Assembly: GCA_964642305.1 (NCBI GenBank)
Contig: CAZXOE010000002.1
Coordinates: 50,300-114,299 of the forward strand
Length of the DNA stretch: 64,000 nt
Reading direction: 5' to 3'
From: an uncultured Candidatus Saccharibacteria bacterium
Lineage (GTDB): Bacteria > Patescibacteriota > Minisyncoccia > Phycocordibacterales > UBA1550
Shown here: in pieces, positions 1 through 64,000 of the stretch
Numbering within the stretch: the stretch's first letter is position 1
How the letters are laid out: every line of letters begins with the position of its first letter
The notes under the pieces: model-generated
Database searches by the model: none
What the model was told of the DNA's origin: nothing
What the model saw: the letters and a program-made list of their open reading frames with translations, nothing else
Position numbers and translations under genes: made by a program

Positions 1-278
1 TTGCTATGTTGTTTGGGTACCTTAAATATTTTATAGTGCTTCTATTGTTCGCGCTTATTCCAAAACTCATCGCCTATCTAAAAAAGATGCCATTATCGTA
101 TGGAGGCGCGTACAGGATTAGTCTGTACGCGATAGTTCCAGCGCTCGCTTTGAAAACTTTAATAAACATTTTTGGTGTGTTCTTTCTTCCCGCATACTTC
201 ACGCTCCTTGTGTTTATGCTCATTGTTGCGATAAATATGAAGGAGAGAGATGAGCCAACATTGTTTGGAAGCAAATAA
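1..278 (+). CDS. membrane protein, C-terminal fragment (gene begins upstream of window)
   Basis: Hydrophobic ORF 6..278 running in from the window edge. No recognisable catalytic motif. Confidence 0.3.
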   Translation, partial: AMLFGYLKYFIVLLLFALIPKLIAYLKKMPLSYGGAYRISLYAIVPALALKTLINIFGVFFLPAYFTLLVFMLIVAINMKERDEPTLFGSK

Positions 279-897
279 AAATATGGACTACAAAAAAATT
301 GCAGAGGATTCGGTAATTAAAAAAACAGTTGACGCTCTTAAAGCGCGTAACATTTGTGCCGTTGTGGTGAATACAAAAGAAGAAGCGTTGGAAGAAATTA
401 AAAAACTTATCCCACATGGCGCGTCAGTGATGAACGGATCGTCTGCAACACTAGGCGAAATCGGGTTTGTTGAATACCTCAAAGAAGGGAAGCACGGGTG
501 GGACAATGTACACGCGAATATTCTGAATGAAAAGGATCCGACAAAGAAGGCTCGCCTTCGCAAAGAGTCAGTTCTCGCAGACTATTTTTTAGGAAGCGTA
601 CACGCAATCACAGAGGCAGGACAGCTTCTCATTGCATCAGCATCTGGGAGCCAATTGCCGAGCTACGCATTCTCATCAGATAATGTGATATGGGTTGCAA
701 GTGCAAATAAAATTGTCGTCGACCGAGAAGATGGTTTTAAGCGTATCGAAGATTACGTATTTCCGCTTGAGAATAAACACATGCAGAGCGTTGGCTATCC
801 CGGCTCTACAATCGGTCGCGTGCTCGTCTTTGAGCGCGAGATTATGCCAAACCGCCACCTCACGATGATTTTAGTAAAGGAGAAGCTTGGGTTTTAG
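250..897 (+). CDS. LUD-domain protein (LutC/YkgG-like, DUF162)
   Basis: 215-aa ORF whose length and sequence pattern resemble LUD-domain proteins. AAGGAG lies 4 nt upstream of the ATG at 250; an alternative start is the ATG at 283. Confidence 0.5.
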   Translation: MSQHCLEANKNMDYKKIAEDSVIKKTVDALKARNICAVVVNTKEEALEEIKKLIPHGASVMNGSSATLGEIGFVEYLKEGKHGWDNVHANILNEKDPTKKARLRKESVLADYFLGSVHAITEAGQLLIASASGSQLPSYAFSSDNVIWVASANKIVVDREDGFKRIEDYVFPLENKHMQSVGYPGSTIGRVLVFEREIMPNRHLTMILVKEKLGF

Positions 898-898
898 A

Positions 899-935
899 GT
901 AAAAACACCACCGCATAAATGCGATGGTGTTTTAG
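899..935. terminator. hairpin between convergent genes (bidirectional terminator candidate)
   Basis: acaccaccgcat-aaa-tgcgatggtgt stem with an A-run before and a T-run after. Confidence 0.4.
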
Positions 936-936
936 G

Positions 937-1554
937 TTACATACTGAACGCACTAATGAAAAACCAAAGGGCAAACCCAAGCAGAAGCACAGAAGACACC
1001 ATTGAAATATACTGCATGAGTTTAGGAGTAACCCACCTTCGCGCAACAGATGTTAGCGTAGAAAGTATCAGCCACCACGCAAATACTCCAAGCGGAATAC
1101 CAATGCCGTCAAGATATGCTATGAGGGTTGAGTTTTCCTGAGCGTCTTTTACAAGGATGGAGCCTAATATTGTCACCCAATAAATAAGATTGATGGGGTG
1201 CACAAAATTAAGAAGAAAGCCTGCAATGAACGGGTGTATATTGCTCTCTATATTGCCAATCTCTTTTTCCTTTAGTGCACCCTTTATTCCATTGATAGCA
1301 ATGTATGAAACAACTAGCCCTCCAATAACCCAAAGAAGTTTTAAGATCTCTGGGCGATTAAGGAAAAGAAGTATTCCTGCAATGGCGATATTGAGGTAGA
1401 TGAAATCCGCAAAAGTGCCTCCTAGCGAGACAAGAATTGCTTGACGAAACCCACCACGCAAGCCTCTGCGGAAGATCTCGATACTTACTTGCCCAAATTC
1501 AGCAGCAAGAACGAAGCCGAGCGCAAAATTTGTTAAGAATGTAACTGTAACCAT
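937..1554 (-). CDS. LysE/RhtB-family amino-acid exporter
   Basis: 205-aa polytopic membrane protein with six hydrophobic helices and LysE-like topology and length. Confidence 0.55.
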   Translation of the reverse strand: MVTVTFLTNFALGFVLAAEFGQVSIEIFRRGLRGGFRQAILVSLGGTFADFIYLNIAIAGILLFLNRPEILKLLWVIGGLVVSYIAINGIKGALKEKEIGNIESNIHPFIAGFLLNFVHPINLIYWVTILGSILVKDAQENSTLIAYLDGIGIPLGVFAWWLILSTLTSVARRWVTPKLMQYISMVSSVLLLGFALWFFISAFSM

Positions 1555-1607
1555 TTTCGTATTCTCCTATAAAAGAAGACAAATTAAAAGGATGTTCTGT
1601 CCACAGG

Positions 1608-2057
1608 CTACTCTTTTTCTTGTGGTAATGCAAGCATTTTATATACCCTAAGCCCCAACACAAAAAGCGCAGTCGAAACTATCGCCGACAATATACAATA
1701 AATACAAAAAGCTCCGATTTTGAATTTTTGAACATAGATGAAGTAAACAGATGAGAGAAAGCCGAGCGTTGTTGCAATCGGGATAAGTTTTGCGACCAAA
1801 AGATTTTTCGTATCCATATAGAGAAGCACAAGGAAGCCGATACCGAGATAAAATATCACGCCCCATGCTGAAAGTGGAACGCCAAAAAGCACTGAGTGTG
1901 GAGACTTTGAAACTGTGTCGCAACCGCTCGTTATGAAGCAAGGAATCGGCGCGCCGGAAACGCGCTTTGCAAGCAAAAATGCGGAGTCGGTAAAACCAAT
2001 GAGCGCTAGTATCATAATCGCCCAGATAATCAAATTAGATATATTGTTGTTCGTCAT
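1608..2057 (-). CDS. VKOR-family (vitamin K epoxide reductase-like) thiol oxidoreductase
   Basis: Loop cysteine pair CFITSGC, then S..S..FG.P.S.WG, and a C-terminal membrane CIYC (CXXC) active site. It lies adjacent to a DsbA-like gene. Confidence 0.65.
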   Translation of the reverse strand: MTNNNISNLIIWAIMILALIGFTDSAFLLAKRVSGAPIPCFITSGCDTVSKSPHSVLFGVPLSAWGVIFYLGIGFLVLLYMDTKNLLVAKLIPIATTLGFLSSVYFIYVQKFKIGAFCIYCILSAIVSTALFVLGLRVYKMLALPQEKE

Positions 2058-2157
2058 GATTGTGCGTAGAAATTGTAGTGAATTTTTAGTGTTTATGCAT
2101 TTAATTTTTATTTAAAAATTTGAAATTTGAAATTAAAAATTCTTGTGCAAGACCCTC

Positions 2158-2811
2158 CTAGTGCGCAAGCGCATATTCAATAAGTGCTTTTAGTTCTTCT
2201 TTAGAACGAGGGTTGGTAGATTTTTTGCCATTAATGAAGAATGTCGGTGTTTGATTTACTTGGGAAAGTTTGCCACTTTGCAAGTCGCGCTCTACCTTTG
2301 CTTTTACTGTGTCACTTTTTACATCAGCCTTGTATTTAGCAATATCAAGACCAAGTTTCTCCGCGTAGCCCTCGAAAATTATTTGAGCGCTCACACTTTC
2401 CGACCAATCGTTCTGGTTTTTGAAAAGCATATCTGCCATTTCCCAGAACCTACCCTGAGCGCCTGCTGCTTCAGATGCGTATGAAGCAGGAAGCGCGTTT
2501 TTGTGTTGCTGAAGAGGGAAGTGACGGTAAGTAAAAGAGATTTTGTCTTTATACTCGGCAAACATTTCCTCAAGCATTGGATAGTATGAACCACAAGCAG
2601 GACACTGAAAGTCGCTGTACTCCGTGAATGTCATTTTTGGTGCTTTTGAGCCCTTTGTCCAGTCGGTCTCGTCCAAAGGAAGGCTCATTGTGCCGTCTTT
2701 GCGAGGGAGTTCCGCTTTGGGGCCTGTGGCTACTTGATACGCGCCAATTCCTGCAATTGCGACAACTAGCGCCGCCGAAACCCAAATAATAATTCTTTTC
2801 TGTGTATCCAT
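2158..2811 (-). CDS. DsbA-like thioredoxin-fold disulfide oxidoreductase
   Basis: N-terminal TM anchor and a CPAC active-site motif (FQCPACGSY). It is paired with the VKOR homolog, as in the known VKOR-DsbA systems. Confidence 0.7.
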   Translation of the reverse strand: MDTQKRIIIWVSAALVVAIAGIGAYQVATGPKAELPRKDGTMSLPLDETDWTKGSKAPKMTFTEYSDFQCPACGSYYPMLEEMFAEYKDKISFTYRHFPLQQHKNALPASYASEAAGAQGRFWEMADMLFKNQNDWSESVSAQIIFEGYAEKLGLDIAKYKADVKSDTVKAKVERDLQSGKLSQVNQTPTFFINGKKSTNPRSKEELKALIEYALAH

Positions 2812-2839
2812 AATAGGTGTATGGTAGCAGATATTTTGA

Positions 2840-2900
2840 GCCCCGCAAAGTGTAACCTATCCGAGGTCAGGACTTCGGATAGGTTACACTTTGCGGGGCA
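2840..2900. repeat. 62-bp perfect hairpin (25-bp stem) in a divergent promoter region
   Basis: gccccgcaaagtgtaacctatccga / tcggataggttacactttgcggggc with a ~10-nt loop, about 27 bp upstream of the DsbA-like start. Confidence 0.5.
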
Positions 2901-2948
2901 TGCCAGAAGCTCGCGCACAAGCTGGTTTTCGGGTAGAATGATGAAATA

Positions 2949-3073
2949 TGAATCCCGTTAGAGGTCGCACAGTTTTTGTAGAATGGTGAGAAACGACTAT
3001 ACTGATAGGTGATACATTATTAATGAATACTAATTAACTACGGAAATTTTTAATAATTTCCTACCTCTAACGG
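2949..3073 (+). mobile_element. MITE-like mini-element copy 1 (TIR CCCGTTAGAGGT...ACCTCTAACGGG), ORF-less
   Basis: 12-bp terminal inverted repeats at 2954-2965 and 3063-3074. 9-bp direct repeats GATGAAATA at 2940-2948 and 3074-3082. The right end abuts the pgi ATG. The ends are homologous to the copies at 20241 and 40210. Confidence 0.5.
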
Positions 3074-3074
3074 G

Positions 3075-4379
3075 ATGAAATACCAGGGACACATAAAAGA
3101 AGGAGAGCATATCACTGTGGACAATGCTCGCGTGGAGGAGTATGTCGCAAAAATGCGTCTTGCAATGAGCGACAAAGCTTATTCAACCCCAGAAGCATCT
3201 CTGAGGTTGCCCTTTGACGAGGAGCTTCTAAAAAAATCAAAAAACCTCGCAAGCAAACTCGCGGGGCCAAAGCTCACGTATATTTTAGATATTGGCATCG
3301 GGGGGTCAAACCTCGGCGCAAGGGCGCTCTATGAAGCAACCGCTGGAACTATGGACGCACACACGCCATTTGCGCCAAAAATGCTTTTTGCGGACACATG
3401 CTCACCGGAGCTTCTTTCAGATATCACGGAGCTTCTCTTGAATGAAATAGGTGACAAAGAAGAAATTATAATTATTGTCGCAAGTAAGTCTGGCACAACG
3501 ACAGAAACAATCACAAATGCATCTGTGCTTGTCAGCGCGCTTGAACAAAAATTCGGATCACTCACGGATCGCATTGTGTGCATTACGGATGAGAAGTCGC
3601 CACTTTGGATTATGGCGGAAGATCAAAAATTCCATTTGCTTCCAGTTCCAAAAAATGTAGGTGGACGTTTTTCTGTTTTCTCGCCAGCCGGAGTGTTTCC
3701 GCTTCTGTGTGCTGGTATCCCTGGAGATGCGCTTATGCGTGGAGCGCAGTCCGTTATTCACGACGCTATTGAGAGAGGAGTAGAAAGTAATTCTTTTAAA
3801 TTCGCAAAAGATATTATTTCATGGCACGAACAAGGTAGAATCGTGTTTGATTTTTTTGCGTTTCACCCAGAGCTTGAGTCTCTTGGAAAATGGTATCGTC
3901 AACTTTTTGCGGAAAGTACAGGGAAAGAAAAAACAATTGACGGCGCGCCTACAACGCACCGCATGGTGCCAACTGTATCCATAGGTTCCACCGACCTCCA
4001 TTCTGTTGAACAAATGAACCTTGCGCAACAGAATATCTCAGCGCGTTTTCTTGTTCGCGCGCATGCTCCGCACTGGGAGCACCAGTTTTTGGCAGAGGAT
4101 AAAGTGTTTGCCCCACTCGTGCCAGGTGTTTCTAGGCGCGCTCCATGTGAAATTCTTGATGCCATTTATAAAGGGGTCACTGAAACATACAAGGAACGAG
4201 GAGTTTCATATGGTGAGATTTTGCTAACTGATCTTGATCCAGAGTCGCTTGGAGCGCTTATGCAGTTTATGATGTGTACCACGATGCATCTTGCAAAACT
4301 GCTTAATATCAATGCATTTGACCAGCCAAACGTAGAGGCATACAAGGAGGCTACGAGGAGGATTTTGAGCGGGAAATAA
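3075..4379 (+). CDS. pgi: glucose-6-phosphate isomerase
   Basis: DIGIGGSNLG motif (the PGI GIGGS signature). 434 aa, PGI-like throughout. Confidence 0.75.
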   Translation: MKYQGHIKEGEHITVDNARVEEYVAKMRLAMSDKAYSTPEASLRLPFDEELLKKSKNLASKLAGPKLTYILDIGIGGSNLGARALYEATAGTMDAHTPFAPKMLFADTCSPELLSDITELLLNEIGDKEEIIIIVASKSGTTTETITNASVLVSALEQKFGSLTDRIVCITDEKSPLWIMAEDQKFHLLPVPKNVGGRFSVFSPAGVFPLLCAGIPGDALMRGAQSVIHDAIERGVESNSFKFAKDIISWHEQGRIVFDFFAFHPELESLGKWYRQLFAESTGKEKTIDGAPTTHRMVPTVSIGSTDLHSVEQMNLAQQNISARFLVRAHAPHWEHQFLAEDKVFAPLVPGVSRRAPCEILDAIYKGVTETYKERGVSYGEILLTDLDPESLGALMQFMMCTTMHLAKLLNINAFDQPNVEAYKEATRRILSGK

Positions 4380-4437
4380 TATGAAAACATTTGGGACAAT
4401 GGAACACAGGCGTGACAAGAATGCACAAGATTCCTAA

Positions 4438-4472
4438 AACGCACAATCGCTACGCGATTGTGCGTTTTCCTG
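4438..4472 (+). terminator. intrinsic terminator after pgi
   Basis: aacgcacaatcg-ctacg-cgattgtgcgtt followed by a T-run. Confidence 0.6.
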
Positions 4473-4500
4473 TTCCTTTTGCTTGCCAGGATATGGTACA

Positions 4501-4605
4501 CCCCCACACCTACTTTTACCTTGTTATTTTTAGCTCGGAATAGTTCAAATTACCAGATTGTTCAGTATGCTGAAAAAATCACTAGGCAAAAAGTAGGTGT
4601 GGGGG
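4501..4605. repeat. inverted-repeat element (17-bp arms CCCCCACACCTACTTTT, ~70-bp spacer) abutting a TACAAT -10 box
   Basis: Left arm 4501-4517. Right arm 4589-4605 is a perfect reverse complement, immediately followed by TACAAT and then the ATG at 4643. A second copy lies at 34026-34130. Confidence 0.5.
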
Positions 4606-4642
4606 TACAATATACCCATTAGTAACTATTAATATTTTATTT

Positions 4643-5053
4643 ATGAAGCACATTGGAAAATACGCAGGTGTACTCGCAATTCTTGCAATGCCGGCAATCA
4701 CTTTTGCCGAAGGTGGCTTGAATGGCACATTGCAAACATTAATTACCATCGAAGATAACTCAAAGATGTTTGAGATGATTTCGCTCTGGGCGACCCTTAT
4801 TGTTGCTTTTGCGACAAGCATGATGGTGTGGGTTGGTGGGAGACATATGCATGGCGGAGTTTTTGGAAGCGTGCTAACTTTTTTTAGTATCGGTATGACA
4901 CTCATATTTCTCGGGATTGCGACAGAGGTGCCGTGGCTTGAAAACTTTGACCAGCTCTATCTAAAGATGATTCACGACTCACTATATATTATAGGCTACA
5001 TACTTATGGGTGTTGCCGCAAGCAAGCTTCTAAAAGTTATTAAAGGCGAATAA
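4643..5053 (+). CDS. small membrane protein (signal peptide plus 3 TM), unknown function
   Basis: 136-aa ORF with a hydrophobic profile. Confidence 0.4.
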   Translation: MKHIGKYAGVLAILAMPAITFAEGGLNGTLQTLITIEDNSKMFEMISLWATLIVAFATSMMVWVGGRHMHGGVFGSVLTFFSIGMTLIFLGIATEVPWLENFDQLYLKMIHDSLYIIGYILMGVAASKLLKVIKGE

Positions 5054-5067
5054 TTATTACTACTATT

Positions 5068-5337
5068 ATGGAACAAGCAGAACAATATAAAGCAGTGATA
5101 TCGGAGATTATTGCAAAGCAGAGCATTATTCTCGGCCCTGATATGGCTATTGCGCGAGCAAAAAAAGTTTCAGGTATTGAGATAGGAGATAAGGGGGAAG
5201 TGATAAGTGTTAATGGAGATCCTGCAGACGCGCTCAAGCGTCTCATAGACACGTATGTGGAGCTCTCTGGGCAGATTGTAAAAAACGCTCTCGGCCCAAT
5301 TTTTACAAAATATCCAGACATAGAACAGCGTCATTAG
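5068..5337 (+). CDS. hypothetical protein, possibly co-transcribed with the histidine kinase
   Basis: 89-aa ORF with tight spacing to the kinase gene. No recognised motif. Confidence 0.3.
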   Translation: MEQAEQYKAVISEIIAKQSIILGPDMAIARAKKVSGIEIGDKGEVISVNGDPADALKRLIDTYVELSGQIVKNALGPIFTKYPDIEQRH

Positions 5338-5340
5338 AAT

Positions 5341-7095
5341 ATGGTTTCCAAAGAACTTCTCCCTGTCATCGCAGTCCTTATCACCGTCTATATAGTGGTG
5401 GTTGTGTTTTCGTATTGGGGTGTGCACCGTATCAAGCGGGGCATTTACGCAAAAGATGCAGAAATGAAACGCAGACTCTATGAGCTTGCAATATTGAAGG
5501 AAATAGCAGACCGCACAGGTTACTCGCTCAATATTCAAAAAATTCTTGATGTTATTGTGGGTTCGCTTAATCAGTTCTTGGAGTATAGCGCCGTGTCGTA
5601 TATGTTGCTGGAACCTTCAAAAGTTGTCTTTAAAGTTGATCTGGAAAGATCGGTCTCAGCTGTTTTTATACAAGACATACGAGCGCGTATGCTAGGCTCT
5701 CTCTCGGCTTTGTTGGGTCGCGACCTAGCAGATATGGAAGTAGAAGAAACAATCACTGGCGCAATTATGATCGATCTCATTGAGGAACCAGTGCGTTCGT
5801 ACTTCAATATCCCTCTTGTAATTGGAGACCAGCTTGTTGGGGTACTTACAGTTTCCCACACAAAAGCAGGTCTATATAAGGAATCAGAGATGGAAATTCT
5901 TTATAAAATCGTGAACCAAGCGTCGCAAGCGGTCAGCAAGCTTGAGGAAGTGGTGAAAACAGAACAAGGGAAAATTGCCGCCATGCTTGAGAGCATGCTT
6001 GAAGGTGTGATTATGACCGACCGCGACTATCACGTCATTGCAGCGAACCCTGCCTCAAAAGTTGTTATTGGTTACAAAGGCGAAGCAGTCCCTACAATTT
6101 TTGATTTCATGGATGCGTTCAAAGGCGTGCTTGATATAAAAAGTAAGCTTGAAGAGGCGATTAAGCTGGACAAAATATTGACCATAGAGGAAATATTTTT
6201 TGGAAATAAGTATTATCAGGTAGTGGTGTCGCCTGTTAAGTCAAACGCTGGTGTCACAAAGGGCGAAATTTTGGGAGGAGTAGTTATTTTTCATGATGTA
6301 ACGCATGAAAAAGAAGCAGAAAAAATGCGAAGTGACTTCACGTCAATGATGGTGCATGAGCTCCGTTCCCCTCTTGGGAACATTAAAAAAATAGGCGAGA
6401 TGATGCGTTCATCAAAAATTTTGGAAGACAAACAGGCGTCTAGTGAATATGTTTCAATGCTTTACGATAGTTCGTCCTCAATGCTAGACCTTGTGAATGA
6501 CTTGCTTGACGTCGCGAAGCTTGAGTCCGGAAAGTTTTCTGTTGAAAAAAGCTCGGTTGATATAAAGGAGATTATTTCTGAGCGTGTGAAGTTTTTTGAA
6601 ACAAGCGCGCGTGATGCTGGCATAAGCCTAAACCTACTTATTGCAGATGGTGTTCCAAACAGTGTTTCGGTAGACGCGAAAAGGATCACGCAAGTGATTA
6701 ATAATCTTTTTTCAAACGCGCTTATCTACACACCAAAAGGCGGTACTGTAACAGCTGTTTGTTTTTTACATAAAAAAGGTAAGACTATTTCTGACGAGGC
6801 GCAGTCTGTGTCCGCCCCGTGGGTCTCAGACAGTATGTTTGGAGACACGGCTATTATTCAAGACAGCGTTGTAGTCGCCGTGACAGATACAGGAGAAGGT
6901 ATTACGCCTGAAAACATAGAGAAGCTTTTTAACAAGTTCACGCAGTTTGCGTCAAGCGCGCGCGACTCAGAGCACAAGGGGACAGGTCTAGGGCTTGTAA
7001 TAGTAAAAGGTATTGTGGAGGCGCACGGTGGTGTGGTTGGGGTTGGATCAAAACAAAAGACAGGAAGCACGTTCTACTTCACTCTTCCTCTTTAG
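5341..7095 (+). CDS. sensor histidine kinase (N-terminal TM, GAF/PAS-like, HisKA, HATPase_c)
   Basis: H-box HELRSPL and ATPase G-boxes (DTGEGI, GTGLGL). Confidence 0.8.
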   Translation: MVSKELLPVIAVLITVYIVVVVFSYWGVHRIKRGIYAKDAEMKRRLYELAILKEIADRTGYSLNIQKILDVIVGSLNQFLEYSAVSYMLLEPSKVVFKVDLERSVSAVFIQDIRARMLGSLSALLGRDLADMEVEETITGAIMIDLIEEPVRSYFNIPLVIGDQLVGVLTVSHTKAGLYKESEMEILYKIVNQASQAVSKLEEVVKTEQGKIAAMLESMLEGVIMTDRDYHVIAANPASKVVIGYKGEAVPTIFDFMDAFKGVLDIKSKLEEAIKLDKILTIEEIFFGNKYYQVVVSPVKSNAGVTKGEILGGVVIFHDVTHEKEAEKMRSDFTSMMVHELRSPLGNIKKIGEMMRSSKILEDKQASSEYVSMLYDSSSSMLDLVNDLLDVAKLESGKFSVEKSSVDIKEIISERVKFFETSARDAGISLNLLIADGVPNSVSVDAKRITQVINNLFSNALIYTPKGGTVTAVCFLHKKGKTISDEAQSVSAPWVSDSMFGDTAIIQDSVVVAVTDTGEGITPENIEKLFNKFTQFASSARDSEHKGTGLGLVIVKGIVEAHGGVVGVGSKQKTGSTFYFTLPL

Positions 7096-7125
7096 TTCTC
7101 AGCCCTAGCGGTATATAATATACCT

Positions 7126-10113
7126 ATGACCAAAAAAGTAATATTATTACTCACGCTTTTACTAGCAACATCTGCATCTGCCTCAGCTTTCTCTTTCCCC
7201 ACCAACCTCAAACTAGGTAGCAGAGGAGAAGAAGTAAAGAACCTCCAAATACTACTAAACCAAGATCCAGATACTCAGATAGCAGTAAGTGGAGCAGGTT
7301 CCCCAAACAATGAAACAACATACTTCGGCCCAGCTACAAAAAGAGCTGTAATCAATTTCCAAAACAAATACAAACAGGAAACACTAACACCGATAGGACT
7401 CACAAAGGGTACAGGATTTGTAGGAGCGCTCACAAGAAAGAAGCTCTCTACAATGGGAACATCAGGAACAACAGTAACTACAACAACACCTACAACATCC
7501 TGCCTAACCAAATACGACCCCAAGACAGGCAAACTCTGTGTCACAACAACCTCCACAGCTGTACAAACCTGCCTAACCAAATATGACCCCAAGACAGGCA
7601 AGCTCTGCTCTCAAATTACAGGAACATCATCTAGCTCAGTAACACCATCATCTATTACTTCAAATATCATCTCCCCAACACCAGCATACTCATTCTCTGG
7701 AGGAGGTGGTGGGGGAGGATACACAACACCATCAACATCTCAGACACAAACTCCCACTCCCACAAACGGAGGATGGAGCGCGTATGGAACCTGCTCAGCA
7801 ACAGCTTGTGGAACAACAGGTAACAGAGTACGCACCTGCAACAACCCCACTCCTCTAAATGGTGGAGCATACTGCTCTGGAACATCATCAGAAACCTGCT
7901 CTGCTCCAGCATGTGGAGTAAACACCTACACACTCACAGCAACAGCTGGAGCAAATGGAGTCATCTCTCCTCTAGGTGGCACCACTGTATCTCAAGGTGG
8001 AAGCCAGACATATACAATTACACCCAATGCAGGATACCAACTCGCAACATTAACAATCGGTGGTGGCCCAGTAAGCCCTGTTAGTTCATACACATTCACA
8101 AATGTTCAGGGGGATAATACGATTAATGCGACGTTCAGCGCGATACCAGAAGGAGCAAACCCCATCACACTCTCTCTCATACCTGCTAGAACATCTGGAG
8201 TAGCTCCACTCTCCGTATTCTTTGATGCCACAGGAACTACAGATCCCACTATGACCTCTAGACCATTCCATGATCTAGAATACACATGGGACTTCGGAGA
8301 TCCATCATCAGGCACTTGGGCAAATGGAGCACAACCAAATGTAAGTAGCAAGAACACAGCCACTGGCCCAGTCTCAGCTCATGTGTTTGAAACCCCTGGT
8401 ACTTACACAGTTACTCTCACTGCTTTTGATGGAGTGAATACTAATACAACTAATACTACGATTACAGTAGATGATCCAGATGTTGTCTTTGCGGGGACAA
8501 ATACTATCTGTGTTAGTTCAAACACTACACCTACAGCAGGAGCAAATGGATGTCCAACAGGAGCTCAGACAGTGATGCAACCAAACTTCGCAACTGCAAT
8601 CAATACTTATGCACTTACTAATAGAAGAGTGCTGTTTAAGAGGGGGGATGTGTTTACTGGAACAACATACGGATGGTTAAAAGTTGATGGACCTGGGATT
8701 ATTGGAGCGTTTGGAATTGATCAGACTATTAAACCAATTGTGCGTATAACTATTTCTTCAACATATAATACTCCTTATCTAGCTTTATCAAATAATAATA
8801 CTGCAGGTATAAATGACTGGAGAATAATGGATTTAGAATTTGACGGTCTTGGTAATATAAAATCGCAAGGCATCAGTGCATTTGGAAGTATTGACCAAGT
8901 TACTATTTTACGTATGAATATGCATGATATAGGTGTTGGAATCCTTTTTGATCCACAAGTTTTAGATTATCAAAATAGTTCTAGTCAAGATATTTATGGC
9001 AATATAACTGTAACTAATTTTCCTCTTCCTCGACATATCTACGATGAAATTGCAATTGTAGATTCTACTTTGACACCAGTCAGACCCAGTGCTTACGGGT
9101 GGAGAATTTACGCAAGCGCTAAACATTTTTCTATTATGGGTAATACTCTTGGTAATGTGTTTGACGATACGTCAATGGGTTACCATACTATACGTAATAA
9201 CTATGCACATAAGTATGTGTTGTCGAATAATACTTTTTCCAAATCTAAAGGGCTTGCGCTTAAGTTGCATGCGCCGGCATGGTGTGACGCCACAAGTCTT
9301 ACAAATCAATGTCTATTTAATGCAGTGGCGAGTACAATGCCAACCCCAACTTATAGTTACCTCACTAACACTCAACCAGTTGTATCAGTAATGGGTCAGA
9401 CTGGTGGTTACTCCGAACAGATTATTATTTCCGATAATAAAATTATTGGTAATAGTATTGCTGGCGATCCACCAGTATATTTATTTAATGTTGGGCCACA
9501 AAATGATGCAAAAGATGAACGATTGAAGGATATAATTTTGGAACGCAATTTTTTCAAAGCTGGATTAAATACACAAGCAGCTCTAATCATAACAGGTAGG
9601 GAAATAACTGCGCGAAATAATATTTGCGATCTAACAGGTGGAACAAACGGAAGAACATGTATCGAAGTAAAGCCGTATAGCCCTATCAGTCCCGCTCCTT
9701 TCCCAAAGGACATTTGGGTATATAATAATACAGCCTATAATGGAGATGTTACGGCTATAAGTCAGCCATCATTTTCTGCTGTAAAGGTTGACTTAGGTGC
9801 TGTTGATGTTGCTGTGAAAAATAATTTGGGTTATTCTCCGCTTTCTTTTGCTAGTCTTACAAGATTGCTTTACAACCTTAGTGCTTGCACGCCTTCTTGT
9901 GTTGTTGAATCAAATAATTCCACTGATTCTCAAATAAAAAACACATCCCCAGCTTGGGCCTCCTCAACCCCATCAACCCCCGCCGACTTCCGCCTCACCT
10001 CAGATAGCTACGGTCTAAACACAGGAACAGCAGTAAAAGTCTTCTCCGACTTCTTCCGTAACCTAAGACCACAAGGTAGTGCATATGACATGGGAGCAAT
10101 AGAAGGACTCTAG
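7126..10113 (+). CDS. secreted multidomain protein: peptidoglycan-binding domain, thrombospondin type-1 repeat, PKD domain, right-handed beta-helix
   Basis: Signal peptide. PG_binding_1-like LKLGSRGEEVKNLQ...YFGPATKRAVINFQ. Two Cys-pair repeats (CLTKYDPKTGKLC). TSP1-like GGWSAYGTCSATACG..RVRTCNNP..GGAYCSG. PKD-like WDFGDPSSG...GTYTVTLTAFDG. Confidence 0.65.
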   Translation: MTKKVILLLTLLLATSASASAFSFPTNLKLGSRGEEVKNLQILLNQDPDTQIAVSGAGSPNNETTYFGPATKRAVINFQNKYKQETLTPIGLTKGTGFVGALTRKKLSTMGTSGTTVTTTTPTTSCLTKYDPKTGKLCVTTTSTAVQTCLTKYDPKTGKLCSQITGTSSSSVTPSSITSNIISPTPAYSFSGGGGGGGYTTPSTSQTQTPTPTNGGWSAYGTCSATACGTTGNRVRTCNNPTPLNGGAYCSGTSSETCSAPACGVNTYTLTATAGANGVISPLGGTTVSQGGSQTYTITPNAGYQLATLTIGGGPVSPVSSYTFTNVQGDNTINATFSAIPEGANPITLSLIPARTSGVAPLSVFFDATGTTDPTMTSRPFHDLEYTWDFGDPSSGTWANGAQPNVSSKNTATGPVSAHVFETPGTYTVTLTAFDGVNTNTTNTTITVDDPDVVFAGTNTICVSSNTTPTAGANGCPTGAQTVMQPNFATAINTYALTNRRVLFKRGDVFTGTTYGWLKVDGPGIIGAFGIDQTIKPIVRITISSTYNTPYLALSNNNTAGINDWRIMDLEFDGLGNIKSQGISAFGSIDQVTILRMNMHDIGVGILFDPQVLDYQNSSSQDIYGNITVTNFPLPRHIYDEIAIVDSTLTPVRPSAYGWRIYASAKHFSIMGNTLGNVFDDTSMGYHTIRNNYAHKYVLSNNTFSKSKGLALKLHAPAWCDATSLTNQCLFNAVASTMPTPTYSYLTNTQPVVSVMGQTGGYSEQIIISDNKIIGNSIAGDPPVYLFNVGPQNDAKDERLKDIILERNFFKAGLNTQAALIITGREITARNNICDLTGGTNGRTCIEVKPYSPISPAPFPKDIWVYNNTAYNGDVTAISQPSFSAVKVDLGAVDVAVKNNLGYSPLSFASLTRLLYNLSACTPSCVVESNNSTDSQIKNTSPAWASSTPSTPADFRLTSDSYGLNTGTAVKVFSDFFRNLRPQGSAYDMGAIEGL

Positions 10114-10206
10114 TCTGAAAGAATACAGATCAGAAAAGGGGTAATTTTGCATTGTAAAATTACCCCTTTTCATAATTTACCAATGGGGGTATAATACAAA
10201 TTACAT

Positions 10207-10584
10207 ATGACAAAGAAAATATTAATTATTGATGACGATAAGATTTTTTCAAAAATCCTTCGTGATGGACTTATTGCTGGTGGAGAAGGGAGATACGAGG
10301 TGCTTTCTGCTTTTGATGGTGAAGAAGGTTTTGAAGTGGCCTCAAAGGAAAGACCAGACCTCATTATGCTAGATATGATGATGCCAAAAGTTACAGGCAT
10401 TGAGTTTCTGCGAAAGTATCGCAAGGAGGAGTTTGGAAAGAACACTCCAGTCATCGTGGAAACACAGCTCTCTGATCTTGAAAAAATGAGCGAAGGGGTT
10501 GAGCTCGGGGTACGAGGTTATATTATTAAATCGGATTATTCTCTTGATACGATTTTGCGACAAGTGGATGATATTTTGAAATAA
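10207..10584 (+). CDS. single-domain response regulator (CheY-like receiver)
   Basis: ILIIDDD at the N-terminus and a DLIMLDMMMP phospho-acceptor region. 125 aa. Confidence 0.75.
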   Translation: MTKKILIIDDDKIFSKILRDGLIAGGEGRYEVLSAFDGEEGFEVASKERPDLIMLDMMMPKVTGIEFLRKYRKEEFGKNTPVIVETQLSDLEKMSEGVELGVRGYIIKSDYSLDTILRQVDDILK

Positions 10585-10636
10585 CAAGGGGAACAACCGG
10601 GACAGGGAGAACAATTAACAATTAACAATAAACAAA

Positions 10637-11440
10637 ATGATTGATGATTCAAAAATTAAATTATTTAAAGCGTTCACAGTTTTAGCAATGCTATCTGCTG
10701 TTCTTGTGGGCGCGATGATTATATCCGAGGTGAAAGGATACCGCTTTATTGGTGGCGGAGTATCTGCGACAAATACAATTTCAGTTTCTGGAGAAGGAGA
10801 AGTATTTGCTACGCCAGACATTGCAAATATATCGTTTACAGTTCGTGAAGAAGCTAAAAAGGTTTCTGATGCGCAAGATAAGGTTACTATAAAAATAAAA
10901 TCAGCTCTTGCGAGCGTGAGGAAGCTTGGTGTTGATGACAAAGATATTAAAACTCAAAACTACAGTTCATATCCAAAGTATGAATGGCAAGAGGGGACTG
11001 TAACGTGCTTGGCAATTGGTTGCCCGCCTTCTCGCCCTGGCAAGCAAGTGATTGTCGGGTATGAGGTTTCGCAAACAGTTACAATAAAAGTTCGCGACCT
11101 TGAAAAGGCAAATGCGATAGTTGATGGACTCGCGACTGTGGGTGTGACAGAAATGCAGGGTCCAAATTTTGCAATTGATGATGAAGATGGTTTGAAGGCG
11201 GAGGCTAGAAAGATTGCGATAGACAAAGCTCGCGCAAAAGCAGAAGTACTTGCGAAAGACCTCGGGGTCTCGCTTGTTCGCATAGTGTCGTTCTCGGAGG
11301 GAGGTTACTACCCAATGTATGCTCGTGCTACTATGGTAAGCATGGAAAAAGGAATCGGTGGAGACGTGGGAGCTCCTGAGATTCCTCAAGGAGAGGAAAA
11401 AATCACTTCAAGTGTGACTGTGACGTACGAGATTAGGTAA
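10637..11440 (+). CDS. SIMPL-domain (DUF541, YggE-like) periplasmic protein
   Basis: N-terminal TM, then the I/V..G.GEV...PD.A pattern and a SIMPL-like repeat organisation. Confidence 0.55.
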   Translation: MIDDSKIKLFKAFTVLAMLSAVLVGAMIISEVKGYRFIGGGVSATNTISVSGEGEVFATPDIANISFTVREEAKKVSDAQDKVTIKIKSALASVRKLGVDDKDIKTQNYSSYPKYEWQEGTVTCLAIGCPPSRPGKQVIVGYEVSQTVTIKVRDLEKANAIVDGLATVGVTEMQGPNFAIDDEDGLKAEARKIAIDKARAKAEVLAKDLGVSLVRIVSFSEGGYYPMYARATMVSMEKGIGGDVGAPEIPQGEEKITSSVTVTYEIR

Positions 11441-11639
11441 AATCAGGCGAAAGTCTGAATGTCAAAAGTAATCCTAAAGGGTGGGCGCCTACGGCGCCCA
11501 CCCTTTACTACGATTCCACCGTGGGTTTGCATTTTTTTGTAGTTATGGTATAATAAACATAGCAATAAAGTAGTACATTGTAGTAACTACACGGCAACAC
11601 GGCAATTTCTATTAAACTTATTCTTGAAGGAGATGCAAA

Positions 11640-12539
11640 ATGTCGAAAAGAGATGGTAAGAAAAAAAATGCTCAAAACCACCCACCTGATAGCTATAAAC
11701 CGAAACAAAGGGCTGTTATTGAAACACCACAAACCGACCCAGCAATACTTTGGAACGGTCTGAACGGCATAATGGAAATTCAAGGTATGCGCTTTCGTTC
11801 ATCGAAAAATAAACTCGATGGCGAAAGGTGTGGATCTCCGCAGATATCAGTGCTCTCTGCTCCAGCAGGGACTGAGCTCTACGGCCTTGCGGGTTCAAGT
11901 ATCTATGTAACAGTCTTGAAGTTGCGTTTGCCAACGTTTCAATCTAATTTCCCTGTTGTTTCAGTAGATTACAAACGTCAAGAACGTCTGTGGAACTTCC
12001 TGAACAAGGTCTTCATTGAAACCGGGCTGAAACAGGCACCAGCGCAGCGCAAACATGCAAAACCAATGGCAGTAAGGGAGCGGTGCCACAGCAATAAGCA
12101 AAACACGAAAGTGTCTAGCTCCATTGATGACCTTGTTTCAGGTGTTTTAGGTAGGTACTCGTTTGAAAAGAACGGGGAGCCACAGGCGTATTTCCAGATG
12201 AAAACTATGGAATACACGAGCTACAAAGCGCGCGAAAAAAAGCAAGTGCTCATAGTGGAGGCAGTATCCGTTAGTCCTGGTCACAAACTCTACGATTACG
12301 TGCGCACGAAACCTCGGAAGCCGTTTGTATTTCACGACCAGCTCTCCCGGGATAACGTGCCGAACTTCAAGGGTGACTACGCCGGAGATTCAGAAAAGAT
12401 GTGGGAATTCCTGACCGAGCTCATTGCGAAACATCGCAAGAACGTTCTCGGCGGGGAGACGGGCTTCGTGCCTCTGGGTGGCGAAGTGGTAGAAGGTGGC
12501 GCAGAGGTCATTTACCTGGCCGACCGACGTGCCGCTTAA
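11640..12539 (+). CDS. hypothetical protein, compositionally atypical (GC-rich)
   Basis: 299-aa ORF with visibly higher GC than its neighbours. Canonical SD (AAGGAG) before the ATG. Terminators on both sides. Confidence 0.45.
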   Translation: MSKRDGKKKNAQNHPPDSYKPKQRAVIETPQTDPAILWNGLNGIMEIQGMRFRSSKNKLDGERCGSPQISVLSAPAGTELYGLAGSSIYVTVLKLRLPTFQSNFPVVSVDYKRQERLWNFLNKVFIETGLKQAPAQRKHAKPMAVRERCHSNKQNTKVSSSIDDLVSGVLGRYSFEKNGEPQAYFQMKTMEYTSYKAREKKQVLIVEAVSVSPGHKLYDYVRTKPRKPFVFHDQLSRDNVPNFKGDYAGDSEKMWEFLTELIAKHRKNVLGGETGFVPLGGEVVEGGAEVIYLADRRAA

Positions 12540-12870
12540 GGCAGAAAATTGTATGATTTGGACTCCCCGAAATTGGGGGAGTTTTTGTTTATCCAATTCA
12601 TAAAGTTTTTTGACGATCATTGACTTTTCCACACCCAAAGAGTATAGTAGGCGAAAGCCCTGCGGGGCTGTTTTTTTAGATAAGATATAACTGGGTACAA
12701 TATTTTAACAGCATTCGGACGCTGTGCAAGAGAGTACTCTCCCACGCGCTCCTCATTCGTCAAAATAACGAGCGAAGCGACATTAGAGTATCTACCCGCC
12801 AAAATTTTTCGTAGAAAAACTTAGGCGGGTGTGATTTCCAACTTCGCTTAACTCAAAGAAAATCAACATC

Positions 12871-13053
12871 ATGTCATTTATCCAATACATCAAAGAATCA
12901 AAGGGTGAGCTTGCTCATGTTACTTGGCCAACACGCAAGCAAACCATTGCTTTTACAATTCTCGTCATTGTGCTATCGATTCTGACGTCGCTTTACTTAG
13001 GAGCATTTGACACGTTGTTCACTACAATTATGAAAACGTTTTTCGTTCGCTAA
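12871..13053 (+). CDS. secE: preprotein translocase subunit SecE
   Basis: 60-aa single-TM protein immediately upstream of nusG, the conserved secE-nusG-rplK order. Confidence 0.7.
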   Translation: MSFIQYIKESKGELAHVTWPTRKQTIAFTILVIVLSILTSLYLGAFDTLFTTIMKTFFVR

Positions 13054-13072
13054 TTTTTTAATTTCACAAAAC

Positions 13073-13618
13073 ATGGCAAAACAAGAAACAACAGGCGAGC
13101 GCAATTGGTACGCAATCCACACATACGTGGGTTACGAAAACGCTGTACTCCGCAATTTAAAACAACGCATTGAGTCCCTCGGCATGGAGGACAAGATTTT
13201 TAATGTGCTTGTTCCTATGGAGAAGAAAATCAAGGTGAAAGGCGCGAAGCGTGTGGAAGTAGAGGAGAAAATTTACCCAGGATACATTCTTGTGGATATG
13301 ATTGTGACCGACGACTCGTGGTATGTGGTTCGCAACACCCCTCGCGTAACTGGTTTTGTTGGTGCTGGTGTAACCCCGGTTCCTCTTGCAAAACACGAAG
13401 CAGATGCGCTCTTCGCGCGCATGTCAGAAAGTACTCCAAAGCACAATGTTGACCTTGTGGTTGGCGACCAAGTTACTATTGTTGACGGCCCATTCAAGGA
13501 TCTTGAAGGCAAGGTTGCCGAAGTGGACGGCGAACGTGGTCGCGCAAAGGTACTTGTCTCAATGTTTGGTCGTGAGACACCTGTGGAGCTTGATTTCCTC
13601 CAGATTCATAAGATTTAA
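13073..13618 (+). CDS. nusG: transcription termination/antitermination factor NusG
   Basis: NGN domain (WYAIHTYVGYENAV) and a C-terminal KOW (GDQVTIVDGPFKDLEGKV). Confidence 0.85.
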   Translation: MAKQETTGERNWYAIHTYVGYENAVLRNLKQRIESLGMEDKIFNVLVPMEKKIKVKGAKRVEVEEKIYPGYILVDMIVTDDSWYVVRNTPRVTGFVGAGVTPVPLAKHEADALFARMSESTPKHNVDLVVGDQVTIVDGPFKDLEGKVAEVDGERGRAKVLVSMFGRETPVELDFLQIHKI

Positions 13619-13688
13619 TCCCTAGAAACTAACCGCTTGAAAAATCTCCCGAACTAAGGTAGACTCAACAAATTCCAATATTAATACT

Positions 13689-14114
13689 ATGGCAAAGAAA
13701 ATAACAAAAAAAGTAAAGGTAGTGATTCCCGCAGGCAAGGCAACTCCGGCGCCTCCTTTGGGGCCCGCTCTTGGTCAGGCAGGCGTGAATATCGGTGAGT
13801 TCGTTACCAAGTTCAACGATGCAACCAAGGACAAAATGGGGGATATGGTTCCAACTGTGATTACAGTATACGAGGATCGTACATTTACTTTTGTGATGAA
13901 AACTCCTCCAGCGTCAGGTCTTGTTATCAAGGCATCTGGAGTAGCTGGTGGCTCAAAGAAGCCAGGCACGAGCAAAGTTGGATCAATTACAAAAGCTCAG
14001 CTTCGTGAAATCGCAGAAAAGAAAATGCCTGACCTTTCCGCAAACGATGTGGAGGCAGCAATGAAAATCATCGCCGGAACAGCACGTTCAGCAGGAATCG
14101 AAGTTAAGGGTTAG
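13689..14114 (+). CDS. rplK: 50S ribosomal protein L11
   Basis: [22 protein letters not shown] is the L11 signature. Confidence 0.9.
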
Positions 14115-14116
14115 TA

Positions 14117-14152
14117 TTAAAAAAGACCGCTCAAAAGGCGGTTTTTTGTTAC
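14117..14152 (+). terminator. intrinsic terminator after rplK
   Basis: gaccgc-tcaaaag-gcggt followed by TTTTTT. No rplA follows. Confidence 0.5.
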
Positions 14153-14203
14153 TTTGAGACCTCCTAACCATTGTGTATACTATAGTTCTAATCATATAAA
14201 CAT

Positions 14204-14815
14204 ATGGCATCCTTCGAAAATAAAAGAAAGAATCCATCCTCATCAAATATTAGGTTTGGTGAGGCCAGGGTCATTCACGATTTACAAGAACTTAAAACCG
14301 TAGTTAAGGGTTTTCAAGATGCTGGCTTGAAAATTGTATTCACTCAAGGCGTCTATGACCTACTTCATGAAGGGCACGGTAAGTATCTTGAGTTAGCAAA
14401 AGAGCAGGGTGATATTTTGGTTGTGGGTATTGATAGTGATGAGCTTACTCGTAAACGAAAAGGCCAAAATCGCCCCGTAGTTCCTGAAGATGAAAGAATC
14501 AGAATGCTTACTTTTTTGCGTTCTGTGGACATTGTTACATTGAGAACGTTGTCAGAGACAGAAAAGGATATGGGTTATCTACACAAAGCAATCCGTCCAG
14601 ATGTTTTTGTGATGTCTAAAACGACAAAAGATTGGCCAATTGAACAACAAAGAGAAACAGAAAAACATGTCGGAAAGATTAAAATTTTTAAGCCACAAGC
14701 GGAAACGTCTAGCAGTGCCAGAATCCGCCATTTGATGATTGATGGAGCAACCGGCCTCGGTGAGAGAATCAATGATTTAGTACGAGAGTATTACGACGAA
14801 ATTAAAAAAATATAA
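14204..14815 (+). CDS. cytidylyltransferase-like nucleotidyltransferase (HxGH motif)
   Basis: FTQGVYDLLHEGHGKYL resembles the RfaE-domain-II/TagD-type HIGH nucleotidyltransferases. Confidence 0.5.
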   Translation: MASFENKRKNPSSSNIRFGEARVIHDLQELKTVVKGFQDAGLKIVFTQGVYDLLHEGHGKYLELAKEQGDILVVGIDSDELTRKRKGQNRPVVPEDERIRMLTFLRSVDIVTLRTLSETEKDMGYLHKAIRPDVFVMSKTTKDWPIEQQRETEKHVGKIKIFKPQAETSSSARIRHLMIDGATGLGERINDLVREYYDEIKKI

Positions 14816-15663
14816 TGAAAAAACGTTCTGCAGTTATTGCATTTATTCCAGTTATACACAGAGGTTATATTGATTTTATAAAAAAAACCGGTGTAACTTC
14901 TTTGTATTTACTTGAAGCATCAGATGCACCTGAGTTAGATTATCTTTCACGAGAAATACGAGCACTTACATACGAAGAAGCAAAAAAACTTTTATCTGCA
15001 CTTGGCCTTGAAGTGCATAAGTTTTCTAAGCATGTAGAAGAGCTTTCTGTTTCGGATATCGAGCTTTATATGCCAAACGAGGATATTTGCCATAGTGTGC
15101 AAGAACGTTTTTTAAAAAAGAAGAACATAATATTTATTGATACTTTTTTGCGTTGGGACTGGAACAAAACAGTTGGCTTCACATTAGCTATTCCGGAGGC
15201 AGATAGAATTGTAAAAAAGGACACAAAAGAGGCTCTAGAAGTATCAAAATATATGGGTGAACTTTTTAAGCAAGTGAATAATAGTTCAGATTGGTGGAGA
15301 CAGATTTCAGCTACTATAGTTAGTAACGAAAATAAGGTTATCACGGCCTACAATAAGCATCTCCCGAATGAATACGTTCCTTATATAGATGGAGACCCAA
15401 GAAATAATTTTAAACCAGGAGAGCACGTTGATTTGTATACATCACTTCATGGCGAAGCAGCTACAATAGCTGAAGCAGCAAGAAAAGGAATTTCACTTGA
15501 TAATGCAGAGATGTACGTAACAACATTTCCTTGTTCTCTTTGCGCGAGTCAAATAGCTGCATCGGGAATAAAAAAAGTATTTTTTACTGGAGGGTATTCA
15601 AATCTTAATGGAGTAAAGACTATGCGCGACGCAGGAGTCGAACTTATCTACATAGAGCAATAG
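14815..15663 (+). CDS. CMP/dCMP-deaminase zinc-binding domain protein with a ~170-aa N-terminal extension
   Basis: C-terminal HGEAATIAEA...PCSLCASQI (H-x-E, PC-x-x-C). The N-terminal half is unassigned. Confidence 0.6.
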   Translation: MKKRSAVIAFIPVIHRGYIDFIKKTGVTSLYLLEASDAPELDYLSREIRALTYEEAKKLLSALGLEVHKFSKHVEELSVSDIELYMPNEDICHSVQERFLKKKNIIFIDTFLRWDWNKTVGFTLAIPEADRIVKKDTKEALEVSKYMGELFKQVNNSSDWWRQISATIVSNENKVITAYNKHLPNEYVPYIDGDPRNNFKPGEHVDLYTSLHGEAATIAEAARKGISLDNAEMYVTTFPCSLCASQIAASGIKKVFFTGGYSNLNGVKTMRDAGVELIYIEQ

Positions 15664-15732
15664 CTAGTTTATAGAAACTAAAAATGACCGACAGAATTAA
15701 CTGACGGCCATTTTGTTTTCTATGGATTTAAA

Positions 15733-16233
15733 TTACTTACTTGAATCTTTATATCCTGCAAAGAGAAGCAGGGGTTCACTATTTTTGCCCTTCTTTTTTA
15801 CTCCCAACACAAAGTGCAAATGGAAGTGATTTACGCTACCACCTGTGTAATGTGTGTCACCAAAGCGAACTAAAAGAACACCAGCAGGTAGAGAAAATTT
15901 CTTCTCCAGTTTCTTTGTAATCTGAACAAGCTCAGTGAGTGCGGGAGTTTTTAATTCCGAAAAGGAAACAATGTGTTTACGGTGAACCAAAAGGAAATGA
16001 TGCTGGGTTCCCGCGTATGCGTTAAAGTTCTCAGTCACCACCCAATGCGTGCCGTGAAAAAGAATAGGTTTTGTGTGGTACTTAGGAACCGTCGTTTTTG
16101 AAGCAAAATCTACACAAAAAGGACAGACTTTGTCGCGTACAATTTGTTCATACACAGGTCTCTTTTCTCGCGCATGCGCTACATTTACTGTTGATTTGGT
16201 TTTTTTCATGAAGGGCTCCTTATGTGGGTACAT
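15733..16233 (-). CDS. HIT-family (histidine triad) protein
   Basis: HFHLHFVLG histidine-triad motif; CPFC is upstream. Confidence 0.65.
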   Translation of the reverse strand: MYPHKEPFMKKTKSTVNVAHAREKRPVYEQIVRDKVCPFCVDFASKTTVPKYHTKPILFHGTHWVVTENFNAYAGTQHHFLLVHRKHIVSFSELKTPALTELVQITKKLEKKFSLPAGVLLVRFGDTHYTGGSVNHFHLHFVLGVKKKGKNSEPLLLFAGYKDSSK

Positions 16234-16236
16234 TAG

Positions 16237-16258
16237 CTTTTTGATTTATATCAGAAAA
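16237..16258. promoter_or_regulatory. 22-bp palindromic operator-like site CTTTTTGAT-ttat-ATCAGAAAA
   Basis: 20/22 identical to a second site at 17299-17320. The two sites flank thyA. Confidence 0.45.
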
Positions 16259-16332
16259 CTGAGCCCTTGCCAATGTTTTCATAATAAAACATCCCCGCTC
16301 TTGATAGGGAGGGGATGAGTGTTTTTAATTAT

Positions 16333-17247
16333 TTATACCGGAGTCGGTATGGTCATTTTTGGGTGTGCTTCGTAGTCCGTAAGGGTAAAATCCTTTGGTC
16401 TGAAGTCAACGATGTTTCCATTCCCCTCTGCTAGGGTGACTGTTCCAAAAGGCATTGGCTCGCGGGCTATGAGCTCCTGTACAAATGGATACTGCTCCTC
16501 GTATATGTGTACATCATTGAAAGTGTAAACAAGTTCAACAAACGTATACCCAAGGATTTGCGCCAGCATCATTCCAAATGCTCCGTATTGAATGACGTTA
16601 AAAGCCCATCCAACCGGCAAATCACCGCTTCTTTGCATGTGGTGAATGGTGAGTTCCTTTGTGTCGGGATCAGTGAGAATATAAATATCCCCATGACACG
16701 GAGCAACTACCACTTTCCTTGTACCGTTGGGCCCAATAATTTCCGGTGGATACCAATTTGTAATACGGTGAGTTCGGAGGTGTGGTGCGCGTTTGATTTG
16801 TTCAACAACCGCGGTGATTTGGTTGAATTCACCACCGTCCCTTTTGGGAAATCTTGTCCAAACTGCACCATATGATGCTGTTCCAAGATCACCTTTAGGA
16901 AGACCAAAAATCGCACATTTTTCCTTCGTTACCCAACGGTCCCACCACTTGGGATTCATTCCAAATGATACGAGCTCATCGAGAGTTTGCGCTCCATTGA
17001 GAAAACCGATATGCTCGGCAATCGCACCACGAAACATTCCTTCGGTGATTTCACGAAGATTGATTACAGGGAAACCATTTTTCATCTTGTAGTGGAATTG
17101 AGCACCTGCAATCATTTTTGCCTCGCCTCCTTGAATAGGGCGGACAATTCTACCTTCCCTCATAATCTTTTCAAGAAGGTTTCTGTATTGAAAGTCTGGA
17201 ACCCTCTGATCAAGAGGAAGATATTTTATAACTGGAGGTGTTTTCAT
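16333..17247 (-). CDS. thyA: thymidylate synthase
   Basis: Active-site region VVAPCHGDIYIL...QRSGDLPVGWAFNV (PCH / QRS.D motifs). Confidence 0.85.
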   Translation of the reverse strand: MKTPPVIKYLPLDQRVPDFQYRNLLEKIMREGRIVRPIQGGEAKMIAGAQFHYKMKNGFPVINLREITEGMFRGAIAEHIGFLNGAQTLDELVSFGMNPKWWDRWVTKEKCAIFGLPKGDLGTASYGAVWTRFPKRDGGEFNQITAVVEQIKRAPHLRTHRITNWYPPEIIGPNGTRKVVVAPCHGDIYILTDPDTKELTIHHMQRSGDLPVGWAFNVIQYGAFGMMLAQILGYTFVELVYTFNDVHIYEEQYPFVQELIAREPMPFGTVTLAEGNGNIVDFRPKDFTLTDYEAHPKMTIPTPV

Positions 17248-17298
17248 TTTTTTGGTTCCTTAAGTAGGTGGTTAGGGTAATCACATGTATCTTACTAT

Positions 17299-17320
17299 TC
17301 TTTCTGATTTATATCAGAAA
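17299..17320. promoter_or_regulatory. 22-bp perfect palindrome CTTTCTGAT-ttat-ATCAGAAAG in the thyA/dut divergent promoter
   Basis: Perfect 9-bp arms. Paired with the near-identical site at 16237-16258. Confidence 0.45.
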
Positions 17321-17372
17321 GAGCGGGATTGTCAATCTTAAGTTATTTTCACAACATGCTACTATTCTATTT

Positions 17373-17795
17373 ATGAAGGTAGAAATTAAAAAAATAAATG
17401 GTATTGCGAGGCTGCCAATATTTGCAACAAAAGGGGACGCAGGTTTTGATTTGTTTGCTGTTGAGAATAAGATAATAAAAGCAGGTAAGCGTGAATTATT
17501 AGGGACAGGCGTGGCTATAGAAATCCCAGATGGGTACGTGGGTTTAGTTTGGGATAAAAGTGGTATCTCAAATAATTATGGGATAAAGACACTCGGGGGT
17601 GTTATTGATGCAGGGTATCGTGGTGAAGTAAAAATAGGACTAATTAATTTAAGCGACAGCGATTTTTTAATTGAAGCAGGAAACAAAATTGCACAAATGT
17701 TAATTCAAAAAGTAGAACACCCAGAACTTGTTGAGGTTGATGAATTATCAAATACAGAGAGAGGGGAGAATGGTTTTGGTAGCACAGGAAAATAA
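17373..17795 (+). CDS. dut: dUTP diphosphatase
   Basis: KGDAGFDL and GVIDAGYRGEV dUTPase motifs. Start chosen at MKVEIKK. Confidence 0.85.
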   Translation: MKVEIKKINGIARLPIFATKGDAGFDLFAVENKIIKAGKRELLGTGVAIEIPDGYVGLVWDKSGISNNYGIKTLGGVIDAGYRGEVKIGLINLSDSDFLIEAGNKIAQMLIQKVEHPELVEVDELSNTERGENGFGSTGK

Positions 17796-17801
17796 ATATT
17801 T

Positions 17802-18284
17802 ATGACAATTTCAATCATTGCCGCCATGGACAAAAAACGCCTTATTGGCGATGGTAAAAAAATACCGTGGTATTTGCCGGCTGACTTTGCATATTTCAAA
17901 GAGACGACAATGAGCAGGCCTATCATTATGGGAAGCACTACATTTGAGTCGATTGGAAAGCCGTTACCTGGGCGGAAAAATATTGTTCTCACACGAGGAG
18001 AGTTCACACGCGAAGGTGTTGACGTAGCACATTCATTGGAGGAAGCGCTCAAACTAACAAAAGATACTGATGAAGTATTTGTAATAGGTGGAGCAAATGT
18101 TTACACACAAGCACTACCGTTTGCAGACAAATTATACATAACATTTATAGACGGAGAGTTCACGGGGGATACGTTTTTCCCGCAGATTGATTGGTCAGAG
18201 TGGAAAGAGGTCAAAAGCGAGCGCCGCGAACCAGACGAACGCAATGCGTATGCTATGAAGTTTGCAGTTTTTGAACGCATTTGA
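17802..18284 (+). CDS. folA: dihydrofolate reductase
   Basis: ISIIAAMDKKRLIGDGKKIPW...GRKN..LTR is the DHFR signature. Confidence 0.8.
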   Translation: MTISIIAAMDKKRLIGDGKKIPWYLPADFAYFKETTMSRPIIMGSTTFESIGKPLPGRKNIVLTRGEFTREGVDVAHSLEEALKLTKDTDEVFVIGGANVYTQALPFADKLYITFIDGEFTGDTFFPQIDWSEWKEVKSERREPDERNAYAMKFAVFERI

Positions 18285-18314
18285 TAGTGGGTGGAATATG
18301 CTATATTTATTGTC

Positions 18315-19502
18315 ATGAAAGATACTCAAATTGAAAAACTTATCAAAGCTGAGAAAGTACGTCAGAAGAAGGTGGTTAACCTCATCGCGTCAGAAAACAT
18401 CGTTTCAGCAGATGTGCTTAAAGCACTCGGTTCAGAATTGACCAATAAATACGCGGAAGGATATCCGGGCAAACGTTACTACGGTGGCAATGAAGTGATT
18501 GATAAGATTGAAACCCTCGCACAAGAAAGAGCTCTTAAGCTTTTTGATCTAGATTCTAAAAAATGGCATGTGAACGTACAGCCTCTATCTGGTTCACCTG
18601 CAAACCTCGCGGTGTACACGGCGCTCATTCCGCAGGGTGGAAAAATTATGGGTATGAGTCTTACAAATGGTGGGCACCTTACGCATGGACACAAAGCGTC
18701 TGCTACGGGAAAATTTTGGCAACAAATTGCGTTTGGTGTAGATCCAAAAACAGAAGTACTCGACTATGACGCAATAAAGAAAATTGCAACAGAAAACAAG
18801 CCAAATATTATCGTCGCAGGCTTTACTGCGTACCCGCGCGTTGTTGATTACAAAAAGTTTAGAGAGATTGCAAGCGCGTGCGGAGCCTTGCTCATGGTGG
18901 ACATGTCACACACTGCCGGACTCACTGCGGGCGGTGCGTATCCGTCACCATTTCCACATGCGGACATTGTAACGACGACTGTCCATAAGACTCTTCGTGG
19001 GCCTCGCAGTGCGATGATTTTTGTTAAGCGTGAAAAAAATGCAGAAGGAAAAGAATTTGCTGACCTAATAGACAAGGCAGTGTTCCCAGGGTTGCAGGGC
19101 GGTCCACACGAGAACCAAATTGCGGCAGTCGCGGTGGCGCTTCGTGAAGCAAAAACCCCAGCATTCAAAAGTTATGCGAAGCAAGTTGTCAAAAATGCAA
19201 AAGTATTCGCGGATGAACTGCAGAAGCTCGGGTGGAGAGTGATTTCTGGGGGCACTGATAGTCATATGGTGCTAATTGATGTGTGGATGGATGGAAAAGG
19301 TTTGAGTGGGTCAGAGGCAAGTGATCTTTTAGAGAAAGAGGGAATCATTGTAAACAAAAATACTATCCCAGGTGAATCACGATCTGCGTTCGATCCATCT
19401 GGTCTCCGTCTCGGCACAGCAGCAGAAACAACCCGCGGTAAAAAGGAAAAAGATTTCAAGAAGATTGCAGAAAAAATCGATAATATTTTGAGAAAGAAAT
19501 AG
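18315..19502 (+). CDS. glyA: serine hydroxymethyltransferase
   Basis: LIASEN, YAEGYPGKRYYGG, and the PLP-lysine region TTTVHKTLRGPR. Confidence 0.9.
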   Translation: MKDTQIEKLIKAEKVRQKKVVNLIASENIVSADVLKALGSELTNKYAEGYPGKRYYGGNEVIDKIETLAQERALKLFDLDSKKWHVNVQPLSGSPANLAVYTALIPQGGKIMGMSLTNGGHLTHGHKASATGKFWQQIAFGVDPKTEVLDYDAIKKIATENKPNIIVAGFTAYPRVVDYKKFREIASACGALLMVDMSHTAGLTAGGAYPSPFPHADIVTTTVHKTLRGPRSAMIFVKREKNAEGKEFADLIDKAVFPGLQGGPHENQIAAVAVALREAKTPAFKSYAKQVVKNAKVFADELQKLGWRVISGGTDSHMVLIDVWMDGKGLSGSEASDLLEKEGIIVNKNTIPGESRSAFDPSGLRLGTAAETTRGKKEKDFKKIAEKIDNILRKK

Positions 19503-19578
19503 TGAAAAAGGGAGACCGGATCATTAAGGCTTTTGCTTTCTTCGTTTCAGTCTTACGTGGTATCATCTATGTACTAAC

Positions 19579-20211
19579 ATGAAAAAAGCTCCACTTATTA
19601 TTATTGACGGCATTGATGGTTCTGGAAAGACAACGCAGACAGAACTTCTAAAAGAGAGATTGTCCGATGGGCAAGTTATTTTTTCACGTCAGCCTGGAGG
19701 AACACCTCTTTCAGAGGCGATTCGCGACGTGTTTTCTTCCGTTGAGGCCGTGGAAGCGAGCGCCAAGACACAATTTTTTCTCATGTGGGCGTCACGCACA
19801 AACTGGCTTGAAAAAGTTGTAATTCCTAACACAGAAAAGGGGACACCCGTCATTTCCAATCGTGGAGATTCAGCAACTTACGCATACCAAGTATACGCGC
19901 GCGAGGCTCCGGAGCTTGAAGAAGAATTTTGGCGGTTGCGTGATTTTGTTATGGGGAAAAATAAACCAAAGATGCATATCATTATTGATATCTCCGCAAA
20001 GGAGGCGCGTCGTCGTATGAACCTGGACAAAAATCGTGTGAAATCACTTTTTGATATTAAGCCACTGGACTTTCATGAGCGCGCTCGATCGGGATTTAGG
20101 GCGTTCGCAAAAAAATTACCTGGCGAGGTTGTCATAATAGATGGGGAACGCGATAGAGAAGTTATACAAAAAGAAGTATACGAGCTTGTCAGTGACCTTT
20201 GTGGTTTTTAG
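19579..20211 (+). CDS. tmk: thymidylate kinase
   Basis: P-loop IIIDGIDGSGKTTQ. Confidence 0.8.
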   Translation: MKKAPLIIIDGIDGSGKTTQTELLKERLSDGQVIFSRQPGGTPLSEAIRDVFSSVEAVEASAKTQFFLMWASRTNWLEKVVIPNTEKGTPVISNRGDSATYAYQVYAREAPELEEEFWRLRDFVMGKNKPKMHIIIDISAKEARRRMNLDKNRVKSLFDIKPLDFHERARSGFRAFAKKLPGEVVIIDGERDREVIQKEVYELVSDLCGF

Positions 20212-20240
20212 TTTTACGCAGTCGTGGTATGCTCATTTTT

Positions 20241-20522
20241 ATGAATCCCGTTAGAGACCCCTCAGTTATGTATTACACCTATGTTATCGAGAACGATAAA
20301 GGTACATGGTATACTGGAAGTACGGGAGACCTACGGAAACGCTTTAGAGAGCACAACGAAGGGCAGGCCAACATGGACAAAAGGTAAAGGTTTGTGGAAG
20401 GTTATTTATTACGAAGCATGTCTTAATGAGCAAGATGCTCGGTCGAGAGGGATGTATTTAAAATCAAGAATGGGTAAGCGCTATCTAAAAAGTAGACTAA
20501 AGCGTTTCCTGTCTCTAATGGG
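20241..20522 (+). mobile_element. TIR mini-element copy 2 carrying a GIY-YIG nuclease ORF (TIR CCCGTTAGAGAC...GTCTCTAATGGG)
   Basis: Left end ATGAATCCCGTTAGAG is identical to the first 16 nt of copy 1. Right TIR at 20511-20522 abuts the argS ATG at 20523. Confidence 0.55.
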
Positions 20523-20526
20523 ATGA
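20268..20526 (+). pseudogene. GIY-YIG nuclease (YhbQ/UPF0213-like), interrupted by a +1 frameshift
   Basis: Frame 0 gives MYYTYVIENDKGTWYTGSTGDLRKRFREHNEGQ, the GIY-YIG core. Frame +1 continues TKGKGLWKVIYYEA...YLKSR. A 1-nt shift lies near 20370. The ORF track splits it into 20199..20387 and 20281..20526. Confidence 0.55.
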
Positions 20527-22241
20527 AAGAGAAACTAGAATCAATAGTTGCAGAGGCGCTCAAAGCGCTTGGAATTGAAACTGCGACTGTTACAATAGAA
20601 CGCCCCGCCGACATGGCGCACGGCGACTATTCCACCAACGCGGCTCTGGTTTACGGAAAGAAAGCAGGCATTCCACCGCGCGAGTTTGCGGAGAAACTAT
20701 TAGAAAAAATACGAGATGCATCACCATATGACATAGCAAAAATTGAAATCGCCGGCGCTGGGTTCGTCAATTTTTTCATGACCGCTGACGCGATAAGGGA
20801 AGAAAATAAAAAAGAAAAATGCTCTCTCGTCACTAGGTATTCAAAAAAGAATATTCTTGTGGAGCATTCTTCCCCAAATATCTTTAAACCGTTTCATATC
20901 GGGCATTTAATGAACAACATTGTTGGTGAGTTTGTCACAAGGGCAACAATAATAGGTGGCGGAAATGTCACGACTATATCTTTTCCATCAGATGTTTCCC
21001 TCGGGATTGCAAAAGCGGTGTTTGTCCTTCTTGAGGACAAAAAAGAAGGCAGAGATGTATTTGCGCTTTCAGATGAAGAAAAAATAACCGCATTTGGCGA
21101 AGCATACCGAAGGGGTGTGGAGTATTTTGACACGCGCCCCGATGAGAATGAAAAGGCAAAAGAGATAGCGCGCATCATTTATGACAAAGACCATTCATCA
21201 GAAACTCGCGCGTTTTTTGAACGCGCAAAAGAAATCAACACCGCATATCTTATAAAAATAATAAAGGAGCTTGGTTCTGTTATAGACGAGATAATTTATG
21301 AATCTGAGGCAGGTGAAATAGGGCAAGAGATTGTAGAGAAAAACACGGGCGAGGGAAAAGTGTTTGCAAAAAGTGAAGGCGCAGTGGTGTATGTCCCTGA
21401 TCCCGCGCGCAAGGATTTGCACACGCAGGTCTTTATCAACAGCGAGGGGCATCCGACATATGAAGCAAAAGATCTCGGCCTCATTGATTTGAAGTTCTCA
21501 AAATTTGCGCCCGATATTTCGTATTTTGTCACCGACACGGAGCAGGCATCGCATTTTAGGGTTGTGCTCGATGCCGCAGGGAAGCTTGGTGGTGTGTGGC
21601 CGTCGCGCGTAGAAAAAAGCATTCACATCCCGCATGGAAGAATGCTTTTCAAGGGGCAAAAAATGTCGAGCCGTCTTGGGGGTGTGCCGATCGCTCTTGA
21701 TGTTGTTGCAGTGGTGGAGGAAGAAGTAAGAGAGAGAGCAGGGGAGAAAATTGCGCACCTCGGTGCTCTAGAGAAAATGAAGCTGGAGCGTGAGATTGCG
21801 CTTTCTTCCCTCCGTGTGGCGGTCCTTCGTTCAAAGCCAGGTATTAATATTAATTTTGACCCCGAAACATCACTCTCGTTTGAAGGGGACTCAGGTCCGT
21901 ATCTTTTGTATACACACGCACGAACCGCGTCGCTTCTTGAAAAAGGGAAAGAAAAAGGATATGAGCCAACGTTTGCATCTGTGCCAGTAACACTTTTAGA
22001 AAGAGAGCTAGCGCAGTATGAGTTTGTTTTAGGGCAGGCGGTCACCGATCTTCATCCACAAAAATTAGTGACGTATCTTTTTGAAGTAGCGCAACTATTT
22101 AATGGTTTTTATGGAAGTACGCAAATCATCACAGAAGATAAAGAAACATCCGAGCATTACCTCGCCATAGTAAAGCGGCTCAAAGCAGTCCTCAAGGAAG
22201 GCCTCTGGGTGCTCGGCATTTCCGCACCGGAGAAGATGTAG
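20523..22241 (+). CDS. argS: arginyl-tRNA synthetase
   Basis: HIGH motif FHIGHLMN. Class-I ArgRS-like over 572 aa. Confidence 0.9.
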   Translation: MKEKLESIVAEALKALGIETATVTIERPADMAHGDYSTNAALVYGKKAGIPPREFAEKLLEKIRDASPYDIAKIEIAGAGFVNFFMTADAIREENKKEKCSLVTRYSKKNILVEHSSPNIFKPFHIGHLMNNIVGEFVTRATIIGGGNVTTISFPSDVSLGIAKAVFVLLEDKKEGRDVFALSDEEKITAFGEAYRRGVEYFDTRPDENEKAKEIARIIYDKDHSSETRAFFERAKEINTAYLIKIIKELGSVIDEIIYESEAGEIGQEIVEKNTGEGKVFAKSEGAVVYVPDPARKDLHTQVFINSEGHPTYEAKDLGLIDLKFSKFAPDISYFVTDTEQASHFRVVLDAAGKLGGVWPSRVEKSIHIPHGRMLFKGQKMSSRLGGVPIALDVVAVVEEEVRERAGEKIAHLGALEKMKLEREIALSSLRVAVLRSKPGININFDPETSLSFEGDSGPYLLYTHARTASLLEKGKEKGYEPTFASVPVTLLERELAQYEFVLGQAVTDLHPQKLVTYLFEVAQLFNGFYGSTQIITEDKETSEHYLAIVKRLKAVLKEGLWVLGISAPEKM

Positions 22242-22269
22242 GTCAGCAGACTAAAGTAAGCACGCTACT

Positions 22270-23005
22270 AAAGGGGTCAGGTACCTTTGATTTGTGATAT
22301 AGTCTTAGTATATAATACAAACATGCCACGACTACCACGCGTTGATGTTGGAGGAGAAATTTATCACGTCATTAATCGTGCAAATGCACGGTTGCCAATT
22401 TTTTTTAAAGAAGACGACTATAAACTTTTTGAGACAATTATTGAGGAAGCGCAGATTAAATTTGGTATGAGGATTCTCGCGTATTGTTTTATGCCAAATC
22501 ATTTTCATCTTGTATTACATCCAAACAGTGACGGTGATTTGCAGAAGTTTATGCAATGGCTCACGCTTACTCATACTCAACGCTGGCACACAAAAAATGG
22601 AACGACAGGAACTGGACATCTATATCAAGGACGATACAAGTCTTTTCTTGTCCAAGGCGACAGGCACTTACTTACTATTATTCGCTATGTAGAGAGAAAT
22701 CCACTGCGGGCAAAATTGGTCAAGAAAATTGAAAACTGGAATTTCTCAAGCCTCGCTAGGCGACTTTCTGGCAATCCTAAAAAGAATAAATTACTTGAAA
22801 AGTGGCCGATTGAAATGCCAAAGAATTATCTAGCCTTTGTGAACGAACCTATGAATAAAAATGAAGAAGATGTAATCAGGTACTCTGTTAATAGAAGCAA
22901 GCCTTTTGGATCGGACACATGGAGCAGTAGAATGATCGATAAGCACGGGCTAGAGGCGACGATGCGCAACAGGGGAAGACAAATCAAAGGTACCTGACCC
23001 CTTTG
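22270..23005 (+). mobile_element. IS200-like/RAYT unit bounded by 20-bp inverted repeats (AAAGGGGTCAGGTACCTTTG / CAAAGGTACCTGACCCCTTTG)
   Basis: The IRs at 22270-22289 and 22985-23005 are perfect reverse complements. The right IR overlaps the stop codon. Confidence 0.55.
22323..22997 (+). CDS. IS200/IS605-family Y1 (HUH) transposase, REP-associated tyrosine transposase-like
   Basis: HUH motif MPNHFHLVL and a catalytic Tyr region RYVERNPLRA. The TATATAATACAAAC promoter is fused to the ATG. Confidence 0.7.
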   Translation: MPRLPRVDVGGEIYHVINRANARLPIFFKEDDYKLFETIIEEAQIKFGMRILAYCFMPNHFHLVLHPNSDGDLQKFMQWLTLTHTQRWHTKNGTTGTGHLYQGRYKSFLVQGDRHLLTIIRYVERNPLRAKLVKKIENWNFSSLARRLSGNPKKNKLLEKWPIEMPKNYLAFVNEPMNKNEEDVIRYSVNRSKPFGSDTWSSRMIDKHGLEATMRNRGRQIKGT

Positions 23006-23013
23006 CGACATTA

Positions 23014-23049
23014 CCGCCCCGCATGGCTTGCGATATGCGGGGCTTTTTG
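23014..23049 (+). terminator. intrinsic terminator
   Basis: gccccgcat-ggcttgcgat-atgcggggc followed by TTTTT. Confidence 0.6.
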
Positions 23050-23116
23050 TGATATAATGCTTGTATATATTATGTATGTGTCTGCCCGTTAATTTTAATA
23101 ATTTATCCATCATCAT

Positions 23117-23497
23117 ATGAAAGAGAAAACACCAAAAACAAAAGAGAAAGAAAGTGGCATCGACATGCTTGCTCGTATGATGAAGCATGGTTTTGACCGC
23201 GTGGACAAACGGTTTGATGGTGTGGACAAACGGTTTGATGGTGTAGACAAACGTCTAGATGGTGTAGACAAACGTCTAGATGGTGTAGACAAGAGACTCA
23301 ACTCACTGGAGGCTGGGCAAAGCTCTATTGTTCAAGAAGTACTCGCTCTTAATCGTGCCCAAGAAGAAACCAATCGTCGCCTGACCTCAATAGAAAGGAA
23401 GCAGACAGGCATTCTTTCGAGCCTAGACGAGACGGTTACACGAAGTGAGTTTCGGGTGCTTGCAAACAAGGTCGCGGTTTTAGAAAAGAAGCGTTAA
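23117..23497 (+). CDS. small coiled-coil protein with five tandem heptad repeats (DGVDKRF/L)
   Basis: 5 x 21-bp tandem repeats (gatggtgt[ga]gacaaacg...) at 23193-23297. The rest is predicted alpha-helical and charged. Confidence 0.5.
   Translation: MKEKTPKTKEKESGIDMLARMMKHGFDRVDKRFDGVDKRFDGVDKRLDGVDKRLDGVDKRLNSLEAGQSSIVQEVLALNRAQEETNRRLTSIERKQTGILSSLDETVTRSEFRVLANKVAVLEKKR
23193..23297 (+). repeat. 5 x 21-bp tandem repeat (in-frame heptads)
   Basis: Direct reading of the near-identical 21-mers. Confidence 0.8.
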
Positions 23498-23616
23498 GCT
23501 AGTTATCCACACTTTCACACTGTATAGCTTGCGTTGCGCGGGGCTCTTCTGTGGTACAATAAACATATTATAAATGTTTTTAGCGCGCCCGCTGTCCGTT
23601 ATTTATTAAATTACAA

Positions 23617-26600
23617 ATGAAAAATATTTTCCATCGTTCCGCCGAGTTTATTGCAAAACACAAACACCATCACCATATCGCGCTCGCTACGCTCGCGCTC
23701 GTTATAGCAGGCGCAGGAGTGTACACATATCGGCACGAAATAGCGCAGGCGGCAACATATACTTTTACACAGTCCTCGTGGGCAGGCGGAGCTACTGCGA
23801 ACACCGCAGTGCACCCGACCAATCAATCAAGCTGGACGCAATATTCCGCAAATTCGGCAGATATAACTGCTGATGCAAGTAGTGTGAGACTAAACACGGT
23901 AAGCTACTCCTTTACAGATGACGGCACTAGCACTACCACCAGCCCAATAGCCACAGGTGGCGGTTTTTCAAGTGGTGCAAATTCCTCAACGGCGATTTCC
24001 GGTTCAGGCACAGGCGCGAGCGTGGGCTTGATGTTGAATGAATATGGCTGGGCAGTGGGAAATAGTGGAACCATACGAAAAACTGCCAACAGCGGGGAAA
24101 CTTGGTCTACCCAAACAAGTGGGACAACCAATGGTCTTAATAACCTCTACTTCATCGACTCCAATATCGGCTGGGCGGTGGGAGGTAGCGGAGTCATACG
24201 AAAAACCATAGACGGTGGTACAAACTGGCCTACCCAAACAAGCAGCGGGATAACCGCAAATGGTGTCCACTTCATCGACGCCAATACCGGCTGGGTGGTG
24301 GGAGGTGACGGAACTAATGGAATTATACGAAAAACCATCAACGGCGGAACAAGCTGGTCTACCCAACTAACGATAGGAGGCTATATGGATTTTTTCGATG
24401 TTCATTTCATTGACGCTAATACCGGATGGGCAGTGGGAAATCAAGCAACGATAAAAAAAACTATAGACGGTGGTACAACTTGGTCTACCCAAACAAGTGC
24501 GAGAAGTGCAGAACTTTACGCCGTCCACTTCATCGATACCAACACCGGCTGGGTGGTGGGAGCTTACGGAATACAAAAAACCATAGACGGTGGTACAACT
24601 TGGTCTACCCAAACAAGCGAGACACAATGGCTTCGCGGTGTCCACTTCATCGACGCCAATATCGGCTGGGCGGTGGGAGGTAGCGGAGTCATACGAAAAA
24701 CCATAGACGGTGGTACAAACTGGCCTACCCAAACAAGCGGGACAACCCAACAACTTAGAGGCGTCCACTTCACTGACGCCAATACCGGCTGGGCGGTAGG
24801 AGCAGCCGGCACCATACTCAAAACCACCAACGGCGGTACTACATGGACAGCTCAAACAAGCGGGACGACTCAGAATCTTAATAACCTCTACTTCGTATCT
24901 TATTATTCCAACCCCGGCACCTTCACTTCTGCAGATATTGACCTCGGGGCGAATGTTATCTTTAGTGGAAAAACATTAGATTGGACGGAAAGTTTGAACG
25001 GTGGCGATATTCAAATTCAAATGAGAAGCGCAACTACGCAAGGAGGGCTTTCTGGAGCGACATGGTACGGTCCGACTGGTACAGGGGATTATTATACAGC
25101 AAGTGGCGGTAGTAGTATAAACACTGTTCACAATGGTCATAGGTGGATTCAATACCGAGCAACTTTAACTACTCCTAATACAGCCCTTACCCCCACACTT
25201 GATTCTGTAACGATAAATTACACGCAATACGCAAGCGCGGGCGATTTAACTTCTTCTAAATATGATGTCGGGTCAGATACTCTTATTTCTAGACTTAGCT
25301 GGGTTGCGTCTACTACAACCACAGAAACTGTCGCTTTCCAGGTGCAGTCCTCACCGGACAACTCCACATGGACAGGTTGGTGCGGATTTAGCGAGACAGG
25401 CCCAACGTGCGATGGGTCAAACTATTTCACAGACGCGCACAATGGCGTAGCACTTGGCACTAGTCACCCGCTTCGTTCAGGCACTGGAGCAGGTGCTGAC
25501 AGATATTTCCAATATAAAGTATTCCTTGTTTCAGGCGGAGCTGTGACGCCAGAGCTAACATCTGTTACGGTGCAATATGTGATTAACGCGCCACCGGATG
25601 TTCAAAATGTCACTGCTGTGCAAAATGCAGATGGGACTGTGACGGTGAATTTTGATATGCGTGATACCGACACCAATGATGCTGGTGCCGCCACTCCAGG
25701 AAAAGTTATTTCTACACTGCAGTACAATAATGCGGCATGTGGTGCTGGACCTTCATGGGCTGATGCGGCCGCGGTTACTGGAGCTGTCGGCGCGAATACA
25801 ACCATTACTGCCACGTATCCAACAAGCGCGAGCTCCACTATTACATGGACTCCTTCTACCGACTGGTCGGATAAGTACTGCGCAACACAGCAAGTTCGTA
25901 TAAAATTGAATGACTCTGAGGGTGCAAATAATCTTGGGTATAGCACCGCGGCATCGTTTTTGCTCGATACCACAGCGCCTGTTGTAGCGTCAACCGGCGG
26001 TTTCCTTGTGGATTCCTCTGTAGGAGGAGCTGGACTTGCGGGCATAAAACTTACCGCAACAGATGACAGCACTATGCAGTATAGACTTTGCAATAATTCA
26101 GACTTTACAGCAGACGGATTGAACTCGGGTGCTGGTGCCTGCACAGAATGGAGCTCTGCTTCTGCGTCCGTTGACCTTACTACATCAGCAAATTCGTGGA
26201 ACACAGCTCTAGGCGCGGATGGAACAGAAACTGTATATATGCAAGTGCGTGATTTGTATGGCAACGTGACATCTAGGACAGCTAGCGCGCCAACGGTACC
26301 ACCATCGTTTATTGCAACTGACACAACAAACCTCAACAGCGACACGTACAGAGAGTTTTTGAGCTGGGGAAAAGCTTCATCAACTACATTTGGATCATAT
26401 AAGGTCTATTACAACACCACAGGCTCTGGTGCTAGCTATTCATTGCTTGGCACAGTTACAGATGTAAACCAAAATTACTATACACACACGATAACAACAG
26501 CAACAAGCTCAACACACTACTACAAGATGGTTACTGTTAGCGCGAACGGCGATATTTCAGAATTTACATCCGTAAAATCAGATGTCCCTGACGGCTCGGG

Positions 26601-29025
26601 AAGCACTGATGTTACGGCGCCGTATATACCATACGCCGGCATCGCGGTGTCGTCTGTGAGAAACACGTCTGCAAACATAACATTTAGCACGTATACAGAT
26701 GTTTCTTTGGCAGAAGGCGAGCTCGCAACCTCTACTGTGCGATACGCGAGCTATACTGGGAATGCGCCAACATCCTGCCCAACCACGTCTTCAACAAACT
26801 CAAACACATATGTTGTGAACCACAGCGTATATCTTACAGATCTAACTCCTTCTACCAGCTATGTGTTCTGTGTTCTTGCAAAAGATATTTCTGGGAATGT
26901 GAGTACGGCATCATATGTGGCGGAGTCTGGCGGAACATTTACAACCATAGGTGGCCCAAGAATAACAGGAGTGACACAAAGAGAAATTACAGACACATCC
27001 GCAACTATTTTCTGGAACACAGACACAAGCTCTGATTCAAAGGTGTATTTTTCAACTAGCGCGGGTGGCGTAAACGGAGCGACCCCAGTTACGGGAGCCG
27101 TTGTTACCACGTCTGGAACAAACGAAAATGGCACATTTTATCAGCATCAAATAGGGCTCACTGGTTTGACTCCCGGCCTAACATATTATTACAAGGTTTC
27201 CTCAACAGACGCTCTAGACTCAGAGTTGGTAGCAATAGATGACAATACTGGGCAATATTACAGTTTTGTAACCTTGAAGGACACAACCCCACCAATCATT
27301 ATGGGTACTTCTACGCCAGTGCTAGCGCCAACTGCCGCTGTTATTGTGTGGCAGACGGACGAAATGGCAGACTCGCAAGTATTTTATGATACCGTGTCGC
27401 ACGGAACAGACACATCCCTTTATCCAAAATACACAGCGACACAAAGCTACCCTACAAGCGTAAAGTCTATTTACCATGTAATGACACTGTCCTCAGACAC
27501 AGCAAATTCTGGAAGTGGTGGTGGAACGAACGCTCTTATAAAGGAGACACAGTATTACTATGTTGTGAAATCAACCGATTCAGCTGGCAACTCTTCTGTT
27601 TCGACGGGGACATTTACGACACCTGCAGACGGTAACGTTACTATTACTGTAGTGAGAGTAACCCAAGCATCAGAGGGTACACCACCAGACACAGCAGGCC
27701 CTGTTTTGTCTAGTGTGAAGGTCAGTGATATTACTCCGTTTGGAGCTACAGTTTCGTTTGATACGAATGAGGATGCTGTAAGTTTTGTTGAATACGGCAA
27801 AAGCGCGTCATTTGGCGATAGCGCTGGTAGCAAGACGTGGAGTAAAACACACTCCATAAAACTTCGCGGGTTAACTCTTGGCACTGAGTACTATATAAAA
27901 GTTTCTGCTGTAGATAAAGCAGGGAACACGGGTACAGGAGGTGAACAAACATTCAAAACATCGTTCCTTTCGGAGGATTTGAAAGACCTCACGAAGATAG
28001 AAAATATTGAGCAATTCCAAAAGGAGATTGAGGCAACGATTGAGTCAATCCTCCCGTCGCTCGTGCCTCCATTTATCACAAAGCCAGTCATTAGTGATAT
28101 CACAGAAGGTAGTGCAAAGATTTCATTTAGAACAAACATAAAAGCATTTCCAGTGGTTGTGTTTGCAGAGGATGGCGTATACGATGAAACAAAAGAAAAT
28201 CCGTATACAGGAGAGATGTCAGACACAACAGAAAAAGCTACGAGCCACGAGCTCGCCCTCACTGGTCTCAAGGGTAACACAAAGTATCATATTCAGGCGC
28301 GAGGGTTCTCTCTACCAAAGGTAATTGGCAAGTCAGCAGACGTGACATTTATCACAAAGGCGTCAAAGATTGCGGGTTCTATCGTGGAGCGCAAAAAAGA
28401 TTCGTTTACAGTGGTATGGACCACGGAACAGCCAACGTCATCAATTGTTGAGTTTAAAGATTTGAAGCGTGGCATAACAGGTCGTAAGACAGATGATGCA
28501 AAAAAGAAATCTCACTCTATGAAGATTGAAAACCTTCCTTCTGGAACTGCGTATGAAGTAAATCTTTCTGGAGTGACGGAGCAGGGGAATGTCGCAGAGG
28601 CTGGGTCGCCAATTTCTGTAACAACATCAACAGATACCACACCGCCAGTTATTTCAGGATTTAAAGTGGACAATGCTCTTGTTCCAGGCAGAACAGACAG
28701 AATCCAGACTATTGTGTCGTGGGTTACTGATGAGCCTTCAGACTCTACAGTTTACTATCAAGAAGGCGCTGGTACTCCGGGCGATACAGAGGAGCTTGCA
28801 AACAAAAATGAAGTGTTAGATTCGTATATTACGAACCACAGCGTTATTCTTCCAAGCTTGAAGCCAGGCACTATTTACCGATTAAAGGTTACATCAAGCG
28901 ATGACTCTGGAAACCTTGGTTCATTTGGCCCTCGCACAGTCATTACTCCAAAGCAGACTGAGTCCATCACCGATATCATTTTCAAGAACTTTGAAGACAG
29001 CTTCAAGTTCCTCCAGAAGATATAA
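23617..29025 (+). CDS. giant (1802 aa) membrane-anchored cell-surface protein: N-terminal TM, ~8 BNR/Ycf48-like beta-propeller blades, multiple FN3-like domains
   Basis: Repeated GW(A/V)VG..G.I.KT.DGGT.W..QTSGTT..L..VHF.D.N.GW blades. Later recurring ...YYYKVS..D..GN / TEYYIKVSAVDKAGN FN3-like beta-sandwich signatures. Confidence 0.65.
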   Translation: MKNIFHRSAEFIAKHKHHHHIALATLALVIAGAGVYTYRHEIAQAATYTFTQSSWAGGATANTAVHPTNQSSWTQYSANSADITADASSVRLNTVSYSFTDDGTSTTTSPIATGGGFSSGANSSTAISGSGTGASVGLMLNEYGWAVGNSGTIRKTANSGETWSTQTSGTTNGLNNLYFIDSNIGWAVGGSGVIRKTIDGGTNWPTQTSSGITANGVHFIDANTGWVVGGDGTNGIIRKTINGGTSWSTQLTIGGYMDFFDVHFIDANTGWAVGNQATIKKTIDGGTTWSTQTSARSAELYAVHFIDTNTGWVVGAYGIQKTIDGGTTWSTQTSETQWLRGVHFIDANIGWAVGGSGVIRKTIDGGTNWPTQTSGTTQQLRGVHFTDANTGWAVGAAGTILKTTNGGTTWTAQTSGTTQNLNNLYFVSYYSNPGTFTSADIDLGANVIFSGKTLDWTESLNGGDIQIQMRSATTQGGLSGATWYGPTGTGDYYTASGGSSINTVHNGHRWIQYRATLTTPNTALTPTLDSVTINYTQYASAGDLTSSKYDVGSDTLISRLSWVASTTTTETVAFQVQSSPDNSTWTGWCGFSETGPTCDGSNYFTDAHNGVALGTSHPLRSGTGAGADRYFQYKVFLVSGGAVTPELTSVTVQYVINAPPDVQNVTAVQNADGTVTVNFDMRDTDTNDAGAATPGKVISTLQYNNAACGAGPSWADAAAVTGAVGANTTITATYPTSASSTITWTPSTDWSDKYCATQQVRIKLNDSEGANNLGYSTAASFLLDTTAPVVASTGGFLVDSSVGGAGLAGIKLTATDDSTMQYRLCNNSDFTADGLNSGAGACTEWSSASASVDLTTSANSWNTALGADGTETVYMQVRDLYGNVTSRTASAPTVPPSFIATDTTNLNSDTYREFLSWGKASSTTFGSYKVYYNTTGSGASYSLLGTVTDVNQNYYTHTITTATSSTHYYKMVTVSANGDISEFTSVKSDVPDGSGSTDVTAPYIPYAGIAVSSVRNTSANITFSTYTDVSLAEGELATSTVRYASYTGNAPTSCPTTSSTNSNTYVVNHSVYLTDLTPSTSYVFCVLAKDISGNVSTASYVAESGGTFTTIGGPRITGVTQREITDTSATIFWNTDTSSDSKVYFSTSAGGVNGATPVTGAVVTTSGTNENGTFYQHQIGLTGLTPGLTYYYKVSSTDALDSELVAIDDNTGQYYSFVTLKDTTPPIIMGTSTPVLAPTAAVIVWQTDEMADSQVFYDTVSHGTDTSLYPKYTATQSYPTSVKSIYHVMTLSSDTANSGSGGGTNALIKETQYYYVVKSTDSAGNSSVSTGTFTTPADGNVTITVVRVTQASEGTPPDTAGPVLSSVKVSDITPFGATVSFDTNEDAVSFVEYGKSASFGDSAGSKTWSKTHSIKLRGLTLGTEYYIKVSAVDKAGNTGTGGEQTFKTSFLSEDLKDLTKIENIEQFQKEIEATIESILPSLVPPFITKPVISDITEGSAKISFRTNIKAFPVVVFAEDGVYDETKENPYTGEMSDTTEKATSHELALTGLKGNTKYHIQARGFSLPKVIGKSADVTFITKASKIAGSIVERKKDSFTVVWTTEQPTSSIVEFKDLKRGITGRKTDDAKKKSHSMKIENLPSGTAYEVNLSGVTEQGNVAEAGSPISVTTSTDTTPPVISGFKVDNALVPGRTDRIQTIVSWVTDEPSDSTVYYQEGAGTPGDTEELANKNEVLDSYITNHSVILPSLKPGTIYRLKVTSSDDSGNLGSFGPRTVITPKQTESITDIIFKNFEDSFKFLQKI
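24040..24870 (+). repeat. near-identical ~120-135-bp nucleotide repeats encoding the propeller blades
   Basis: Strings such as ccatagacggtggtacaacttggtctacccaaacaagc recur several times; this is the source of many spurious antisense ORFs. Confidence 0.7.
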
Positions 29026-29035
29026 AGAGGGGATA

Positions 29036-29096
29036 AAAATTCCCCGATACAAAAAAGCATCCGTAAGGATGCTTTTTTGTATCGGGGAATTTTCTT
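29036..29096 (+). terminator. long-stem intrinsic terminator after the giant gene
   Basis: ccccgatacaaaaaagcatcc-gtaa-ggatgcttttttgtatcgggg (21-bp stem) with flanking A/T runs. Confidence 0.7.
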
Positions 29097-29116
29097 CTTT
29101 ATATGTGAGCGTTTTT

Positions 29117-29185
29117 GGCGTTTCCTATTCTGTCTGTCCTATTACCTATTTACATCTATAGATGTAAATAGGTAATAGGACAGGA
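29117..29185. repeat. palindrome containing CCTATTTACATCTATAGATGTAAATAGG
   Basis: Imperfect ~69-bp palindrome whose 28-bp core recurs at 29779-29808. Confidence 0.6.
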
Positions 29186-29199
29186 AACGCTGGAAGTCT

Positions 29200-29763
29200 T
29201 TAAAGATTAAAATATTTTCGTACCCGAGACTCGTTTTCTATATCGCTAGCAGTAATAAGAAAAATATGTTCTCTCACATTAAAACAATCCCCTAAAAAAT
29301 CAACTTCTTTTTTGCATTCGAACGGTGTTATGAAAACAGATTTTTGGTATGGGTAGCAATTTGCTTTTTTTAACAGTTTATTTAATGCTTGCCTTGAGAA
29401 CTTCTTTTCTTCTGGTATATCAAACATTATTATTCGCCATTTTTTGTCCCACTTTTCGTGTTTATCAGACCTGTCTAATTTTAGATTATTTAGTCGAGCT
29501 TCTTTCCTGCCTTTGTCAGTAAGCGCAACATAAATCTCACCTCCACGATTCTCCATTTTTATTAAACCTTTATTTTTTAAACTTCCTGCTGAGCGTCTTA
29601 TTTTTAGTTTTATTTTCCCATCTTCAATATCAATATATTTGAGCAACTGCGCCAGGTTTGGAAGCGCGAGAATCATAACAAAAGCCCCAGTCGTTAGCAG
29701 AGAGGTTAGGATAATTTTTGAAATCTCACCTTTATCGTATTTTTGTGTATGGCTATTATTCAC
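29200..29763 (-). CDS. PaaX-like protein (winged-helix N-terminus, Cas2-fold C-terminal domain), N-terminal TM
   Basis: KWDKKWRIIMFDIPEEKK...QKSVFITP matches the PaaX C-domain / Cas2-like fold pattern (W.G.W..V.FDIPE....R.....L...G....SV). No cas genes or array nearby. Confidence 0.4.
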   Translation of the reverse strand: MNNSHTQKYDKGEISKIILTSLLTTGAFVMILALPNLAQLLKYIDIEDGKIKLKIRRSAGSLKNKGLIKMENRGGEIYVALTDKGRKEARLNNLKLDRSDKHEKWDKKWRIIMFDIPEEKKFSRQALNKLLKKANCYPYQKSVFITPFECKKEVDFLGDCFNVREHIFLITASDIENESRVRKYFNL

Positions 29764-29778
29764 TGTTAAAAGTATACC

Positions 29779-29808
29779 TATTTACATCTATAGATGTAAA
29801 TAGGTATA
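29779..29808. repeat. 28-bp perfect palindrome CCTATTTACATCTATAGATGTAAATAGG (second copy)
   Basis: Identical core to 29140-29170. The pair brackets the PaaX-like gene. Confidence 0.6.
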
Positions 29809-29933
29809 TGCGAAAAATGCGAGGGTCAACGAGTACACATAATTATACGATGCATGTAATAAGAGATGACCCAAAACCACGCCTTAAGACGGGGTTTTGG
29901 TTAGCCTTCGGCTTTGTGGTATTCTGAAAGAAT

Positions 29934-32900
29934 ATGACAGAATCTGAAAAGAAACTCTCTGATATTGCAAAACGCGAGGAGGAAACTCTTGCGAGCTGGC
30001 AGTCTGCTGATATTTTTGAAAAGACGCTTGAGCAAACTAAAAATGGTGAAAGTTTTGTTTTCTATGACGGGCCTCCATTCGCGACTGGCCTTCCGCACTA
30101 CGGACACATACTTGCAAGCACAATCAAGGATGCGATACCTCGCTATCAAACCATGCGTGGGCGATACGTTCGCCGTGTATGGGGTTGGGACTGCCACGGT
30201 CTTCCAATTGAAAACCTAATAGAAAAGGAGCTTGGGCTTGAACACAAAAAAGATATTGAGGAATATGGTGTAGAAAAATTTAACGAGGCGTCACGCGCTT
30301 CGGTGTATCGCTATGATGCAGAATGGAAAAAGTTTATTCCGCGAATCGGGCGATTCGTTGATATGGATCACTCATATAGCACGATGGATGCAGGCTACAC
30401 CGAAAGCGTATGGTGGGCTTTTAAGGAGCTTTTTAAAAAAGGTCTCGTGTATCAGGGTTTTAAGCCGATGCATATTTGTCCGAGGTGCGAGACAACACTT
30501 TCAAACAATGAAGTAACGAGTAACTATAAAGACATAACCGATATTTCAGTCACGGCAAAATTTGAGCTTGTTAAAGAGCCGGACACATACATTCTCGCGT
30601 GGACTACGACACCTTGGACTCTCCCAGGAAATGTGGCACTCGCAGTTTCTCCAGACTCTGAGTATGTGAAAGTAGCAATAGGGGACGAGAAATATATTTT
30701 GGCTGGAGAACGCGCTGAGGCAGCTCTTTCTGGGAAAGAGTACACAATAGTTTCGCGAATGAAAGGTTCTGAACTTGTTGGCGCAGAGTACAAACCAATT
30801 TTTGATTATTACTCAGAACAGGGAACGCTGGACAATCGCGAAAATGGATGGAAAGTGTACGGAGCAGAATTTGTAACAATGGAGAGCGGTACTGGAGTGG
30901 TGCACATCGCGCCAGCCTTTGGCGAGGACGATATGAATCTCGGCACAAAAGAAAATTTGCCGTTTATACAACATGTTGCAATGGATGGCACAATGAAAAA
31001 AGAAGTTCGGGATTTTACCGGTGTTTCTGTGAAGCCAAAGTCTGACGAAAAGGATGGACATCAAGCGACGGATATTTTAATTATTAAACACCTTGCAGGC
31101 GCTGGCGCGCTTTTTTCAAAAGAAAAAATTATTCACGCGTACCCGCATTGTTGGCGTTGCGAGACACCGCTTTTAAACTACGCGGCTCAATCGTGGTTTG
31201 TGAAAGTACCTGAACTAAAAGATAAACTTCTTGCAGAGAACGCAAAAACATCTTGGGTGCCAAAAAATATGCGCGACGGGCGTTTTGGAAAGTGGCTGGA
31301 AGGCGCGCGCGATTGGGCAATCTCGCGCTCGCGATATTGGGGAGCGCCAATTCCAGTGTGGGAATGTGAAAAATGTGAGGCGAGGGAAGTGTTTGGCTCT
31401 CGTGCGGAGCTTTCTCTGCGTGTGAAAAAATCCGGCAACAAATATATTGTAATGCGTCACGGCGAGGCAGAAAGCAATGTTAAGAGAGTTGTGAGTTCAA
31501 AAACAGACGGAAGCTCAGCGTACGGACTTACAGCAAACGGGCGCGCATTAGTAGAGGAGACTGGCAAGAAACTAAAAGAAAAAGGAATTGACATTATCAT
31601 CACGTCGCCTTTTGTGCGCACAAAGGAGACTGCGGAGATAGTCGCCGGAGCTATTGGTTTTGATACGCGAAAGATTATTGTTGATGAGCGCATCAAAGAA
31701 ATTGACACAGGGGTTTTTGACGGAAGATCAATTGACGAGTATCGCGGACACTTCGTTTCGATGGCGGAAAAATTCACAAAGAGACCCGAGGGAGGGGAGA
31801 ATTTGCTTGATGTGAAGCGTCGAGCCATGGCTCTTCTTGAAGATCTTGAAAAAGAGTACGCAGGCAAGACTATTCTTATTGTCACGCACGAATATCCTAT
31901 CTGGATGCTTATGACAGGAATAGAAGGAGCGAGCATTACGCGCGGAATAGAGATAAAAGACGGCAAAGAAGATTTTGTAGAGACCGGAGAAGTAAAAGAA
32001 ATACAGTACAGCCCATTCCCACACAATGCGGATTTTGAATTTGACCTGCACTTGCCGTACATAGACACTGTGGGTTTGTTGTGTAGTTGCGGTGGTAAAA
32101 TGAAGCGTGTCCCGTATGTTTTTGACTGCTGGTTTGAGTCTGGCTCAATGCCATACGCGCAGTTCCATTATCCGTTTGAAAACAAGGAACTTTTTGAAAA
32201 GAATTTTCCTGCGGATTTTATTGCTGAGGGTGTGGATCAAACACGTGGGTGGTTTTACTCCATGATGGTTCTTTCCGTTGCGCTCTTTGGTAAGGCTCCG
32301 TTTAAAAACGTAATAGTGAACGGAATGACGCTCGCGGAGGATGGGCAAAAGATGTCGAAGAGTCGCAAAAATTATCCCGACCCAGTGGATGTGATCAACA
32401 AATATGGCGCGGACGCTGTGCGTTATTATATGCTGTCGTCTCCGATAGTGCATGCGGAAGATCTTGCGTTTTCAGAAATGGGTGTAGATGAAGTTGTTAA
32501 AAAAAATATCGCTCGCCTTCTCAATGTGCTTTCCTTCTACAAGATGTATGGAGGAAGCGCTGCGCCTACCAAAGGGGAGAGTGAAAACCCTCTCGATCAA
32601 TGGATTCTCGCGCGTCTCGCAGAGCTTACGACAGAAATGACTAACGCTTTTGATAATTATGAACTTGATCGCGTGGTAAAACCTGTTGGACTTTTTATTG
32701 ATGATTTATCCACATGGTATATTCGTCGTTCACGAGAACGCTTTAAGTCAGATGAGACTGTGGATCGCGCGCATGCTATCGAAACGACACGCGTGGTACT
32801 TTTGGAGCTCTCAAAACTTATTGCGCCTGTGATGCCGTTTCTCGCGGAGCATATATATCAAAATGTCGGAGGTAACAAGGAAAGCGTGCATCTTGAAACT

Positions 32901-33425
32901 TGGTCGAAATCAAAAGAAGTAAACTCAGAAATTCTTGCAAGAATGGAAGAAGTTCGTCGAGTCGTCTCTGTTGCTCTTGAGGATCGCGCGAACGCCGGGT
33001 TGAAAGTTAGGCAACCACTTTCTTCGGTAACAATTCCATCTGTACTCAAAATTAATGTTTCTGATGAGGCGATCATCACCGATGAAATTAATGTGAAGCG
33101 TGTAATACGATCAGATGCTCATGATGCAAAAATTGAGATTGATAGAGAGATTACTCCAGAACTCAAAAAAGAAGGGCAGTTTCGTGATGTACTACGCACT
33201 GTACAAGAGTTACGCAAATCTGAGAATCTTAATCCTGCTGATAAAGTAGTGTTAAATGTGCATACTGATGATGATGGTAAAGAATTTCTGGAGTTATTTA
33301 AAGATGATTTAAAGAAGACCGCACTTTTGCTAGATATTCGTTTTACTAGTGATTTATTTGCGCAAGGGGGGAGCGCAAGCATTTCTTTTGATAAATTTTC
33401 TTTTGATTTTACTTTAGATAAATAA
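29934..33425 (+). CDS. ileS: isoleucyl-tRNA synthetase with an inserted histidine-phosphatase (PGAM-like) domain
   Basis: HIGH (PHYGH) and KMSKS present, plus the editing domain (WTTTPWTLPGN). A ~220-aa insert between VWECEKCE and HLPYID contains RHGEAESN...SPFVRTKETAEI. Confidence 0.9.
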   Translation: MTESEKKLSDIAKREEETLASWQSADIFEKTLEQTKNGESFVFYDGPPFATGLPHYGHILASTIKDAIPRYQTMRGRYVRRVWGWDCHGLPIENLIEKELGLEHKKDIEEYGVEKFNEASRASVYRYDAEWKKFIPRIGRFVDMDHSYSTMDAGYTESVWWAFKELFKKGLVYQGFKPMHICPRCETTLSNNEVTSNYKDITDISVTAKFELVKEPDTYILAWTTTPWTLPGNVALAVSPDSEYVKVAIGDEKYILAGERAEAALSGKEYTIVSRMKGSELVGAEYKPIFDYYSEQGTLDNRENGWKVYGAEFVTMESGTGVVHIAPAFGEDDMNLGTKENLPFIQHVAMDGTMKKEVRDFTGVSVKPKSDEKDGHQATDILIIKHLAGAGALFSKEKIIHAYPHCWRCETPLLNYAAQSWFVKVPELKDKLLAENAKTSWVPKNMRDGRFGKWLEGARDWAISRSRYWGAPIPVWECEKCEAREVFGSRAELSLRVKKSGNKYIVMRHGEAESNVKRVVSSKTDGSSAYGLTANGRALVEETGKKLKEKGIDIIITSPFVRTKETAEIVAGAIGFDTRKIIVDERIKEIDTGVFDGRSIDEYRGHFVSMAEKFTKRPEGGENLLDVKRRAMALLEDLEKEYAGKTILIVTHEYPIWMLMTGIEGASITRGIEIKDGKEDFVETGEVKEIQYSPFPHNADFEFDLHLPYIDTVGLLCSCGGKMKRVPYVFDCWFESGSMPYAQFHYPFENKELFEKNFPADFIAEGVDQTRGWFYSMMVLSVALFGKAPFKNVIVNGMTLAEDGQKMSKSRKNYPDPVDVINKYGADAVRYYMLSSPIVHAEDLAFSEMGVDEVVKKNIARLLNVLSFYKMYGGSAAPTKGESENPLDQWILARLAELTTEMTNAFDNYELDRVVKPVGLFIDDLSTWYIRRSRERFKSDETVDRAHAIETTRVVLLELSKLIAPVMPFLAEHIYQNVGGNKESVHLETWSKSKEVNSEILARMEEVRRVVSVALEDRANAGLKVRQPLSSVTIPSVLKINVSDEAIITDEINVKRVIRSDAHDAKIEIDREITPELKKEGQFRDVLRTVQELRKSENLNPADKVVLNVHTDDDGKEFLELFKDDLKKTALLLDIRFTSDLFAQGGSASISFDKFSFDFTLDK

Positions 33426-33428
33426 TTT

Positions 33429-34016
33429 ATGTCGCATCATATCTACCACACTCGTGGAATTATTTTGAGTAGCTCTGCGGTCGGCGAATCAAACCGCGTT
33501 TATAAAGTTTTTACTGAGGAGCTCGGGCTTATTCTAGGAACGGCACAATCAGTGAGAGAGGGGAAGTCGAAGCTTAGATACACACTCCAAGATTTTTCTA
33601 TTGTGAATGTTGATCTTGTGCGAGGAAAAGAAGTGTGGAGAATAGTGAGCGCAGGTGGGCATCAAACACTAGGCACTATAAAAAAAGACCCTGTTCGACT
33701 AAAACTTTTTGCGAGCTACTCCTTTTTACTGTCGAGACTTCTTCATGGCGAGGGAAGAGATCAAGAACTTTTTGATGAGATAGTACGCGTCGCGGATTTT
33801 ATAGAAAAAACAGCAATTCCACAGGAACTAACATTATCATTTGAAGCACTATCTACTATGCGTGTCCTCGTGCATTTGGGTTATATGGACCAAGAAGGGT
33901 ATGAAAAGTTTTTGAGTAAAAATACATACTCAGTTAGTATTTTGGAAAATTTTGAAAAAATACGCTCAAAAGTTCTTCACAAAATTAACACATCGTTAAG
34001 TGCTTCACATTTGTAG
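33429..34016 (+). CDS. recO: DNA repair protein RecO (short form)
   Basis: N-terminal OB-fold pattern GIILSSSAVGESNRVYKVFTEELGLILGTAQSVREGKSK. Confidence 0.55.
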   Translation: MSHHIYHTRGIILSSSAVGESNRVYKVFTEELGLILGTAQSVREGKSKLRYTLQDFSIVNVDLVRGKEVWRIVSAGGHQTLGTIKKDPVRLKLFASYSFLLSRLLHGEGRDQELFDEIVRVADFIEKTAIPQELTLSFEALSTMRVLVHLGYMDQEGYEKFLSKNTYSVSILENFEKIRSKVLHKINTSLSASHL

Positions 34017-34025
34017 TCGTGATAC

Positions 34026-34130
34026 ACCACCATACCTACTTTTACAAAAAATGAAGTTGTGCCAAGGCATGACCATGGCTTAGTTAGGTCGAATCTATTG
34101 ATTAGGCTATACAAAAAGTATGTGTGGGGG
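34026..34130. repeat. second copy of the 17-bp-arm inverted-repeat element, right arm abutting TACAAT
   Basis: caccaccatacctactttt ... aaaagtatgtgtggggg|tacaat, followed 3 nt later by the ATG at 34140. Confidence 0.45.
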
Positions 34131-34139
34131 TACAATAGA

Positions 34140-36053
34140 ATGATGTCAGATGATGTAAAAAGCAAAATCTCCGAGCTTGAAAAGCAGCTGTACTCAAAGG
34201 ATTTCAAACAACACAGAGTGGGGGATATTTTGCCACATAAAGAAGTTTCAGGTGCGCCGTCGTGGGACGCGAAAGAGGAAGCAATATCCCTCCGTGAAGA
34301 CGAGGTTGCCAGTATAAAACGCCACAATCTTATGAAAAAATTTGTTAAATATTCTATGTGGTTTTTTGCGCTAGCTGTTGGGGTCGCGGTGTTTATTTGG
34401 TGGCGCGGTTCAAATATTATTTCTGGAGACAAACTTCTCATTGATATTGAGTACCCAGTTACAATTTCTGGAGGCGAGCCTTTTGAAACAAAATTTGCGA
34501 TAACAAACAACAATAAAGTCGCAATTGAAGCCTCAACCCTTTTTGTAGAGTATCAAGAAGGTTTTTACTCCGTTCCAGGTAAGGTAGAAATCCCTCATAT
34601 ATCAAAAAATATTGGCATAATTACACCCGGACAATCAATTTCAGAAACTATAAACACAATGCTTTATGGAGAGGAGAATACCAGCAAGGAGGCCCGCGTG
34701 ACTTTTGAATATCGTATGGCTGGCTCAAATGCAACCATTAAAAAAACTACAAGATATGCTATAAAAATTTCTTCGTCGCCTGTTAATCTCAGTCTCTCGA
34801 TGCCAAAAGAAATTAGCTCTGGACAAGACATAGAATTTTCTGTTGATCTTAGTTCAAACAGTAGAGATTCACTAGGAGCGCTTCTTGTTGAAGCCGTATA
34901 TCCGCTTGGATTTAGTTTTCAAAGCGCAACACCAGCTCCAACATACGGAGAAAATGTTTGGCGTGTTTCTGGGTTGTCCCCTCATGAAAAAATAACAATA
35001 AAGATTCGTGGTTATGTAGAGGGGCAGGAGAGTGAAGAAAAGGTAACAAAAGTTTCCGTTGGCACAGAAGACCAGAGAGACGAACGTATTATTGGTATCT
35101 TGTATAATGCGGCTAGCGAGTCAAGCCTAATTGCAAAACCGTTTCTTGAAATTGACATAGCTGTGAACAATAATAGATCGCAGGATAATGTTACATCCTC
35201 AGGGAAAGGTGTTCGTGTTGATGTATTTTGGCAAAATAACAATTCAACAAGAATTACAGATGCTGTCATTGAGGTAAAGCTCAAAGGTGCCGCTCTCAAT
35301 AAATATTCTTTATACGCGTCCGGAGGAGGTTTTTATAGATCATTGGATAATACTATTATTTGGGACAAAATAGGGAATAAGGATCTCGCCATCATAGAGC
35401 CTTCTGCAAGAGGTACAATGAGTTTTAGCTTTTCGCCAATCGCTCTTGGTGTTGGCGCGGAGCATCCTATAAAGAATCCACAAATAATTTTTGAGGTTCG
35501 CGCGCGAGCGAATAGAATTAGTGACGCGAGCTCATCAGAAAACCTGTCTACATTTGTGACGCGTAGTGTAAAATTTGAAACAGATTTGAAGGTTATTGCG
35601 AAAGGATTGTTTTTTTCTGGACCATTTCAAAACATAGGACCAATACCACCGCAGGCTGACAAAGAAACAACCTACACTATCTCCCTAAACGCGCGCAATT
35701 CATCAAACAATGTTTCAAATACAGTTGTAAAGACAACCTTACCTATCTATGTGAAGTGGCTTGGAAAGATTGATCCTCTAGGTGAGGATATAACGTTCAA
35801 TGACAGCACAGGTGAGGTAATATGGAACGTTGGGCGCATACCATCTGGAGGCTTCCGCGACACGTCGTTTCAAATTTCGTTTATTCCTAGTGTGAGCCAT
35901 ATCAATCGCGCGCCACTACTCACTGGTGATATCACTATTTCCGCGATGGACGACTTTACAAAGACCGAGGTTCGAGACAAAAAACCCGCGTTGACCACCT
36001 ATATTTCCGGCGACCCACAATTTAGCCCAAATGACGCAAATGTGGTAAATTAG
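34140..36053 (+). CDS. membrane-anchored extracellular protein, unknown function
   Basis: Coiled-coil N-terminus, one TM (FALAVGVAVFIWW), and a large predicted beta-rich ectodomain. The ORF track begins at a GTG at 34059. Confidence 0.5.
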   Translation: MMSDDVKSKISELEKQLYSKDFKQHRVGDILPHKEVSGAPSWDAKEEAISLREDEVASIKRHNLMKKFVKYSMWFFALAVGVAVFIWWRGSNIISGDKLLIDIEYPVTISGGEPFETKFAITNNNKVAIEASTLFVEYQEGFYSVPGKVEIPHISKNIGIITPGQSISETINTMLYGEENTSKEARVTFEYRMAGSNATIKKTTRYAIKISSSPVNLSLSMPKEISSGQDIEFSVDLSSNSRDSLGALLVEAVYPLGFSFQSATPAPTYGENVWRVSGLSPHEKITIKIRGYVEGQESEEKVTKVSVGTEDQRDERIIGILYNAASESSLIAKPFLEIDIAVNNNRSQDNVTSSGKGVRVDVFWQNNNSTRITDAVIEVKLKGAALNKYSLYASGGGFYRSLDNTIIWDKIGNKDLAIIEPSARGTMSFSFSPIALGVGAEHPIKNPQIIFEVRARANRISDASSSENLSTFVTRSVKFETDLKVIAKGLFFSGPFQNIGPIPPQADKETTYTISLNARNSSNNVSNTVVKTTLPIYVKWLGKIDPLGEDITFNDSTGEVIWNVGRIPSGGFRDTSFQISFIPSVSHINRAPLLTGDITISAMDDFTKTEVRDKKPALTTYISGDPQFSPNDANVVN

Positions 36054-36060
36054 GGATTAT

Positions 36061-37479
36061 ATGGAAAAGAGCTCAGCGGACATTATGGAAAAGATTACGT
36101 CGCTTTCCAAGCGGAGAGGCTTCGTGTACCCATCATCAGAAATATACGGTGGCGTTGCGGGTGTATATGACTACGGACACTACGGCGCGCTACTCAAAGA
36201 AAATATAAAGAACGAATGGTGGAAACATATGATCCAGCTTCGCGACGATGTGTATGGTTTGGATAGCGCTATTTTTATGCACCCACAAGCATGGGTAGCC
36301 TCGGGCCACGTGGGAGGTTTTAACGACCCACAAGTAGATTGCAGAAACTGCAAGTCTCGTTTCCGTGCAGACCATATTCTTGAAGGATTTGGAATTGTTG
36401 CTGACAAGATGCCTATTGATTTTTTGAACACCGAGCTCGACAAACTTCGCGCTGAGAAAAAACTCGTATGCGCAAAGTGTGGGTCTGCTGACCTTACTCC
36501 AGCAAAGTCATTTTCAATGATGGTTAAATCAAATCTTGGTTCGCCTGTGGATATTTTGACAGAAGAAAATGTAATCTATTTACGCCCAGAGACATGCGGG
36601 GGTATTTATTTGGAATACAAAAACACTCTGGACTCTCTACACCCTAAACTTCCATTTGGTATCGCTCAGGTAGGTAAAGCTTTTCGTAATGAAATCGCTG
36701 CGCGCCAATATATTTTTAGGACGCGTGAGTTTGAACAGTTGGAAATGCAATATTTTCATAATCCAGCACAGACTAAGGAGCTGTATGAAATGTGGAAGGA
36801 AATCCGCTGGCAGTGGTTTTTATCGCTCGGTATTCCAGCAGAAAAAATTCGATGGTACAAACACGAAAAACTCGCGCACTATGCGAGCGACGCTTACGAC
36901 ATTGAATACGCGTACGGTTTCTTTGGAGGTGATTTCAAGGAGGTAGAAGGTATACACGCGCGAGGAGATTGGGACTTATCACAGCACTCAAAGTTTTCAG
37001 GCGTTCCATTAGACTATTTTGATGAAGAAACAAAGACGAGATTTACCCCACACATTATGGAAACGTCAGTTGGACTCGGGCGATTGTTCCTCATGTTTAT
37101 GGACAACGCATACACCGAAGTTGGTGAGGGTGAAGACTTGAGAGTATTTTTGAAATTCCCTCCAAAGCTCGCACCTATCAAATGTGCCGTATTCCCACTT
37201 CTTAAAAATAAGCCTGAACTCGTAGAAAAAGCCCGCGAAGTTTTTGCTATGCTTCGCACTGAATTTATGTGTGAGTTTGACGACAACGGCAACGTAGGTA
37301 AGCGTTATCGTCGTCAGGACGAGATAGGCACACCATTCTGTGTAACTATAGATTTTGACACACTTGGCGAAACTCCAGAGCACAAAGACACCGTCACCGT
37401 CCGCGACCGTGATACGGGAGAGCAAAAACGCCTTCCTATAGCAGATTTGACAAATTACATCAAATCTGCTATACTTTAA
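36061..37479 (+). CDS. glyQS: glycyl-tRNA synthetase (alpha2 dimeric, class II)
   Basis: N-terminus RRGFVYPSSEIYGGVAGVYDYGHYG is the eukaryote/archaeal-like GlyRS signature. Confidence 0.85.
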   Translation: MEKSSADIMEKITSLSKRRGFVYPSSEIYGGVAGVYDYGHYGALLKENIKNEWWKHMIQLRDDVYGLDSAIFMHPQAWVASGHVGGFNDPQVDCRNCKSRFRADHILEGFGIVADKMPIDFLNTELDKLRAEKKLVCAKCGSADLTPAKSFSMMVKSNLGSPVDILTEENVIYLRPETCGGIYLEYKNTLDSLHPKLPFGIAQVGKAFRNEIAARQYIFRTREFEQLEMQYFHNPAQTKELYEMWKEIRWQWFLSLGIPAEKIRWYKHEKLAHYASDAYDIEYAYGFFGGDFKEVEGIHARGDWDLSQHSKFSGVPLDYFDEETKTRFTPHIMETSVGLGRLFLMFMDNAYTEVGEGEDLRVFLKFPPKLAPIKCAVFPLLKNKPELVEKAREVFAMLRTEFMCEFDDNGNVGKRYRRQDEIGTPFCVTIDFDTLGETPEHKDTVTVRDRDTGEQKRLPIADLTNYIKSAIL

Positions 37480-37532
37480 GTAGTTTCAAATTTGGCAATT
37501 TTGCCAACTTTTTGATGAGATAAGGAGAATGA

Positions 37533-37685
37533 TATGGCATATAATGACTGGAGAATAAAGCCAGTGATTATTGGCTTTATTTTGGGCACAGGATTTCTTC
37601 GGTTTGCTGGATTTAGCTGGGAGGCATCGTTAGTCCTCGCTTCGGGGATTTGTTACCTTGCATTGATGATTGAAGAAGCACCATG
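37533..37685 (+). CDS. possible 50-aa small membrane protein
   Basis: ATG...TGA read directly (MAYNDWRIKPVIIGFILGTGFLRFAGFSW...). It is below the 60-aa ORF-track cutoff. Confidence 0.25.
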
Positions 37686-37699
37686 AATTGTTTGAGAGC

Positions 37700-37784
37700 A
37701 AAAGGCTGTCCTGCGATGGCCTTTTTTCTTTTCCACAACTGTCACCTAAGAGACGATATAGCGCCTCTTAGGTGACAGTTGGGT
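37700..37784 (+). terminator. two tandem intrinsic terminators
   Basis: aaggc-tgtcctgcgatg-gcctt+TTTTTT, then caactgtcacctaagag-(12-nt loop)-ctcttaggtgacagttg+TTTTTTT. Confidence 0.65.
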
Positions 37785-37824
37785 TTTTTTGTTTGTTGGG
37801 TGAGGTTTATGCTACACTGCCCAC

Positions 37825-39093
37825 ATGAAATTCAAGAAAAAAGTATTACCTAATGGCCTCCGTATGCTCGCGGTGCCGATGGTGGACAACCCCACCGTGA
37901 CCGTACTTGTCCTCGTTGAAGCTGGATCAAAGTACGAATCAAAAGATAAAAACGGACTCTCGCATTTTCTGGAACACATGTGTTTCAAGGGCACTACCAC
38001 TCGCCCAAACACAAGCGACCTTGCAAAAGAGCTGGACACGCTCGGATGCGAGTTTAATGCATTCACCGGGCAGGAGTTCACTGGATACTATGCAAAAGGA
38101 AAGGCGGGAGATTTTCCAAAACTTATTGATATTATTTCTGATCTCTATCTAAATCCACTTCTCAAAGAAGATGAGATTGAAAAAGAAAAGGGCGTGATTG
38201 TGGATGAGATAAATATGTATGACGATATGCCGATGCAAAAAGTACATGAGGTGTGGATGAACCTTTTGTATGGCGACCAACCAGCAGGATGGCCACTAGC
38301 AGGACCTCGCGAGATTGTGCGCGGAATGACACGAAAGGATTTTGTGAATTACCGCAAACTGCACTATGTAGCAGAGGCAACCACAGTGATTATTTCTGGC
38401 AATGTGGAGGCCAGCAGAGCATTTAAGGAAATTGCAAAAAGTTTCAAGGGAATTACTGAGAGTAAAAAAGGTGGCAAGAAAAAAACGCGCGACACGCAGT
38501 CGGGTCCGCAAGTCGCGCTAAAAAATAAGGATACAGATCAAACACATTTTATTTTAGGAGTAAGGTCGTTCCCAACTTATGATAAAAGAAATCCAATTCT
38601 CTCTGTACTAGGCGGAGTACTAGGGAGCGGAATGTCCTCACGATTATTTCGTAAAATTCGCGATGAGATGGGGGTAGGGTACTATGTGCGCGCTGGCAAC
38701 AGCACTTCAACAGACAGCGGGTATTTTGCAGTTTCGGCAGGGGTGGCAAACGAGCGCCTTCCGGAGGTTCTGCTCGCGGTGATAAACGAACTCAATGAAC
38801 TAAAAACCAATCTTGTTTCAGATGAGGAGCTATCAAAAGTGAAAGAGCATATTATTGGAATGATGTATCTTGGGCTTGAGTCGTCCGATGACCTTGCGGA
38901 ATACTATGGTACCCAGGAGGTGATGCGTCGTGAAATGCGTACCCCAAAAGAGCGCGAGAAGATTATTCGTTCTGTAACAGCGGATGATGTGCGAAAAATG
39001 GCGCGCAAGATTTTTGTGGACAAGAATCTTAACCTCGCGCTTATTGGACCTACAAAAGATGACGCGTCATTGAAAGCGCTTCTTAAATTTTAG
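37825..39093 (+). CDS. M16-family (pitrilysin/insulinase-like) zinc peptidase
   Basis: Inverted zinc motif HFLEHMCFKGT (HxxEH). Confidence 0.75.
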   Translation: MKFKKKVLPNGLRMLAVPMVDNPTVTVLVLVEAGSKYESKDKNGLSHFLEHMCFKGTTTRPNTSDLAKELDTLGCEFNAFTGQEFTGYYAKGKAGDFPKLIDIISDLYLNPLLKEDEIEKEKGVIVDEINMYDDMPMQKVHEVWMNLLYGDQPAGWPLAGPREIVRGMTRKDFVNYRKLHYVAEATTVIISGNVEASRAFKEIAKSFKGITESKKGGKKKTRDTQSGPQVALKNKDTDQTHFILGVRSFPTYDKRNPILSVLGGVLGSGMSSRLFRKIRDEMGVGYYVRAGNSTSTDSGYFAVSAGVANERLPEVLLAVINELNELKTNLVSDEELSKVKEHIIGMMYLGLESSDDLAEYYGTQEVMRREMRTPKEREKIIRSVTADDVRKMARKIFVDKNLNLALIGPTKDDASLKALLKF

Positions 39094-39117
39094 ACACCTC
39101 TGTGCTATGATGTTTAT

Positions 39118-40188
39118 ATGAAAAAGCCCGAAAAGGACACAGTTATTTCCATCACAGCAGGAACCATTGTAAAAGGCCTCGCTATACTCGTGGGTGCGTG
39201 GGTTTTGTGGGTCTTGCGTGACCTTGTGATGATTGTTGTAACATCAGTCATCCTAGCTTCCTCTATTGAACCAGGAATCAAATTCCTTTCCCGTTTTCGT
39301 GTACACCGTATTCCAGCGGTGCTTCTTACTTACCTTGCAACTGCCGGTTTATTTTTCGGGCTTATTCTTGGTTTCGTACCCCCAATTGTAAATGAAGCGT
39401 CTGACATCACTCAAAAACTTCCTAGTATGATACAGGCTGTTGATAAGAATATTCTTGGAGATAAAAATATTTTATCTAATGTATTTTGGGGCGACAACAA
39501 AGCAACAGCCTCCTCTGTAAATCCATCTATTGAAGATTTGTTTGGGAGAATTTCTGGAGTAAATTCGGCATCACAAAATGTGCTTGGCGCGGCTGGAGCA
39601 ATATTTGGTGGAGTATTTAGTTTTATTCTCATAGTCATCCTTTCTTTTTATTTTGCTATGCAAGAGCGCGGTATTGAGAATTTTTTAAGAATTATAATTC
39701 CATTTGGAAAAGAAGAGTACGCGATAAATCTTTGGGAGCGCTCAAAAGCAAAAATTGGAAAGTGGATGCAGGGGCAACTTCTTCTTGGTGTGCTAATTTT
39801 CGTGCTTGTGTATTTAGGTCTCACCATATTCGGTGTTCCATACGCTATGTCTCTCGCACTTCTAGCGGGTCTCTTGGAAATTATTCCAGTCTTCGGGCCA
39901 ATCCTCGCTGCGATCCCTGGTGTTATCCTTGCCTTTACTGTTGGTGGCACCACCCTCGCGGCAATTGTCACAGGTTTCTATGTCCTCGTTCAGCAGTTTG
40001 AAAGTCACCTTATTTACCCACTCGTAGTGCGAAAGGTCGTTGGTGTTCCCCCAATTCTTGTTATTCTCGCGCTTATTATTGGAGCCAAGCTCGGAGGGTT
40101 CCTAGGTATTCTTATCTCAGTGCCTGTCGCCGCAGCTATTATGGAGCTCGTTGAGGACATAGAGAGAGAAAAAGGTATGATTGTTTAA
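39118..40188 (+). CDS. AI-2E family transporter (PerM/UPF0118)
   Basis: ~8 TM. C-terminal VQQFESHLIYPLVV...ISVPVAAAI is the typical AI-2E family pattern. Confidence 0.6.
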   Translation: MKKPEKDTVISITAGTIVKGLAILVGAWVLWVLRDLVMIVVTSVILASSIEPGIKFLSRFRVHRIPAVLLTYLATAGLFFGLILGFVPPIVNEASDITQKLPSMIQAVDKNILGDKNILSNVFWGDNKATASSVNPSIEDLFGRISGVNSASQNVLGAAGAIFGGVFSFILIVILSFYFAMQERGIENFLRIIIPFGKEEYAINLWERSKAKIGKWMQGQLLLGVLIFVLVYLGLTIFGVPYAMSLALLAGLLEIIPVFGPILAAIPGVILAFTVGGTTLAAIVTGFYVLVQQFESHLIYPLVVRKVVGVPPILVILALIIGAKLGGFLGILISVPVAAAIMELVEDIEREKGMIV

Positions 40189-40209
40189 ATTGCAGTCGTG
40201 GTTACTTGT

Positions 40210-40327
40210 CCCGTTAGAGATAACTCAGTTATGTTTTCGGCGATAATGGGATATACTGAGATTACTATTATTAGAAGTTAAATATAATTAAGATAAGGAA
40301 ATTTAATAATTTCCTATCGCTAACGGG
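40210..40327 (+). mobile_element. TIR mini-element copy 3 (CCCGTTAGAGATA...TATCGCTAACGGG), ORF-less deletion derivative
   Basis: Left end shares cccgttagaga..ctcagttatg with copy 2. Right end shares ggaaatttaataatttcctaNNNctaacggg with copy 1. It abuts the metG ATG. Confidence 0.5.
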
Positions 40328-41896
40328 ATGACAGAAAAAAAATTCTACATCACTACGCCTATTTTTTACGCGAATGCGGAGCTCCATTTAGGGCACACAT
40401 ATACGCTTGTTTTGTCAGACGTTTTAGCGCGATATCATCGCTTTGTAGGAGACAATACTTTTTTCCTAACAGGCTCCGATGAGCATGGCGACAAAATTGT
40501 GCGTTCTGCGCAAAAGGAAGGCATGGGGCCTCAGGCGTTTGTAAATATAAATGTCGCAAAAATGGAGGTGCTTATTCAGGAGCTTGGTATATCAAATGAT
40601 CTATTTATTCGCACCTCCGATCAAGAGCATCATTGGTCAGGAGCAAAGAAGCTGTGGCACGCGCTTGAGGAAGCTGGTGATATTTACAGGGGCACATACA
40701 AAGGGCTTTACTGTGTTGGGTGCGAGGCATTCATTACCGAAAAAGAATTAGTGAGTGGCAAATGTCCTTTGCATGACGCTCCACCAGAGCATATTGAAGA
40801 AGAAAATTATTTTTTCAAACTTTCAAAATATGGCCCTGAAATAAAACGATTACTTGAAAGTGGAGAATTAAAAATTACTCCCCATTCACGAGTAAATGAA
40901 ATAGTTTCACTCATCTCTGGTGCGAACGGAGAGAGTGCTTTGGTAGATGTGAGTATCTCTCGCCCAGAGCGCGCGATACCGTGGGGGATACCTGCGCCAA
41001 GTGACCCAACACAGCTAATGTATGTGTGGTGCGACGCGCTTTCAAACTACATTTCTGCTCTTGGCTACGGTACAGACAATGATGAAAATTTCAAAACTTT
41101 TTGGCCAGCGGATATTCAGGTGTTGGGCAAAGACATACTTCGTTTCCACGCGCTCCTTTGGCCAGCATTTTTATTGTCAGCGAAGATTCCGCTACCACGC
41201 GAGCTTTTGGTCCATGGGTTTGTCAATTCAGGAGGGAAGAAGATGTCTAAGTCCTTGGGTAACGTGTTGAGTCCGGGTGAATTTATTTCAGAGTATGGCA
41301 GGGACGCGCTTCGGTATTACCTTACGAGAGAGGTAACTCCCGTGGATGATTGGGATTTAACCCGAGAAAAATTTAAAGAAGTTTACAATGCAAACCTGGC
41401 AAATGGCTTGGGGAACCTTGTATCACGCACTTTAAAAATGGCTGAATCGTATTTTGGAGGAGTGGTAAAAGGTGACGCGACACGTGTACCTCCTATTAAA
41501 ACAAAAATGTCCGATGTGGAAACGTTTGATGAAATTGCAGGTATTAATATTCCATATATTATTACAAATGACATTTTGCCACGTTACCATAAACATATGA
41601 GCGCGAATGAGATAAATAGAGCAGCGGACGTAATTTGGGAGCTCATTGGGCATCTAGATCAATTTGTTACAGATTATGAGCCATTTAAGCTTGTGAAGAC
41701 AGACAAGGAGTCTGCGGAGGCTGTAATTTGGTGTCTTTTGTACGGACTTCGCGAGGTTGGCCAAATGCTTACGCCAATGATGCCAGATACAGCGCAAAGG
41801 ATTATAACGCTTGTTGGCGCATCCGATGTCAAGGCTGATGAAATGGTCTTTAATGCAAAAGCACTCACCGAACCGCTTTTTATGCGCAAAGAGTAG
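40328..41896 (+). CDS. metG: methionyl-tRNA synthetase
   Basis: HIGH motif (ELHLGHTY) and KMSKS. Confidence 0.9.
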   Translation: MTEKKFYITTPIFYANAELHLGHTYTLVLSDVLARYHRFVGDNTFFLTGSDEHGDKIVRSAQKEGMGPQAFVNINVAKMEVLIQELGISNDLFIRTSDQEHHWSGAKKLWHALEEAGDIYRGTYKGLYCVGCEAFITEKELVSGKCPLHDAPPEHIEEENYFFKLSKYGPEIKRLLESGELKITPHSRVNEIVSLISGANGESALVDVSISRPERAIPWGIPAPSDPTQLMYVWCDALSNYISALGYGTDNDENFKTFWPADIQVLGKDILRFHALLWPAFLLSAKIPLPRELLVHGFVNSGGKKMSKSLGNVLSPGEFISEYGRDALRYYLTREVTPVDDWDLTREKFKEVYNANLANGLGNLVSRTLKMAESYFGGVVKGDATRVPPIKTKMSDVETFDEIAGINIPYIITNDILPRYHKHMSANEINRAADVIWELIGHLDQFVTDYEPFKLVKTDKESAEAVIWCLLYGLREVGQMLTPMMPDTAQRIITLVGASDVKADEMVFNAKALTEPLFMRKE

Positions 41897-42019
41897 TTTG
41901 CCTATTCTTTTTGTCGTTGCGAGGCACGAAGCAATCTACGGGTTAATTCTGGCTTGCTTCTGAACTAGCAAGTTCACGTCTTGGACGCAACCCACGCAAT
42001 GACAGGAATTAAAAACACC

Positions 42020-42844
42020 ATGCTTCCACAATACTTCGACATCCATGCGCACGTAAATGACGAGCGTTTTAGTGAGGACAGGATTGAAGTGCTTGAGCGA
42101 ATGCGCGAGCACGGAGTTTTTGCTATTATTGTCGGCACAGATTATCAAAGCTCGCAAGAAGCCGCCAACATTGCTTCATTTGTGGAGGACGGTGTGTATG
42201 CCTCTATTGGTGTTCATCCGATTGACGACAGAAATGAAAAATTTCGTGAGCCGTTTTTTGCAGAGCTCTCAGTTGGGCCGCGCGTGGTGGCGGTGGGGGA
42301 ATGTGGCCTCGACTATTCACGCCTAGCAGATGTTTCTGATGTTGCTCTTGAAAAAGCGCGCCAGAAAAAACTTTTTGAAGAACAAATAGATTTTGCTTTG
42401 GCGAGAAATTTACCACTGATGATTCACTGTCGCGATAGCGACAAGGCTCTTGCTGATGCGCACCGCGATGTGCTCGCGCTACTGAAAACAAAGAAAAATA
42501 TAGTGGCGGGGCGTCTTCGCGGGAACATACATTTTTTTTCGCAGACTATTGATATTGCCCGCGAATATTTTGCTCTTGATTTTACAATTTCAATCACCGG
42601 CGTTATCACATTTTCTAATGAGTATGATGAAGTAGTGCGTTTGTCGCCACTTGATAAAATAATGTCCGAGACAGACTGCCCATATGTGGCGCCTGTGCCA
42701 TACCGTGGAAAAAGAAACGAGCCTATTTATGTGGAGGAAATTGTAAAAAGAATAGCAGAGATTCGTGGTGAGGATTTTGAAACCGTGCGTTCTGCTCTTG
42801 TCCAAAACGCTCTCCGTGTTTTTAACATTACACCACACATCTAA
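42020..42844 (+). CDS. tatD: TatD-family metal-dependent hydrolase/DNase
   Basis: FDIHAH N-terminal metal-binding motif. 275 aa. Confidence 0.75.
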   Translation: MLPQYFDIHAHVNDERFSEDRIEVLERMREHGVFAIIVGTDYQSSQEAANIASFVEDGVYASIGVHPIDDRNEKFREPFFAELSVGPRVVAVGECGLDYSRLADVSDVALEKARQKKLFEEQIDFALARNLPLMIHCRDSDKALADAHRDVLALLKTKKNIVAGRLRGNIHFFSQTIDIAREYFALDFTISITGVITFSNEYDEVVRLSPLDKIMSETDCPYVAPVPYRGKRNEPIYVEEIVKRIAEIRGEDFETVRSALVQNALRVFNITPHI

Positions 42845-42976
42845 TCTAGGAGCTTCCAGAAGTCATTCTGCTGAACGAGGACCGCCCTTTCTAAAGAGTT
42901 TTTGACTTTCTACCCCCTCTCTGGTAGGATACGCAAGTTACTAGGTTAACGGGGGGAACCCCAAAAAATTGAAAAT

Positions 42977-43447
42977 ATGAATCATCAAGAACACACGGAG
43001 CCTCGCATTTACGAGCTAGGCTACCATCTCGTTCCAACGCTATCTGAGGAGCAAATTCCAGGAGTGTCGGGAGCCGTGCGTGGTATGATTGAACGGATTT
43101 CCAAGGACATCATTGCCGAGGAATTACCCGTATTCATCGACCTCGCCTACACTATTGTAAAAACAGTAGACCATAAAAATAAGCGTTTTGACGAAGCTTA
43201 TTTTGGATGGGTTAAGTTTGAAGGATCTCCAGCAGGAATAGCAGAGCTTGAGGAAGGACTCAAAAAGGACGAAAATGTCCTTCGTTATCTCATTGTAAAG
43301 ACTATTCGCGAGAATACATTTATTGCGAAGAAATTTACTGGAGCAAAAGTAAAAGAAGTCGCAGAGGAGCCAGTCGCAGAGGAGCCTGTAGTGGAAGCTC
43401 AGTCTGAGGAAGTACTGGACAAGGCTATTGAAGAATTGGTAAAATAA
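42977..43447 (+). CDS. rpsF: 30S ribosomal protein S6 (with an acidic C-terminal tail)
   Basis: IYELGYHLVP..MIERI and the rpsF-ssb-rpsR context. Confidence 0.8.
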   Translation: MNHQEHTEPRIYELGYHLVPTLSEEQIPGVSGAVRGMIERISKDIIAEELPVFIDLAYTIVKTVDHKNKRFDEAYFGWVKFEGSPAGIAELEEGLKKDENVLRYLIVKTIRENTFIAKKFTGAKVKEVAEEPVAEEPVVEAQSEEVLDKAIEELVK

Positions 43448-43451
43448 GATC

Positions 43452-43907
43452 ATGTATATCAACAAAGCAATGGTTTACGGCAACTTGACTCGCGATCCTG
43501 AAATGAAGGCGATTCCGTCAGGTCAGCAGGTGACGAGTTTCAGTCTTGCGACAAATCGTGTCTGGAAGGACAAGAGCGGAGCAAAGCAGGAGAGTGTGGA
43601 TTATCACAATATTGTGATGTATGCAAAACTCGCGGAGCTCGCTCATCAGTACTTGAAAAAAGGTTCGGGTGTGTATATCGAGGGTCGCATGCAGACGAGA
43701 AGTTGGGATGATGCAAGTGGTGTTAAAAAATACCGAACAGAGATAATCGCAGACTCAATGCAGTTCGGACCTCGCGCAGGTGGCGCTACAGGAGGAAGCA
43801 GTAACGCACCAGCTAGCTCAAAGGCTACTCAAACTACAGCACATGAGCCACTTGAAACTATTGAGTATCCGCAGGAAGATATCAATCCAGACGACATCCC
43901 CTTTTAG
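43452..43907 (+). CDS. ssb: single-stranded DNA-binding protein
   Basis: OB-fold core and a C-terminal DDIPF tail. Confidence 0.85.
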   Translation: MYINKAMVYGNLTRDPEMKAIPSGQQVTSFSLATNRVWKDKSGAKQESVDYHNIVMYAKLAELAHQYLKKGSGVYIEGRMQTRSWDDASGVKKYRTEIIADSMQFGPRAGGATGGSSNAPASSKATQTTAHEPLETIEYPQEDINPDDIPF

Positions 43908-44051
43908 AAAATCAATGAGCGAAGCGAATATGATTTTCTTATCCGCCTAAGTTTTCGAATTAACAAATTCGTGGCTCTGCCATAAACTTTTATTTGAAAA
44001 ATTTTGGTGGGTGGGGAGGTCCAGTCTAGCCATATCAATTAAAAACAAACT

Positions 44052-44261
44052 ATGAAAAAGAACACACAATGCTACTTTACGACAAACAACGTTAAGCTTA
44101 TCGACTACAAAGATGTCGATATCCTAAAGAAGTTTCTCACTCCTCATGCTCGTATGATCGGTGGCGGACGCACAGGCGTATGCTCAAAGCATCAACGCCA
44201 GCTCGCGTCGGCAATCAAACGCTCACGTTTTATGGGGCTTCTTCCATTCGTTGCGAAGTAA
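44052..44261 (+). CDS. rpsR: 30S ribosomal protein S18
   Basis: CYFTTNNVKLIDYKDVDILKKFLTPHARM is the S18 signature. Confidence 0.85.
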   Translation: MKKNTQCYFTTNNVKLIDYKDVDILKKFLTPHARMIGGGRTGVCSKHQRQLASAIKRSRFMGLLPFVAK

Positions 44262-44357
44262 CAAGCACAAAAAATCCTCGAGACAATGTCTCGGGGATTT
44301 TTTGTGCTTGTTTTGAGCCCGCACTCGCTTTCGACTTTAAGACTTGTGACTTTCTGA

Positions 44358-44933
44358 CTATTTTTTGTCTATTCTTTCCGCATACGTCCCAGTTTCTGTA
44401 TTTACACGAATGAGATCTCCTTCATGAATAAACATCGGCACATTGATAGTCGCACCAGTCTCGAGGGTTACAGTATTTGAACCGCCAGACACGGTGTTGC
44501 CACGAACTGCTGGAGGAGCCTCACTTACAAGGAGCTCAACCTTAATAGGGAGCTTAACCCCAATAACCTTCTCATCAAAAAGCATTGCAGTAACGAGAGT
44601 GTTTGCTTTAAGAAATCCCTCCTTTCCGTCGAGAATTTCCGTCTTGAGGGCGAAGCGGTCTGATGGTTTCTTTGGATCGCAGAACCATGATTCGCCTTTG
44701 CCAGAGTAAAGATATTTGATTTCTTTTGTCTCGATATCAGCCTCCTCTGCTCGGTCTGATTGCTGAAAAGTCTCTTCCACAACACGCCCAGTAACGAGGT
44801 GTTTAAGTTTGGTCTGGTTGGTAGGGCGACGCTTTTGCTTCTGCGCAACGTGCGAGGACATAACTATGTACGGCTCGCCTTTCAAAACAATACACTTCCC
44901 GGGTTTAATTTCATTGTAATCAATAATTGCCAT
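44358..44933 (-). CDS. efp: elongation factor P (non-canonical modification loop)
   Basis: EF-P over its full length, but the loop reads VAQKQKRRPTNQTKL instead of VKPGKGQAFARVKL. Confidence 0.85.
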   Translation of the reverse strand: MAIIDYNEIKPGKCIVLKGEPYIVMSSHVAQKQKRRPTNQTKLKHLVTGRVVEETFQQSDRAEEADIETKEIKYLYSGKGESWFCDPKKPSDRFALKTEILDGKEGFLKANTLVTAMLFDEKVIGVKLPIKVELLVSEAPPAVRGNTVSGGSNTVTLETGATINVPMFIHEGDLIRVNTETGTYAERIDKK

Positions 44934-44971
44934 AATCTGCCTATTTTACTGGTTTTCAGAGAAATAGCAAA

Positions 44972-45997
44972 CTACTCCGCTTCTTTTAATTTCGCGCGGA
45001 TTTCCTTCAGAATGGAAGCGCGTACCACCTTATTCTCTTTGTCTGCAAGAAATATACACGCTGAATCATAACCGCGACCGATTTTTATATCGCCATAAGA
45101 GTATGAAGAGCCGGACTTCTGTAAAATCTCAAACTTTTCTCCGAGACCTAAAATCTCGCCTTCTTGTGAGATGCCTTTGCCGTGCATCAAGTCAAACTCC
45201 GCCTGTTTGAATGGCGCCGCAACTTTGTTCTTAATAACCTTTACGCGAGTGCGACTCCCCACCACTTCCTCTCCTTTTTTAATCTGCGCAATACGACGAA
45301 TATCCAAGCGCACTGATGTATAAAACTTAAGCGCCTTACCTCCCGGCGTTGTTTCCGGGTTTCCAAACATCACACCTATTTGCATACGAATTTGATTTAT
45401 AAAAATAACAATTGTTTTAGAATTGGCAACTATTGCGGTGAGCTTGCGAAGCGCCTGTGACATTAAACGCGCCTGCTTGCCAACATGATGCGCGCCCATA
45501 TCTCCCTCAATCTCGTCTTTTGGAGTGAGAGCCGCTACAGAGTCTACAACAATGACGTCAATTTTTCCTGATCGCACAAGGCTCTCCACTATCTCAAGCG
45601 CTTGCTCTCCTGTGTCTGGCTGAGAAATGAGAAGTTCATCAATATTTACTCCGAGCTTTTTTGCATACTCCGGATCCATAGCGTGCTCTGCATCAACAAA
45701 CGCGCAGATGCCACCCATTTTTTGCGCTTCAGCAACGACATGAAGAGTGAGCGTCGTCTTCCCAGAAGACTCTGGCCCAAAAATTTCAACGATACGTCCG
45801 CGTGGGAGACCACCAACACCAAGTGCGTAGTCCAAACCAATGGACCCGGTTGAGATAGCATCCACCCCAACTTTTGGCTTGTCGCCGAGCTTCATAATCG
45901 CGCCTTCGCCAAACTTTGCCTGGATCGATCTTATTGTATCCTCAATGTTTCCACCAATCTCTTTTTTTTCCTTTGCTGGTTTTTTTGCTAATGCCAT
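44972..45997 (-). CDS. recA: recombinase RecA
   Basis: GPESSGKTT Walker A; canonical RecA sequence throughout. Confidence 0.95.
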
Positions 45998-46127
45998 GGT
46001 TGATTTTTAAGGAGCATAGCGACTATAAAAATCACCACCCCGTTAAATAATTTCGCTTTGCGAAATTCCTGCTCTGCAGGATTTAACCGGGGTAAATAAC
46101 CCTAGTGTCACCTCGTCCTTTATGTTA

Positions 46128-46601
46128 TTAAAAATTATTAATCGTGCCCGATGCCTGCCCCGTAGGAAGTAGGCCTTTTGTGTCCGTTAGTTGTTCCAGC
46201 GGGGTCGTCGTTGCAGAAATTGTTCCCTCTGTTCTTCCCGTTCTCTCAGTTGCCCCTGTTCCCACCAAGTTCATCTCTATCGTTTTCTCAACAGTTCTCT
46301 CGTAATTATCTTTTGCGGTAACCCTAATTATATTATACCCAGGAGCGAGTATCAATTGAGCGCGAAAGTTACCAGCTAGATCAACAGGCGTCTGAGTGCC
46401 GTTTATTGAGAGGTTATTTGTATGGATACCGCGACCAATGACTACAATTGCGGGTGTTGTCGTTGAATACCCATTTAGGGGACTTTCAATGATAATTCTC
46501 GGGCCACGAATATAGTCATTCAGGACAAAATATGAATAGCCAATCACTATTATTGTTCCAAGTATTGCGAATGTCCGTTTTAGTATTGTTCTGCCGTCCA
46601 T
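46128..46601 (-). CDS. membrane-anchored hypothetical protein
   Basis: 157-aa ORF with an N-terminal TM. No motif recognised. Confidence 0.35.
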   Translation of the reverse strand: MDGRTILKRTFAILGTIIVIGYSYFVLNDYIRGPRIIIESPLNGYSTTTPAIVVIGRGIHTNNLSINGTQTPVDLAGNFRAQLILAPGYNIIRVTAKDNYERTVEKTIEMNLVGTGATERTGRTEGTISATTTPLEQLTDTKGLLPTGQASGTINNF

Positions 46602-46635
46602 GTGTTTATCGAGGGGAAATACGATGCCTAATGCG

Positions 46636-46693
46636 TCTTTGCGAGTACTCGAAGCAATCTACAGGTTCTGGATTGCTTCGAGTACTCGCAAAG
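46636..46693. repeat. 58-bp hairpin (23-bp stem) at the 3' end of ftsK, member of a dispersed repeat family
   Basis: tctttgcgagtactcgaagcaatc-tacaggttctg-gattgcttcgagtactcgcaaaga. It shares CGAAGCAATCTACRGGTT with 41925-41945. Confidence 0.6.
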
Positions 46694-46708
46694 ACCAGGT
46701 GGCGAGTC

Positions 46709-49018
46709 TTACACATCAGTCGCGCCCCCCGCCTTCTCAATCACCTCGCGCGCCTTCGCTCCATCCCCTGGCCCAATGACACCTCGCTCCTCAAGCATAT
46801 CAATTAGTCGAGCGGCGCGCGCGTAGCCCACCTTGAGGCGTCTTTGGAGATACGAAGTAGACGCTTTTCCTGCCTCAATAATTATCGCGCGCGCATCCTC
46901 ATACAAGTCATCATCATCGTTGCCATCACCCTCCTCCTCAAATGACGAGCTAAATATAGAATCACGTTCGTTGCTAATGCTTCCGGACGACAAATTTATT
47001 TCATCTGTGTCTGGCAGACCGTCGGTCGGCATATTAGCCAAATACTTTACAACTGTCTTCACCTCTGTTTCCGACATAAAGGCCGACTGAATACGGGTGG
47101 GCTTGGACATTTCACCAGATATATAGAGCATATCACCAGCACCAAGAAGCTTCTCAGCTCCAGATGCGTCCAAAATAGTACGAGAGTCAATTTGTGATGA
47201 CACTTGCAGAGCCACACGCGCAGGTACGTTTGCCTTGATGAGGCCCGTGATGACATTCACAGACGGACGTTGTGTTGAGAGAATGAGGTGAATACCCACC
47301 GCGCGACTCATTTGCGCTAGGCGCACAATAGCGCTTTCAAGCTCACGAGGGTATGCCTGCATAATATCCGCAAGTTCGTCCAGGATGATGACAATATAAG
47401 GCATACGCTCCGGCATTCCTGCGTCTGCGCTCCCACCCAGTTCTTCCTTTTCCCCTCGTGCACCCTTGTTCTTCTCGTTCTTCTTGAGCGCAACTTCAAG
47501 CACGTTTTTATGATACGAAGAAATGTCACGCACAGACTCCGCTTCAAGTACATTATAACGGCGGTCCATTTCTTTTGCCGCCCACTTAAGCGCGAGAATT
47601 GCTTTTTTCGCGTCTGTAATTACTGGTGTAAGCAAATGGGGGATTTTGTTGTAGAGAGTAAGTTCAACACGCTTTGGGTCTATCATAATAAAACGCATCG
47701 CTTCCGGTCCATTTCTAAAAAGTAAAGAGTTTACAACTGCATGAATTGTTACAGATTTTCCAGAACCAGTCGCGCCGGCGATTAGCACGTGAGGCATTTT
47801 TGCCAGGTCCGCATAGTAGAGCTTCCCAGAAACACCACGTCCGAGTGCCACAAGAAGAGGCTTTGCAGAATTACGATATTCGTCCGAAGAAAAGAGTGTC
47901 TTGAGACCAACAACAGTTTTTGTGGAGTTTGGTACTTCAATGCCCACGAGCGACTGCCCTGGGATAGGCGCTTCTATACGAATAGGGTGAGCAGCGAGCG
48001 CGTACGAGAGCTCGTTTTGAAGTCCAACGATGCGCGCGAGCTTCACACCTTCTGCTGGTTTCAACGCGTAGCGTGTGACAGACGGCCCGATAGAAACCTC
48101 GTCCATTTCAACAGTGATACCGTACTGCGCGAGTGTTCGTTTTATGATGTTTGCATTTGCTTTAATGTCTCCGACACCTGGCTTGCCACGGTCTCCTTCA
48201 AGTATCGAAAGCGGTGGGGGAACATATGTTGTGTTCATCACTTGGTTCATTGAAATACCCGACTCGTCTGCTGGCGTGATATCCTTTTTGATCTTTGCGA
48301 TGACCTGAGCTATCTTCGCAGGCTTTTCTTCTTCCTCAGTTTCTTCTTTTTTTACTTCATCATTATTTGTTTGTATCGCTACTTCCTCGTCAACGTATTC
48401 ATCCTCACCATCTTTCTTTCTCCAGAAAAGCAGAGTGCTAAAATCTGGCTTCGCATTAAACATCACAAGGAATGATATAGAAAGAAATGCAATTAGAAAT
48501 AATGTCGCTATATAAGTATCAAAAAGTTTAACAAGCGGAGAAGAAACAATTTGCCCTAGTATTCCTCCAGACATATCTCCTGAAAATATATTCACAAGAC
48601 CAAGCATAGAAAAAAGAAAAAGAAACGCGCCTATGCTCGCGGTAACAGCAATATTCGGTCGTGACTCGCGGAAAAAAGAAATACCAAGAAGAAATAGTAG
48701 GAGAGGGAGAGCAAAGTATCCGACACCCAAAAGATATTCAAATCCGTTGTAGACTTTTCCACCAAGTAACCCCGCATAGCCCCAAGGAGCGACAGAGAAA
48801 AAGATTCCAACTACAAAAAATAAAATCGCTATTACACTATGGCGTATCTCGTCAGAAAGTCCACCAAGGAAAGAGATACCTCTAAACAAAGAAGCTCCTT
48901 CATTAGAACCTTTGATTATTTTTTTAGGAACCTTTTCGTCATTCTTTCTACGCCCATTCTTTTCTTTCTTTGCCATATGAGTATTGATATATAGTAACAG
49001 ATAAAAACATTCCTCCAA
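46709..49018 (-). CDS. ftsK: DNA translocase FtsK/SpoIIIE
   Basis: N-terminal TM block, Walker A GATGSGKS, and a C-terminal gamma winged helix (YARAARLIDMLEERGVIG). Confidence 0.85.
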   Translation of the reverse strand: MEECFYLLLYINTHMAKKEKNGRRKNDEKVPKKIIKGSNEGASLFRGISFLGGLSDEIRHSVIAILFFVVGIFFSVAPWGYAGLLGGKVYNGFEYLLGVGYFALPLLLFLLGISFFRESRPNIAVTASIGAFLFLFSMLGLVNIFSGDMSGGILGQIVSSPLVKLFDTYIATLFLIAFLSISFLVMFNAKPDFSTLLFWRKKDGEDEYVDEEVAIQTNNDEVKKEETEEEEKPAKIAQVIAKIKKDITPADESGISMNQVMNTTYVPPPLSILEGDRGKPGVGDIKANANIIKRTLAQYGITVEMDEVSIGPSVTRYALKPAEGVKLARIVGLQNELSYALAAHPIRIEAPIPGQSLVGIEVPNSTKTVVGLKTLFSSDEYRNSAKPLLVALGRGVSGKLYYADLAKMPHVLIAGATGSGKSVTIHAVVNSLLFRNGPEAMRFIMIDPKRVELTLYNKIPHLLTPVITDAKKAILALKWAAKEMDRRYNVLEAESVRDISSYHKNVLEVALKKNEKNKGARGEKEELGGSADAGMPERMPYIVIILDELADIMQAYPRELESAIVRLAQMSRAVGIHLILSTQRPSVNVITGLIKANVPARVALQVSSQIDSRTILDASGAEKLLGAGDMLYISGEMSKPTRIQSAFMSETEVKTVVKYLANMPTDGLPDTDEINLSSGSISNERDSIFSSSFEEEGDGNDDDDLYEDARAIIIEAGKASTSYLQRRLKVGYARAARLIDMLEERGVIGPGDGAKAREVIEKAGGATDV

Positions 49019-49030
49019 AGCCTATATTTT

Positions 49031-49180
49031 CTAATGGACACTGGCAATCATTGACTTTTCTCAAATGTCCGTTATATAATGGACAAACATTACGAAGTTC
49101 GAGATAAAGGACATATTCTAAAAAAAGCACGAAATAAAGGACACCTTAAAGACACACAATGGACTACAATAAGGACATCA
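49031..49180 (+). promoter_or_regulatory. promoter (TTGACT-18-TATAAT) with a periodic array of AAGGACA / ATGGACA repeats
   Basis: GGACA cores at 49036, 49081, 49109, 49139 and 49173, spaced ~28-45 bp, spanning the -10 box, the leader and the first codons. Confidence 0.45.
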
Positions 49181-50031
49181 AAGACAATAGGCTCGTGAGC
49201 CATACACCGACCAACGGAGCGCTTGTTTTTGGTGCTACTATTTCAAAAAAGTGTGAGCGCCTTGCTACCGCAATTTACCTCGTTACCAATTTTCTATCGG
49301 ACACAGAGCCGATGAAGCCCCGCCTTCGCTCTCTCTCGCTAGAGCTTGTCCGAGACGCGTCTCTCGTGAAAAACGGGAGTCAGGCAATGGAGGCAAATGT
49401 CCTTGAAGCGCTCCGCGCGAATATTCTTGAAACACTTTCTTTGTTTGAACTCGCATTTATTGCAGGCTTAGTATCCGAGATGAACTTCACTATTTTGAAG
49501 AGGGAATACGTTTCGCTTAGGGACATGATTGAGGTGAAAAAAGCATCTCGCGAGTCGCATACAGACAGCATCCTTGGTGACAACTTTTTCAGCGTATCGA
49601 ACCCAGAGCCCCTAAGGTCAGACCTTAAGAATTTGAGCCCAAGGTCGGACCTTTATGCATCCTCAGCAACCCGCACCCCCGCCTCCCCTAAAGGACATTC
49701 TATAGGACAAACAGTTATCACAATGTCCGATAGAAACACAAAAGGACAATCCGTTTTAGTGCATCCGTCTTTGCGAGGAGGTACTCCGACGCGGCAATCC
49801 AGCACCCCATCATCCACTCCCCGCGCAATCACAGATGTAGCAAAAGAATCTCGCCGGTCACGCATTTTAAAACTTGTAAAAGACAATCGTGAAGTTACCA
49901 TAAAGGACATTGCAAATCATTTTGCGGACTTATCAGAAAAGACAATTCAGCGTGAACTTATGTCCTTTGTAGAACGCGGTGTCCTTAAGAAATTTGGAGA
50001 ACGTCGCTGGTCACGTTATTCATTAGCATAG
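49159..50031 (+). CDS. hypothetical protein with a C-terminal winged-helix (DeoR-like) DNA-binding domain
   Basis: C-terminus RILKLVKDNREVTIKDIANHFADLSEKTIQREL. Low-complexity S/T/P-rich middle. Confidence 0.4.
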   Translation: MDYNKDIKDNRLVSHTPTNGALVFGATISKKCERLATAIYLVTNFLSDTEPMKPRLRSLSLELVRDASLVKNGSQAMEANVLEALRANILETLSLFELAFIAGLVSEMNFTILKREYVSLRDMIEVKKASRESHTDSILGDNFFSVSNPEPLRSDLKNLSPRSDLYASSATRTPASPKGHSIGQTVITMSDRNTKGQSVLVHPSLRGGTPTRQSSTPSSTPRAITDVAKESRRSRILKLVKDNREVTIKDIANHFADLSEKTIQRELMSFVERGVLKKFGERRWSRYSLA

Positions 50032-50040
50032 CGGATATAA

Positions 50041-50107
50041 TAAGGCCCGGCCTCGGATACCAGAGCATAACCAAGGCCCGGCCTCGGGTACTCTCGAGGC
50101 CGGGCCT
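50041..50107. repeat. REP-like GC-rich palindromic doublet (AAGGCCCGGCCTCG...)
   Basis: aaggcccggcctcgg ... aaggcccggcctcgggtactctcgaggccgggcctt. Related to the palindromes flanking RAYT #2. Confidence 0.6.
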
Positions 50108-50869
50108 TATTATCCACACCTTACTCTCATCACCACTTGCTTGTTTCTTGCCCCATTTTCTGCTATTATATACCCGTGTGGAGAGGTTGGTAAGTATCGT
50201 TAAATGTGTCTGCATTCCGCATCCACTTTCAACTTCGAATCAGCTGATTCGTGGCTCGGCCATGAAAACTTTCAAGCGACTAGTTTGGAAGTTATCCACA
50301 CATATACTTTGCAGGTTAATCTTGCACCGTATATAATGTATGTAAGTTCAGTGCGTAGATTAATTTCTGCGTTACTGAATTTAGGCGTAGTGAATGTGTC
50401 CGCACATTTGCGCGTCATTAAAATAGAAACTCCCGGCTTACGATAGATTGCAAGCAAGGGGAGAGTCCATTGAAAACTAGGTCCGTTGCGAAAAGATATT
50501 CGCTGTATCCAAGGACTGCCATTGGGTACCCTCAAGGGCAGTCCTTGGATATCTTCTCGCACCGGATCTTGCATAGAAAACATATCTCACAATTAGGTAT
50601 GTTCTCATTGTTTGCTCGCATCTGCATTCTTGTCAGTTGCGAATCAGCTGATTCGTGTCTTGGACATAAAATTGTCCAGGTCAGTTGTCAGATGTATTTG
50701 CAAAGCAAATTTCTATGGCCTCGATCCGTGTGGTCGAAGCACTACCGCATGACCGACAAAACGACAGAATAAAAAAAGTTCACTTAATTAAAGTGTGCAC
50801 GAAAACCTTCCTCAACTGCAAAGACGAAGAGGGAGCACACTGTGCGATTAGAAACATATCAATTTATTT

Positions 50870-53800
50870 ATGACTACAATTATTTCATCAAAGTCTGCAA
50901 AAATTACTGCAGGTTTGGTAGGACTTATTGCTGGTGTTGCAATGTTTGCAATCACAGCTCAAGCCGCTACATTTACAACAAACCTAAAGCAAGGCAGCAC
51001 AGGTGCTGATGTAAAGAACCTTCAAATGGTTTTGAACATGAGCGCTGACACACAGGTTTCAGTATCAGGTGCAGGTTCACCTGGTAACGAAACTTCATAC
51101 TTCGGTCCTGCAACAAAGGCCGCAGTTGTAAAGTTTCAGAATAAGTACGCATCAGAGATTCTTGCGCCAGTTGGTTTGACCAGCGGTACAGGATACGTTG
51201 GTGCGTCAACACGCGCAAAGTTGAACACAATGGAAGGAGGTTCAACAACAAGCATGGTTCCTGGTTGTACTTCAACAGTTGGCTTTAGCCCAACAACAGG
51301 AGCTTCATGTGCTTCAGGAGTAGTGACAACAACTACTTTAGTTCCTGGTTGTACTTCAACAGTTGGCTTTAGCCCAACAACAGGAGCATCATGTGCAACA
51401 GGTGCTGTAACAGCATCAGGTCCAGTATCAGCATCACTTGCAAACGACAACCCTGCAGCATCTGCAGTTATTGCCGGACAAGCAACTGCTGATCTTCTCC
51501 ATGTTGCTTTCACAGGTAACGGTACAATCACCAACGTTAAGTTGATGCGTACTGGTATCTCAGCAAACACAACTCTTTCAAACGTTTACCTATACAATGG
51601 TAACACTCGTTTGTCTGACGCTGCTTCGGTGAACAACACAGATAGCACAATCAGTTTCAACGGTCTTAACCTTTCAGTTAATGGCTCACTTACACTTTCA
51701 GTGAAGGCTGACATCGCAGCAGGTACTGCAGGTCAGATTGTTGGTGTAAATCTTATTGGTTACACAACATCAGGTAGCGGAGAGACAACTGCAAATATTT
51801 CAGGTAACTACATGAATATTGCATCAGCACCATCAACAATGACTGCTGCTACTGCAGCTGCAAACACTGTAGGTTCTACCGCAACAGTAAACGCTGGAAC
51901 AACCGGCTTTACATTCTGGTCATCTCCAGTAACTGTAACAAACCGCCTCGGTCTTCTTACAGGAGCTAACTTCAGATACGTTGGATCAGCTCCCGCAGAT
52001 GCACTTGAGAATATTCGCCTTTACGTGAACGGTGTTGCAGCAGGCGCTACAGGTGTTTTGAACACATCAACGAACCTTGTTTCGTTTGATTTTGCTTCAA
52101 GCCCAGTAACATTGAACACCGGTGCTTCAACAATTGATGTTCGCGCTGACGTTGTAAAGGGCTCAAATCGTACAATTACGATTTCTCTTGCAAACGCTGC
52201 CGACCTCATGATCCGTGATTCACAGCTTGGTGTAAACGTTGCAGTAACAAACAACAGTTCAACAGGAACTACTGTTACTATTAACCCAGGTTCAGTTACA
52301 GCATCCGTAGACTCAACATACAATGCAACAACAGTGGCAGGCGGTACAACCGGCGCTATTGTAGGGCAGTACACATTGAAGGCTTACGGTGAAGATGTAA
52401 AGGTAGACACACTTAAGGTTACTTTTGCTACAACTTCAGCTATAACAACACTTGACAACGTTGCGCTTTACGCAAACGGTGTACAGGTAGGTTCATCAGC
52501 AAACTTCCTCGGAACAGCTGCTCTAACCTTCACTTTGGGCTCATCTCTTATCCTTCCAGCCAATACAACTGTAACTCTTACAGTTAAGGCTGATATGATA
52601 GACAGTACAGGGTCTGCATACACATCAGGTACAGTAGCTACAGTACTTGGAGGTGTTGCAAGCAATGCGCAAGGACAGAGCTCATTTGAAACTCTTTCAG
52701 TAGCAAGTACTGCTATCACAGGCAACACTCTTACTGTAGGAGCTAGCGCAGGTACGTTTGTTCGAACCTCAGGTTTCGTAACATCAACATCCTCACCTAA
52801 TACACAGAATGTAAAGATTGGATCGTTTACGCTCCAAGCTGGATCAACTGAAAGTATTAGTGTAACAAGTATTGGTGTTAAGCCTACATTAGGTGGATAC
52901 AACGGTGGTACAGCAAACGCTATTACCAACTACAGTACACTTACTGTTAAGAATGGTTCAACAGTTCTTGGAACTCCAGTTGGTAACCCAGCTGCAGCAA
53001 CATCAACGTTCTCATTCAGTGGTATCAACATTCCTATTAACGGATCAGTTACATTTGATGTATACGCCGACATTGGAGGCGCAGCATCATCAACAGCAAA
53101 TCCTACTATCACTGCAGACATGGCGGTAACATACCGAGGTGCTGTAAGCAACACAACAACAACCTCAGCAGCTGCTGGCGTTGCTATTGCTTCAGCTTCT
53201 GCTACTTTGGCGGCTCCAACATTGGTGTCATCATCAGCAGTTGCGCAGTATGTAGTAGGTGGTTCATCATTCGGTATTGCAACCTTTAAGTTGTCAACAG
53301 CCGCACAGGGAACATCAGCTACAGTTAACAAGCTTGCGTTCGCAACTACAGGACAGGATGCTATTGTAAGCATTACTGTAGGTGGCGTTACACAGGCGGT
53401 AACAGGATCAGGTGCCTCAGCAACAACAACAATCTCAGGTCTTAACATCAATGTTCCTTACACAGGTGTTGATGTGCCTGTAACCGTTAAGTTCTCTGGT
53501 TTCCTCGGTTCAACAACAGGTGGTTCACTTTCATCTGGTATTGCTTCAACACTCGTAACACTTAGTTACGTAGAAGGAACATCAGGTACAGGTGCAGCTA
53601 TCACTTCTTACTCACCTGTGTCTTCAAACACAATGATGTTGTACGCCTCAAAGCCTACGGTTTCAGGGCCTTCATCATCATCAGGTATCCTTTCATCAGG
53701 TGTACAGAAGATCGGAGAGTTCACAGTTGCGGCTGACACCAACGGCAAGATTGCTGTTGCGACAACCTCAATTACGTTCTCAACATCAACAACTGGAACA

Positions 53801-54124
53801 ATTAACGTAACAGACGTTAAGCTTTCAGATGACGGTGGTTCTACAGCAATTGCAAACTCAAACACTGTCGCTGCACCACTTTCTGGAACAGCATTCACAA
53901 TTGGGTTTACAACACCTTACGAAATCTCAGCAGGTACTTCAAAGACCTTCTCGATTTACGCTAACGTGACTGGTGCATACGGAGCATCTGGAGTAACCTC
54001 ACTTTCAACCGCGCTTACCTCTGCTGCAACATTCCTTTGGAATGATGTAACTACAGGTTCAACTGGTTTGACAGGAACAGGTATTCAGAACTTTGGTGTA
54101 GGTGCATACACTCTTAGAAACTAG
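50870..54124 (+). CDS. cell-surface protein: N-terminal TM, peptidoglycan-binding domain, two Cys-pair repeats, long Ser/Thr/Gly/Ala-rich beta-rich region
   Basis: The N-terminal ~110 aa are paralogous to the 7126 protein (LKQGSTGADVKNLQMVLN...YFGPATKAAVVKFQNKY). Confidence 0.6.
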   Translation: MTTIISSKSAKITAGLVGLIAGVAMFAITAQAATFTTNLKQGSTGADVKNLQMVLNMSADTQVSVSGAGSPGNETSYFGPATKAAVVKFQNKYASEILAPVGLTSGTGYVGASTRAKLNTMEGGSTTSMVPGCTSTVGFSPTTGASCASGVVTTTTLVPGCTSTVGFSPTTGASCATGAVTASGPVSASLANDNPAASAVIAGQATADLLHVAFTGNGTITNVKLMRTGISANTTLSNVYLYNGNTRLSDAASVNNTDSTISFNGLNLSVNGSLTLSVKADIAAGTAGQIVGVNLIGYTTSGSGETTANISGNYMNIASAPSTMTAATAAANTVGSTATVNAGTTGFTFWSSPVTVTNRLGLLTGANFRYVGSAPADALENIRLYVNGVAAGATGVLNTSTNLVSFDFASSPVTLNTGASTIDVRADVVKGSNRTITISLANAADLMIRDSQLGVNVAVTNNSSTGTTVTINPGSVTASVDSTYNATTVAGGTTGAIVGQYTLKAYGEDVKVDTLKVTFATTSAITTLDNVALYANGVQVGSSANFLGTAALTFTLGSSLILPANTTVTLTVKADMIDSTGSAYTSGTVATVLGGVASNAQGQSSFETLSVASTAITGNTLTVGASAGTFVRTSGFVTSTSSPNTQNVKIGSFTLQAGSTESISVTSIGVKPTLGGYNGGTANAITNYSTLTVKNGSTVLGTPVGNPAAATSTFSFSGINIPINGSVTFDVYADIGGAASSTANPTITADMAVTYRGAVSNTTTTSAAAGVAIASASATLAAPTLVSSSAVAQYVVGGSSFGIATFKLSTAAQGTSATVNKLAFATTGQDAIVSITVGGVTQAVTGSGASATTTISGLNINVPYTGVDVPVTVKFSGFLGSTTGGSLSSGIASTLVTLSYVEGTSGTGAAITSYSPVSSNTMMLYASKPTVSGPSSSSGILSSGVQKIGEFTVAADTNGKIAVATTSITFSTSTTGTINVTDVKLSDDGGSTAIANSNTVAAPLSGTAFTIGFTTPYEISAGTSKTFSIYANVTGAYGASGVTSLSTALTSAATFLWNDVTTGSTGLTGTGIQNFGVGAYTLRN

Positions 54125-54318
54125 TTTTACTAGGGACTAAGTAACAACGAAAAGAGTCTTAGTCTCAAATTAGGTCAATGCGTCGCTTCAGAGAAATTAT
54201 CTCGAACGAGCTAAACCCAAAACGAAACTAACCTCCCTGCCCGCCACTGCCTGTCGCTCCTGAATTAGCAAATTCACGTCTTGGACGCAAATGAGCAGTT
54301 AGGCGATGGCAGGCGGGA

Positions 54319-54357
54319 ATTCAGAAAAAGACCCCTTTCTCTTACGAGAAAGGGGTC
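54319..54357 (+). terminator. intrinsic terminator
   Basis: gacccctttctc-ttac-gagaaaggggtc with flanking A and T runs. Confidence 0.6.
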
Positions 54358-54375
54358 TTTTTCGTGCTCAAATCC

Positions 54376-54411
54376 CCAAGCTCCCCAAGGCCCGGCCTAT
54401 GTACATAGGCC
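54376..54411. repeat. 36-bp perfect palindrome CCAAGGCCCGGCCTATGTACATAGGCCGGGCCTTGG (REP-like, left of RAYT #2)
   Basis: Read directly; identical to 55109-55144. Confidence 0.85.
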
Positions 54412-54434
54412 GGGCCTTGGTATATAATACAAGC

Positions 54435-55088
54435 ATGAGGAAGCTCAATTTTTCTATTCATGAATACTACCATCTCTACAGTCGTGGTACCGACAAACGT
54501 ATTATATTTAGCGATGAAGAAGACAAGCAAAGATTTTTACATCTCTTGTATCTCTGTAATACTGACAGCAGTCTAATATTTAGAGAGATACCCATAGGCC
54601 GGGCCTATGAAGAGAGAAAAGGAGATACTTTGGTTAATATTGGAGCATATTGCATGATGCCAAATCACTTCCACCTACTTGTTAGAGAGAAGAAGGATGG
54701 TGGAATCACGAAATTTATGGGTAAATTACTAACATCGTATTCAATGTACTTTAACAAGAAATATAAGCGTACTGGGACTTTGTTTGAGAGTAGATTTAAG
54801 GCAAAGCATGCTAATGATGATAAATACTTGAAGTATTTATTTGCTTATATTCATCTAAACCCAGTTAAGATTATTGATCCAAAATGGAAGGAAAATGGGA
54901 TTAAGGATCGAGATAGTGCTGAGGAATATCTAGAAAGTTATCAATATTCGAGTTACGCGGATTACGTAGGCGACCATCGTAAGGAGAGCAACATCCTTAA
55001 TAAGCGAGTGTTTCCAGAGTATTTTTCAAAGCAGCAGGAATTTAAAGAATTCATAAAAGAGTGGCTATCCTATGGCAATATAGTGTAG
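54435..55088 (+). CDS. IS200-like Y1 (HUH) transposase / REP-associated tyrosine transposase (RAYT)
   Basis: HUH motif MPNHFHLLV and a Tyr region YIHLNPVK. The TATATAATACAAGC promoter is fused to the ATG. The ORF track's upstream extension is discounted. Confidence 0.7.
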   Translation: MRKLNFSIHEYYHLYSRGTDKRIIFSDEEDKQRFLHLLYLCNTDSSLIFREIPIGRAYEERKGDTLVNIGAYCMMPNHFHLLVREKKDGGITKFMGKLLTSYSMYFNKKYKRTGTLFESRFKAKHANDDKYLKYLFAYIHLNPVKIIDPKWKENGIKDRDSAEEYLESYQYSSYADYVGDHRKESNILNKRVFPEYFSKQQEFKEFIKEWLSYGNIV

Positions 55089-55108
55089 CCCCGAGGACTA
55101 CCAAACCA

Positions 55109-55144
55109 CCAAGGCCCGGCCTATGTACATAGGCCGGGCCTTGG
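55109..55144. repeat. 36-bp perfect palindrome, identical second copy (right of RAYT #2)
   Basis: Read directly. Confidence 0.85.
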
Positions 55145-55209
55145 TGGTAAAGTTATCCACAATAAAGTTAGGTGTTTCGGGGGTGGATTGGTAGAATTAG
55201 AGGAATTAT

Positions 55210-55851
55210 ATGAACGAAAATATAAAAGCGAAGATGATGAATGTATGGAGGATTTTTTGGAAAGTGGTAGCGGGTATTATTGCCATATTTGTCATCGTAA
55301 CCTTATTGCGTGTTCTGTATGTTTCAAAAAATACACCAGAGCAGGTAGCGAAAATTCATGCGACGAAACTCACTATGGATGATGTGATGGGGGTGAATTT
55401 ACCGCCTGACCCGGGTGTGGAAGCCGATAAAACTGTTGAAGGGATTGATGCCAATAAAAATGGCATCCGCGACGATGTAGAGCTCGCAATTTTCAAAGAG
55501 TACCCGAATTCGGCAAAAACTAGAGCTGTGCTATTGCAGTATGCGCTGGCGTTGCAGATGGAGGCAACACAACCATTCCCGAATAAAGAAACTGTTACTG
55601 AGGTGGTTAGAGAGCAAAGCAGATCAGGTTCATGTGTTGGCGACATACTTGTACCAAGAGAAAGTCCTGAATTTTCGAGAAGCTATTCTGATGTGGAAAA
55701 GATTTATATGTATATTAATTTTATTAAAGATAAACAACTTAATACTAACGAAAGGAAACAAGCAAGAAAGGATTTTGTTAGATATGTAGGAAGCTATAGT
55801 GAGTCAGAAAATGAGGTTTGTGATATTGATATTTCAGCGCTTCAAAACTAG
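55210..55851 (+). CDS. membrane-anchored hypothetical protein
   Basis: 213-aa ORF with an N-terminal TM. Confidence 0.4.
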   Translation: MNENIKAKMMNVWRIFWKVVAGIIAIFVIVTLLRVLYVSKNTPEQVAKIHATKLTMDDVMGVNLPPDPGVEADKTVEGIDANKNGIRDDVELAIFKEYPNSAKTRAVLLQYALALQMEATQPFPNKETVTEVVREQSRSGSCVGDILVPRESPEFSRSYSDVEKIYMYINFIKDKQLNTNERKQARKDFVRYVGSYSESENEVCDIDISALQN

Positions 55852-55857
55852 GATTTT

Positions 55858-58800
55858 ATGAGTTATTTTTTATTAAAATTTAAAGTAATCATAACGGTTA
55901 TTCTACTCTCGTTATTTTCATTTCCAGTTTTTGCTCAAACTGGAGACAAGATCTGTTCGTCAAATGGGTATACTGTAGCCACTGTTAATGGAGTGCTTAC
56001 AGATGAAGACGAAGCTATTTTTAATAGAGACAGTCTAGAACTTCTTTTACCTATTGCATACCACGGGGAAAAACTAACCATAGAGTACCTCTTCAACCCA
56101 ATCCACTCTGGTGGATTTGGAGACCTTATGAATTCTGTAGCGCAAAAAGCGTTTGAGAATGAAGTCGTTGCAGACTACGACCTCATTGAAATGCTAAAAG
56201 ACGCAAGCCAGAAAGTTAAAACTCAAAAGTTACTTCTCGTTGCCCATTCTCAGGGCAATTTTTATGCAAATAGTTTTTATGATGTAGTCACAACACAAGC
56301 AGGTGGGGTTCCTGCCCAGTCTATAGGCGTCTATTCAGTTGCAACACCTGCCAGTCGCGTAGCCGGCAACGGGAAATGGCTTACCTCTGATACCGATAAG
56401 GTCATTGCTGGAGTTGTTGGTAATTTGCCTTTCAGAAAAATAAAGGCACCAAACACACATATTGAGTTGCAGTCTGGCGATGATTTTTCGGGGCACGGCT
56501 TTAGTGAAATATATTTAAAATATCGTTCAAATGAAATTGTTAAGGATATAACTTTCTCTCTAGGCGGTCTTTCAGAAAATAGTATGCAGGATACTGGAGC
56601 GCCATGCATTTCACCTCCAGAAATTAGTCTTGCGCACAAGCAACAAGGTTTAGTGTACGCAATTACTGACCCAGTTTTGAACCCACTTGGAGCTGGTACG
56701 CTATGGACACTTGGAAAAGGGGTGAGCGCTTCTATTTATGTAGCCAACACAAGTATTGCTATCGCCGTTGGCACTTATCATATTGCAGTAAATACTGCCA
56801 TCTGGACATATAACACAGCGGTAGCCACCGGAAAAGCTGTTGGTAGTGGCGTGGTTTCAGTTTCCTCTTCTGTGTACAATGCTATTGTCTCGGCATTTTC
56901 CAGTGGAAGTTTTGCAAGCAATAACAGCGCTGGGCCAATCTTTGCAGTAGAATCCCAATTACAAAACACACAGACTCAACCAGCGGTAAGTGTTGTGGAT
57001 AAAATAACTCCCGCAACAGTAACACTAAAGTTATCAAATGCTCAGCCATCAGTTGAAGCACCGCAATCGCCTCAAGCTAATCAAACTGCCCTCGTATTTG
57101 AGCCGAAGGTGCAAGAGGGGACGAATGCGCCAAAGCTTGTGTTTGTTGGGTCGTTTTCCACAGGTGGGGGCTCGCCAACACAGCAAACACAGCAAATCCT
57201 TGGCACACAAACAACAGCGCCAGTAGAGGAGGTGGTTGTGGTAGTAGATGAAACAGTTGCGAATGAGGGCGCGGCCTTGGCCGCGCCCTCATTATCCGCA
57301 CCCCAGTGCTTGCAAACACTCGCCGTCGACGGATGCCTCCTCGCTACGACAACGGTGCGTTTTGAGTGGCCAGAAGTTGCCGACGCAGACCATTATTTAG
57401 TCAACAAAAATGGCTCATACGCCACAACGACAGAAACAGCACATGATATTGAATTAAAGGATTTTTCGAATTACATAATGGAAGTTGTGGCGATTGGCGC
57501 CGACGGGCAGGCGAGTGCTACAAGCACGCAGGCAGTTTCCGTGGCGACAATCCCGATCGCTATTAACGAAATAGCGTGGATGGGGACGGTTGCATCGGCA
57601 AATGACGAATGGTTTGAAATAAAAAATAACACAAATCATACAATTGACCTCACTCAGTGGGAGCTAAATGCTAAAGACGGCGCGCCACATGTGGTGCTCA
57701 CAGGTACAATCGCTCCACGCACGTACATTATTTTTGAACGAAAAGATGACACGGTAGTCGCTGATATTGAAGCCCACGCAACAACCACTGGTGCATTAAA
57801 TAATGGAGGTGACCAGCTAACACTAATGCGTAATTCAGTTATTTTTGATCAAACCCCAGAGGGGTCGTGGGCGGAAGGATTCAATAGTACATCAAGCAGG
57901 AAAACAATGGAGCGTTATTCCTCGCGAGAGCCAGGCACTGACCCAGAAAACTGGGGGACCAACCTCGGCTACATTAAAAATGGAATTGATGCTGAAGGAA
58001 ACGCGATTGACGGCACTCCTGGAGAGCAAAATTCAGTAAGCACCCTTATAAACAAAGGGGAGGATATCACGAGTGATTTCACGCTTAATGCAGACGAGGA
58101 GCGATATGTTGTGCCTGAGGATGATGTTTTGGTGTCCGCGTCTGCAGCTCTAACGGTTGCGCCTGGAGTCGAAATTAATTTTTACAATAATGGGAGACTG
58201 CTTATTAACGGCATCCTTGACACGCAAGGAACTCCAGAAAACCCCGTGATATTCAGGTCATTTGACGATTCAGCTTCAGGGGCGATTGTTTTTTGGAATA
58301 CAACTGGCACATCAACAATTGATTATGCTCGTATCGAAAGTACTAGGGGTTTAATAGCGCGCGGAGCAAGCACGACAGTTGAGATTTCCAATACAGAATT
58401 TTCTGGGAATGCCACTGCTATTGAATTATATAATGGGGCACATGCGTCACTCGCGTCATCAACGATAAAGGATACATTTGAGTATGACGCAATCGGAGTA
58501 TATTACAGCACGATGACTATCGTATCCTCAACAATATCAAACACTATTGAAGGAGATGCAATAGGAGCGTATTACAGTAACGTTACAATCGCATCTTCAA
58601 CAATATCAGATACGCTTGATGGTGACGCCATCGGAGTTTATTACAGCACGATGAATATTGCGTCAACGACGATTGACGGCACCCCAGACAGAAATGGTAT
58701 CTTTTCGTACAAGTCCGTGCTGGATATTGAAAATTCTACAATACGCAACACGGAAGACGATGCAATTATTCTTTCAAATAGCACATCAACAATAAAAAAC

Positions 58801-59325
58801 TCTACGATAGAGGGTGGCACTATTAACGAATGGGGGAGTGGAGTGAGTATTTATAAGGGTACAGCAATAATCGCAAGCACGACAATCTCAGATATTACAG
58901 GATGGGCTGGTATCTCCGTGGATGAGGCGACACTGTCAATTTCTAGTTCAACAATAAAAAATGTAGAGGGTTATGGACTATATGCCTATAATGCAACATC
59001 GACAATATCAAACGTGGTGGTAGAAAATGGCGGGATTAGCGGTGTTGAAATTAATCAAGGAACAGCAACTATTACTAATACGAGCGTTTCAGGATTTACT
59101 GAAGGAGCTGGTGTCTCTGTTTCATTGAACCGCGAAGGAAACTGGCAAAAAATGGAGGCTGTGCCAGGAGTTGTTGCTAGTATCTCTAATTCAGAGATTA
59201 CGGGGAATGCAATAGGAGTCGAGATGGAAGTCGGTTCTGCAATAATAGCACCCGATGTTTTTGTGCAAGAAAATACAAAAAATATTGTCGTTTGTTCGCT
59301 AGTAGGTGAATGTCTTGAGCAATAG
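55858..59325 (+). CDS. secreted protein: alpha/beta-hydrolase (GHSQG serine-hydrolase motif) + lamin-tail domain + parallel beta-helix repeats
   Basis: Signal peptide. LLVAHSQGNFY nucleophile elbow. LTD-like INEIAWMGT..NDEWFEIKN. C-terminal repeated ~22-aa beta-helix turns (..SSTI.NT.EGDAIGVYYS..). Confidence 0.6.
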   Translation: MSYFLLKFKVIITVILLSLFSFPVFAQTGDKICSSNGYTVATVNGVLTDEDEAIFNRDSLELLLPIAYHGEKLTIEYLFNPIHSGGFGDLMNSVAQKAFENEVVADYDLIEMLKDASQKVKTQKLLLVAHSQGNFYANSFYDVVTTQAGGVPAQSIGVYSVATPASRVAGNGKWLTSDTDKVIAGVVGNLPFRKIKAPNTHIELQSGDDFSGHGFSEIYLKYRSNEIVKDITFSLGGLSENSMQDTGAPCISPPEISLAHKQQGLVYAITDPVLNPLGAGTLWTLGKGVSASIYVANTSIAIAVGTYHIAVNTAIWTYNTAVATGKAVGSGVVSVSSSVYNAIVSAFSSGSFASNNSAGPIFAVESQLQNTQTQPAVSVVDKITPATVTLKLSNAQPSVEAPQSPQANQTALVFEPKVQEGTNAPKLVFVGSFSTGGGSPTQQTQQILGTQTTAPVEEVVVVVDETVANEGAALAAPSLSAPQCLQTLAVDGCLLATTTVRFEWPEVADADHYLVNKNGSYATTTETAHDIELKDFSNYIMEVVAIGADGQASATSTQAVSVATIPIAINEIAWMGTVASANDEWFEIKNNTNHTIDLTQWELNAKDGAPHVVLTGTIAPRTYIIFERKDDTVVADIEAHATTTGALNNGGDQLTLMRNSVIFDQTPEGSWAEGFNSTSSRKTMERYSSREPGTDPENWGTNLGYIKNGIDAEGNAIDGTPGEQNSVSTLINKGEDITSDFTLNADEERYVVPEDDVLVSASAALTVAPGVEINFYNNGRLLINGILDTQGTPENPVIFRSFDDSASGAIVFWNTTGTSTIDYARIESTRGLIARGASTTVEISNTEFSGNATAIELYNGAHASLASSTIKDTFEYDAIGVYYSTMTIVSSTISNTIEGDAIGAYYSNVTIASSTISDTLDGDAIGVYYSTMNIASTTIDGTPDRNGIFSYKSVLDIENSTIRNTEDDAIILSNSTSTIKNSTIEGGTINEWGSGVSIYKGTAIIASTTISDITGWAGISVDEATLSISSSTIKNVEGYGLYAYNATSTISNVVVENGGISGVEINQGTATITNTSVSGFTEGAGVSVSLNREGNWQKMEAVPGVVASISNSEITGNAIGVEMEVGSAIIAPDVFVQENTKNIVVCSLVGECLEQ

Positions 59326-59326
59326 T

Positions 59327-59370
59327 CCCCATAGGTCCGACCTCTGTCTACAGAGGTCGGACCTATGGGG
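59327..59370. repeat. 44-bp perfect palindrome (CCCCATAGGTCCGACCTCTGT|AGACAGAGGTCGGACCTATGGGG), REP-like / terminator
   Basis: Read directly. The half-site is related to CATAGGCCGGGCC of the RAYT palindromes. Confidence 0.7.
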
Positions 59371-59477
59371 AGACCCGTGGGGAAAAGTTATCCACAATTA
59401 GGATAAGGACGAGCTAGGGGATTGGATGTGCGGTTGGTATAATACAAGTAATATTAGCAAAATAATTTTGGATATTT

Positions 59478-59984
59478 ATGGGAAATTTAATTACTAAAAA
59501 AACATTGAGCTGGGCTGTTGTAATTGTTGTAGCTGGGTGGTTAATTGTGTCTGCGTTCAGTAAACCCGCTGACAAAGAAACGGGGTACACTGCAACCCAA
59601 ACTGCGACTTCAAGTAAGACCGTGGCTACGACTACGACGACCGCTACTGCTCCAAAAAAGACCACTACACCCGTTGCTAGTCAGCCTGTAACAATGAGTT
59701 ACCAGAAGGCGCTTGAAAACTACAAAGATAATCTTCGTATTCAACTTAGCGGTACTAGTTTTTGTCAGGCGTCACCAAATAATGTGATGTACAAAAGTGG
59801 CACGAGTATTATGATTGATAACCGATCAGCTCAAACCAGAAATATAAAAATCGGAAGCGCGTCGTACACTATTGAAGGGTACGGCTTCAAGATAGTTAAA
59901 CTCTCAAGCGCTACATTGCCAACAACGCTATTAATGGATTGTGGGACACAGCAAAACATAGCAAAGATTTTACTTCAGAAATAG
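59478..59984 (+). CDS. membrane-anchored Thr-rich hypothetical protein
   Basis: 168-aa ORF with an N-terminal TM. Confidence 0.4.
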   Translation: MGNLITKKTLSWAVVIVVAGWLIVSAFSKPADKETGYTATQTATSSKTVATTTTTATAPKKTTTPVASQPVTMSYQKALENYKDNLRIQLSGTSFCQASPNNVMYKSGTSIMIDNRSAQTRNIKIGSASYTIEGYGFKIVKLSSATLPTTLLMDCGTQQNIAKILLQK

Positions 59985-60021
59985 CCTCAGAAAGAGTCTC
60001 AGAAACACCCGAAAAAACAAA

Positions 60022-60070
60022 ATAAAAAGGACCGCCCTTTTTGAATTCTTAAGGGCGGTCCTTTTTATTT
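60022..60070. terminator. intrinsic terminator
   Basis: aaaggaccgccc-tttttgaattctt-aagggcggtccttt plus TTTTT. Confidence 0.6.
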
Positions 60071-60169
60071 TGTTGCTTTTGGCTGTTTCTGAGCGATTTA
60101 CATAGGGTAATACTATGTAAATCAGTAAGGCCTTGCTGTTTTTGTTAAAAATGTGGTATAATATATAAA

Positions 60170-60313
60170 TGAACGATGTAGCTAAATCAATAGCAGGTTT
60201 CGTGGCAATTGTACTCGTGGGACTTGCTGGTGTGGCTGTCTCAAATGTAATGAAATTGGGGGACATGAACGCCCTCGTCCTAACGGTTGACAATGTTATA
60301 AACACACGCTAGT
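60170..60313 (+). CDS. possible 47-aa small hydrophobic protein, leaderless
   Basis: TGGTATAAT lies 8 nt before the ATG. Reads MNDVAKSIAGFVAIVLVGLAGVAVSNVM... Confidence 0.25.
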
Positions 60314-60526
60314 ATAGCCCTGAAGCCCGAAGAAGTAGGCTGTTTCAGAGAAATGGAACATAGGACCTGCGGAGGTCGACTCATAGCCTGAAAAGGCTTG
60401 GCTTTGCGACTTAAACAATATGTTTGAGTCGCCGTTTCTTTAAAAAGTGGCGAGCAACCTACTGCTCACAACGGAACACCTTGGTGTTTTGTTGTCAGTC
60501 GTAAGTTGTCAGTCGTAAGTTACATT
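60314..60526 (+). promoter_or_regulatory. long structured 5' UTR of rplJ (candidate L10 leader autoregulatory element)
   Basis: ~210-nt GC-enriched untranslated region ending in a 14-bp tandem direct repeat TTGTCAGTCGTAAG x2 just before the start. Confidence 0.4.
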
Positions 60527-61141
60527 ATGGCAATTACAAAACAAAAGAAAGTAGAACTCGTCGCAACAATGAAGGATCGTCTTGCTGATGCAAAGTCAAT
60601 CGTCTTTGTAAACTTCAAAGCACTTTCAGCAGCTGATACAAAAACGCTTCGTAGGAAGCTCTCAGCAGACAATGTTGGATACTTTGTAACAAAGAAGACT
60701 CTAGCAAAGCGTGTACTCGGCGACCTCAAAGCGAAAGGCGAGATGCCCGAGCTTCCAGGGGAACTTGCGATAGCATACGGAGAGGATCTCCTTGCTCCAG
60801 CACGCGAGACATATGCATTCCAGACGACTTCACGCGACAAGGGTTCAATCTCAATTATGGGAGGAATCTTTGACGGAGAGTACAAAACAAAGGAGGAAAT
60901 GATGGCAATTGCTATGATTCCACCGCTACAGGTACTCCGTGGAATGTTCGTAAACATCATCAATTCACCAATTCAGCGTTTCGCTATTGCGATGGGAGAA
61001 ATCGCCAATTCTAAAGGCGTGGCACCGGTAGTAAAAGTAGCAGAGGTGGTGCCAGCCCCAGTAGCAGAAGTAGCCGAGGTGGCCACTGAGGCGCCCGCAG
61101 AGGTAGCAGCAGAAGAGGTAAAGGAGGAAGCAAGTGCTTAA
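60527..61141 (+). CDS. rplJ: 50S ribosomal protein L10
   Basis: Canonical L10 N-terminus ([11 protein letters not shown]....S.VF..F.....) with an acidic/Ala-Val-rich C-terminal tail. Confidence 0.85.
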
Positions 61142-61164
61142 TTAATTTTTTAATCAATATTACT

Positions 61165-61554
61165 ATGACAGAAAACAAAGATGTGGTAGTTCCTGCAAAG
61201 TTCAAGGACTTGGTAGAAAAGATCGAGACAATGACTGTTCTCGATCTTCACGAGCTTGTAAAGGTGCTCGAGGAGAAGTTCGGTGTTTCAGCAACTGCAG
61301 CAGCAGCCGCTCCAGCAGCAGCAGCCGCAGGCGCAGAGGAGAAGGATTCATTCAACGTAGAACTTTCAGCTTCAGGCGACACAAAAATCGCCGTTATCAA
61401 GGTTGTAAAGGAAGTTCTTGCTCTTGGTTTGAAGGAGGCAAAGGACCTTGTAGACGCAGCGCCTTCAATGCTAAAGGAAGGCATGAAGAAGGCAGACGCA
61501 GACGAGTTCAAGAAGAAATTGGAGGAAGCAGGCGCAAAGGTAACTTTGAAGTAA
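61165..61554 (+). CDS. rplL: 50S ribosomal protein L7/L12
   Basis: Ala-rich hinge and a C-terminal ...[22 protein letters not shown]... Confidence 0.9.
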
Positions 61555-61558
61555 TCGC

Positions 61559-61620
61559 ATTGCACTCCAAAAGAAAAACCCAAGGAAACTCCTTGGGTTT
61601 TTCTTTTGGAGTGCAATATT
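61559..61620 (+). terminator. strong intrinsic terminator after rplL (26-bp stem)
   Basis: ttgcactccaaaagaaaaacccaagga-aa-ctccttgggtttttcttttggagtgcaa. Confidence 0.7.
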
Positions 61621-61883
61621 CAAAGTTACCTTTGCGCCTGCGGCGAGTGGTGTCAGGAGAACACCTGTTCTCCTGTGGAGGAGAGCAGTGAGCTTGTACT
61701 CAAGCGAGCGTTGAGAGAGTGGGTGAGAAGCGAGCGTGCGGAGCTTCGCAAGGCCGGACTGAGCGAAGGCGAAGGAGGCGGGGTAGCGCAATTCGCCAGC
61801 AGGCGAATATGTGTGACCTCAAGGAGGAGTACTCTCCGACGGCTGGTGCAAAGGTTACTCTCAAGTAACCCGCAGTAAATGCT
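61621..61883 (+). ncRNA. candidate structured non-coding RNA (class unassigned)
   Basis: GC- and purine-rich island with no protein-like ORF. 5' AGUUACCUUUGCGCCUGCGGCGAG pairs with 3' CUCCGACGGCUGGUGCAAAGGUUAC. Several internal hairpins. Bracketed by two terminators. Confidence 0.35.
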
Positions 61884-61928
61884 AAAAAAAAGGGGTGTGG
61901 CCTTACGGCCACACCCCTTTTTTTTCCT
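61884..61928 (+). terminator. intrinsic terminator
   Basis: AAAAAAAA-aggggtgtggcc-ttac-ggccacacccct-TTTTTTTT. Confidence 0.75.
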
Positions 61929-61958
61929 TTGTATCTATAAAATGTTATACTACCCCTC

Positions 61959-62597
61959 ATGGACACTCTCGGAAAATTATTTGGAAGCCAGGCGCGTGTA
62001 AAGATTTTGCGCTTGTTTCTACTAAACTCACAGGATGCATACGATGTGCCAATGGTTGCGGAAAAGAGCAAAGTTTCAGTGGCAGAGGCGAGGCGCGAAC
62101 TCACACTACTCAAGGCTGCTGGGGTAATATCCAATAAGTCTTTCACAAAAGAAATATTTTCAAAAAAGAAAGATGCAAAACCGAAGAAAAAAAGAGTTCA
62201 AGGTTTTCAGCTTAAAACAACCTTCCCGCTACTGGCATCTCTTAAAGGTTTGATTGTTTCTGAGACCCCTCTGAACAGAGATGAAATAGCAAGGCGATTT
62301 AAAGGCGTTGGAAAAATCAAATTTCTAGCCATTTCCGGCATTTTTATTGACGAGCCTGAGGCGCGCGTGGACGTGCTAATAGTTGGCGACGACCTCAAAA
62401 AACGCTCTATTGAGAACGTTTTACGCACAATTGAGGCAGAAATAGGTCATGAACTCTCCTACGGAGCCCTAGAAACCTCTGAATTCCTTTACCGCGTGAG
62501 TGTGTACGATAAATTTGTGCGAGATGTGCTTGATGGCCGTCACGATACTGTCATAGACCGAATAGGGGCGGAGGAGGTAAAGCCAGTCATATTGTAG
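61959..62597 (+). CDS. hypothetical protein, N-terminal winged-helix-like
   Basis: RVKILRLFLLNSQDAYDVPMVAEKSKVSVAEARRELTLL is HTH-like. The rest is unassigned. Confidence 0.35.
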   Translation: MDTLGKLFGSQARVKILRLFLLNSQDAYDVPMVAEKSKVSVAEARRELTLLKAAGVISNKSFTKEIFSKKKDAKPKKKRVQGFQLKTTFPLLASLKGLIVSETPLNRDEIARRFKGVGKIKFLAISGIFIDEPEARVDVLIVGDDLKKRSIENVLRTIEAEIGHELSYGALETSEFLYRVSVYDKFVRDVLDGRHDTVIDRIGAEEVKPVIL

Positions 62598-62759
62598 AGT
62601 TATCCACAGCCCCCTTTCTTTCGTTATATCTATAATGGTATAATAAAAGGGTAGGAATCAAGCTACTCTGCTCGCCGGCGCAAACCGCAGGCGCTGTGCA
62701 AGTGGAATTGATGATACGAGATAATTTATTAGTTTTAGTTTTAAAAATATAAAAAAGAT

Positions 62760-63452
62760 ATGCCTATTATTTCAGATTGGGGAGTACAGTTGAGTAGCGC
62801 GTTTACTGGCATCGGTATAGAGGTGTTACAGTTTCTTCCAAAGCTTCTCCTCGCAATCATTATCTTTATTGCAGGATGGGTTGTTGGTTCAGTTTTATCT
62901 GACGTTGTTTCAAAAATTATTAAGGCAATCAAGGTTGATTCAGTCCTTGAGAGCGCGGGAGCTCGCGGTCTTCTAGACAAAGCAGGTTTTAATTTGAACA
63001 CTGGCGCATTCCTAGGAGGATTGGTTAAGTGGTTCATCATCATCGTCTTCCTTGTTACAGCACTTGATATTTTGAAGCTTCAGGCTGTTAACGCATTTTT
63101 GACGAATGTTGTCCTCGGTTACATTCCACAGGTTATTGTTGCAACCTTGATTTTGGTTGTTGCGGCAGTTCTCGCTGATCTCGCTCAGAAAGTTTTGGCA
63201 GGTGGCGCTCGCGCTCTTGATTCAAAGCATGCAGGGATGGTTGGTGGTGTAGCTCGTTGGGCAATCTGGATTGTTGCAATTCTTGCGGCATTGAACCAGC
63301 TCGGAATTGCTGGTGGAATGATGCAGACACTCTTCACAGGACTTGTAGCAATGCTTGCTATCGCAGGTGGTCTTGCATTTGGTCTTGGTGGCAAAGAAGC
63401 AGCAGCAAATTACATCGAGAAGCTCCGTGGAGATATCTCGAATCGTCGCTAG
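62760..63452 (+). CDS. membrane protein with duplicated 'conserved TM helix' repeats (MscS-associated type)
   Basis: Two ~100-aa internal repeats (..LAIIIFIAGWVVGSVLSDVVSKIIKAIKVD.. / ..LILVVAAVLADLAQKVLAGGARAL..). Confidence 0.45.
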   Translation: MPIISDWGVQLSSAFTGIGIEVLQFLPKLLLAIIIFIAGWVVGSVLSDVVSKIIKAIKVDSVLESAGARGLLDKAGFNLNTGAFLGGLVKWFIIIVFLVTALDILKLQAVNAFLTNVVLGYIPQVIVATLILVVAAVLADLAQKVLAGGARALDSKHAGMVGGVARWAIWIVAILAALNQLGIAGGMMQTLFTGLVAMLAIAGGLAFGLGGKEAAANYIEKLRGDISNRR

Positions 63453-63502
63453 TTAGTAGGTAGAATTAGGATAGAATATCGAATATGGAATAGAATTTCA
63501 GG

Positions 63503-63530
63503 AAAAACCCGCCTTTTAGGCGGGTTTTTC
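63503..63530. terminator. intrinsic terminator flanked by GAAT/ATTC repeat blocks
   Basis: AAAAA-cccgcc-tttta-ggcggg-TTTTT. Confidence 0.6.
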
Positions 63531-63591
63531 TGTGGATTTACCCCATTATTCAACATTCGAATTTCAATATTCAATATTCTACCAAAAGTCC

Positions 63592-63619
63592 TTGACATAG
63601 CTTTTCTTTTGTATATAAT
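63592..63619 (+). promoter_or_regulatory. consensus sigma70-type promoter (TTGACA-16-TATAAT)
   Basis: ttgaca at 63592-63597 and tataat at 63614-63619. Confidence 0.55.
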
Positions 63620-63625
63620 GGCTGG

Positions 63626-63724
63626 ATTGTTGCATATGAGTATCGGAACCAAATATACCCCCGGCGGGACTAGATAGGAACCATTACGGCTTCTATTTTA
63701 CCCGCGTTATCGCGGGTTTTTTTA
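63626..63724 (+). ncRNA. candidate small RNA / leader (promoter-to-terminator unit ~100 nt)
   Basis: Begins ~7 nt after the -10 box and ends at acccgcg-ttat-cgcgggt+TTTTTTT. Contains only a 12-codon ORF (MSIGTKYTPGGTR). Confidence 0.3.
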
Positions 63725-64000
63725 TTCCGATGAGAACGCTCATCGATTGTTGATTGTCAATAAGGGTTTCTCTTTAAAAATTTTCGTGATGAACCACGAC
63801 AGTTTTGAGCGAGGCGAAGTGAAAATTTTGAGGCATATAAACATATGTCGAAAGATTTTCGCAAAGCCACAGCCAAAACTGTCGCGGTGAAATAGAAACA
63901 TTTTTAGAGAGGAGCCCATCATTCTGTCACACGCACCGTTAAGGAGGTCTTTGAGTGCGTGTAGACAGGCAGGTAAAAATAAAGTCCCTGTTTTAAGCAA

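What the first reader, a model, noticed from the sequence alone, without database searches (positions are those of the whole stretch)
2940..3082. ORF-less copy of the same element upstream of pgi, with 9-bp direct repeats that look like a target-site duplication of a leaderless start
CCCGTTAGAGGT (2954-2965) and ACCTCTAACGGG (3063-3074) are perfect reverse complements enclosing 98 bp; the element footprint is 2949-3073. GATGAAATA occurs at 2940-2948 and again at 3074-3082, where it contains the pgi ATG. Removing the element and one repeat gives ...ggtagaatgATGAAATACC, a -10 box only 3 nt from the ATG. That would be a typical leaderless gene whose promoter and start codon were split by the insertion. 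The element's right end carries its own TAATAAT box ~18 nt before the ATG, so it may now drive pgi.
Basis: seen in the sequence. Interest (0 to 1): 0.7.

Follow-up and report, generated by a model that had tools for sequence, protein, structure and literature searches.

The report
Miniature GIY-YIG hairpin transposon at pgi
The 123 bases in front of the pgi gene are a gutted copy of a tiny mobile element, common in ultra-small Patescibacteria, that lands on gene start codons and rebuilds the start codon as it inserts; this kind of element does not seem to have been described.

Summary
The insertion reading is right, but the boundaries and the duplication need correcting.

**What it is.** Window 2953-3075 is an ORF-less, internally deleted copy of a 277-280 bp element. 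The full element has a 13-bp terminal inverted repeat (TCCCGTTAGAGnn) and one 85-95 aa single-domain GIY-YIG nuclease gene.

**Evidence for insertion.**
- Six related Yonathbacteria-group genomes have an empty pgi site: TAGAAT-like box, 6 nt, ATGAAATACC. Two others are filled at the same spot.
- The true target duplication is 4 bp (TGAA inside ATGAA), not the 9-mer.
- Among 98 elements, 61 have identical 4-nt flanks. These include non-TGAA flanks such as CTTA, TGGA, CCTG, CAGA, CTGG and TTAA, and two nested insertions.

**Placement.** About two thirds of copies sit exactly on a gene's start codon, co-oriented with the gene. The element's last base (A) plus the duplicated TG remakes the ATG. 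The old ATG and its leaderless-type promoter now head the element.

**Structure.** Two long-range helices covary strongly.

**Closest known relatives.** Ssn/NTS nuclease-hairpin systems and MITEs such as Correia elements.

**Not shown.** The mobility mechanism and the present route of pgi expression are inferred, not demonstrated.

The parts
2934..2939 (+). TAGAAT, the -10-like box of the original pgi promoter
   Evidence: TAGAAT is conserved in L008, L009, L010, L011, L014 and L015 (as CGTGTAGAAT). L012 and L013 carry a different -10-like box (TAAAAT, TATTAT). In all six empty sites the box lies 6 nt before the pgi ATG. In the window it lies 8 nt before ATG 2948.
2940..2948 (+). This is host flank, not part of the element or its duplication.
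   Evidence: L010 shares the same flank variant. Empty sites and L014 have AGGAGG here instead. Removing the element leaves a 7-nt tandem ATGAAAT-ATGAAAT, which is unexplained.
2948..2950 (+). Original pgi start codon. It now heads a 13-codon short ORF (MNPVRGRTVFVEW*) that runs into the element.
   Evidence: Comparison with empty sites; translation.
2949..2952 (+). Left copy of the 4-bp target-site duplication, TGAA
   Evidence: Identical 4-nt flanks occur in 61 of 98 elements at offset 0, against 0-3 at offsets of 1-2 nt either way. Empty sites have a single ATGAA.
2953..3075 (+). ORF-less, internally deleted copy of the GIY-YIG hairpin element (123 bp)
   Evidence: It aligns end to end with copy 3, with the L006 copy before ftsW and with the L014 copy before pgi. 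It keeps the first ~100 nt and the last ~25 nt of the full element.
2953..2965 (+). Left arm of the terminal inverted repeat (helix H1), TCCCGTTAGAGGT
3042..3061 (+). Inner hairpin GGAAATT-TTTAAT-AATTTCC, the remnant of element helix H2.
   Evidence: Folds. It corresponds to CGGAAACGCTT...AAGCGTTTCC in full elements.
3063..3075 (+). Right arm of the terminal inverted repeat, ACCTCTAACGGGA. Its last base is the A of the pgi ATG.
3076..3079 (+). Right copy of the target-site duplication, TGAA. Its TG completes the regenerated pgi ATG.
3075..4379 (+). pgi (434 aa), the host gene whose start codon was targeted
   Evidence: Pfam PF00342. Orthologues start with the same MKYQG.
20246..20523 (+). Copy 2: full-length element with a frameshifted GIY-YIG ORF. 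TGAA flanks lie at 20242-20245 and 20524-20527. Its last base is the A of the argS ATG.
   Evidence: one extra G at alignment A4 column 128, unique among 70 copies. The sequence is identical in three assemblies.
40209..40328 (+). Copy 3: ORF-less copy of the same subfamily. Its last base is the A of the metG ATG. It has no matching left flank.

Best explanation
**What it is.** Window 2953-3075 is a non-autonomous, internally deleted copy of a very small mobile element that is widespread in Patescibacteria.

The full element is 277-280 bp and has three parts:
- a 13-bp terminal inverted repeat;
- a second conserved long-range helix (H2);
- a single gene for an 85-95 aa protein that is only a GIY-YIG nuclease domain (Ssn/UPF0213-like).

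**How it lands.** Insertion duplicates 4 bp. The duplicated site is most often TGAA inside the ATGAA that opens a gene, and the element points the same way as the gene. The element ends in A and the duplication starts with TG, so the host ATG is rebuilt at the right end. The original ATG, with its promoter 6-8 nt upstream (leaderless geometry), now heads the element. In full copies the nuclease ORF also takes its stop codon (TGA) from the duplicated target, which gives an ATGA stop/start overlap with the host gene.

**At pgi.** The element landed on the start codon of a leaderless-type pgi. The site is still empty in six related genomes.

**Inferred, not shown.**
- The nuclease recognises the hairpin made by the paired termini, probably in single-stranded DNA as Ssn nucleases do. 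It cuts at the foot of the hairpin and so moves ORF-less copies in trans.
- Full copies are expressed from the captured host start and pass ribosomes on to the host gene by termination-reinitiation.
- pgi is now transcribed with a 127-nt hairpin leader, or from a start inside the element.
For: **Insertion at pgi**
- Empty sites are present in L008, L009, L011, L012, L013 and L015. Filled sites are present in L014 and L010 at the same nucleotide.

**Target duplication**
- 61 of 98 elements have identical 4-nt flanks only at offset 0.
- 15 non-TGAA pairs match, against 2.5 expected from shuffled pairing. One of the 15 is a terminator hairpin in the window that I later excluded, leaving 14.
- Two insertions are nested, with their own duplications CCTG and CTGA.

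**Family size**
- 2706 protein clusters in the homologue search.
- More than 500 loci in JGI metagenomes.
- 2267 representatives at E <= 1e-10.
- GIY-YIG domain, Pfam E = 2.9e-12.

**Deletion derivative**
- Alignments.

**Paired structure**
- H1 plus H2 are 97.9% paired against 91.7% in shuffles.
- 118 double-change cells against 26.6 expected, with 0 of 500 shuffles reaching the observed values.
- Slid-partner controls give 30-54% paired.
- An alternative local helix shows no covariation.

**Start-codon placement**
- 51 of 74 full copies (plus 4 at GTG) and 14 of 23 ORF-less copies have ATG at the right junction. For 47 of those 51 full copies and all 14 ORF-less copies the ATG opens a long ORF.
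- All 74 full copies are co-oriented with the downstream direction.

**Borrowed translation signals**
- 62 of 74 full copies take their stop codon from the flank.
- 28 read in frame from the host ATG, and 17 have a short upstream ORF.

**Leaderless geometry**
- TAnnnT lies 5-8 nt upstream of the captured ATG in 18 of 48 flanks, about 4-fold over background.
- In the window, TGnTAnnnT lies 6-9 nt before the first ATG of 9 of 56 long ORFs and almost never at other spacings.

**Mechanistic precedent**
- Ssn nucleases are 94-aa single-domain GIY-YIG enzymes that cut single-stranded DNA next to a hairpin repeat flanking their own gene (PMC11893778).
Against: - No intact nuclease gene lies in this window. 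Copy 2 carries a reproducible frameshift.
- 37 of 98 elements lack identical flanks, copy 3 among them.
- Nothing shows that a nuclease-only protein of about 90 aa can carry out excision and joining. Host repair functions would be needed.
- The known Ssn mechanism acts on single-stranded DNA and does not predict a 4-bp duplication.
- I could not test whether the protein belongs to the Ssn clade (cd10448). The nearest solved relatives are UPF0213 proteins and SLX1.
- Preference for start codons and co-orientation could reflect selection on survivors rather than targeting. ORF-less copies have more varied flanks.
- The pgi leader has no Shine-Dalgarno sequence and its AUG sits at the foot of a stable stem. 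How pgi is expressed is unknown.
- The 7-nt tandem duplication in the left flank is unexplained.
Confidence: 0.72

Rival explanations
1. It is an ordinary inverted-repeat MITE moved by an unrelated transposase (for example a DDE enzyme) encoded elsewhere. The GIY-YIG gene would be only a passenger or selfish cargo.
For: A 13-bp terminal inverted repeat with a fixed-length 4-bp duplication is the classic signature of DDE cut-and-paste elements (established knowledge). ORF-less copies of 39-230 bp share little beyond the termini. No joining activity is known for GIY-YIG nucleases.
Against: The right repeat arm forms the last codons (SLTG) of the nuclease ORF in thousands of clusters across many Patescibacteria lineages. 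The repeat and the gene are therefore one long-lived unit. No transposase gene accompanies the 80 surveyed loci (not searched systematically). Repeat positions 10-13 differ between copies on the same contig yet stay complementary. A second internal helix covaries. Neither is expected from protein binding to two separate ends.
Confidence: 0.12
2. It is a domesticated hairpin repeat of the Ssn/NTS or REP type. The repeats would be binding and cutting sites for a host-serving single-strand nuclease (control of transformation, recombination or gene expression), and the copies would spread by recombination rather than transposition.
For: The protein is the same size and type as SsnA, and the gene-between-repeats layout is the same. 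A canonical NTS sequence exists in one Patescibacteria locus (L034). REP-like palindromes bracketing Y1 transposase genes occur in this window.
Against: Variable 4-nt duplications abut the termini, insertions are nested, and empty orthologous sites are precise. These point to insertion events. The element termini do not match the SRM consensus (HGTCWY...) from the Ssn paper, judged by eye. Domestication and mobility are not mutually exclusive.
Confidence: 0.1
3. It is a free-standing GIY-YIG homing-endonuclease cassette that spreads by double-strand-break repair into a conserved site. The ORF-less copies would be its decayed remains.
For: GIY-YIG is a classic homing-endonuclease fold. There is a weak match to the group I intron endonuclease model TIGR01453. 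The cassette is inserted between genes with overlapping stop/start codons, as phage seg and mob genes are (established knowledge).
Against: TIGR01453 scores 21 bits against a cut-off of 56, and only over the catalytic domain. There is no DNA-binding domain. The targets are many unrelated genes that share only (A)TGAA. Target duplications and inverted termini are not products of homing. No Rfam intron family matches.
Confidence: 0.03
4. It is a structured 5' leader (cis-regulatory RNA) that evolved in place to control pgi, argS and metG.
For: All three window copies end at a start codon. Covarying helices are typical of functional RNAs. Two of the three genes encode aminoacyl-tRNA synthetases.
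Against: It is absent from the same site in six relatives whose promoter/start unit is otherwise conserved. It is present before dozens of unrelated genes. It carries a protein gene in its full form. There are flanking duplications and nested copies. No Rfam family matches, T-box included.
Confidence: 0.03

Closest known systems
Ssn nucleases with NTS/SRM hairpin repeats (Chenal et al. 2025, Nat Commun, PMC11893778)
   Same: Both have a single-domain GIY-YIG protein of about 94 aa whose gene lies between inverted, hairpin-forming repeats that also occur in many ORF-less copies around the genome. The repeat cores resemble each other (ATTCCCGCG against AATCCCGTT). The authors noted that the layout looks like an insertion sequence.
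   Different: In Ssn systems each flank is a complete 20-50 nt hairpin. Here each flank is half of one hairpin, so the whole element is the loop. No target duplication, empty sites, start-codon placement or Patescibacteria members were reported for Ssn. The SRM consensus (HGTCWY...) is not met here. Membership of the protein in cd10448 was not tested.
MITEs of bacteria, especially Neisseria Correia elements
   Same: Both are short (about 100-150 bp) non-coding elements with terminal inverted repeats and a short target duplication. They sit just upstream of genes and are co-transcribed as hairpins that can alter expression. (From established knowledge: Correia elements duplicate TA, can carry promoters, and their RNA hairpins are cut by RNase III.)
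   Different: The parent element here is only about 280 bp and encodes a GIY-YIG nuclease, not a DDE transposase. The duplication is 4 bp. Insertion is at the start codon itself and regenerates it.
IS200/IS605 elements and REP/RAYT systems
   Same: Both involve very small elements or genes tied to DNA hairpins. Both have strand- and orientation-specific insertion next to a short target motif, and both produce abundant ORF-less hairpin repeats. Two IS200-like Y1 genes bracketed by perfect inverted repeats lie in this same window.
   Different: Those systems use an HUH Y1 transposase, have subterminal hairpins rather than pairing between the two ends, and make no target duplication. Here the enzyme is GIY-YIG, the two termini pair with each other, and there is a 4-bp duplication.
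Free-standing and intron-encoded GIY-YIG homing endonucleases (I-TevI, Seg, Mob)
   Same: They share the catalytic fold, a selfish-gene logic, and tight packing between host genes.
   Different: Those enzymes are about 250 aa, with a DNA-binding domain and one long homing site, and they spread by repair-mediated copying. None of these features is found here.

Membership tests
MITE / non-autonomous inverted-repeat transposon | Terminal inverted repeats | tested here: met
   13-bp perfect repeat at 2953-2965 and 3063-3075.
MITE / non-autonomous inverted-repeat transposon | Target-site duplication of fixed length abutting the termini | tested here: met
   TGAA on both sides of the pgi copy. Family-wide, 61 of 98 elements match at offset 0 only, and 14 non-TGAA pairs match against 2.5 expected.
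MITE / non-autonomous inverted-repeat transposon | No coding capacity, and derived from a longer coding element with the same ends | tested here: met
   The longest ORF inside is 28 codons or fewer. It aligns to the ends of the 277-280 bp GIY-YIG element.
MITE / non-autonomous inverted-repeat transposon | Presence/absence polymorphism at orthologous sites | tested here: met
   Six empty and two filled pgi sites in relatives.
MITE / non-autonomous inverted-repeat transposon | Mobilised in trans by the parent element's enzyme | not testable with these tools
   Needs a transposition assay.
Ssn / NTS system (PMC11893778) | Single-domain GIY-YIG protein of about 94 aa | tested here: met
   Full copies encode 85-95 aa containing only PF01541.
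Ssn / NTS system (PMC11893778) | Protein falls in the cd10448 clade | not testable with these tools
   No CDD library or SsnA sequence was available. The nearest solved chains are UPF0213 proteins BH0048 (1e-9) and EF2693, and SLX1.
Ssn / NTS system (PMC11893778) | Gene flanked by complete SRM hairpins matching HGTCWY...RNCYNB | tested here: not met
   Compared by eye, without a pattern scan. The flanks are the two halves of one inverted repeat and have no GTCWY motif. A canonical NTS was seen only in L034.
Ssn / NTS system (PMC11893778) | Site-specific cleavage of single-stranded DNA only | not testable with these tools
   Biochemical.
IS200/IS605 and REP/RAYT | HUH Y1 transposase | tested here: not met
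   The only ORF is GIY-YIG.
IS200/IS605 and REP/RAYT | No target duplication; subterminal hairpins | tested here: not met
   A 4-bp duplication is present, and the two ends pair with each other.
GIY-YIG homing endonuclease | Catalytic domain plus DNA-binding domain; match to TIGR01453 above cut-off | tested here: not met
   21 bits against a cut-off of 56, over the catalytic region only. The protein is about 90 aa.
GIY-YIG homing endonuclease | One long conserved homing site | tested here: not met
   The targets are unrelated genes that share only (A)TGAA.
Leaderless gene (pgi before insertion) | -10 box about 6-8 nt before the start codon, and no Shine-Dalgarno sequence at working distance | tested here: met
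   TAGAAT-like box + 6 nt + ATG in six empty sites, with a variable spacer. The same geometry is enriched genome-wide.
Leaderless gene (pgi before insertion) | Transcript 5' end at the A of the ATG | not testable with these tools
   Needs 5'-RACE or dRNA-seq.

The most novel reading that the evidence does not exclude
The 277-280 bp parent may be an autonomous transposon whose only protein is a nuclease of about 90 aa. That would make it by far the smallest autonomous DNA transposon known, and the first bacterial one driven by a GIY-YIG enzyme.

It would also be built to parasitise translation starts. It has no promoter and no stop codon of its own. It inserts into the ATGAA of (often leaderless) genes, borrows the host promoter and AUG, takes its stop from the duplicated target, and hands ribosomes back to the regenerated host AUG. 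The paired termini and helix H2 would be the substrate the nuclease reads in single-stranded DNA.
Probability: 0.45. Interest if true: 0.88.

Novelty: new variant of a known kind. Interest (0 to 1): 0.78.

Why it matters
- **A new route to mobility.** It would add a nuclease-only, hairpin-based way of moving DNA to the short list of bacterial transposition chemistries. It would also give the recently found Ssn-type nucleases a mobile-element origin that can be tested.
- **Survival in tiny genomes.** It shows how a selfish element can persist in 0.6-1 Mb genomes packed with essential genes: it lands where it does least harm and restores the start codon it splits.
- **Gene expression in Patescibacteria.** It flags leaderless transcription as common in this Patescibacteria genome and makes the point testable.
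- **Annotation.** Gene callers currently label these elements as 'GIY-YIG nuclease family protein' or even 'excinuclease ABC subunit C'. They also sometimes fuse the element to the downstream gene.
- **Tools.** A 13-bp hairpin paired with a nuclease of about 90 aa could be a compact addition to single-stranded-DNA tools.

Tried and rejected
- **Rfam.** No family reached threshold on the whole window at gathering scores. Lenient scans of the pgi copy and of a full copy gave only one chance-level snoRNA hit. T-box or other riboswitch leaders and group I/II introns are rejected.
- **Two-hexamer sigma-70 and terminator scans** around copies 1 and 3. This is uninformative, because these promoters lack a -35 element.
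- **Wobble bias, to choose between an RNA and a DNA structure.** About 30 G-U mismatches against 19 A-C, and 4 against 2 in a hand count of the termini. Not decisive.
- **Alternative local helix** (columns 240-249 with 268-276) suggested by the single-sequence fold of L006. It shows no covariation above shuffles and is rejected. It serves as a negative control for H2.
- **NCBIfam.** Only a sub-threshold match to the intron endonuclease model.
- **tblastn against plasmids** to reach Ssn homologues. Three weak hits, including B. subtilis YazA. This did not settle Ssn membership. The Ssn paper has no supplements held as text.
- **rRNA hosts.** I tested whether insertions away from start codons lie in rRNA genes, as reported for GIY-YIG ORFs in Patescibacteria rRNA insertions (PMC11270868). 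No rRNA was found in 20 loci.
- **Window search for ftsW/murG** to get further filled-versus-empty pairs. Those genes are absent from the window.
- **Literature.** Searches for a GIY-YIG transposase, for GIY-YIG with MITE, TIR or TSD, for leaderless transcription in Patescibacteria and for MITEs in Patescibacteria found nothing describing this element.
Full report
**1. The observation**

CCCGTTAGAGGT at 2954-2965 and ACCTCTAACGGG at 3063-3074 are exact reverse complements. GATGAAATA occurs at 2940-2948 and at 3074-3082.

The arms enclose 97 nt, not 98. The pairing extends one base outward (T2953 with A3075).

Exact CCCGTTAGA occurs four times in the 64-kb window, each time at an element end. 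One-mismatch hits elsewhere are at background level (12 found, 8.6 expected).

The segment folds much better than shuffled sequence. As RNA it gives -37 kcal/mol with z = -4.1. As single-stranded DNA it gives z = -4.3.

**2. Three copies, each ending on a start codon**

A repeat search found three copies.

| Copy | Coordinates | Content | Gene that starts at its last base |
|---|---|---|---|
| 1 | 2953-3075 | ORF-less | pgi |
| 2 | 20246-20523 | frameshifted GIY-YIG ORF | argS |
| 3 | 40209-40328 | ORF-less | metG |

Gene identities come from Pfam.

Copy 2 carries a GIY-YIG ORF (Pfam PF01541, E = 2.9e-12) broken by one extra G. That base is unique among 70 aligned copies. It is identical in three assemblies from different samples, so it is a real mutation.

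Copies 1 and 3 are homologous over their whole length. They keep the first ~100 nt and the last ~25 nt of the full element. They share a compensated inner hairpin, GGAAATT/AATTTCC, where full copies have GGAAACG...CGTTTCC. The ORF-less form therefore seems to have spread as such.

**3. It is an insertion: empty sites exist**

pgi orthologues were fetched from eight related genomes of Candidatus Yonathbacteria and neighbouring lineages.

| Locus | State | Sequence at the site |
|---|---|---|
| L008, L009, L011, L015 | empty | CGTGTAGAAT + 6 nt + ATGAAATACC |
| L012, L013 | empty | other -10-like box (TAAAAT, TATTAT) + 6 nt + ATGAAATAC |
| L014 | filled | TAGAAT-AGGAGG-ATGAA\|CCCCGTTAGAGG...CTCTAAAGTGA\|TGAAATACC |
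| L010 | filled | same position; unrelated interior; perfect 14-bp repeat CCCGTTAGAAGTTT/AAACTTCTAACGGG |

In the empty sites the 6-nt spacer differs (aggagg, agaggg, agatgg, agaact, aaagca). The box and its distance to the ATG are conserved.

The L014 interior is about 85% identical to window copy 1.

**4. Boundaries and the true duplication**

The reconstructed nuclease retrieves a large and tight family. There are 2706 clusters at 90% identity, with the consensus MNPVRD...RLKRFLSLTG. The names given by sources are all Patescibacteria lineages.

I collected 80 metagenome loci and scanned all held sequence for paired ends. This gave 98 distinct candidates. One, a terminator hairpin in the window, was later excluded. 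That leaves 74 full elements (274-329 bp) and 23 ORF-less ones (39-230 bp).

- **Termini.** The ends are Y-CCCGTTAGA-nnn and its complement. The outermost pair covaries (T/A 74, C/G 22, A/T 1).
- **Flanks.** The 4 nt outside the two ends are identical in 61 of 98 elements. If the right flank is shifted by 1 or 2 nt, only 0-3 match.
- **Flank sequences.** Most are TGAA. Fourteen genuine pairs have other sequences: TAAA (3), TGAG (2), and one each of TTAA, CTTA, TGGA, CCTG, CTGA, CAGA, CTGG, CGAG, TTTA. The expectation from shuffled pairing is 2.5.
- **Nested insertions.** Two elements sit inside other elements and have their own duplications (L089 CCTG, L049 CTGA).

The duplication is therefore 4 bp. 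It may be 5 bp, because the base before the left copy equals the element's last base in 8 of 13 non-TGAA cases that I checked by eye.

At pgi the duplication is TGAA at 2949-2952 and 3076-3079. Once the element and one TGAA are removed, the window reads TAGAAT-G-ATGAAAT-ATGAAAT-ACC. This is a 7-nt tandem duplication in the host flank, and L010 shares it. I cannot explain it. A footprint left by an earlier insertion and excision is one possibility.

**5. Where the elements sit**

- **Start codons.** 51 of 74 full copies have ATG at the right junction. The ATG is made from the element's terminal A and the TG of the duplication. In 47 of them the ATG opens a long ORF. Four more copies have GTG, in the variant whose terminal pair is C/G.
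- **ORF-less copies.** 14 of 23 have ATG at the junction, opening an ORF of at least 108 codons.
- **Orientation.** All full copies point the same way as the downstream gene. Every ORF-less copy at a gene start that I could orient is also co-oriented (hand reading).
- **Stop codon.** In 62 of 74 full copies the nuclease ORF takes its stop codon (TGA 55, TAA 6, TAG 1) from the flanking target, not from the element.
- **Start of translation.** In 28 copies the host ATG reads in frame into the nuclease ORF. In 17 it opens a short upstream ORF, usually six codons (MNPVRD*), a few bases before the internal ATG.
- **Promoters.** A TAnnnT box lies 5-8 nt upstream of the captured ATG in 18 of 48 distinct left flanks. 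That is about four times the density at other distances.

Within the window, the extended -10 motif TGnTAnnnT lies 6-9 nt before the first ATG of 9 of 56 long ORFs and almost nowhere else. Leaderless-type starts thus look common in this organism.

**6. A conserved paired structure**

I aligned 70 full copies. RNAalifold predicts two long-range helices:
- H1 joins the two termini (13 bp).
- H2 joins CGGAAACGCTTTAA (codons RKRF) to TTAAAGCGTTTCC (codons LKRF), which lies directly beside the right terminus.

Pair counting gives the following.

| Measure | Observed | Shuffled partners | Partners slid 1-3 columns |
|---|---|---|---|
| Cells forming a standard pair | 97.9% | 91.7% | 30-54% |
| Cells changed on both sides | 118 | 26.6 | 8-25 |

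None of 500 shuffles reached the observed values.

The changes in H2 fall largely at synonymous codon positions of two separate parts of the ORF. A competing local helix suggested by a single-sequence fold shows no covariation.

Within one contig, copies differ at repeat positions 10-13 and still pair. One copy has rewritten most of the repeat on both sides (L053, CCCGTATGAAAT/ATTTCATACGGG). Pairing itself is therefore under selection. This is not what protein binding to two separate ends would produce.

The data do not say whether the structure acts in single-stranded DNA, in a cruciform or in RNA. Mismatches are about 30 G-U against 19 A-C.

**7. Comparison with known systems**

The searchable literature has no description of this element.

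The closest system is the Ssn family (PMC11893778). Its members are 94-aa single-domain GIY-YIG enzymes that cut only single-stranded DNA next to a hairpin repeat (NTS/SRM). That repeat flanks their own gene and is scattered through the genome. The authors remarked that the layout looks like an insertion sequence. They reported no duplications, no empty sites and no Patescibacteria members.

Here each flank is half of one hairpin rather than a full hairpin, and the SRM consensus is not met. I could not test whether the protein belongs to the Ssn clade. The nearest solved proteins are UPF0213 members and SLX1.

In behaviour the ORF-less copy resembles Correia-type MITEs, which sit upstream of genes and are transcribed as hairpins.

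A survey of insertions in Patescibacteria rRNA genes noted GIY-YIG ORFs inside non-intron insertions (PMC11270868). Those may be the same element. None of 20 loci tested here held rRNA.

**8. How it most likely works**

*Shown:*
- insertion with a 4-bp duplication;
- regeneration of the host ATG;
- capture of the old ATG and its promoter;
- the borrowed stop codon;
- deletion derivatives;
- covarying helices.

*Inferred:*
- The nuclease reads the hairpin formed by the termini and cuts at its foot, and so moves ORF-less copies in trans.
- Full copies are translated from the captured start and return ribosomes to the host gene through the ATGA overlap.

*Unknown:*
- How pgi is expressed now. Its AUG follows a 127-nt leader that has no Shine-Dalgarno sequence and is closed by a 13-14 bp stem.
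- The short ORF from the old ATG stops at 2989, so simple stop/start coupling is lost in this copy. Some other ORF-less copies keep it (L091) or stay in frame with the host gene (L067).

**9. Verdict**

The element family appears to be an undescribed variant that combines features of Ssn-type nuclease/hairpin systems and MITEs.

Noticed in passing
window 22270-23004 and 54385-55144: Two IS200-like Y1 transposase ORFs (Pfam PF01797) are each bracketed by perfect inverted repeats or palindromes, of 26 nt and 37 nt. For the first ORF the repeats overlap its ends. This is the same 'gene inside a long hairpin' layout as the GIY-YIG element, and it looks like REP/RAYT.
   Followed up: partly
window 29143-29806: A 187-aa ORF with a PaaX/Cas2-like domain lies on the minus strand, bracketed by two copies of a 32-nt perfect palindrome, TACCTATTTACATCTATAGATGTAAATAGGTA.
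   Followed up: partly
window 2840-2899; L008 just upstream of pgi: A 29-bp hairpin lies between the divergent dsbA and pgi genes. L008 has a hairpin at the same place with a conserved core (GCAAAGTGT.AC.TATCC) but swapped outer ends (CCCC/GGGG against TTGGGG/CCCCAA). It is not a terminator by position. Its function is unknown.
   Followed up: no
L034 7016-7182: A Patescibacteria contig carries a canonical Neisseria-type NTS/SRM sequence, TGTCATTCCCGCGCAGGCGGGAATCC. A second copy has its two halves separated by about 90 nt. It lies about 3 kb from a GIY-YIG element.
   Followed up: partly
window, for example 17373, 18315, 29934, 36061, 37825, 39118, 43452, 61959: An extended -10 motif (TGnTAnnnT) lies 6-9 nt before the ATG of many long ORFs. 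This points to widespread leaderless transcription in this organism. Several of these genes start with ATGAA and are potential target sites.
   Followed up: partly
window 20218-20228 and 40192-40202: Copies 2 and 3 share the 11-mer GCAGTCGTGGT just upstream of the element and immediately after the preceding gene's stop codon. It is either a common promoter motif (TCGTGnTA...) or flank carried along with the element.
   Followed up: partly
L089 1291-1520, L049 7488-7657, L039 1000-1397, L091 3990-4389: Elements are nested inside elements, each with its own 4-bp duplication, and elements lie in direct tandem before a single gene. L089 holds four copies in 4.3 kb.
   Followed up: partly
L004 and L005 (Logan contigs), corresponding to window position 3050: Two independent short-read contigs both end exactly 25 nt upstream of the pgi ATG, inside the element. 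This is the expected assembly break if other copies with an identical right end exist in the community.
   Followed up: no
L014 3001-4238: The pgi ORF behind the degenerate element copy in L014 stops after 210 codons, although similarity continues. It is either a pseudogene or an assembly frameshift.
   Followed up: no
proteins P0125, P0129, P0136: Some database 'proteins' of 220-600 aa begin with the GIY-YIG domain. They are probably elements whose ORF lacks a flanking stop codon and is read through, or called as fused, into the downstream host gene.
   Followed up: no

What the first reader, a model, noticed from the sequence alone, without database searches (positions are those of the whole stretch)
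4501..4605. Inverted-repeat element whose right arm is welded to a TACAAT -10 box (copy 1)
CCCCCACACCTACTTTT (4501-4517) and AAAAGTAGGTGTGGGGG (4589-4605) are perfect 17-bp reverse complements ~70 bp apart. The right arm runs straight into TACAAT, and the ATG follows 27 nt later. A second locus (34026-34130) has the same architecture and nearly the same arms (one or two substitutions), again ending ...GTGTGGGGG|TACAAT, 3 nt before a leaderless ATG. Either this is a mobile promoter-carrying cassette or a conserved promoter-proximal stem-loop that regulates initiation.
Basis: seen in the sequence. Interest (0 to 1): 0.5.

Follow-up and report, generated by a model that had tools for sequence, protein, structure and literature searches.

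The report
Small transposon inserted in promoter
The inverted repeat is the pair of ends of a 105-bp non-coding mobile element (a MITE) that jumped into the -10 box of a gene's promoter in an uncultured ultra-small (CPR) bacterium and copied four bases of that box, which is why its right arm looks "welded" to TACAAT.

Summary
Two 104-105 bp units (4501-4605, 34027-34130) share 17-bp terminal inverted repeats and have unrelated interiors. It is not a conserved regulatory stem-loop. It is a miniature transposable element.

Both copies are flanked by a direct TACA repeat. Removing the unit plus one TACA gives TGGTACAAT and TGATACAAT. Those are exactly the intact extended -10 promoters found, with no insert, at the same two intergenic sites in related Yonathbacteria (six empty sites fetched).

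Public scans gave about 94 distinct copies in CPR genomes and metagenomes:
- Identical 4-nt direct flanks occur in 60/94 (10.5 expected).
- Among non-palindromic flanks, 40 are direct repeats and 1 is inverted.
- Arm spacing falls into three classes, about 35, 70 and 100 nt.

About half of the copies lie on a -10 hexamer just upstream of a gene start. A CTTG class lies on -35 hexamers. One element end, which carries a -35-like hexamer 17 bp from the regenerated -10, almost always faces the gene.

So the -10 box belongs to the host, and the element may supply a substitute -35. No transposase partner was found. A 4-bp duplication and CC termini suggest an IS1380/piggyBac-like enzyme, but this is only a lead. 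I judge it a new family of a known kind, with an unusual association with promoter hexamers.

The parts
4436..4468 (+). Terminator-like hairpin of the upstream pgi gene (3075-4379). It is context only and not part of the element.
   Evidence: 15-pair stem followed by a T-run.
4494..4500 (+). Displaced upstream half of the host promoter of copy 1: the extended -10 'TGg' plus the left copy of the target-site duplication TACA (4497-4500).
   Evidence: Empty orthologous sites read taTGgTACAATat in L143, L145 and L146.
4501..4517 (+). Left terminal inverted repeat of copy 1 (the 'A end'), CCCCCACACCTACTTTT.
   Evidence: The same 17-mer ends about 94 distinct elements in CPR contigs.
4518..4588 (+). 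Interior of copy 1: 71 nt, non-coding, and unrelated in sequence to other copies. Its last 9 nt, cACTAGGCA (4580-4588), are the polar 'B-end' subterminal motif. TAGGCA (4583-4588) is a -35-like hexamer 17 bp from TACAAT.
4589..4605 (+). Right terminal inverted repeat of copy 1 (the 'B end'), AAAAGTAGGTGTGGGGG. Its 17 bp occupy the spacer between the -35-like hexamer and the -10 hexamer.
4606..4611 (+). Host -10 hexamer TACAAT. Its first four bases (4606-4609) are the right copy of the target-site duplication.
4643..5053 (+). Downstream gene served by this promoter: a 136-aa membrane protein with no Pfam family above threshold.
   Evidence: The gene order pgi / this gene / 89-aa ORF / histidine kinase is kept in relatives.
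34020..34026 (+). Displaced upstream half of the host promoter of copy 2: 'TGa' plus the left TACA (34023-34026), just after the recO stop codon (34014-34016).
34027..34043 (+). Left terminal inverted repeat of copy 2 (CCACCATACCTACTTTT, 2 mismatches to the consensus).
34044..34113 (+). Interior of copy 2 (70 nt). It ends in the B-end motif gGCTATACA. TATACA (34108-34113) is a -35-like hexamer 17 bp from TACAAT.
34114..34130 (+). Right terminal inverted repeat of copy 2 (AAAAGTATGTGTGGGGG, 1 mismatch).
34131..34136 (+). Host -10 hexamer TACAAT. The bases 34131-34134 are the right copy of the target-site duplication.
   Evidence: Empty orthologous sites read TGgTATAAT + 6-10 nt + ATG in L137 and L141.
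34143..36053 (+). Downstream gene: a 636-aa DUF11-repeat protein, probably leaderless because its ATG lies 6 nt after the -10 hexamer.

Best explanation

A transposase supplied in trans, not identified here, binds the 17-bp terminal inverted repeats CCCCCACACCTACTTTT...AAAAGTAGGTGTGGGGG. It makes a 4-bp staggered cut in the target, so the inserted element ends up flanked by a 4-bp direct duplication.

In the window both copies landed inside the -10 hexamer of an extended -10 promoter (TGnTACAAT). The upstream TGnTACA was pushed 105 bp away. The downstream TACA plus the following AT rebuilds an intact TACAAT directly against the right arm. That is the 'weld'.

Shown:
- repeat structure;
- target-site duplication;
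- multi-copy family;
- presence/absence at orthologous sites;
- preference for promoter hexamers;
- polarity of the element relative to the gene.

Inferred:
- The gene is still transcribed from the regenerated -10.
- That -10 now uses the element's subterminal hexamer (TAGGCA / TATACA) as a substitute -35, with the 17-bp arm as the spacer. This is a hybrid promoter, and only insertions in this orientation survive.
- The enzyme is a DDE transposase of the IS1380/piggyBac type.
For: (1) Empty sites.
- For copy 1, four relatives with the same gene order read ...TGgTACAATat... (L143, L145, L146) or ...TGaTATAATgc... (L144) with no insert. The window reads ...TGgTACA[105 bp]TACAATat....
- For copy 2, L137 and L141 read TGgTATAAT + ATG with no insert. 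The window and L049/L139 carry an insert flanked by TACA/TACA and TATA/TATA respectively.
- A third case: L007 is filled and its orthologue L002 is empty.

(2) Target-site duplication.
- Among 94 distinct elements, 60 have identical 4-nt flanks. Shuffled partners give a mean of 10.5 and a maximum of 20.
- Of 66 non-palindromic left flanks, 40 are direct repeats and 1 is an inverted repeat.
- Controls offset by 2 to 8 nt give 0 identical flanks; an offset of 1 nt gives 7.

(3) Family.
- 14 loci were found in four Yonathbacteria/Paceibacterota MAGs, several per genome.
- The arm order is always the same, and the sizes fall into classes.

(4) Host promoter type. TGnTAnnnT with a 6-13 nt leader is the usual promoter in this window.

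(5) Promoter association.
- 48/94 elements have TAnnnT directly at a flank, against 1.7% per position in the background.
- 41/94 also have an ORF start within 45 nt of that flank.
- TGn precedes the distal duplicate in 16/38.
- CTTG-flanked copies sit on cTTGCA-N17-TGnTAnnnT promoters in 7-8 of 13 cases.

(6) Polarity.
- The gene-proximal inner hexamer matches TTGACA better than the distal one (3.63 vs 2.58, p = 1.6e-6).
- At least 4/6 matches occur in 21 proximal versus 4 distal hexamers, of 38.
- The motif aCTAKRCA is found only on the proximal side in 25 cases and only on the distal side in 0.
- The consensus scan picks TAGGCA-17-TACAAT and TATACA-17-TACAAT in the two window copies.
Against: - No autonomous element or transposase with these ends was found in about 0.94 Mb of fetched loci. 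The largest arm spacing seen is 240 nt.
- Interiors of copies in the same genome are at background similarity, apart from one recent duplicate pair, L001/L008. Yet partner arms average only about 0.7 mismatches per 17 nt. This is unusual for a family that spreads by bursts from a master copy. It means the arms are kept either by continued mobility or by a host function.
- The -35-like hexamers are weak matches (T-A-K-R-C-A), and the polarity motif was defined after looking at the data.
- The consensus promoter scan does not exceed its shuffled expectation in number of sites.
- No transcription data exist.
- Window copy 2 and L049 sit at the same site but have different duplications on both sides (TACA/TACA versus TATA/TATA). 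This requires either independent insertions or parallel change.
Confidence: 0.88

Rival explanations
1. Host regulatory module. The two arms are operators for a DNA-binding protein, possibly a domesticated transposase. On this view the elements, whatever their origin, are now kept by the host as a regulon-wide control device at promoters. This can coexist with a MITE origin.
For: Arms are nearly invariant while interiors are saturated. The length within the Yonathbacteria class is held at 69-73 nt. The arm lies exactly between the -35 and -10 positions, where a bound protein would block RNA polymerase. The same promoter is occupied in two lineages: window copy 2 and L049, and L006 and L011.
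Against: Close relatives run the same promoters without the element. Arm spacing varies from 2 to 240 nt across the family. Many copies are not at promoters: 53 of 94 have no -10-like flank with a gene start. No candidate binding protein was identified. L006 and L011 have opposite polarity at orthologous genes.
Confidence: 0.12
2. REPIN-like element mobilised by one of the IS200-like (Y1/HUH, RAYT-type) transposases encoded in the window.
For: The window encodes two Y1_Tnp proteins (22287-22997 and 54306-55088), each flanked by its own inverted repeats or palindromes. REPINs are inverted pairs of conserved arms with a less conserved spacer of about 70-110 nt (my own knowledge). The arm contains GTAG, the tetranucleotide typical of REP sequences (my own knowledge, and possibly a coincidence).
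Against: Y1 transposases insert without duplicating the target (established knowledge of IS200/IS605). Here there are clear 4-bp duplications of many different sequences. The individual arms are not palindromic. The repeats flanking the two Y1 genes are unrelated to the arm sequence.
Confidence: 0.04
3. A conserved RNA or DNA stem-loop that is native to these promoters and controls initiation, processing or termination.
For: The units fold very stably as single strands: -51 kcal/mol with z = -7.2, and -36.7 kcal/mol with z = -3.2.
Against: The stability is just the terminal repeats. Interiors share no structure or sequence. Orthologous promoters lack the unit. There is no Rfam match. No T-run follows the stem. 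With a start site after TACAAT, the stem would not be transcribed into the mRNA of the downstream gene.
Confidence: 0.03
4. Invertible (phase-variable) promoter segment flipped by a site-specific recombinase acting on the inverted repeats.
For: Inverted repeats bracket a short segment next to a gene start.
Against: The polarity of the interior relative to the gene is fixed: 25 proximal versus 0 distal for the motif. Independent assemblies of the same locus show one orientation. A segment of about 70 bp, and as little as 2-35 bp in other copies, is too short for such switches. The flanks are target duplications. No recombinase gene lies nearby.
Confidence: 0.01

Closest known systems
Bacterial MITEs, in particular the Correia repeat enclosed elements (CREE/NEMIS) of Neisseria
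   Same: Both are short non-coding units with terminal inverted repeats and a target duplication. Both are present in many copies, differ between strains, and lie mostly 5' of genes. Both come in discrete length classes (CREE: 153-157, 104-108 and 69-73 bp). CREE can generate promoter sequences at their ends and form hairpins when transcribed (PMC2649163). No transposase is known for CREE either.
   Different: CREE have a conserved core, whereas here the interiors are unrelated. CREE duplicate TA and have about 26-bp repeats (my own knowledge). The elements here duplicate 4 bp, have 17-bp repeats, and sit inside the -10 or -35 hexamer itself, so the host hexamer is regenerated. The host phylum is different (CPR), and there is no sequence similarity.
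IS1380 family insertion sequences and their eukaryotic relatives piggyBac
   Same: The duplication is 4 bp (occasionally 5), the ends begin with CC.../...GG, and targets are AT-rich. From my own knowledge, ISfinder lists 4-5 bp duplications and 'CC' ends for IS1380, and piggyBac has a TTAA duplication with CCC...GGG termini. The pairing of piggyBac with IS1380-like elements is stated in PMC5718144.
   Different: No transposase gene was found, so this is a resemblance of the ends only. The duplicated sequences are not TTAA. IS5 and IS701 elements also give 4-bp duplications.
Hybrid (fusion) promoters created by insertion sequences that carry an outward-facing -35 hexamer near one end
   Same: An element-borne -35-like hexamer is combined with a resident -10 hexamer at 16-18 bp (review PMC9330008). 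Here the combinations are TAGGCA-17-TACAAT and TATACA-17-TACAAT.
   Different: In the known cases the element lands upstream of a chance or silent -10 and activates a gene. Here it lands in a working -10 hexamer, duplicates its first four bases, and would merely restore what it broke. Function here is inferred, not measured.
REPINs (REP doublets) with their RAYT transposases
   Same: Both are inverted pairs of conserved short arms with a poorly conserved spacer, and both are extragenic. Y1 transposase genes flanked by repeats are present in the window.
   Different: REPINs have no target duplication, and each REP arm is itself a small palindrome. Neither condition holds here.

Membership tests
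MITE (non-autonomous TIR transposable element) | Short (tens to a few hundred bp) with no coding capacity | tested here: met
   Element lengths are 36-274 bp, with modes near 69, 105 and 135 bp. No ORF lies inside the window copies.
MITE (non-autonomous TIR transposable element) | Terminal inverted repeats | tested here: met
   The 17-bp arms are perfect in copy 1 and have 3 mismatches in total in copy 2. Partner arms across the family have 0-1 mismatch in 73 of 86 cases.
MITE (non-autonomous TIR transposable element) | Target-site duplication of fixed length flanking the repeats | tested here: met
   4-nt direct repeats occur in 60/94 elements against 10.5 expected. Among non-palindromic flanks, 40 are direct and 1 is inverted. 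Both window copies have TACA/TACA.
MITE (non-autonomous TIR transposable element) | Several copies per genome at unrelated sites | tested here: met
   There are 2 copies in this 64 kb window, at least 9 in JBAZWZ01 and at least 6 in MHUW01. The downstream genes are unrelated.
MITE (non-autonomous TIR transposable element) | Presence/absence at orthologous sites, with the empty site equal to the flanks plus one copy of the duplication | tested here: met
   Copy 1: L143-L146 are empty. Copy 2: L137 and L141 are empty. L007 is filled and L002 is empty.
MITE (non-autonomous TIR transposable element) | A related autonomous element with the same ends that encodes the transposase | tested here: not met
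   No arm pair more than 240 nt apart and no transposase ORF between arms was found in 135 loci totalling 0.94 Mb. The public scans were capped, so absence is not shown. Many accepted bacterial MITEs, such as CREE, also lack a known partner.
IS1380 / piggyBac-type element | 4-5 bp target duplication and ends beginning with CC | tested here: met
   Searches show both features. A few copies show 5-bp repeats (TATAA, TTATA, TTTGC). That these features define the family rests on my own recollection of ISfinder.
IS1380 / piggyBac-type element | DDE transposase of that family acting on these ends | not testable with these tools
   No candidate protein is available.
REPIN / RAYT system | Insertion without target duplication, arms individually palindromic, and a RAYT gene flanked by the same arms | tested here: not met
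   Duplications are present. The arms are not self-complementary. The Y1_Tnp genes in the window are flanked by unrelated repeats.
Correia element (CREE) family | Correia repeat sequence, conserved core and TA duplication | tested here: not met
   The ends are different, there is no conserved core, and the duplication is 4 bp. The comparison is with the description in PMC2649163 and my own knowledge.
Structured RNA family (Rfam) | Match to a curated covariance model | tested here: not met
   There were 0 matches at gathering thresholds in the whole window.

The most novel reading that the evidence does not exclude
This may be a MITE family specialised to live inside promoter hexamers. It would insert at the 5' edge of the -10 hexamer (TAWA) or the -35 hexamer (CTTG), so that the duplication regenerates the hexamer. 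Its 17-bp terminal repeat would double as an optimal -35/-10 spacer, and its polar end would bring a portable -35.

That would give the element a near-neutral 'safe haven' in the extremely compact CPR genomes. It would also place the same protein-binding 17-mer in the core of dozens of promoters, so that a transposase-derived protein could co-regulate them.

The near-invariant arms next to saturated interiors, the fixed length classes, the strict polarity, and the repeated occupation of the same promoters in different lineages are all compatible with this reading. None of them proves it.
Probability: 0.25. Interest if true: 0.7.

Novelty: new member of a known kind. Interest (0 to 1): 0.45.

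Why it matters
CPR/Patescibacteria genomes are tiny, gene-dense and usually described as poor in mobile DNA. Here a family of transposable elements persists in them, apparently by sitting in the only non-coding DNA available, the promoters themselves.

Three things follow:
- It explains a recurrent 'motif' that could otherwise be mistaken for a regulatory site or a promoter element when these genomes are annotated.
- It gives direct comparative evidence for what promoters look like in uncultured Yonathbacteria: extended -10 TGnTAnnnT, often leaderless, and sometimes with TTGCAn at -35.
- It provides natural filled and empty allele pairs for testing how a promoter tolerates the loss of its upstream half.

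If the polarity reflects a portable -35, this would be a clean natural example of a transposon that repairs the promoter it breaks.

Tried and rejected
- Rfam scan of the window: no family matched.
- tRNA/tmRNA scan: none found, so the element is not a tRNA-linked integration site.
- Viral contig scan with the arm: three hits, all single arms inside phage coding sequence. I judged them chance matches.
- Search for an autonomous partner. I looked for arm pairs up to 3 kb apart and for ORFs next to solo arms in all fetched loci. None was found. About 25 of the 40 solo arms lie in GC-rich contigs and look like chance matches.
- Literature searches for MITEs in CPR/Patescibacteria gave nothing relevant. 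One search was malformed.
- Test of whether window copy 2 and the copy at the same site in L049 are orthologous insertions. Interior identity is 0.60 against a background of 0.57 +/- 0.06, so this cannot be decided.
- Operator-pair and DNA-looping idea: rejected as the primary explanation because of the empty sites and the 2-240 nt range of arm spacing.
- IS200/IS605-type insertion 3' of a fixed tetranucleotide: rejected because the matching flanks take many different sequences while the arms stay constant.
- Divergent-promoter idea, with the left arm also followed by a -10: the left flank TGnTACA|CC lacks the -7 T. It is explained as the displaced half of the host promoter.
- One Pfam call failed on wrong coordinates.

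Full report
**1. The observation**

The sequence is as described. CCCCCACACCTACTTTT (4501-4517) and AAAAGTAGGTGTGGGGG (4589-4605) are perfect reverse complements separated by 71 nt. A second unit has arms at 34027-34043 (2 mismatches) and 34114-34130 (1 mismatch), 70 nt apart. These four arms are the only matches with up to 3 mismatches in the 64 kb window. Shuffles give 0.16 expected, and none of 100 reached four. Both right arms are followed at once by TACAAT.

The two interiors do not align. Their identity of 0.54 is below the 0.57 mean for random pairs of family members.

The window is a bacterial chromosome segment of about 43% GC, with no tRNA gene and no Rfam match. Copy 1 lies between pgi (3075-4379, with a terminator-like hairpin at 4436-4468) and a 136-aa membrane protein gene (4643-5053). 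Copy 2 lies between recO (33429-34016) and a 636-aa DUF11 protein gene.

**2. The detail that decides it**

Both units are flanked by the same four bases in direct orientation:
- ggTACA|CCCCC...GGGGG|TACAat
- gaTACA|CCACC...GGGGG|TACAat

Deleting a unit together with one TACA gives aTGgTACAAT and gTGaTACAAT. These are extended -10 promoters of the form TGnTAnnnT. That is the ordinary promoter type upstream of genes in this window. Examples are TGCTACACT + 6 nt + ATG at 37825, TGCTATGAT + 6 at 39118 and TGTTATACT + 7 at 61959.

**3. Direct test with empty sites**

RecO homologues and homologues of the 136-aa protein led to contigs from related organisms with the same gene order.

At the copy 1 site, four relatives have no insert:
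- L143: ...cccgggtaTGgTACAATatattcattagtaac...
- L145: ...gacgatgTGgTACAATatgttcattag...
- L146: ...ccgcttaTGgTACAATatacgcattag...
- L144: ...ctatttaTGaTATAATgcacctattag...
- The window: ...caggataTGgTACA[105 bp]TACAATatacccattagtaac...

At the copy 2 site:
- L137, no insert: tagtcgTGgTATAATatatattaagATGccagatgatg
- L141, no insert: tagacaTGgTATAATagcgagATGtcagacgatg
- The window: TGaTACA[104 bp]TACAATagaatgATGtcagatgatg
- L049 (identical to L139), a Yonathbacteria relative whose RecO is 75% identical: TGaTATA[103 bp]TATAATtacataATG

A third pair came from the public genomes. L007 carries an element in the TATACT box of an exonuclease III-like gene, and the orthologue in L002 has a bare ggttcgcTATACTgtaaagtATG.

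So the TACAAT belongs to the host. The unit is an insertion that duplicated four target bases.

**4. The family**

A gapped two-arm pattern found 14 loci in the species-representative genome collection. All are in Candidatus Yonathbacteria / Paceibacterota / Minisyncoccia MAGs, with several loci per genome.

Across all fetched DNA there are 119 arm pairs and 94 distinct elements. The order is always CCCCC...TTTT - interior - AAAA...GGGGG. Arm-to-arm spacings cluster at about 33-36, 69-73 and 97-104 nt, with a range of 2-240. The longest class has repeats that extend to about 35 nt.

The 4-nt flanks behave as target-site duplications:
- They are identical in 60/94 elements. Shuffled partners give a mean of 10.5 and a maximum of 20.
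- For non-palindromic flanks, 40 are direct repeats and 1 is an inverted repeat.
- Offsets of 2 to 8 nt give zero identical flanks; an offset of 1 nt gives 7.
- The duplicated sequences are TATA (19), CAAG/CTTG (13), TAAA/TTTA (11), TACA/TGTA (6), ATAA/TTAT (5) and others.

Given one exact arm, the partner arm has 0, 1, 2 or 3 mismatches in 40, 33, 11 and 2 cases. Interiors, by contrast, are at background similarity even within one genome. The single exception is a recent duplicate pair, L001/L008, at 97%.

These are the defining features of a MITE. The one feature not met is a transposase-encoding partner. None was seen among the fetched loci, and the viral hits are chance matches.

**5. Association with promoter hexamers**

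- 48 of 94 elements have TAnnnT starting exactly at a flank. The background is 1.7% per position.
- 41 of them also have an ORF of at least 80 codons starting within 45 nt on that side, typically 12-15 nt from the arm. That corresponds to -10 + 6-9 nt + ATG, i.e. leaderless or nearly so.
- The other copy of the duplication is preceded by TGn in 16 of 38 cases, against 1 in 16 expected. The pre-insertion sites were therefore genuine extended -10 promoters.
- The downstream genes are unrelated (SMC, a P-type ATPase-like protein, exonuclease III and others), so these are independent events.
- The CTTG class lies one hexamer further upstream. In 7-8 of 13 cases the flank reads cTTGCA-N17-TGnTAnnnT (L129, L004/L032, L052, L012, L057, L029). 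Here the duplication regenerates the -35 hexamer and leaves the whole core promoter intact.

I cannot tell whether this pattern reflects true promoter targeting, or a sequence preference (TAWA, CTTG) combined with loss of every insertion that hits coding DNA in these dense genomes.

**6. Polarity and the likely consequence for the promoter**

The element is not symmetric. One end, which I call the B end, carries a subterminal motif aCTAKRCA directly inside the arm.

Among the 38 copies with arm spacing of at least 24 nt that have a -10-like flank and a gene start on one side only:
- The motif is on the gene side only in 25 and on the far side only in 0. The motif was defined after inspecting the data, and two clear exceptions, L006 and L012, carry variant motifs on the far side.
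- The hexamer exactly 16-18 bp upstream of the regenerated -10 matches TTGACA better on the gene side (3.63 vs 2.58 of 6, Wilcoxon p = 1.6e-6).
- At least 4/6 matches occur in 21 gene-side hexamers versus 4 far-side hexamers.
- Short-class copies show TTGAAA, TTGATA or TTGGAA there.

In the window the consensus scan picks TAGGCA-17-TACAAT (4583-4611) and TATACA-17-TACAAT (34108-34136).

The insertion removes the TG of the extended -10. The arm is exactly 17 bp long. My inference is therefore that surviving insertions are those in which the element supplies a replacement -35 at optimal spacing. This is the hybrid-promoter principle known from insertion sequences (PMC9330008). It is an inference; there are no expression data.

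**7. Which enzyme**

A 4-bp (sometimes 5-bp) duplication of mostly AT-rich targets, with ends beginning CC.../...GG, fits what I recall for the IS1380 family. It also fits its eukaryotic relatives, piggyBac, which have a TTAA duplication and CCC...GGG ends. The IS1380-piggyBac relationship is stated in PMC5718144. IS5 and IS701 elements also make 4-bp duplications. Without a protein this stays a lead.

The two IS200-like Y1 transposase genes in the window are unlikely drivers. Y1 enzymes do not duplicate targets, and the repeats flanking those genes are unrelated to the arm.

**8. Rival readings**

- A native regulatory stem-loop or operator pair is contradicted by the empty sites and by the variable arm spacing.
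- An invertible switch is contradicted by the fixed polarity and the target duplications.
- A host function layered on top of a MITE origin, with the arms acting as protein-binding sites inside promoter cores, is not excluded. It would account for the very high conservation of the arms next to saturated interiors and for the fixed length classes. Continued cut-and-paste mobility, with loss of dead copies, would explain these features too.

**9. Comparison and verdict**

The closest described analogues are bacterial MITEs such as the Neisseria Correia elements. Those also occur in three length classes, lie 5' of genes, create promoters and lack a known transposase (PMC2649163). This family differs from them in sequence, in duplication length, in lacking a conserved core, in host phylum, and in sitting inside promoter hexamers.

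I found no description of it.

It is a new family of a well-known kind of element. The 'weld' to TACAAT is fully explained by a 4-bp target-site duplication within the host's -10 box. The promoter-hexamer association and the polarity are the parts worth following up.

Noticed in passing
window 2947-3078, 20240-20526, 40203-40331: A second, unrelated inverted-repeat family (ATCCCGTTAGAG...CTCTAACGGGAT) sits directly on start codons. Its right end overlaps the host ATG (..ACGGGATGAaa before pgi at 3075, and likewise at 20523 and 40328). Copies 1 and 2 are flanked by a direct TGAA/ATGAA repeat. The 287-bp copy contains a frameshifted GIY-YIG-like ORF (MNPVRDPSVMYYTYVIENDKGTWYTGSTGDLRKRFREHNEGQ...) whose TGA overlaps the host ATG. 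It looks like a GIY-YIG mobile element together with ORF-less derivatives.
   Followed up: partly
window 22270-23004 and 54385-55144: Two IS200-like Y1 transposase ORFs are present (Pfam Y1_Tnp, E = 5e-18 and 3e-10). One is bracketed by a perfect 26-nt inverted repeat. The other is bracketed by two identical 37-nt palindromes. This is a RAYT/IS200-like arrangement.
   Followed up: partly
window 29143-29806: A 187-aa ORF on the minus strand (29200-29763) has a PaaX_M / Cas2-like domain. It is bracketed by two identical 32-nt palindromes, TACCTATTTACATCTATAGATGTAAATAGGTA.
   Followed up: no
window 61528-61641: A perfect 23-nt inverted repeat, with 68 nt between the arms, encloses a perfect 28-bp hairpin (61559-61617). 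This nested palindrome lies downstream of the gene ending at 61554.
   Followed up: no
L087, L034, L016, L061, L031, L122 (also L072, L098): Copies of the same MITE family with a TTAT/ATAA duplication abut TTATCCACAG, which matches the DnaA-box consensus TTATCCACA. It is unknown whether these are orthologous origin-region sites or a further target class.
   Followed up: no
L001 4086-4309, L013 1357-~1600, L008 7855-8000, L014 2517-2746 / L131: In MAG JBAZWZ01 the elements occur as head-to-head pairs that share a TGTA/TACA junction. The inner arm of one partner is interrupted (CCCCC-tgcccagttctct-TGCCTACTTTT), and the two outer B ends face divergent genes. L014 holds a direct 126-bp tandem duplication of the element.
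   Followed up: partly
window 34023-34134 vs L049 2931-3041: The same recO-downstream promoter is occupied in two lineages, but both copies of the duplication differ together (TACA/TACA versus TATA/TATA). The interiors are no more alike than random family members. This implies either repeated insertion into the same hexamer or parallel change. L006 and L011 occupy orthologous promoters with opposite polarity.
   Followed up: partly
window 29934-33425: The isoleucyl-tRNA synthetase (1163 aa) carries a histidine-phosphatase domain (His_Phos_1) inserted within the synthetase core. The same architecture is seen in the relatives' orthologues.
   Followed up: no
window, upstream of many genes (e.g. 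7126, 37825, 39118, 61959): Many genes have TGnTAnnnT only 6-7 nt before the ATG and no Shine-Dalgarno sequence. This suggests widespread leaderless expression in this organism.
   Followed up: partly

What the first reader, a model, noticed from the sequence alone, without database searches (positions are those of the whole stretch)
16237..17320. Near-identical 22-bp palindromes bracket thyA (operator-like pair)
CTTTTTGAT-ttat-ATCAGAAAA (16237-16258) lies between thyA's 3' end and the HIT-gene promoter. CTTTCTGAT-ttat-ATCAGAAAG (17299-17320) lies in the thyA/dut divergent promoter. The two are 20/22 identical; the second is a perfect palindrome with 9-bp arms. The TGAT-N4-ATCA core suggests a dimeric HTH repressor. 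Position implies co-regulation of thyA, dut (plus folA-glyA-tmk downstream) and the HIT gene. It matches no regulator box I know; it is not NrdR (ACACWATATWGTGT-type) and not LexA.
Basis: seen in the sequence. Interest (0 to 1): 0.55.

Follow-up and report, generated by a model that had tools for sequence, protein, structure and literature searches.

The report
Duplicated thyA promoter that reads as palindrome
The two near-identical "palindromes" are the core of one ordinary bacterial promoter present twice, once before the thymidylate synthase gene and once before the HIT-family gene after it; relatives keep the promoter but not the symmetry, so a repressor site is possible but not shown.

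Summary
The second is a perfect palindrome with 10-bp arms (17299-17322).

Both copies lie in the same orientation on the minus strand. Each is the spacer, extended -10, -10 and start-site part of a sigma-70-type promoter: TTGACA-16-TGaTATAAA for thyA and TTGGCA-17-TGaTATAAA for the HIT gene. The similarity also covers the -35 and the ribosome-binding segment, so the HIT promoter and leader are a duplicate of thyA's.

I collected 18 such promoters from about 11 related Parcubacteria genomes (Yonathbacteria-like). All keep TTGACAAa-N6-TTTTCTGATATAAA, and only at thyA, HIT or folA-thyA. The right arm varies: symmetry is 10/10 and 8/10 here and 1-7/10 elsewhere.

The two copies are homogenised within genomes (42 identical bases in L032). 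The dut promoter is separate, and its distance from the site is not conserved.

Best reading: a duplicated promoter module. An overlapping operator for an unknown dimeric repressor, specific to this lineage, is not excluded (about 0.3). Modest interest.

The parts
17299..17322 (-). thyA promoter core. On the minus strand it reads TCTTTCTGAT-ATAA-ATCAGAAAGA. This covers the T-rich spacer end, the extended -10 TG (17316-17315), the -10 TATAAA (17313-17308), the discriminator TCAG and the predicted start near A17301. It is a perfect palindrome with 10-bp arms.
17330..17335 (-). thyA -35 hexamer TTGACA, 16 nt upstream of TATAAA. TTGACAA is conserved in relatives.
17254..17269 (-). thyA leader and ribosome-binding segment ACCTACTTAAGGAACC. 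It has a paralogous counterpart before the HIT gene (13/16 identical; 4 of 500 shuffles score as well).
16333..17247 (-). thyA coding sequence (304 aa, Thymidylat_synt, E = 3.5e-55).
16290..16317 (-). thyA terminator hairpin CATCCCCTC...GAGCGGGGATG followed by UUUUAUUAU (-12.9 kcal/mol, z = -2.6). It separates thyA from the HIT promoter.
16268..16273 (-). HIT-gene -35 hexamer TTGGCA, 17 nt upstream of TATAAA.
16236..16259 (-). HIT-gene promoter core, the paralogous copy. On the minus strand it reads GTTTTCTGAT-ATAA-ATCAAAAAGC, with the -10 TATAAA at 16250-16245 and a predicted start near 16238-16239. 8 of 10 arm positions are symmetric.
16214..16229 (-). HIT leader and ribosome-binding segment ACCCACATAAGGAGCC, paralogous to the thyA leader segment.
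15733..16209 (-). HIT-family gene (158 aa from the ATG at 16209, which has an AAGGAG ribosome-binding site). It is conserved directly downstream of thyA across Paceibacteria-type genomes.
17357..17365 (+). Predicted separate dut promoter, extended -10 TGcTACTAT. The dut ATG is at 17373, so the mRNA is probably leaderless or nearly so. This promoter is not part of the repeated box.
   Evidence: read; dut CDS; relatives

Best explanation
The two 22-mers are the core of one sigma-70-type, extended -10 promoter module that occurs twice on the minus strand. One copy drives thyA. The other is a duplicate, placed after the thyA terminator, that drives the HIT-family gene, which in more distant relatives follows thyA with little or no gap.

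Read in the direction of transcription, the module is TTGACA(A) - 16/17 nt ending in TTTTC - TG a TATAAA - TCA(G/A)AAAG, with the start at the conserved A-G. The left arm of the palindrome is therefore the T-rich spacer plus the TG of the extended -10. The centre is the -10. The right arm is the discriminator and the first transcribed bases.

The 20/22 identity comes from common descent of the two copies and repeated homogenisation between them, plus selection on promoter function.

Shown:
- position, polarity and promoter geometry;
- conservation of the module at orthologous and paralogous promoters in relatives;
- non-conservation of the dyad symmetry;
- paralogy extending to the -35 and the ribosome-binding segment.

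Inferred:
- that RNA polymerase starts there (no transcript data);
- that the full symmetry in this genome is a lineage-specific by-product, or at most a lineage-specific gain of an operator.
For: - Both sites lie on the same strand, with TTGACA-16-TATAAA (17335-17308) and TTGGCA-17-TATAAA (16273-16245), each preceded by TG one base upstream.
- They are the only candidate promoters upstream of thyA and HIT. HIT's lies just after the thyA terminator hairpin.
- 18 promoter instances from about 11 related genomes share TTGACAAa-N6-TTT TCTGATATAAA TcAc..AG. Three outgroup folA-thyA operons have TTGACG-N12-TCTGATA[GTA]AA.
- Apart from one intragenic hit (L005), the TCTGATATAA-type pattern was found only at thyA, HIT or folA-thyA promoters in the window and the related loci then held (L001-L030). 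L031-L034, fetched later, carry it at thyA and HIT too.
- Arm symmetry is 10/10 and 8/10 in the window but 1-7/10 in all relatives.
- The thyA and HIT copies are homogenised within genomes. In L032 they are identical over 42 nt, including the otherwise variable spacer. In L029 they are similar through the 5' UTR.
- In the window the similarity also covers the -35 (9/11) and the ribosome-binding segment (13/16; 4 of 500 shuffles).
- Other promoters of this genome and its relatives also use T-rich spacer ends and TGn extended -10s, for example TCTGC-TATACT at 37447 and TTTTGTA-TATAAT at 63592.
- Control: the rplK promoter is conserved over about 15 nt around its -10 in the same genomes. This degree of conservation is therefore normal for orthologous promoters here.
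Against: - None of the 18 module promoters has the consensus T at -7: 14 have TATAAA, 2 TATAAC, and one each TAGAAC and TAAAAC. Every other promoter I could read in these genomes has T at -7. A plain promoter would be expected to drift to T. In the inner clade, A at -7 is the symmetric partner of T at -12.
- Given the conserved parts, five further positions had to match to make the 10-bp arms perfect. My rough estimate is about 1e-3 per promoter, or about 1-2% over the roughly 12 independent promoters examined (base frequencies; post hoc).
- The second copy in the same genome is also unusually symmetric (8/10).
- There are no transcript data for the start sites.
Confidence: 0.62

Rival explanations
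1. Operator superimposed on the promoter. In this lineage a dimeric (helix-turn-helix type) repressor binds the dyad TCTGAT-N4-ATCAGA, which overlaps the -10 and +1 of both the thyA and HIT promoters. It shuts them off together, for example in response to thymidylate or folate status. This is compatible with the promoter reading and adds a regulator to it.
For: - Perfect 10-bp arms at thyA and 8/10 at HIT, the two highest symmetry scores among 18 promoters.
- Only two copies in 64 kb, both before functionally linked genes.
- The core TGAT-ATAA-ATCA is kept at 9 of 18 promoters.
- A rather than T at -7 is conserved and is the symmetric partner of T at -12.
- The geometry is the 22-bp TGA-N6-TCA layout used by Crp/Fnr-type proteins. 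The HIT site matches TTGAT-N4-ATCAA in 9/10 positions and the thyA site in 8/10 (the consensus is from my own knowledge).
Against: - Symmetry is not conserved. The right arms in relatives are ATCACTTAG, ATTACTTAG, AGCACCAAG and AGTGCTGAG, while the left arm, which is also promoter, is invariant.
- There is no co-variation between position -16 and position -3.
- Identity of the two copies within a genome extends into the unconstrained spacer in L032. That points to gene conversion, not to a shared protein.
- No Crp/Fnr or other plausible regulator was found next to the cluster or among the 46 window ORFs scanned.
- The rest of the genome could not be searched for further sites.
Confidence: 0.3
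2. RNA or DNA hairpin function. The palindrome would act as a stem-loop in a transcript (terminator, processing or stability element) or as a cruciform or single-strand hairpin recognised by the Y1 (IS200-like) transposases encoded in the window.
For: - As RNA the thyA site would fold at -11.8 kcal/mol (z = -5.9) and the HIT site at -5.9 kcal/mol.
- The window carries two Y1-transposase genes flanked by long palindromes.
Against: - With the predicted start sites, only the right arm is transcribed.
- No U-run follows either hairpin.
- The hairpin is not conserved in relatives.
- The sequence is unlike the G+C-rich palindromes flanking the transposase genes.
- Rfam gives nothing.
- The 5' UTRs are unstructured.
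Confidence: 0.04
3. A bidirectional regulatory site shared with dut. One protein bound at the thyA/dut dyad would repress thyA and activate or repress the divergent dut-folA-glyA-tmk operon.
For: In the window the dyad centre lies 62.5 bp upstream of the dut ATG, which is the probable leaderless start. This is close to a class I activator position (sequence; the class I spacing is from my own knowledge).
Against: - The distance is 53.5 bp in L001 and 37.5 bp in L029.
- In other relatives dut is elsewhere in the locus, while the module stays with thyA or folA-thyA.
- dut has its own extended -10 promoter without the box.
Confidence: 0.05

Closest known systems
Extended -10 (TGnTATAAT) sigma-70 / sigma-A promoters
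   Same: - -35 TTGACA.
- 16-17 nt spacer.
- TG one base upstream of the -10.
- T and A at -12 and -11.
- A start about 7 nt downstream.
- The position in front of the gene is conserved at orthologous sites.
   Different: The -10 is TATAAA or TATAAC. The otherwise near-universal T at -7 is absent in all 18 copies, whereas other promoters of the same genomes have it.
Promoter duplication or propagation within a genome (identical promoter modules in front of non-homologous genes; recalled from the literature on 'mobile promoters', not checked here)
   Same: - The same -35, spacer-end, -10, start and part of the leader are found before two unrelated genes 1 kb apart.
- The copies are kept alike within each genome.
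   Different: - Only two copies, both local and both in one pathway cluster.
- No sign of an associated mobile element.
Crp/Fnr-family 22-bp dyad sites (TGTGA-N6-TCACA; TTGAT-N4-ATCAA)
   Same: - TGA-N6-TCA core and 22-bp overall symmetry.
- The HIT site is 9/10 and the thyA site 8/10 to the FNR core.
   Different: - The discriminating position 5/18 is C/G here, against G/C for CRP and T/A for FNR.
- The site overlaps the -10 rather than lying at -41.5 or -61.5.
- No Crp/Fnr protein was found in the window.
- The symmetry is not conserved in relatives.
NrdR boxes (regulator of deoxyribonucleotide synthesis genes)
   Same: An A+T-rich palindrome in promoters of genes that make DNA precursors.
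   Different: - No match to acaCwAtATaTwGtgt at up to 3 mismatches.
- No tandem pair of boxes.
- The arm sequence has a different orientation (CTGAT...ATCAG, against CAC...GTG).

Membership tests
sigma-70-type extended -10 promoter | -35 hexamer close to TTGACA, 16-18 nt upstream of the -10 | tested here: met
   TTGACA-16 (thyA) and TTGGCA-17 (HIT). TTGACAA is kept in 12 of 15 inner-clade copies.
sigma-70-type extended -10 promoter | TG at -15/-14 | tested here: met
   TG is present in all 18 copies: TCTGaTATAAA in 17 and TTTGgTATAAA in L021.
sigma-70-type extended -10 promoter | -10 hexamer TATAAT with A at -11 and T at -7 | tested here: inconclusive
   T at -12, A at -11 and A at -8 are present. 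Position -7 is A or C in 18 of 18 copies. The tool's own scan rejects the sites for that reason.
sigma-70-type extended -10 promoter | Located upstream of a gene in the right orientation, and conserved at the orthologous position | tested here: met
sigma-70-type extended -10 promoter | Transcription start mapped about 7 nt downstream | not testable with these tools
   No transcript data. The conserved A-G at the expected position is only suggestive.
palindromic operator of a dimeric repressor | Dyad symmetry of the site | tested here: met
   10/10 and 8/10 arm positions in the window.
palindromic operator of a dimeric repressor | Both half-sites conserved in related genomes | tested here: not met
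   The left arm is invariant but coincides with promoter elements. The right arm scores 1-7/10, and ATCA is absent in L032, L022, L025 and L026.
palindromic operator of a dimeric repressor | A cognate DNA-binding protein encoded in the genome or next to the regulon | tested here: inconclusive
   No regulator lies in the cluster in the window. A PaaX_M-like winged-helix gene lies inside the thymidylate cluster in L020 and L032-L034, and at 29200-29763 in the window. It carries its own, different palindromes. The rest of the genome was not available.
palindromic operator of a dimeric repressor | Further sites before other genes of the pathway (a regulon) | tested here: inconclusive
   Only thyA, HIT and folA-thyA carry the box in the window and the related loci scanned. 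The dut, dCMP-deaminase-operon and rplK promoters lack it. nrd genes were not in the data.
NrdR box | 16-bp palindrome acaCwAtATaTwGtgt, usually two boxes about 31 bp apart | tested here: not met
   0 matches at up to 3 mismatches in the window.
Crp/Fnr-type site | TGA-N6-TCA core within a 22-bp dyad | tested here: met
Crp/Fnr-type site | A Crp/Fnr-family protein (cNMP-binding domain plus HTH_Crp) encoded in the organism | tested here: inconclusive
   None among the 46 window ORFs scanned with Pfam. About a dozen larger ORFs and the rest of the genome were not scanned.
dispersed repeat / REP-like family | Many copies at unrelated places | tested here: not met
   Two copies in the window and none elsewhere in the related loci scanned. 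The 15 exact 18-mer hits in the viral collection are in unrelated contexts.

The most novel reading that the evidence does not exclude
In this Parcubacteria lineage the duplicated thyA/HIT promoter has been recruited as the operator of an unidentified dimeric repressor. The repressor would bind TCTTTCTGAT-N4-ATCAGAAAGA over the -10 and +1 and switch dTMP synthesis (thyA plus the always-linked HIT-family enzyme) on and off. The conserved non-consensus A at -7 would then be the trace of this dual use. This would be a first cis-regulatory site with an assignable regulon in an organism of the Candidate Phyla Radiation, and a dedicated transcriptional control of thymidylate synthase, which is not a well-described kind of regulon.
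Probability: 0.3. Interest if true: 0.45.

Novelty: new member of a known kind. Interest (0 to 1): 0.25.

Why it matters
- It turns an apparent regulator box into an annotated promoter pair for an uncultured Parcubacteria lineage (Yonathbacteria-like). It supplies a clade promoter consensus: TTGACA, a T-rich spacer end, TGn and TAnnnT.
- It shows local promoter duplication with homogenisation, used to keep thyA and its HIT-family partner co-expressed after a terminator split the operon.
- It leaves one oddity for follow-up: an obligatory non-T at -7 in all 18 copies. This may mark an overlapping regulator or a special kinetic property of the promoter.
- The practical value is modest: better start-site and operon annotation, and a short list of sites to test if a regulator is ever sought.

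Tried and rejected
- **NrdR and LexA-type boxes.** No NrdR consensus anywhere in the window. LexA was judged only by eye.
- **RNA element.** Rfam gave nothing at gathering thresholds for the whole window, and only chance-level hits at E up to 5 around the sites. The 5' UTRs are unstructured.
- **Dispersed repeat or phage-derived operator.** The exact 18-mer scan of viral contigs gave 15 hits in unrelated contexts.
- **Class I-type activation of dut.** Rejected because the spacing is 62.5, 53.5 and 37.5 bp in three genomes.
- **PaaX_M-like protein as the regulator.** It lies inside the thymidylate cluster in L020 and L032-L034. It is always preceded by its own long palindrome of different sequence, and it sits beside mobile-element debris. 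I treat it as a passenger rather than the thyA regulator.
- **Search for a regulator in the window.** Pfam or NCBIfam scans of 46 window ORFs found only a receiver-only response regulator, a PaaX-like protein and a protein with a weak DeoR-type HTH at 49159-50031.
- **Literature.** Two full-text searches found nothing on a thyA operator or on cis-regulation in the Candidate Phyla Radiation.
- **Limits.** I could therefore not scan the rest of this organism's genome for more sites.

Full report
**1. Observation**

The window reads CTTTTTGATTTATATCAGAAAA at 16237-16258.

At up to three mismatches these are the only two copies in 64 kb, with 0.00 expected in shuffles. The second site is a perfect palindrome that extends to 10-bp arms, TCTTTCTGAT-TTAT-ATCAGAAAGA, 17299-17322. 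The first site has 8 of 10 symmetric arm positions.

The other perfect palindromes of the window are mostly G+C-rich terminator hairpins, or the long palindromes next to two Y1-transposase genes and a PaaX-like gene.

Pfam confirms the gene map:
- minus strand: HIT family (15733-16209) and thyA (16333-17247);
- plus strand: dut (17373-17795), folA, glyA, tmk and argS;
- upstream: a cytidylyltransferase-like gene and a dCMP-deaminase-like gene, after secE-nusG-rplK.

ThyA relatives place the organism among Parcubacteria/Paceibacterota near Candidatus Yonathbacteria.

**2. What the boxes are**

Both boxes have the same polarity. Read on the minus strand, the strand of thyA and HIT, they are:
- ...TTGACA ATCCCGCTCTTTCTGA TATAAA TCAGAAAG... 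(thyA);
- ...TTGGCA AGGGCTCAGTTTTCTGA TATAAA TCAAAAAG... (HIT).

Each is a -35 hexamer, a 16- or 17-nt spacer, a TG one base before the -10, and the -10 itself. The left arm of the palindrome is the T-rich end of the spacer plus the extended -10 TG. The centre is the -10. The right arm is the discriminator and the first transcribed bases.

The HIT copy lies just downstream of the thyA terminator hairpin (16290-16317, -12.9 kcal/mol, followed by U-rich sequence). The two boxes therefore do not bracket thyA as an operator pair. They are the promoters of two successive genes.

Similarity between the two regions is not confined to the 22-mer. The -35 regions match 9/11. A leader and ribosome-binding segment, ACCTACTTAAGGAACC against ACCCACATAAGGAGCC, matches 13/16, and only 4 of 500 shuffles score as well. 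The HIT promoter and leader are a shortened duplicate of thyA's.

**3. Relatives**

I collected thyA loci from genome and metagenome collections and by contig look-ups.

Eighteen promoter instances from about 11 genomes carry the module. ThyA identity to the window is 66-79%. The inner-clade consensus is TTGACAAa-N6-TTT TCTGATATAAA TcAc..AG. Three Yonathbacteria-type genomes in which folA-thyA form an operon have TTGACG-N12-TCTGATA[GTA]AA before folA.

Apart from one intragenic hit (L005), the pattern was found only at thyA, HIT or folA-thyA promoters in the window and the related loci scanned.

The right arm is variable: ATCACATAG, ATCACTTAG, CTCAGTCAG, ATTACTTAG, AGCACCAAG, AGTGCTGAG, AGAATAAAG. 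Arm symmetry is 1-7 of 10 in relatives, against 10 and 8 in the window. The dyad symmetry is thus particular to this genome, while the asymmetric promoter module is what is conserved.

As a control, the rplK promoter of the same genomes is conserved over about 15 nt around its -10 (cttgaaaaat...a.t.a.ggtagactca). Conservation of this extent is normal for orthologous promoters in the clade and does not by itself indicate an operator.

**4. The two copies evolve together**

- In L032-L034 the thyA and HIT promoters are identical over 42 nt, including the spacer that differs between genomes.
- In L029 they are alike through most of the 5' UTR.
- In L020 both share ATTAC.TAG.
- Several relatives (L001, L006, L019, L021, L022, L025) have no second copy. 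There HIT follows the thyA terminator directly, with a TGTTATGCT-type extended -10.
- In more distant genomes HIT follows thyA with little or no gap.

The simplest history has two steps. The thyA-HIT operon was split by a terminator. The thyA promoter and leader were then duplicated before HIT and have since been homogenised, either by gene conversion or by repeated duplication. That accounts for the 20/22 identity without a shared binding protein.

**5. What still speaks for a regulator**

- None of the 18 copies has T at -7: 14 have TATAAA, 2 TATAAC, and one each TAGAAC and TAAAAC. The other promoters readable in these genomes (dut, rplK, the cytidylyltransferase operon, the alternative HIT promoters and others in the window) all have T there. 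In the inner clade, A at -7 is the mirror of T at -12 in TGAT-ATAA-ATCA. That core is intact at 9 of 18 promoters.
- Given the conserved parts, five more positions had to match to give perfect 10-bp arms. I estimate roughly 1e-3 per promoter, or about 1-2% over the independent promoters seen. This estimate is post hoc, and the site was picked because it is a palindrome.
- The second copy in the same genome is the next most symmetric.
- The layout, a 22-bp dyad with TGA-N6-TCA, is the one used by Crp/Fnr-type proteins. The HIT site is 9/10 and the thyA site 8/10 to TTGAT-N4-ATCAA (the consensus is from my own knowledge).

Against a regulator:
- There is no co-variation between mirrored positions in relatives.
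- No regulator gene lies in or near the cluster in the window.
- I could not scan the remainder of the genome.

A PaaX_M-type winged-helix gene lies inside the thymidylate cluster in L020 and L032-L034. In each case it is preceded by its own long palindrome of unrelated sequence and lies beside mobile-element remnants. I regard it as a passenger.

**6. dut and the rest of the cluster**

dut has its own extended -10 promoter, TGcTACTAT at 17357-17365. Its ATG lies 8 nt after that -10, so the mRNA is probably leaderless. Relatives have TGtTATACT, TGaTATAAT and similar.

The distance from the dyad centre to the dut ATG is 62.5, 53.5 and 37.5 bp in the window, L001 and L029. In other relatives dut is elsewhere in the locus. 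Co-regulation of dut-folA-glyA-tmk through this box is not supported.

**7. Other readings rejected**

- NrdR: no consensus match in the window.
- RNA element: no Rfam family. With the predicted starts, only the right arm is transcribed. The leaders are unstructured.
- Repeat family or phage operator: exact-match hits in viral contigs are few and in unrelated contexts.

**8. Verdict**

The feature is a duplicated sigma-70-type extended -10 promoter module for thyA and the HIT-family gene, conserved in related Parcubacteria. Its full dyad symmetry is lineage-specific. An overlapping operator in this genome is possible (about 0.3) but rests on symmetry alone.

This is a new member of a known kind, of modest interest. 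The obligatory non-T at -7 is the one detail that no explanation here fully accounts for.

Noticed in passing
window 2930-3085, 20225-20535, 40190-40340; also L032 between tmk and the PaaX-like gene: A repeated element of about 150 nt, with one 310-nt copy that carries a GIY-YIG ORF remnant. Its terminal inverted repeats are ATGAATCCCGTTAGAG ... CTCTAACGGGATGA, and it has an internal TATACT -10-like box. In all three window copies the last bases of the element supply the ATG of the downstream gene (pgi at 3075, argS at 20523, metG at 40328). It looks like a small mobile element, or a mobile promoter and leader, that inserts exactly at start codons.
   Followed up: partly
window 29134-29183 and 29775-29806, flanking ORF 29200-29763 (-): A PaaX_M / Cas2-like winged-helix gene (187 aa) is bracketed by two copies of a perfect palindrome, TACCTATTTACATCTATAGATGTAAATAGGTA. 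The downstream copy extends to 50 nt. The upstream copy overlaps a TTTACA-18-TATACT promoter, so autoregulation is likely. Homologous genes in L020 and L032-L034 sit inside the thymidylate cluster, each with its own long palindrome of different sequence.
   Followed up: partly
window 22270-23004 and 54385-55144: Two Y1 (IS200-like) transposase genes. The first (22287-22997) is bracketed by a 26-nt inverted repeat. For the second (54306-55088), identical 37-nt palindromes lie at 54385-54421, inside the 5' part of the ORF as called, and at 55108-55144, just after it. These are probably IS200/IS605- or REP/RAYT-type end hairpins. Together with the PaaX-like case, this shows that identical palindromes around a gene are a habit of this genome, for reasons unrelated to thyA.
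   Followed up: partly
window 15733-16209 (-); L005, L007-L010 directly after thyA: A HIT-family protein of about 155-160 aa with a conserved CPFC motif always follows thyA across Paceibacteria-type genomes. It matches no NCBIfam model. This is an uncharacterised enzyme with a tight link to thymidylate synthesis.
   Followed up: no
thyA and HIT 5' UTRs: window about 17272-17279, L001, L020, L021, L029: A short leader motif, AGT[ACT]CCCT, recurs 13-16 nt downstream of the promoter block in most relatives, and 26 nt downstream in the window's thyA leader (ATTACCCT). No structure is predicted and its function is unknown.
   Followed up: no
window 14815-15663 (+) and 14204-14815 (+): The dCMP-deaminase-like protein has an N-terminal extension of about 140 aa with no Pfam hit. 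It is always co-transcribed with a cytidylyltransferase-like protein (weak RfaE domain II / CoaD similarity) next to the thymidylate genes. This may be an unrecognised step in pyrimidine deoxynucleotide metabolism in these organisms.
   Followed up: no
window 23617-29025 (+), repeats 24046-24861: A very large (1802 aa) protein with tandem repeats of about 120 nt encoding PSII_BNR/Ycf48-like units plus fn3 and Big_3 domains. It is probably a surface protein.
   Followed up: no
window 16211-16218 and 16261-16268: An 8-nt inverted repeat, AAGGGCTC / GAGCCCTT, flanks the HIT promoter box asymmetrically. One arm lies in the ribosome-binding region and the other in the promoter spacer. It is probably chance and was not examined further.
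   Followed up: no
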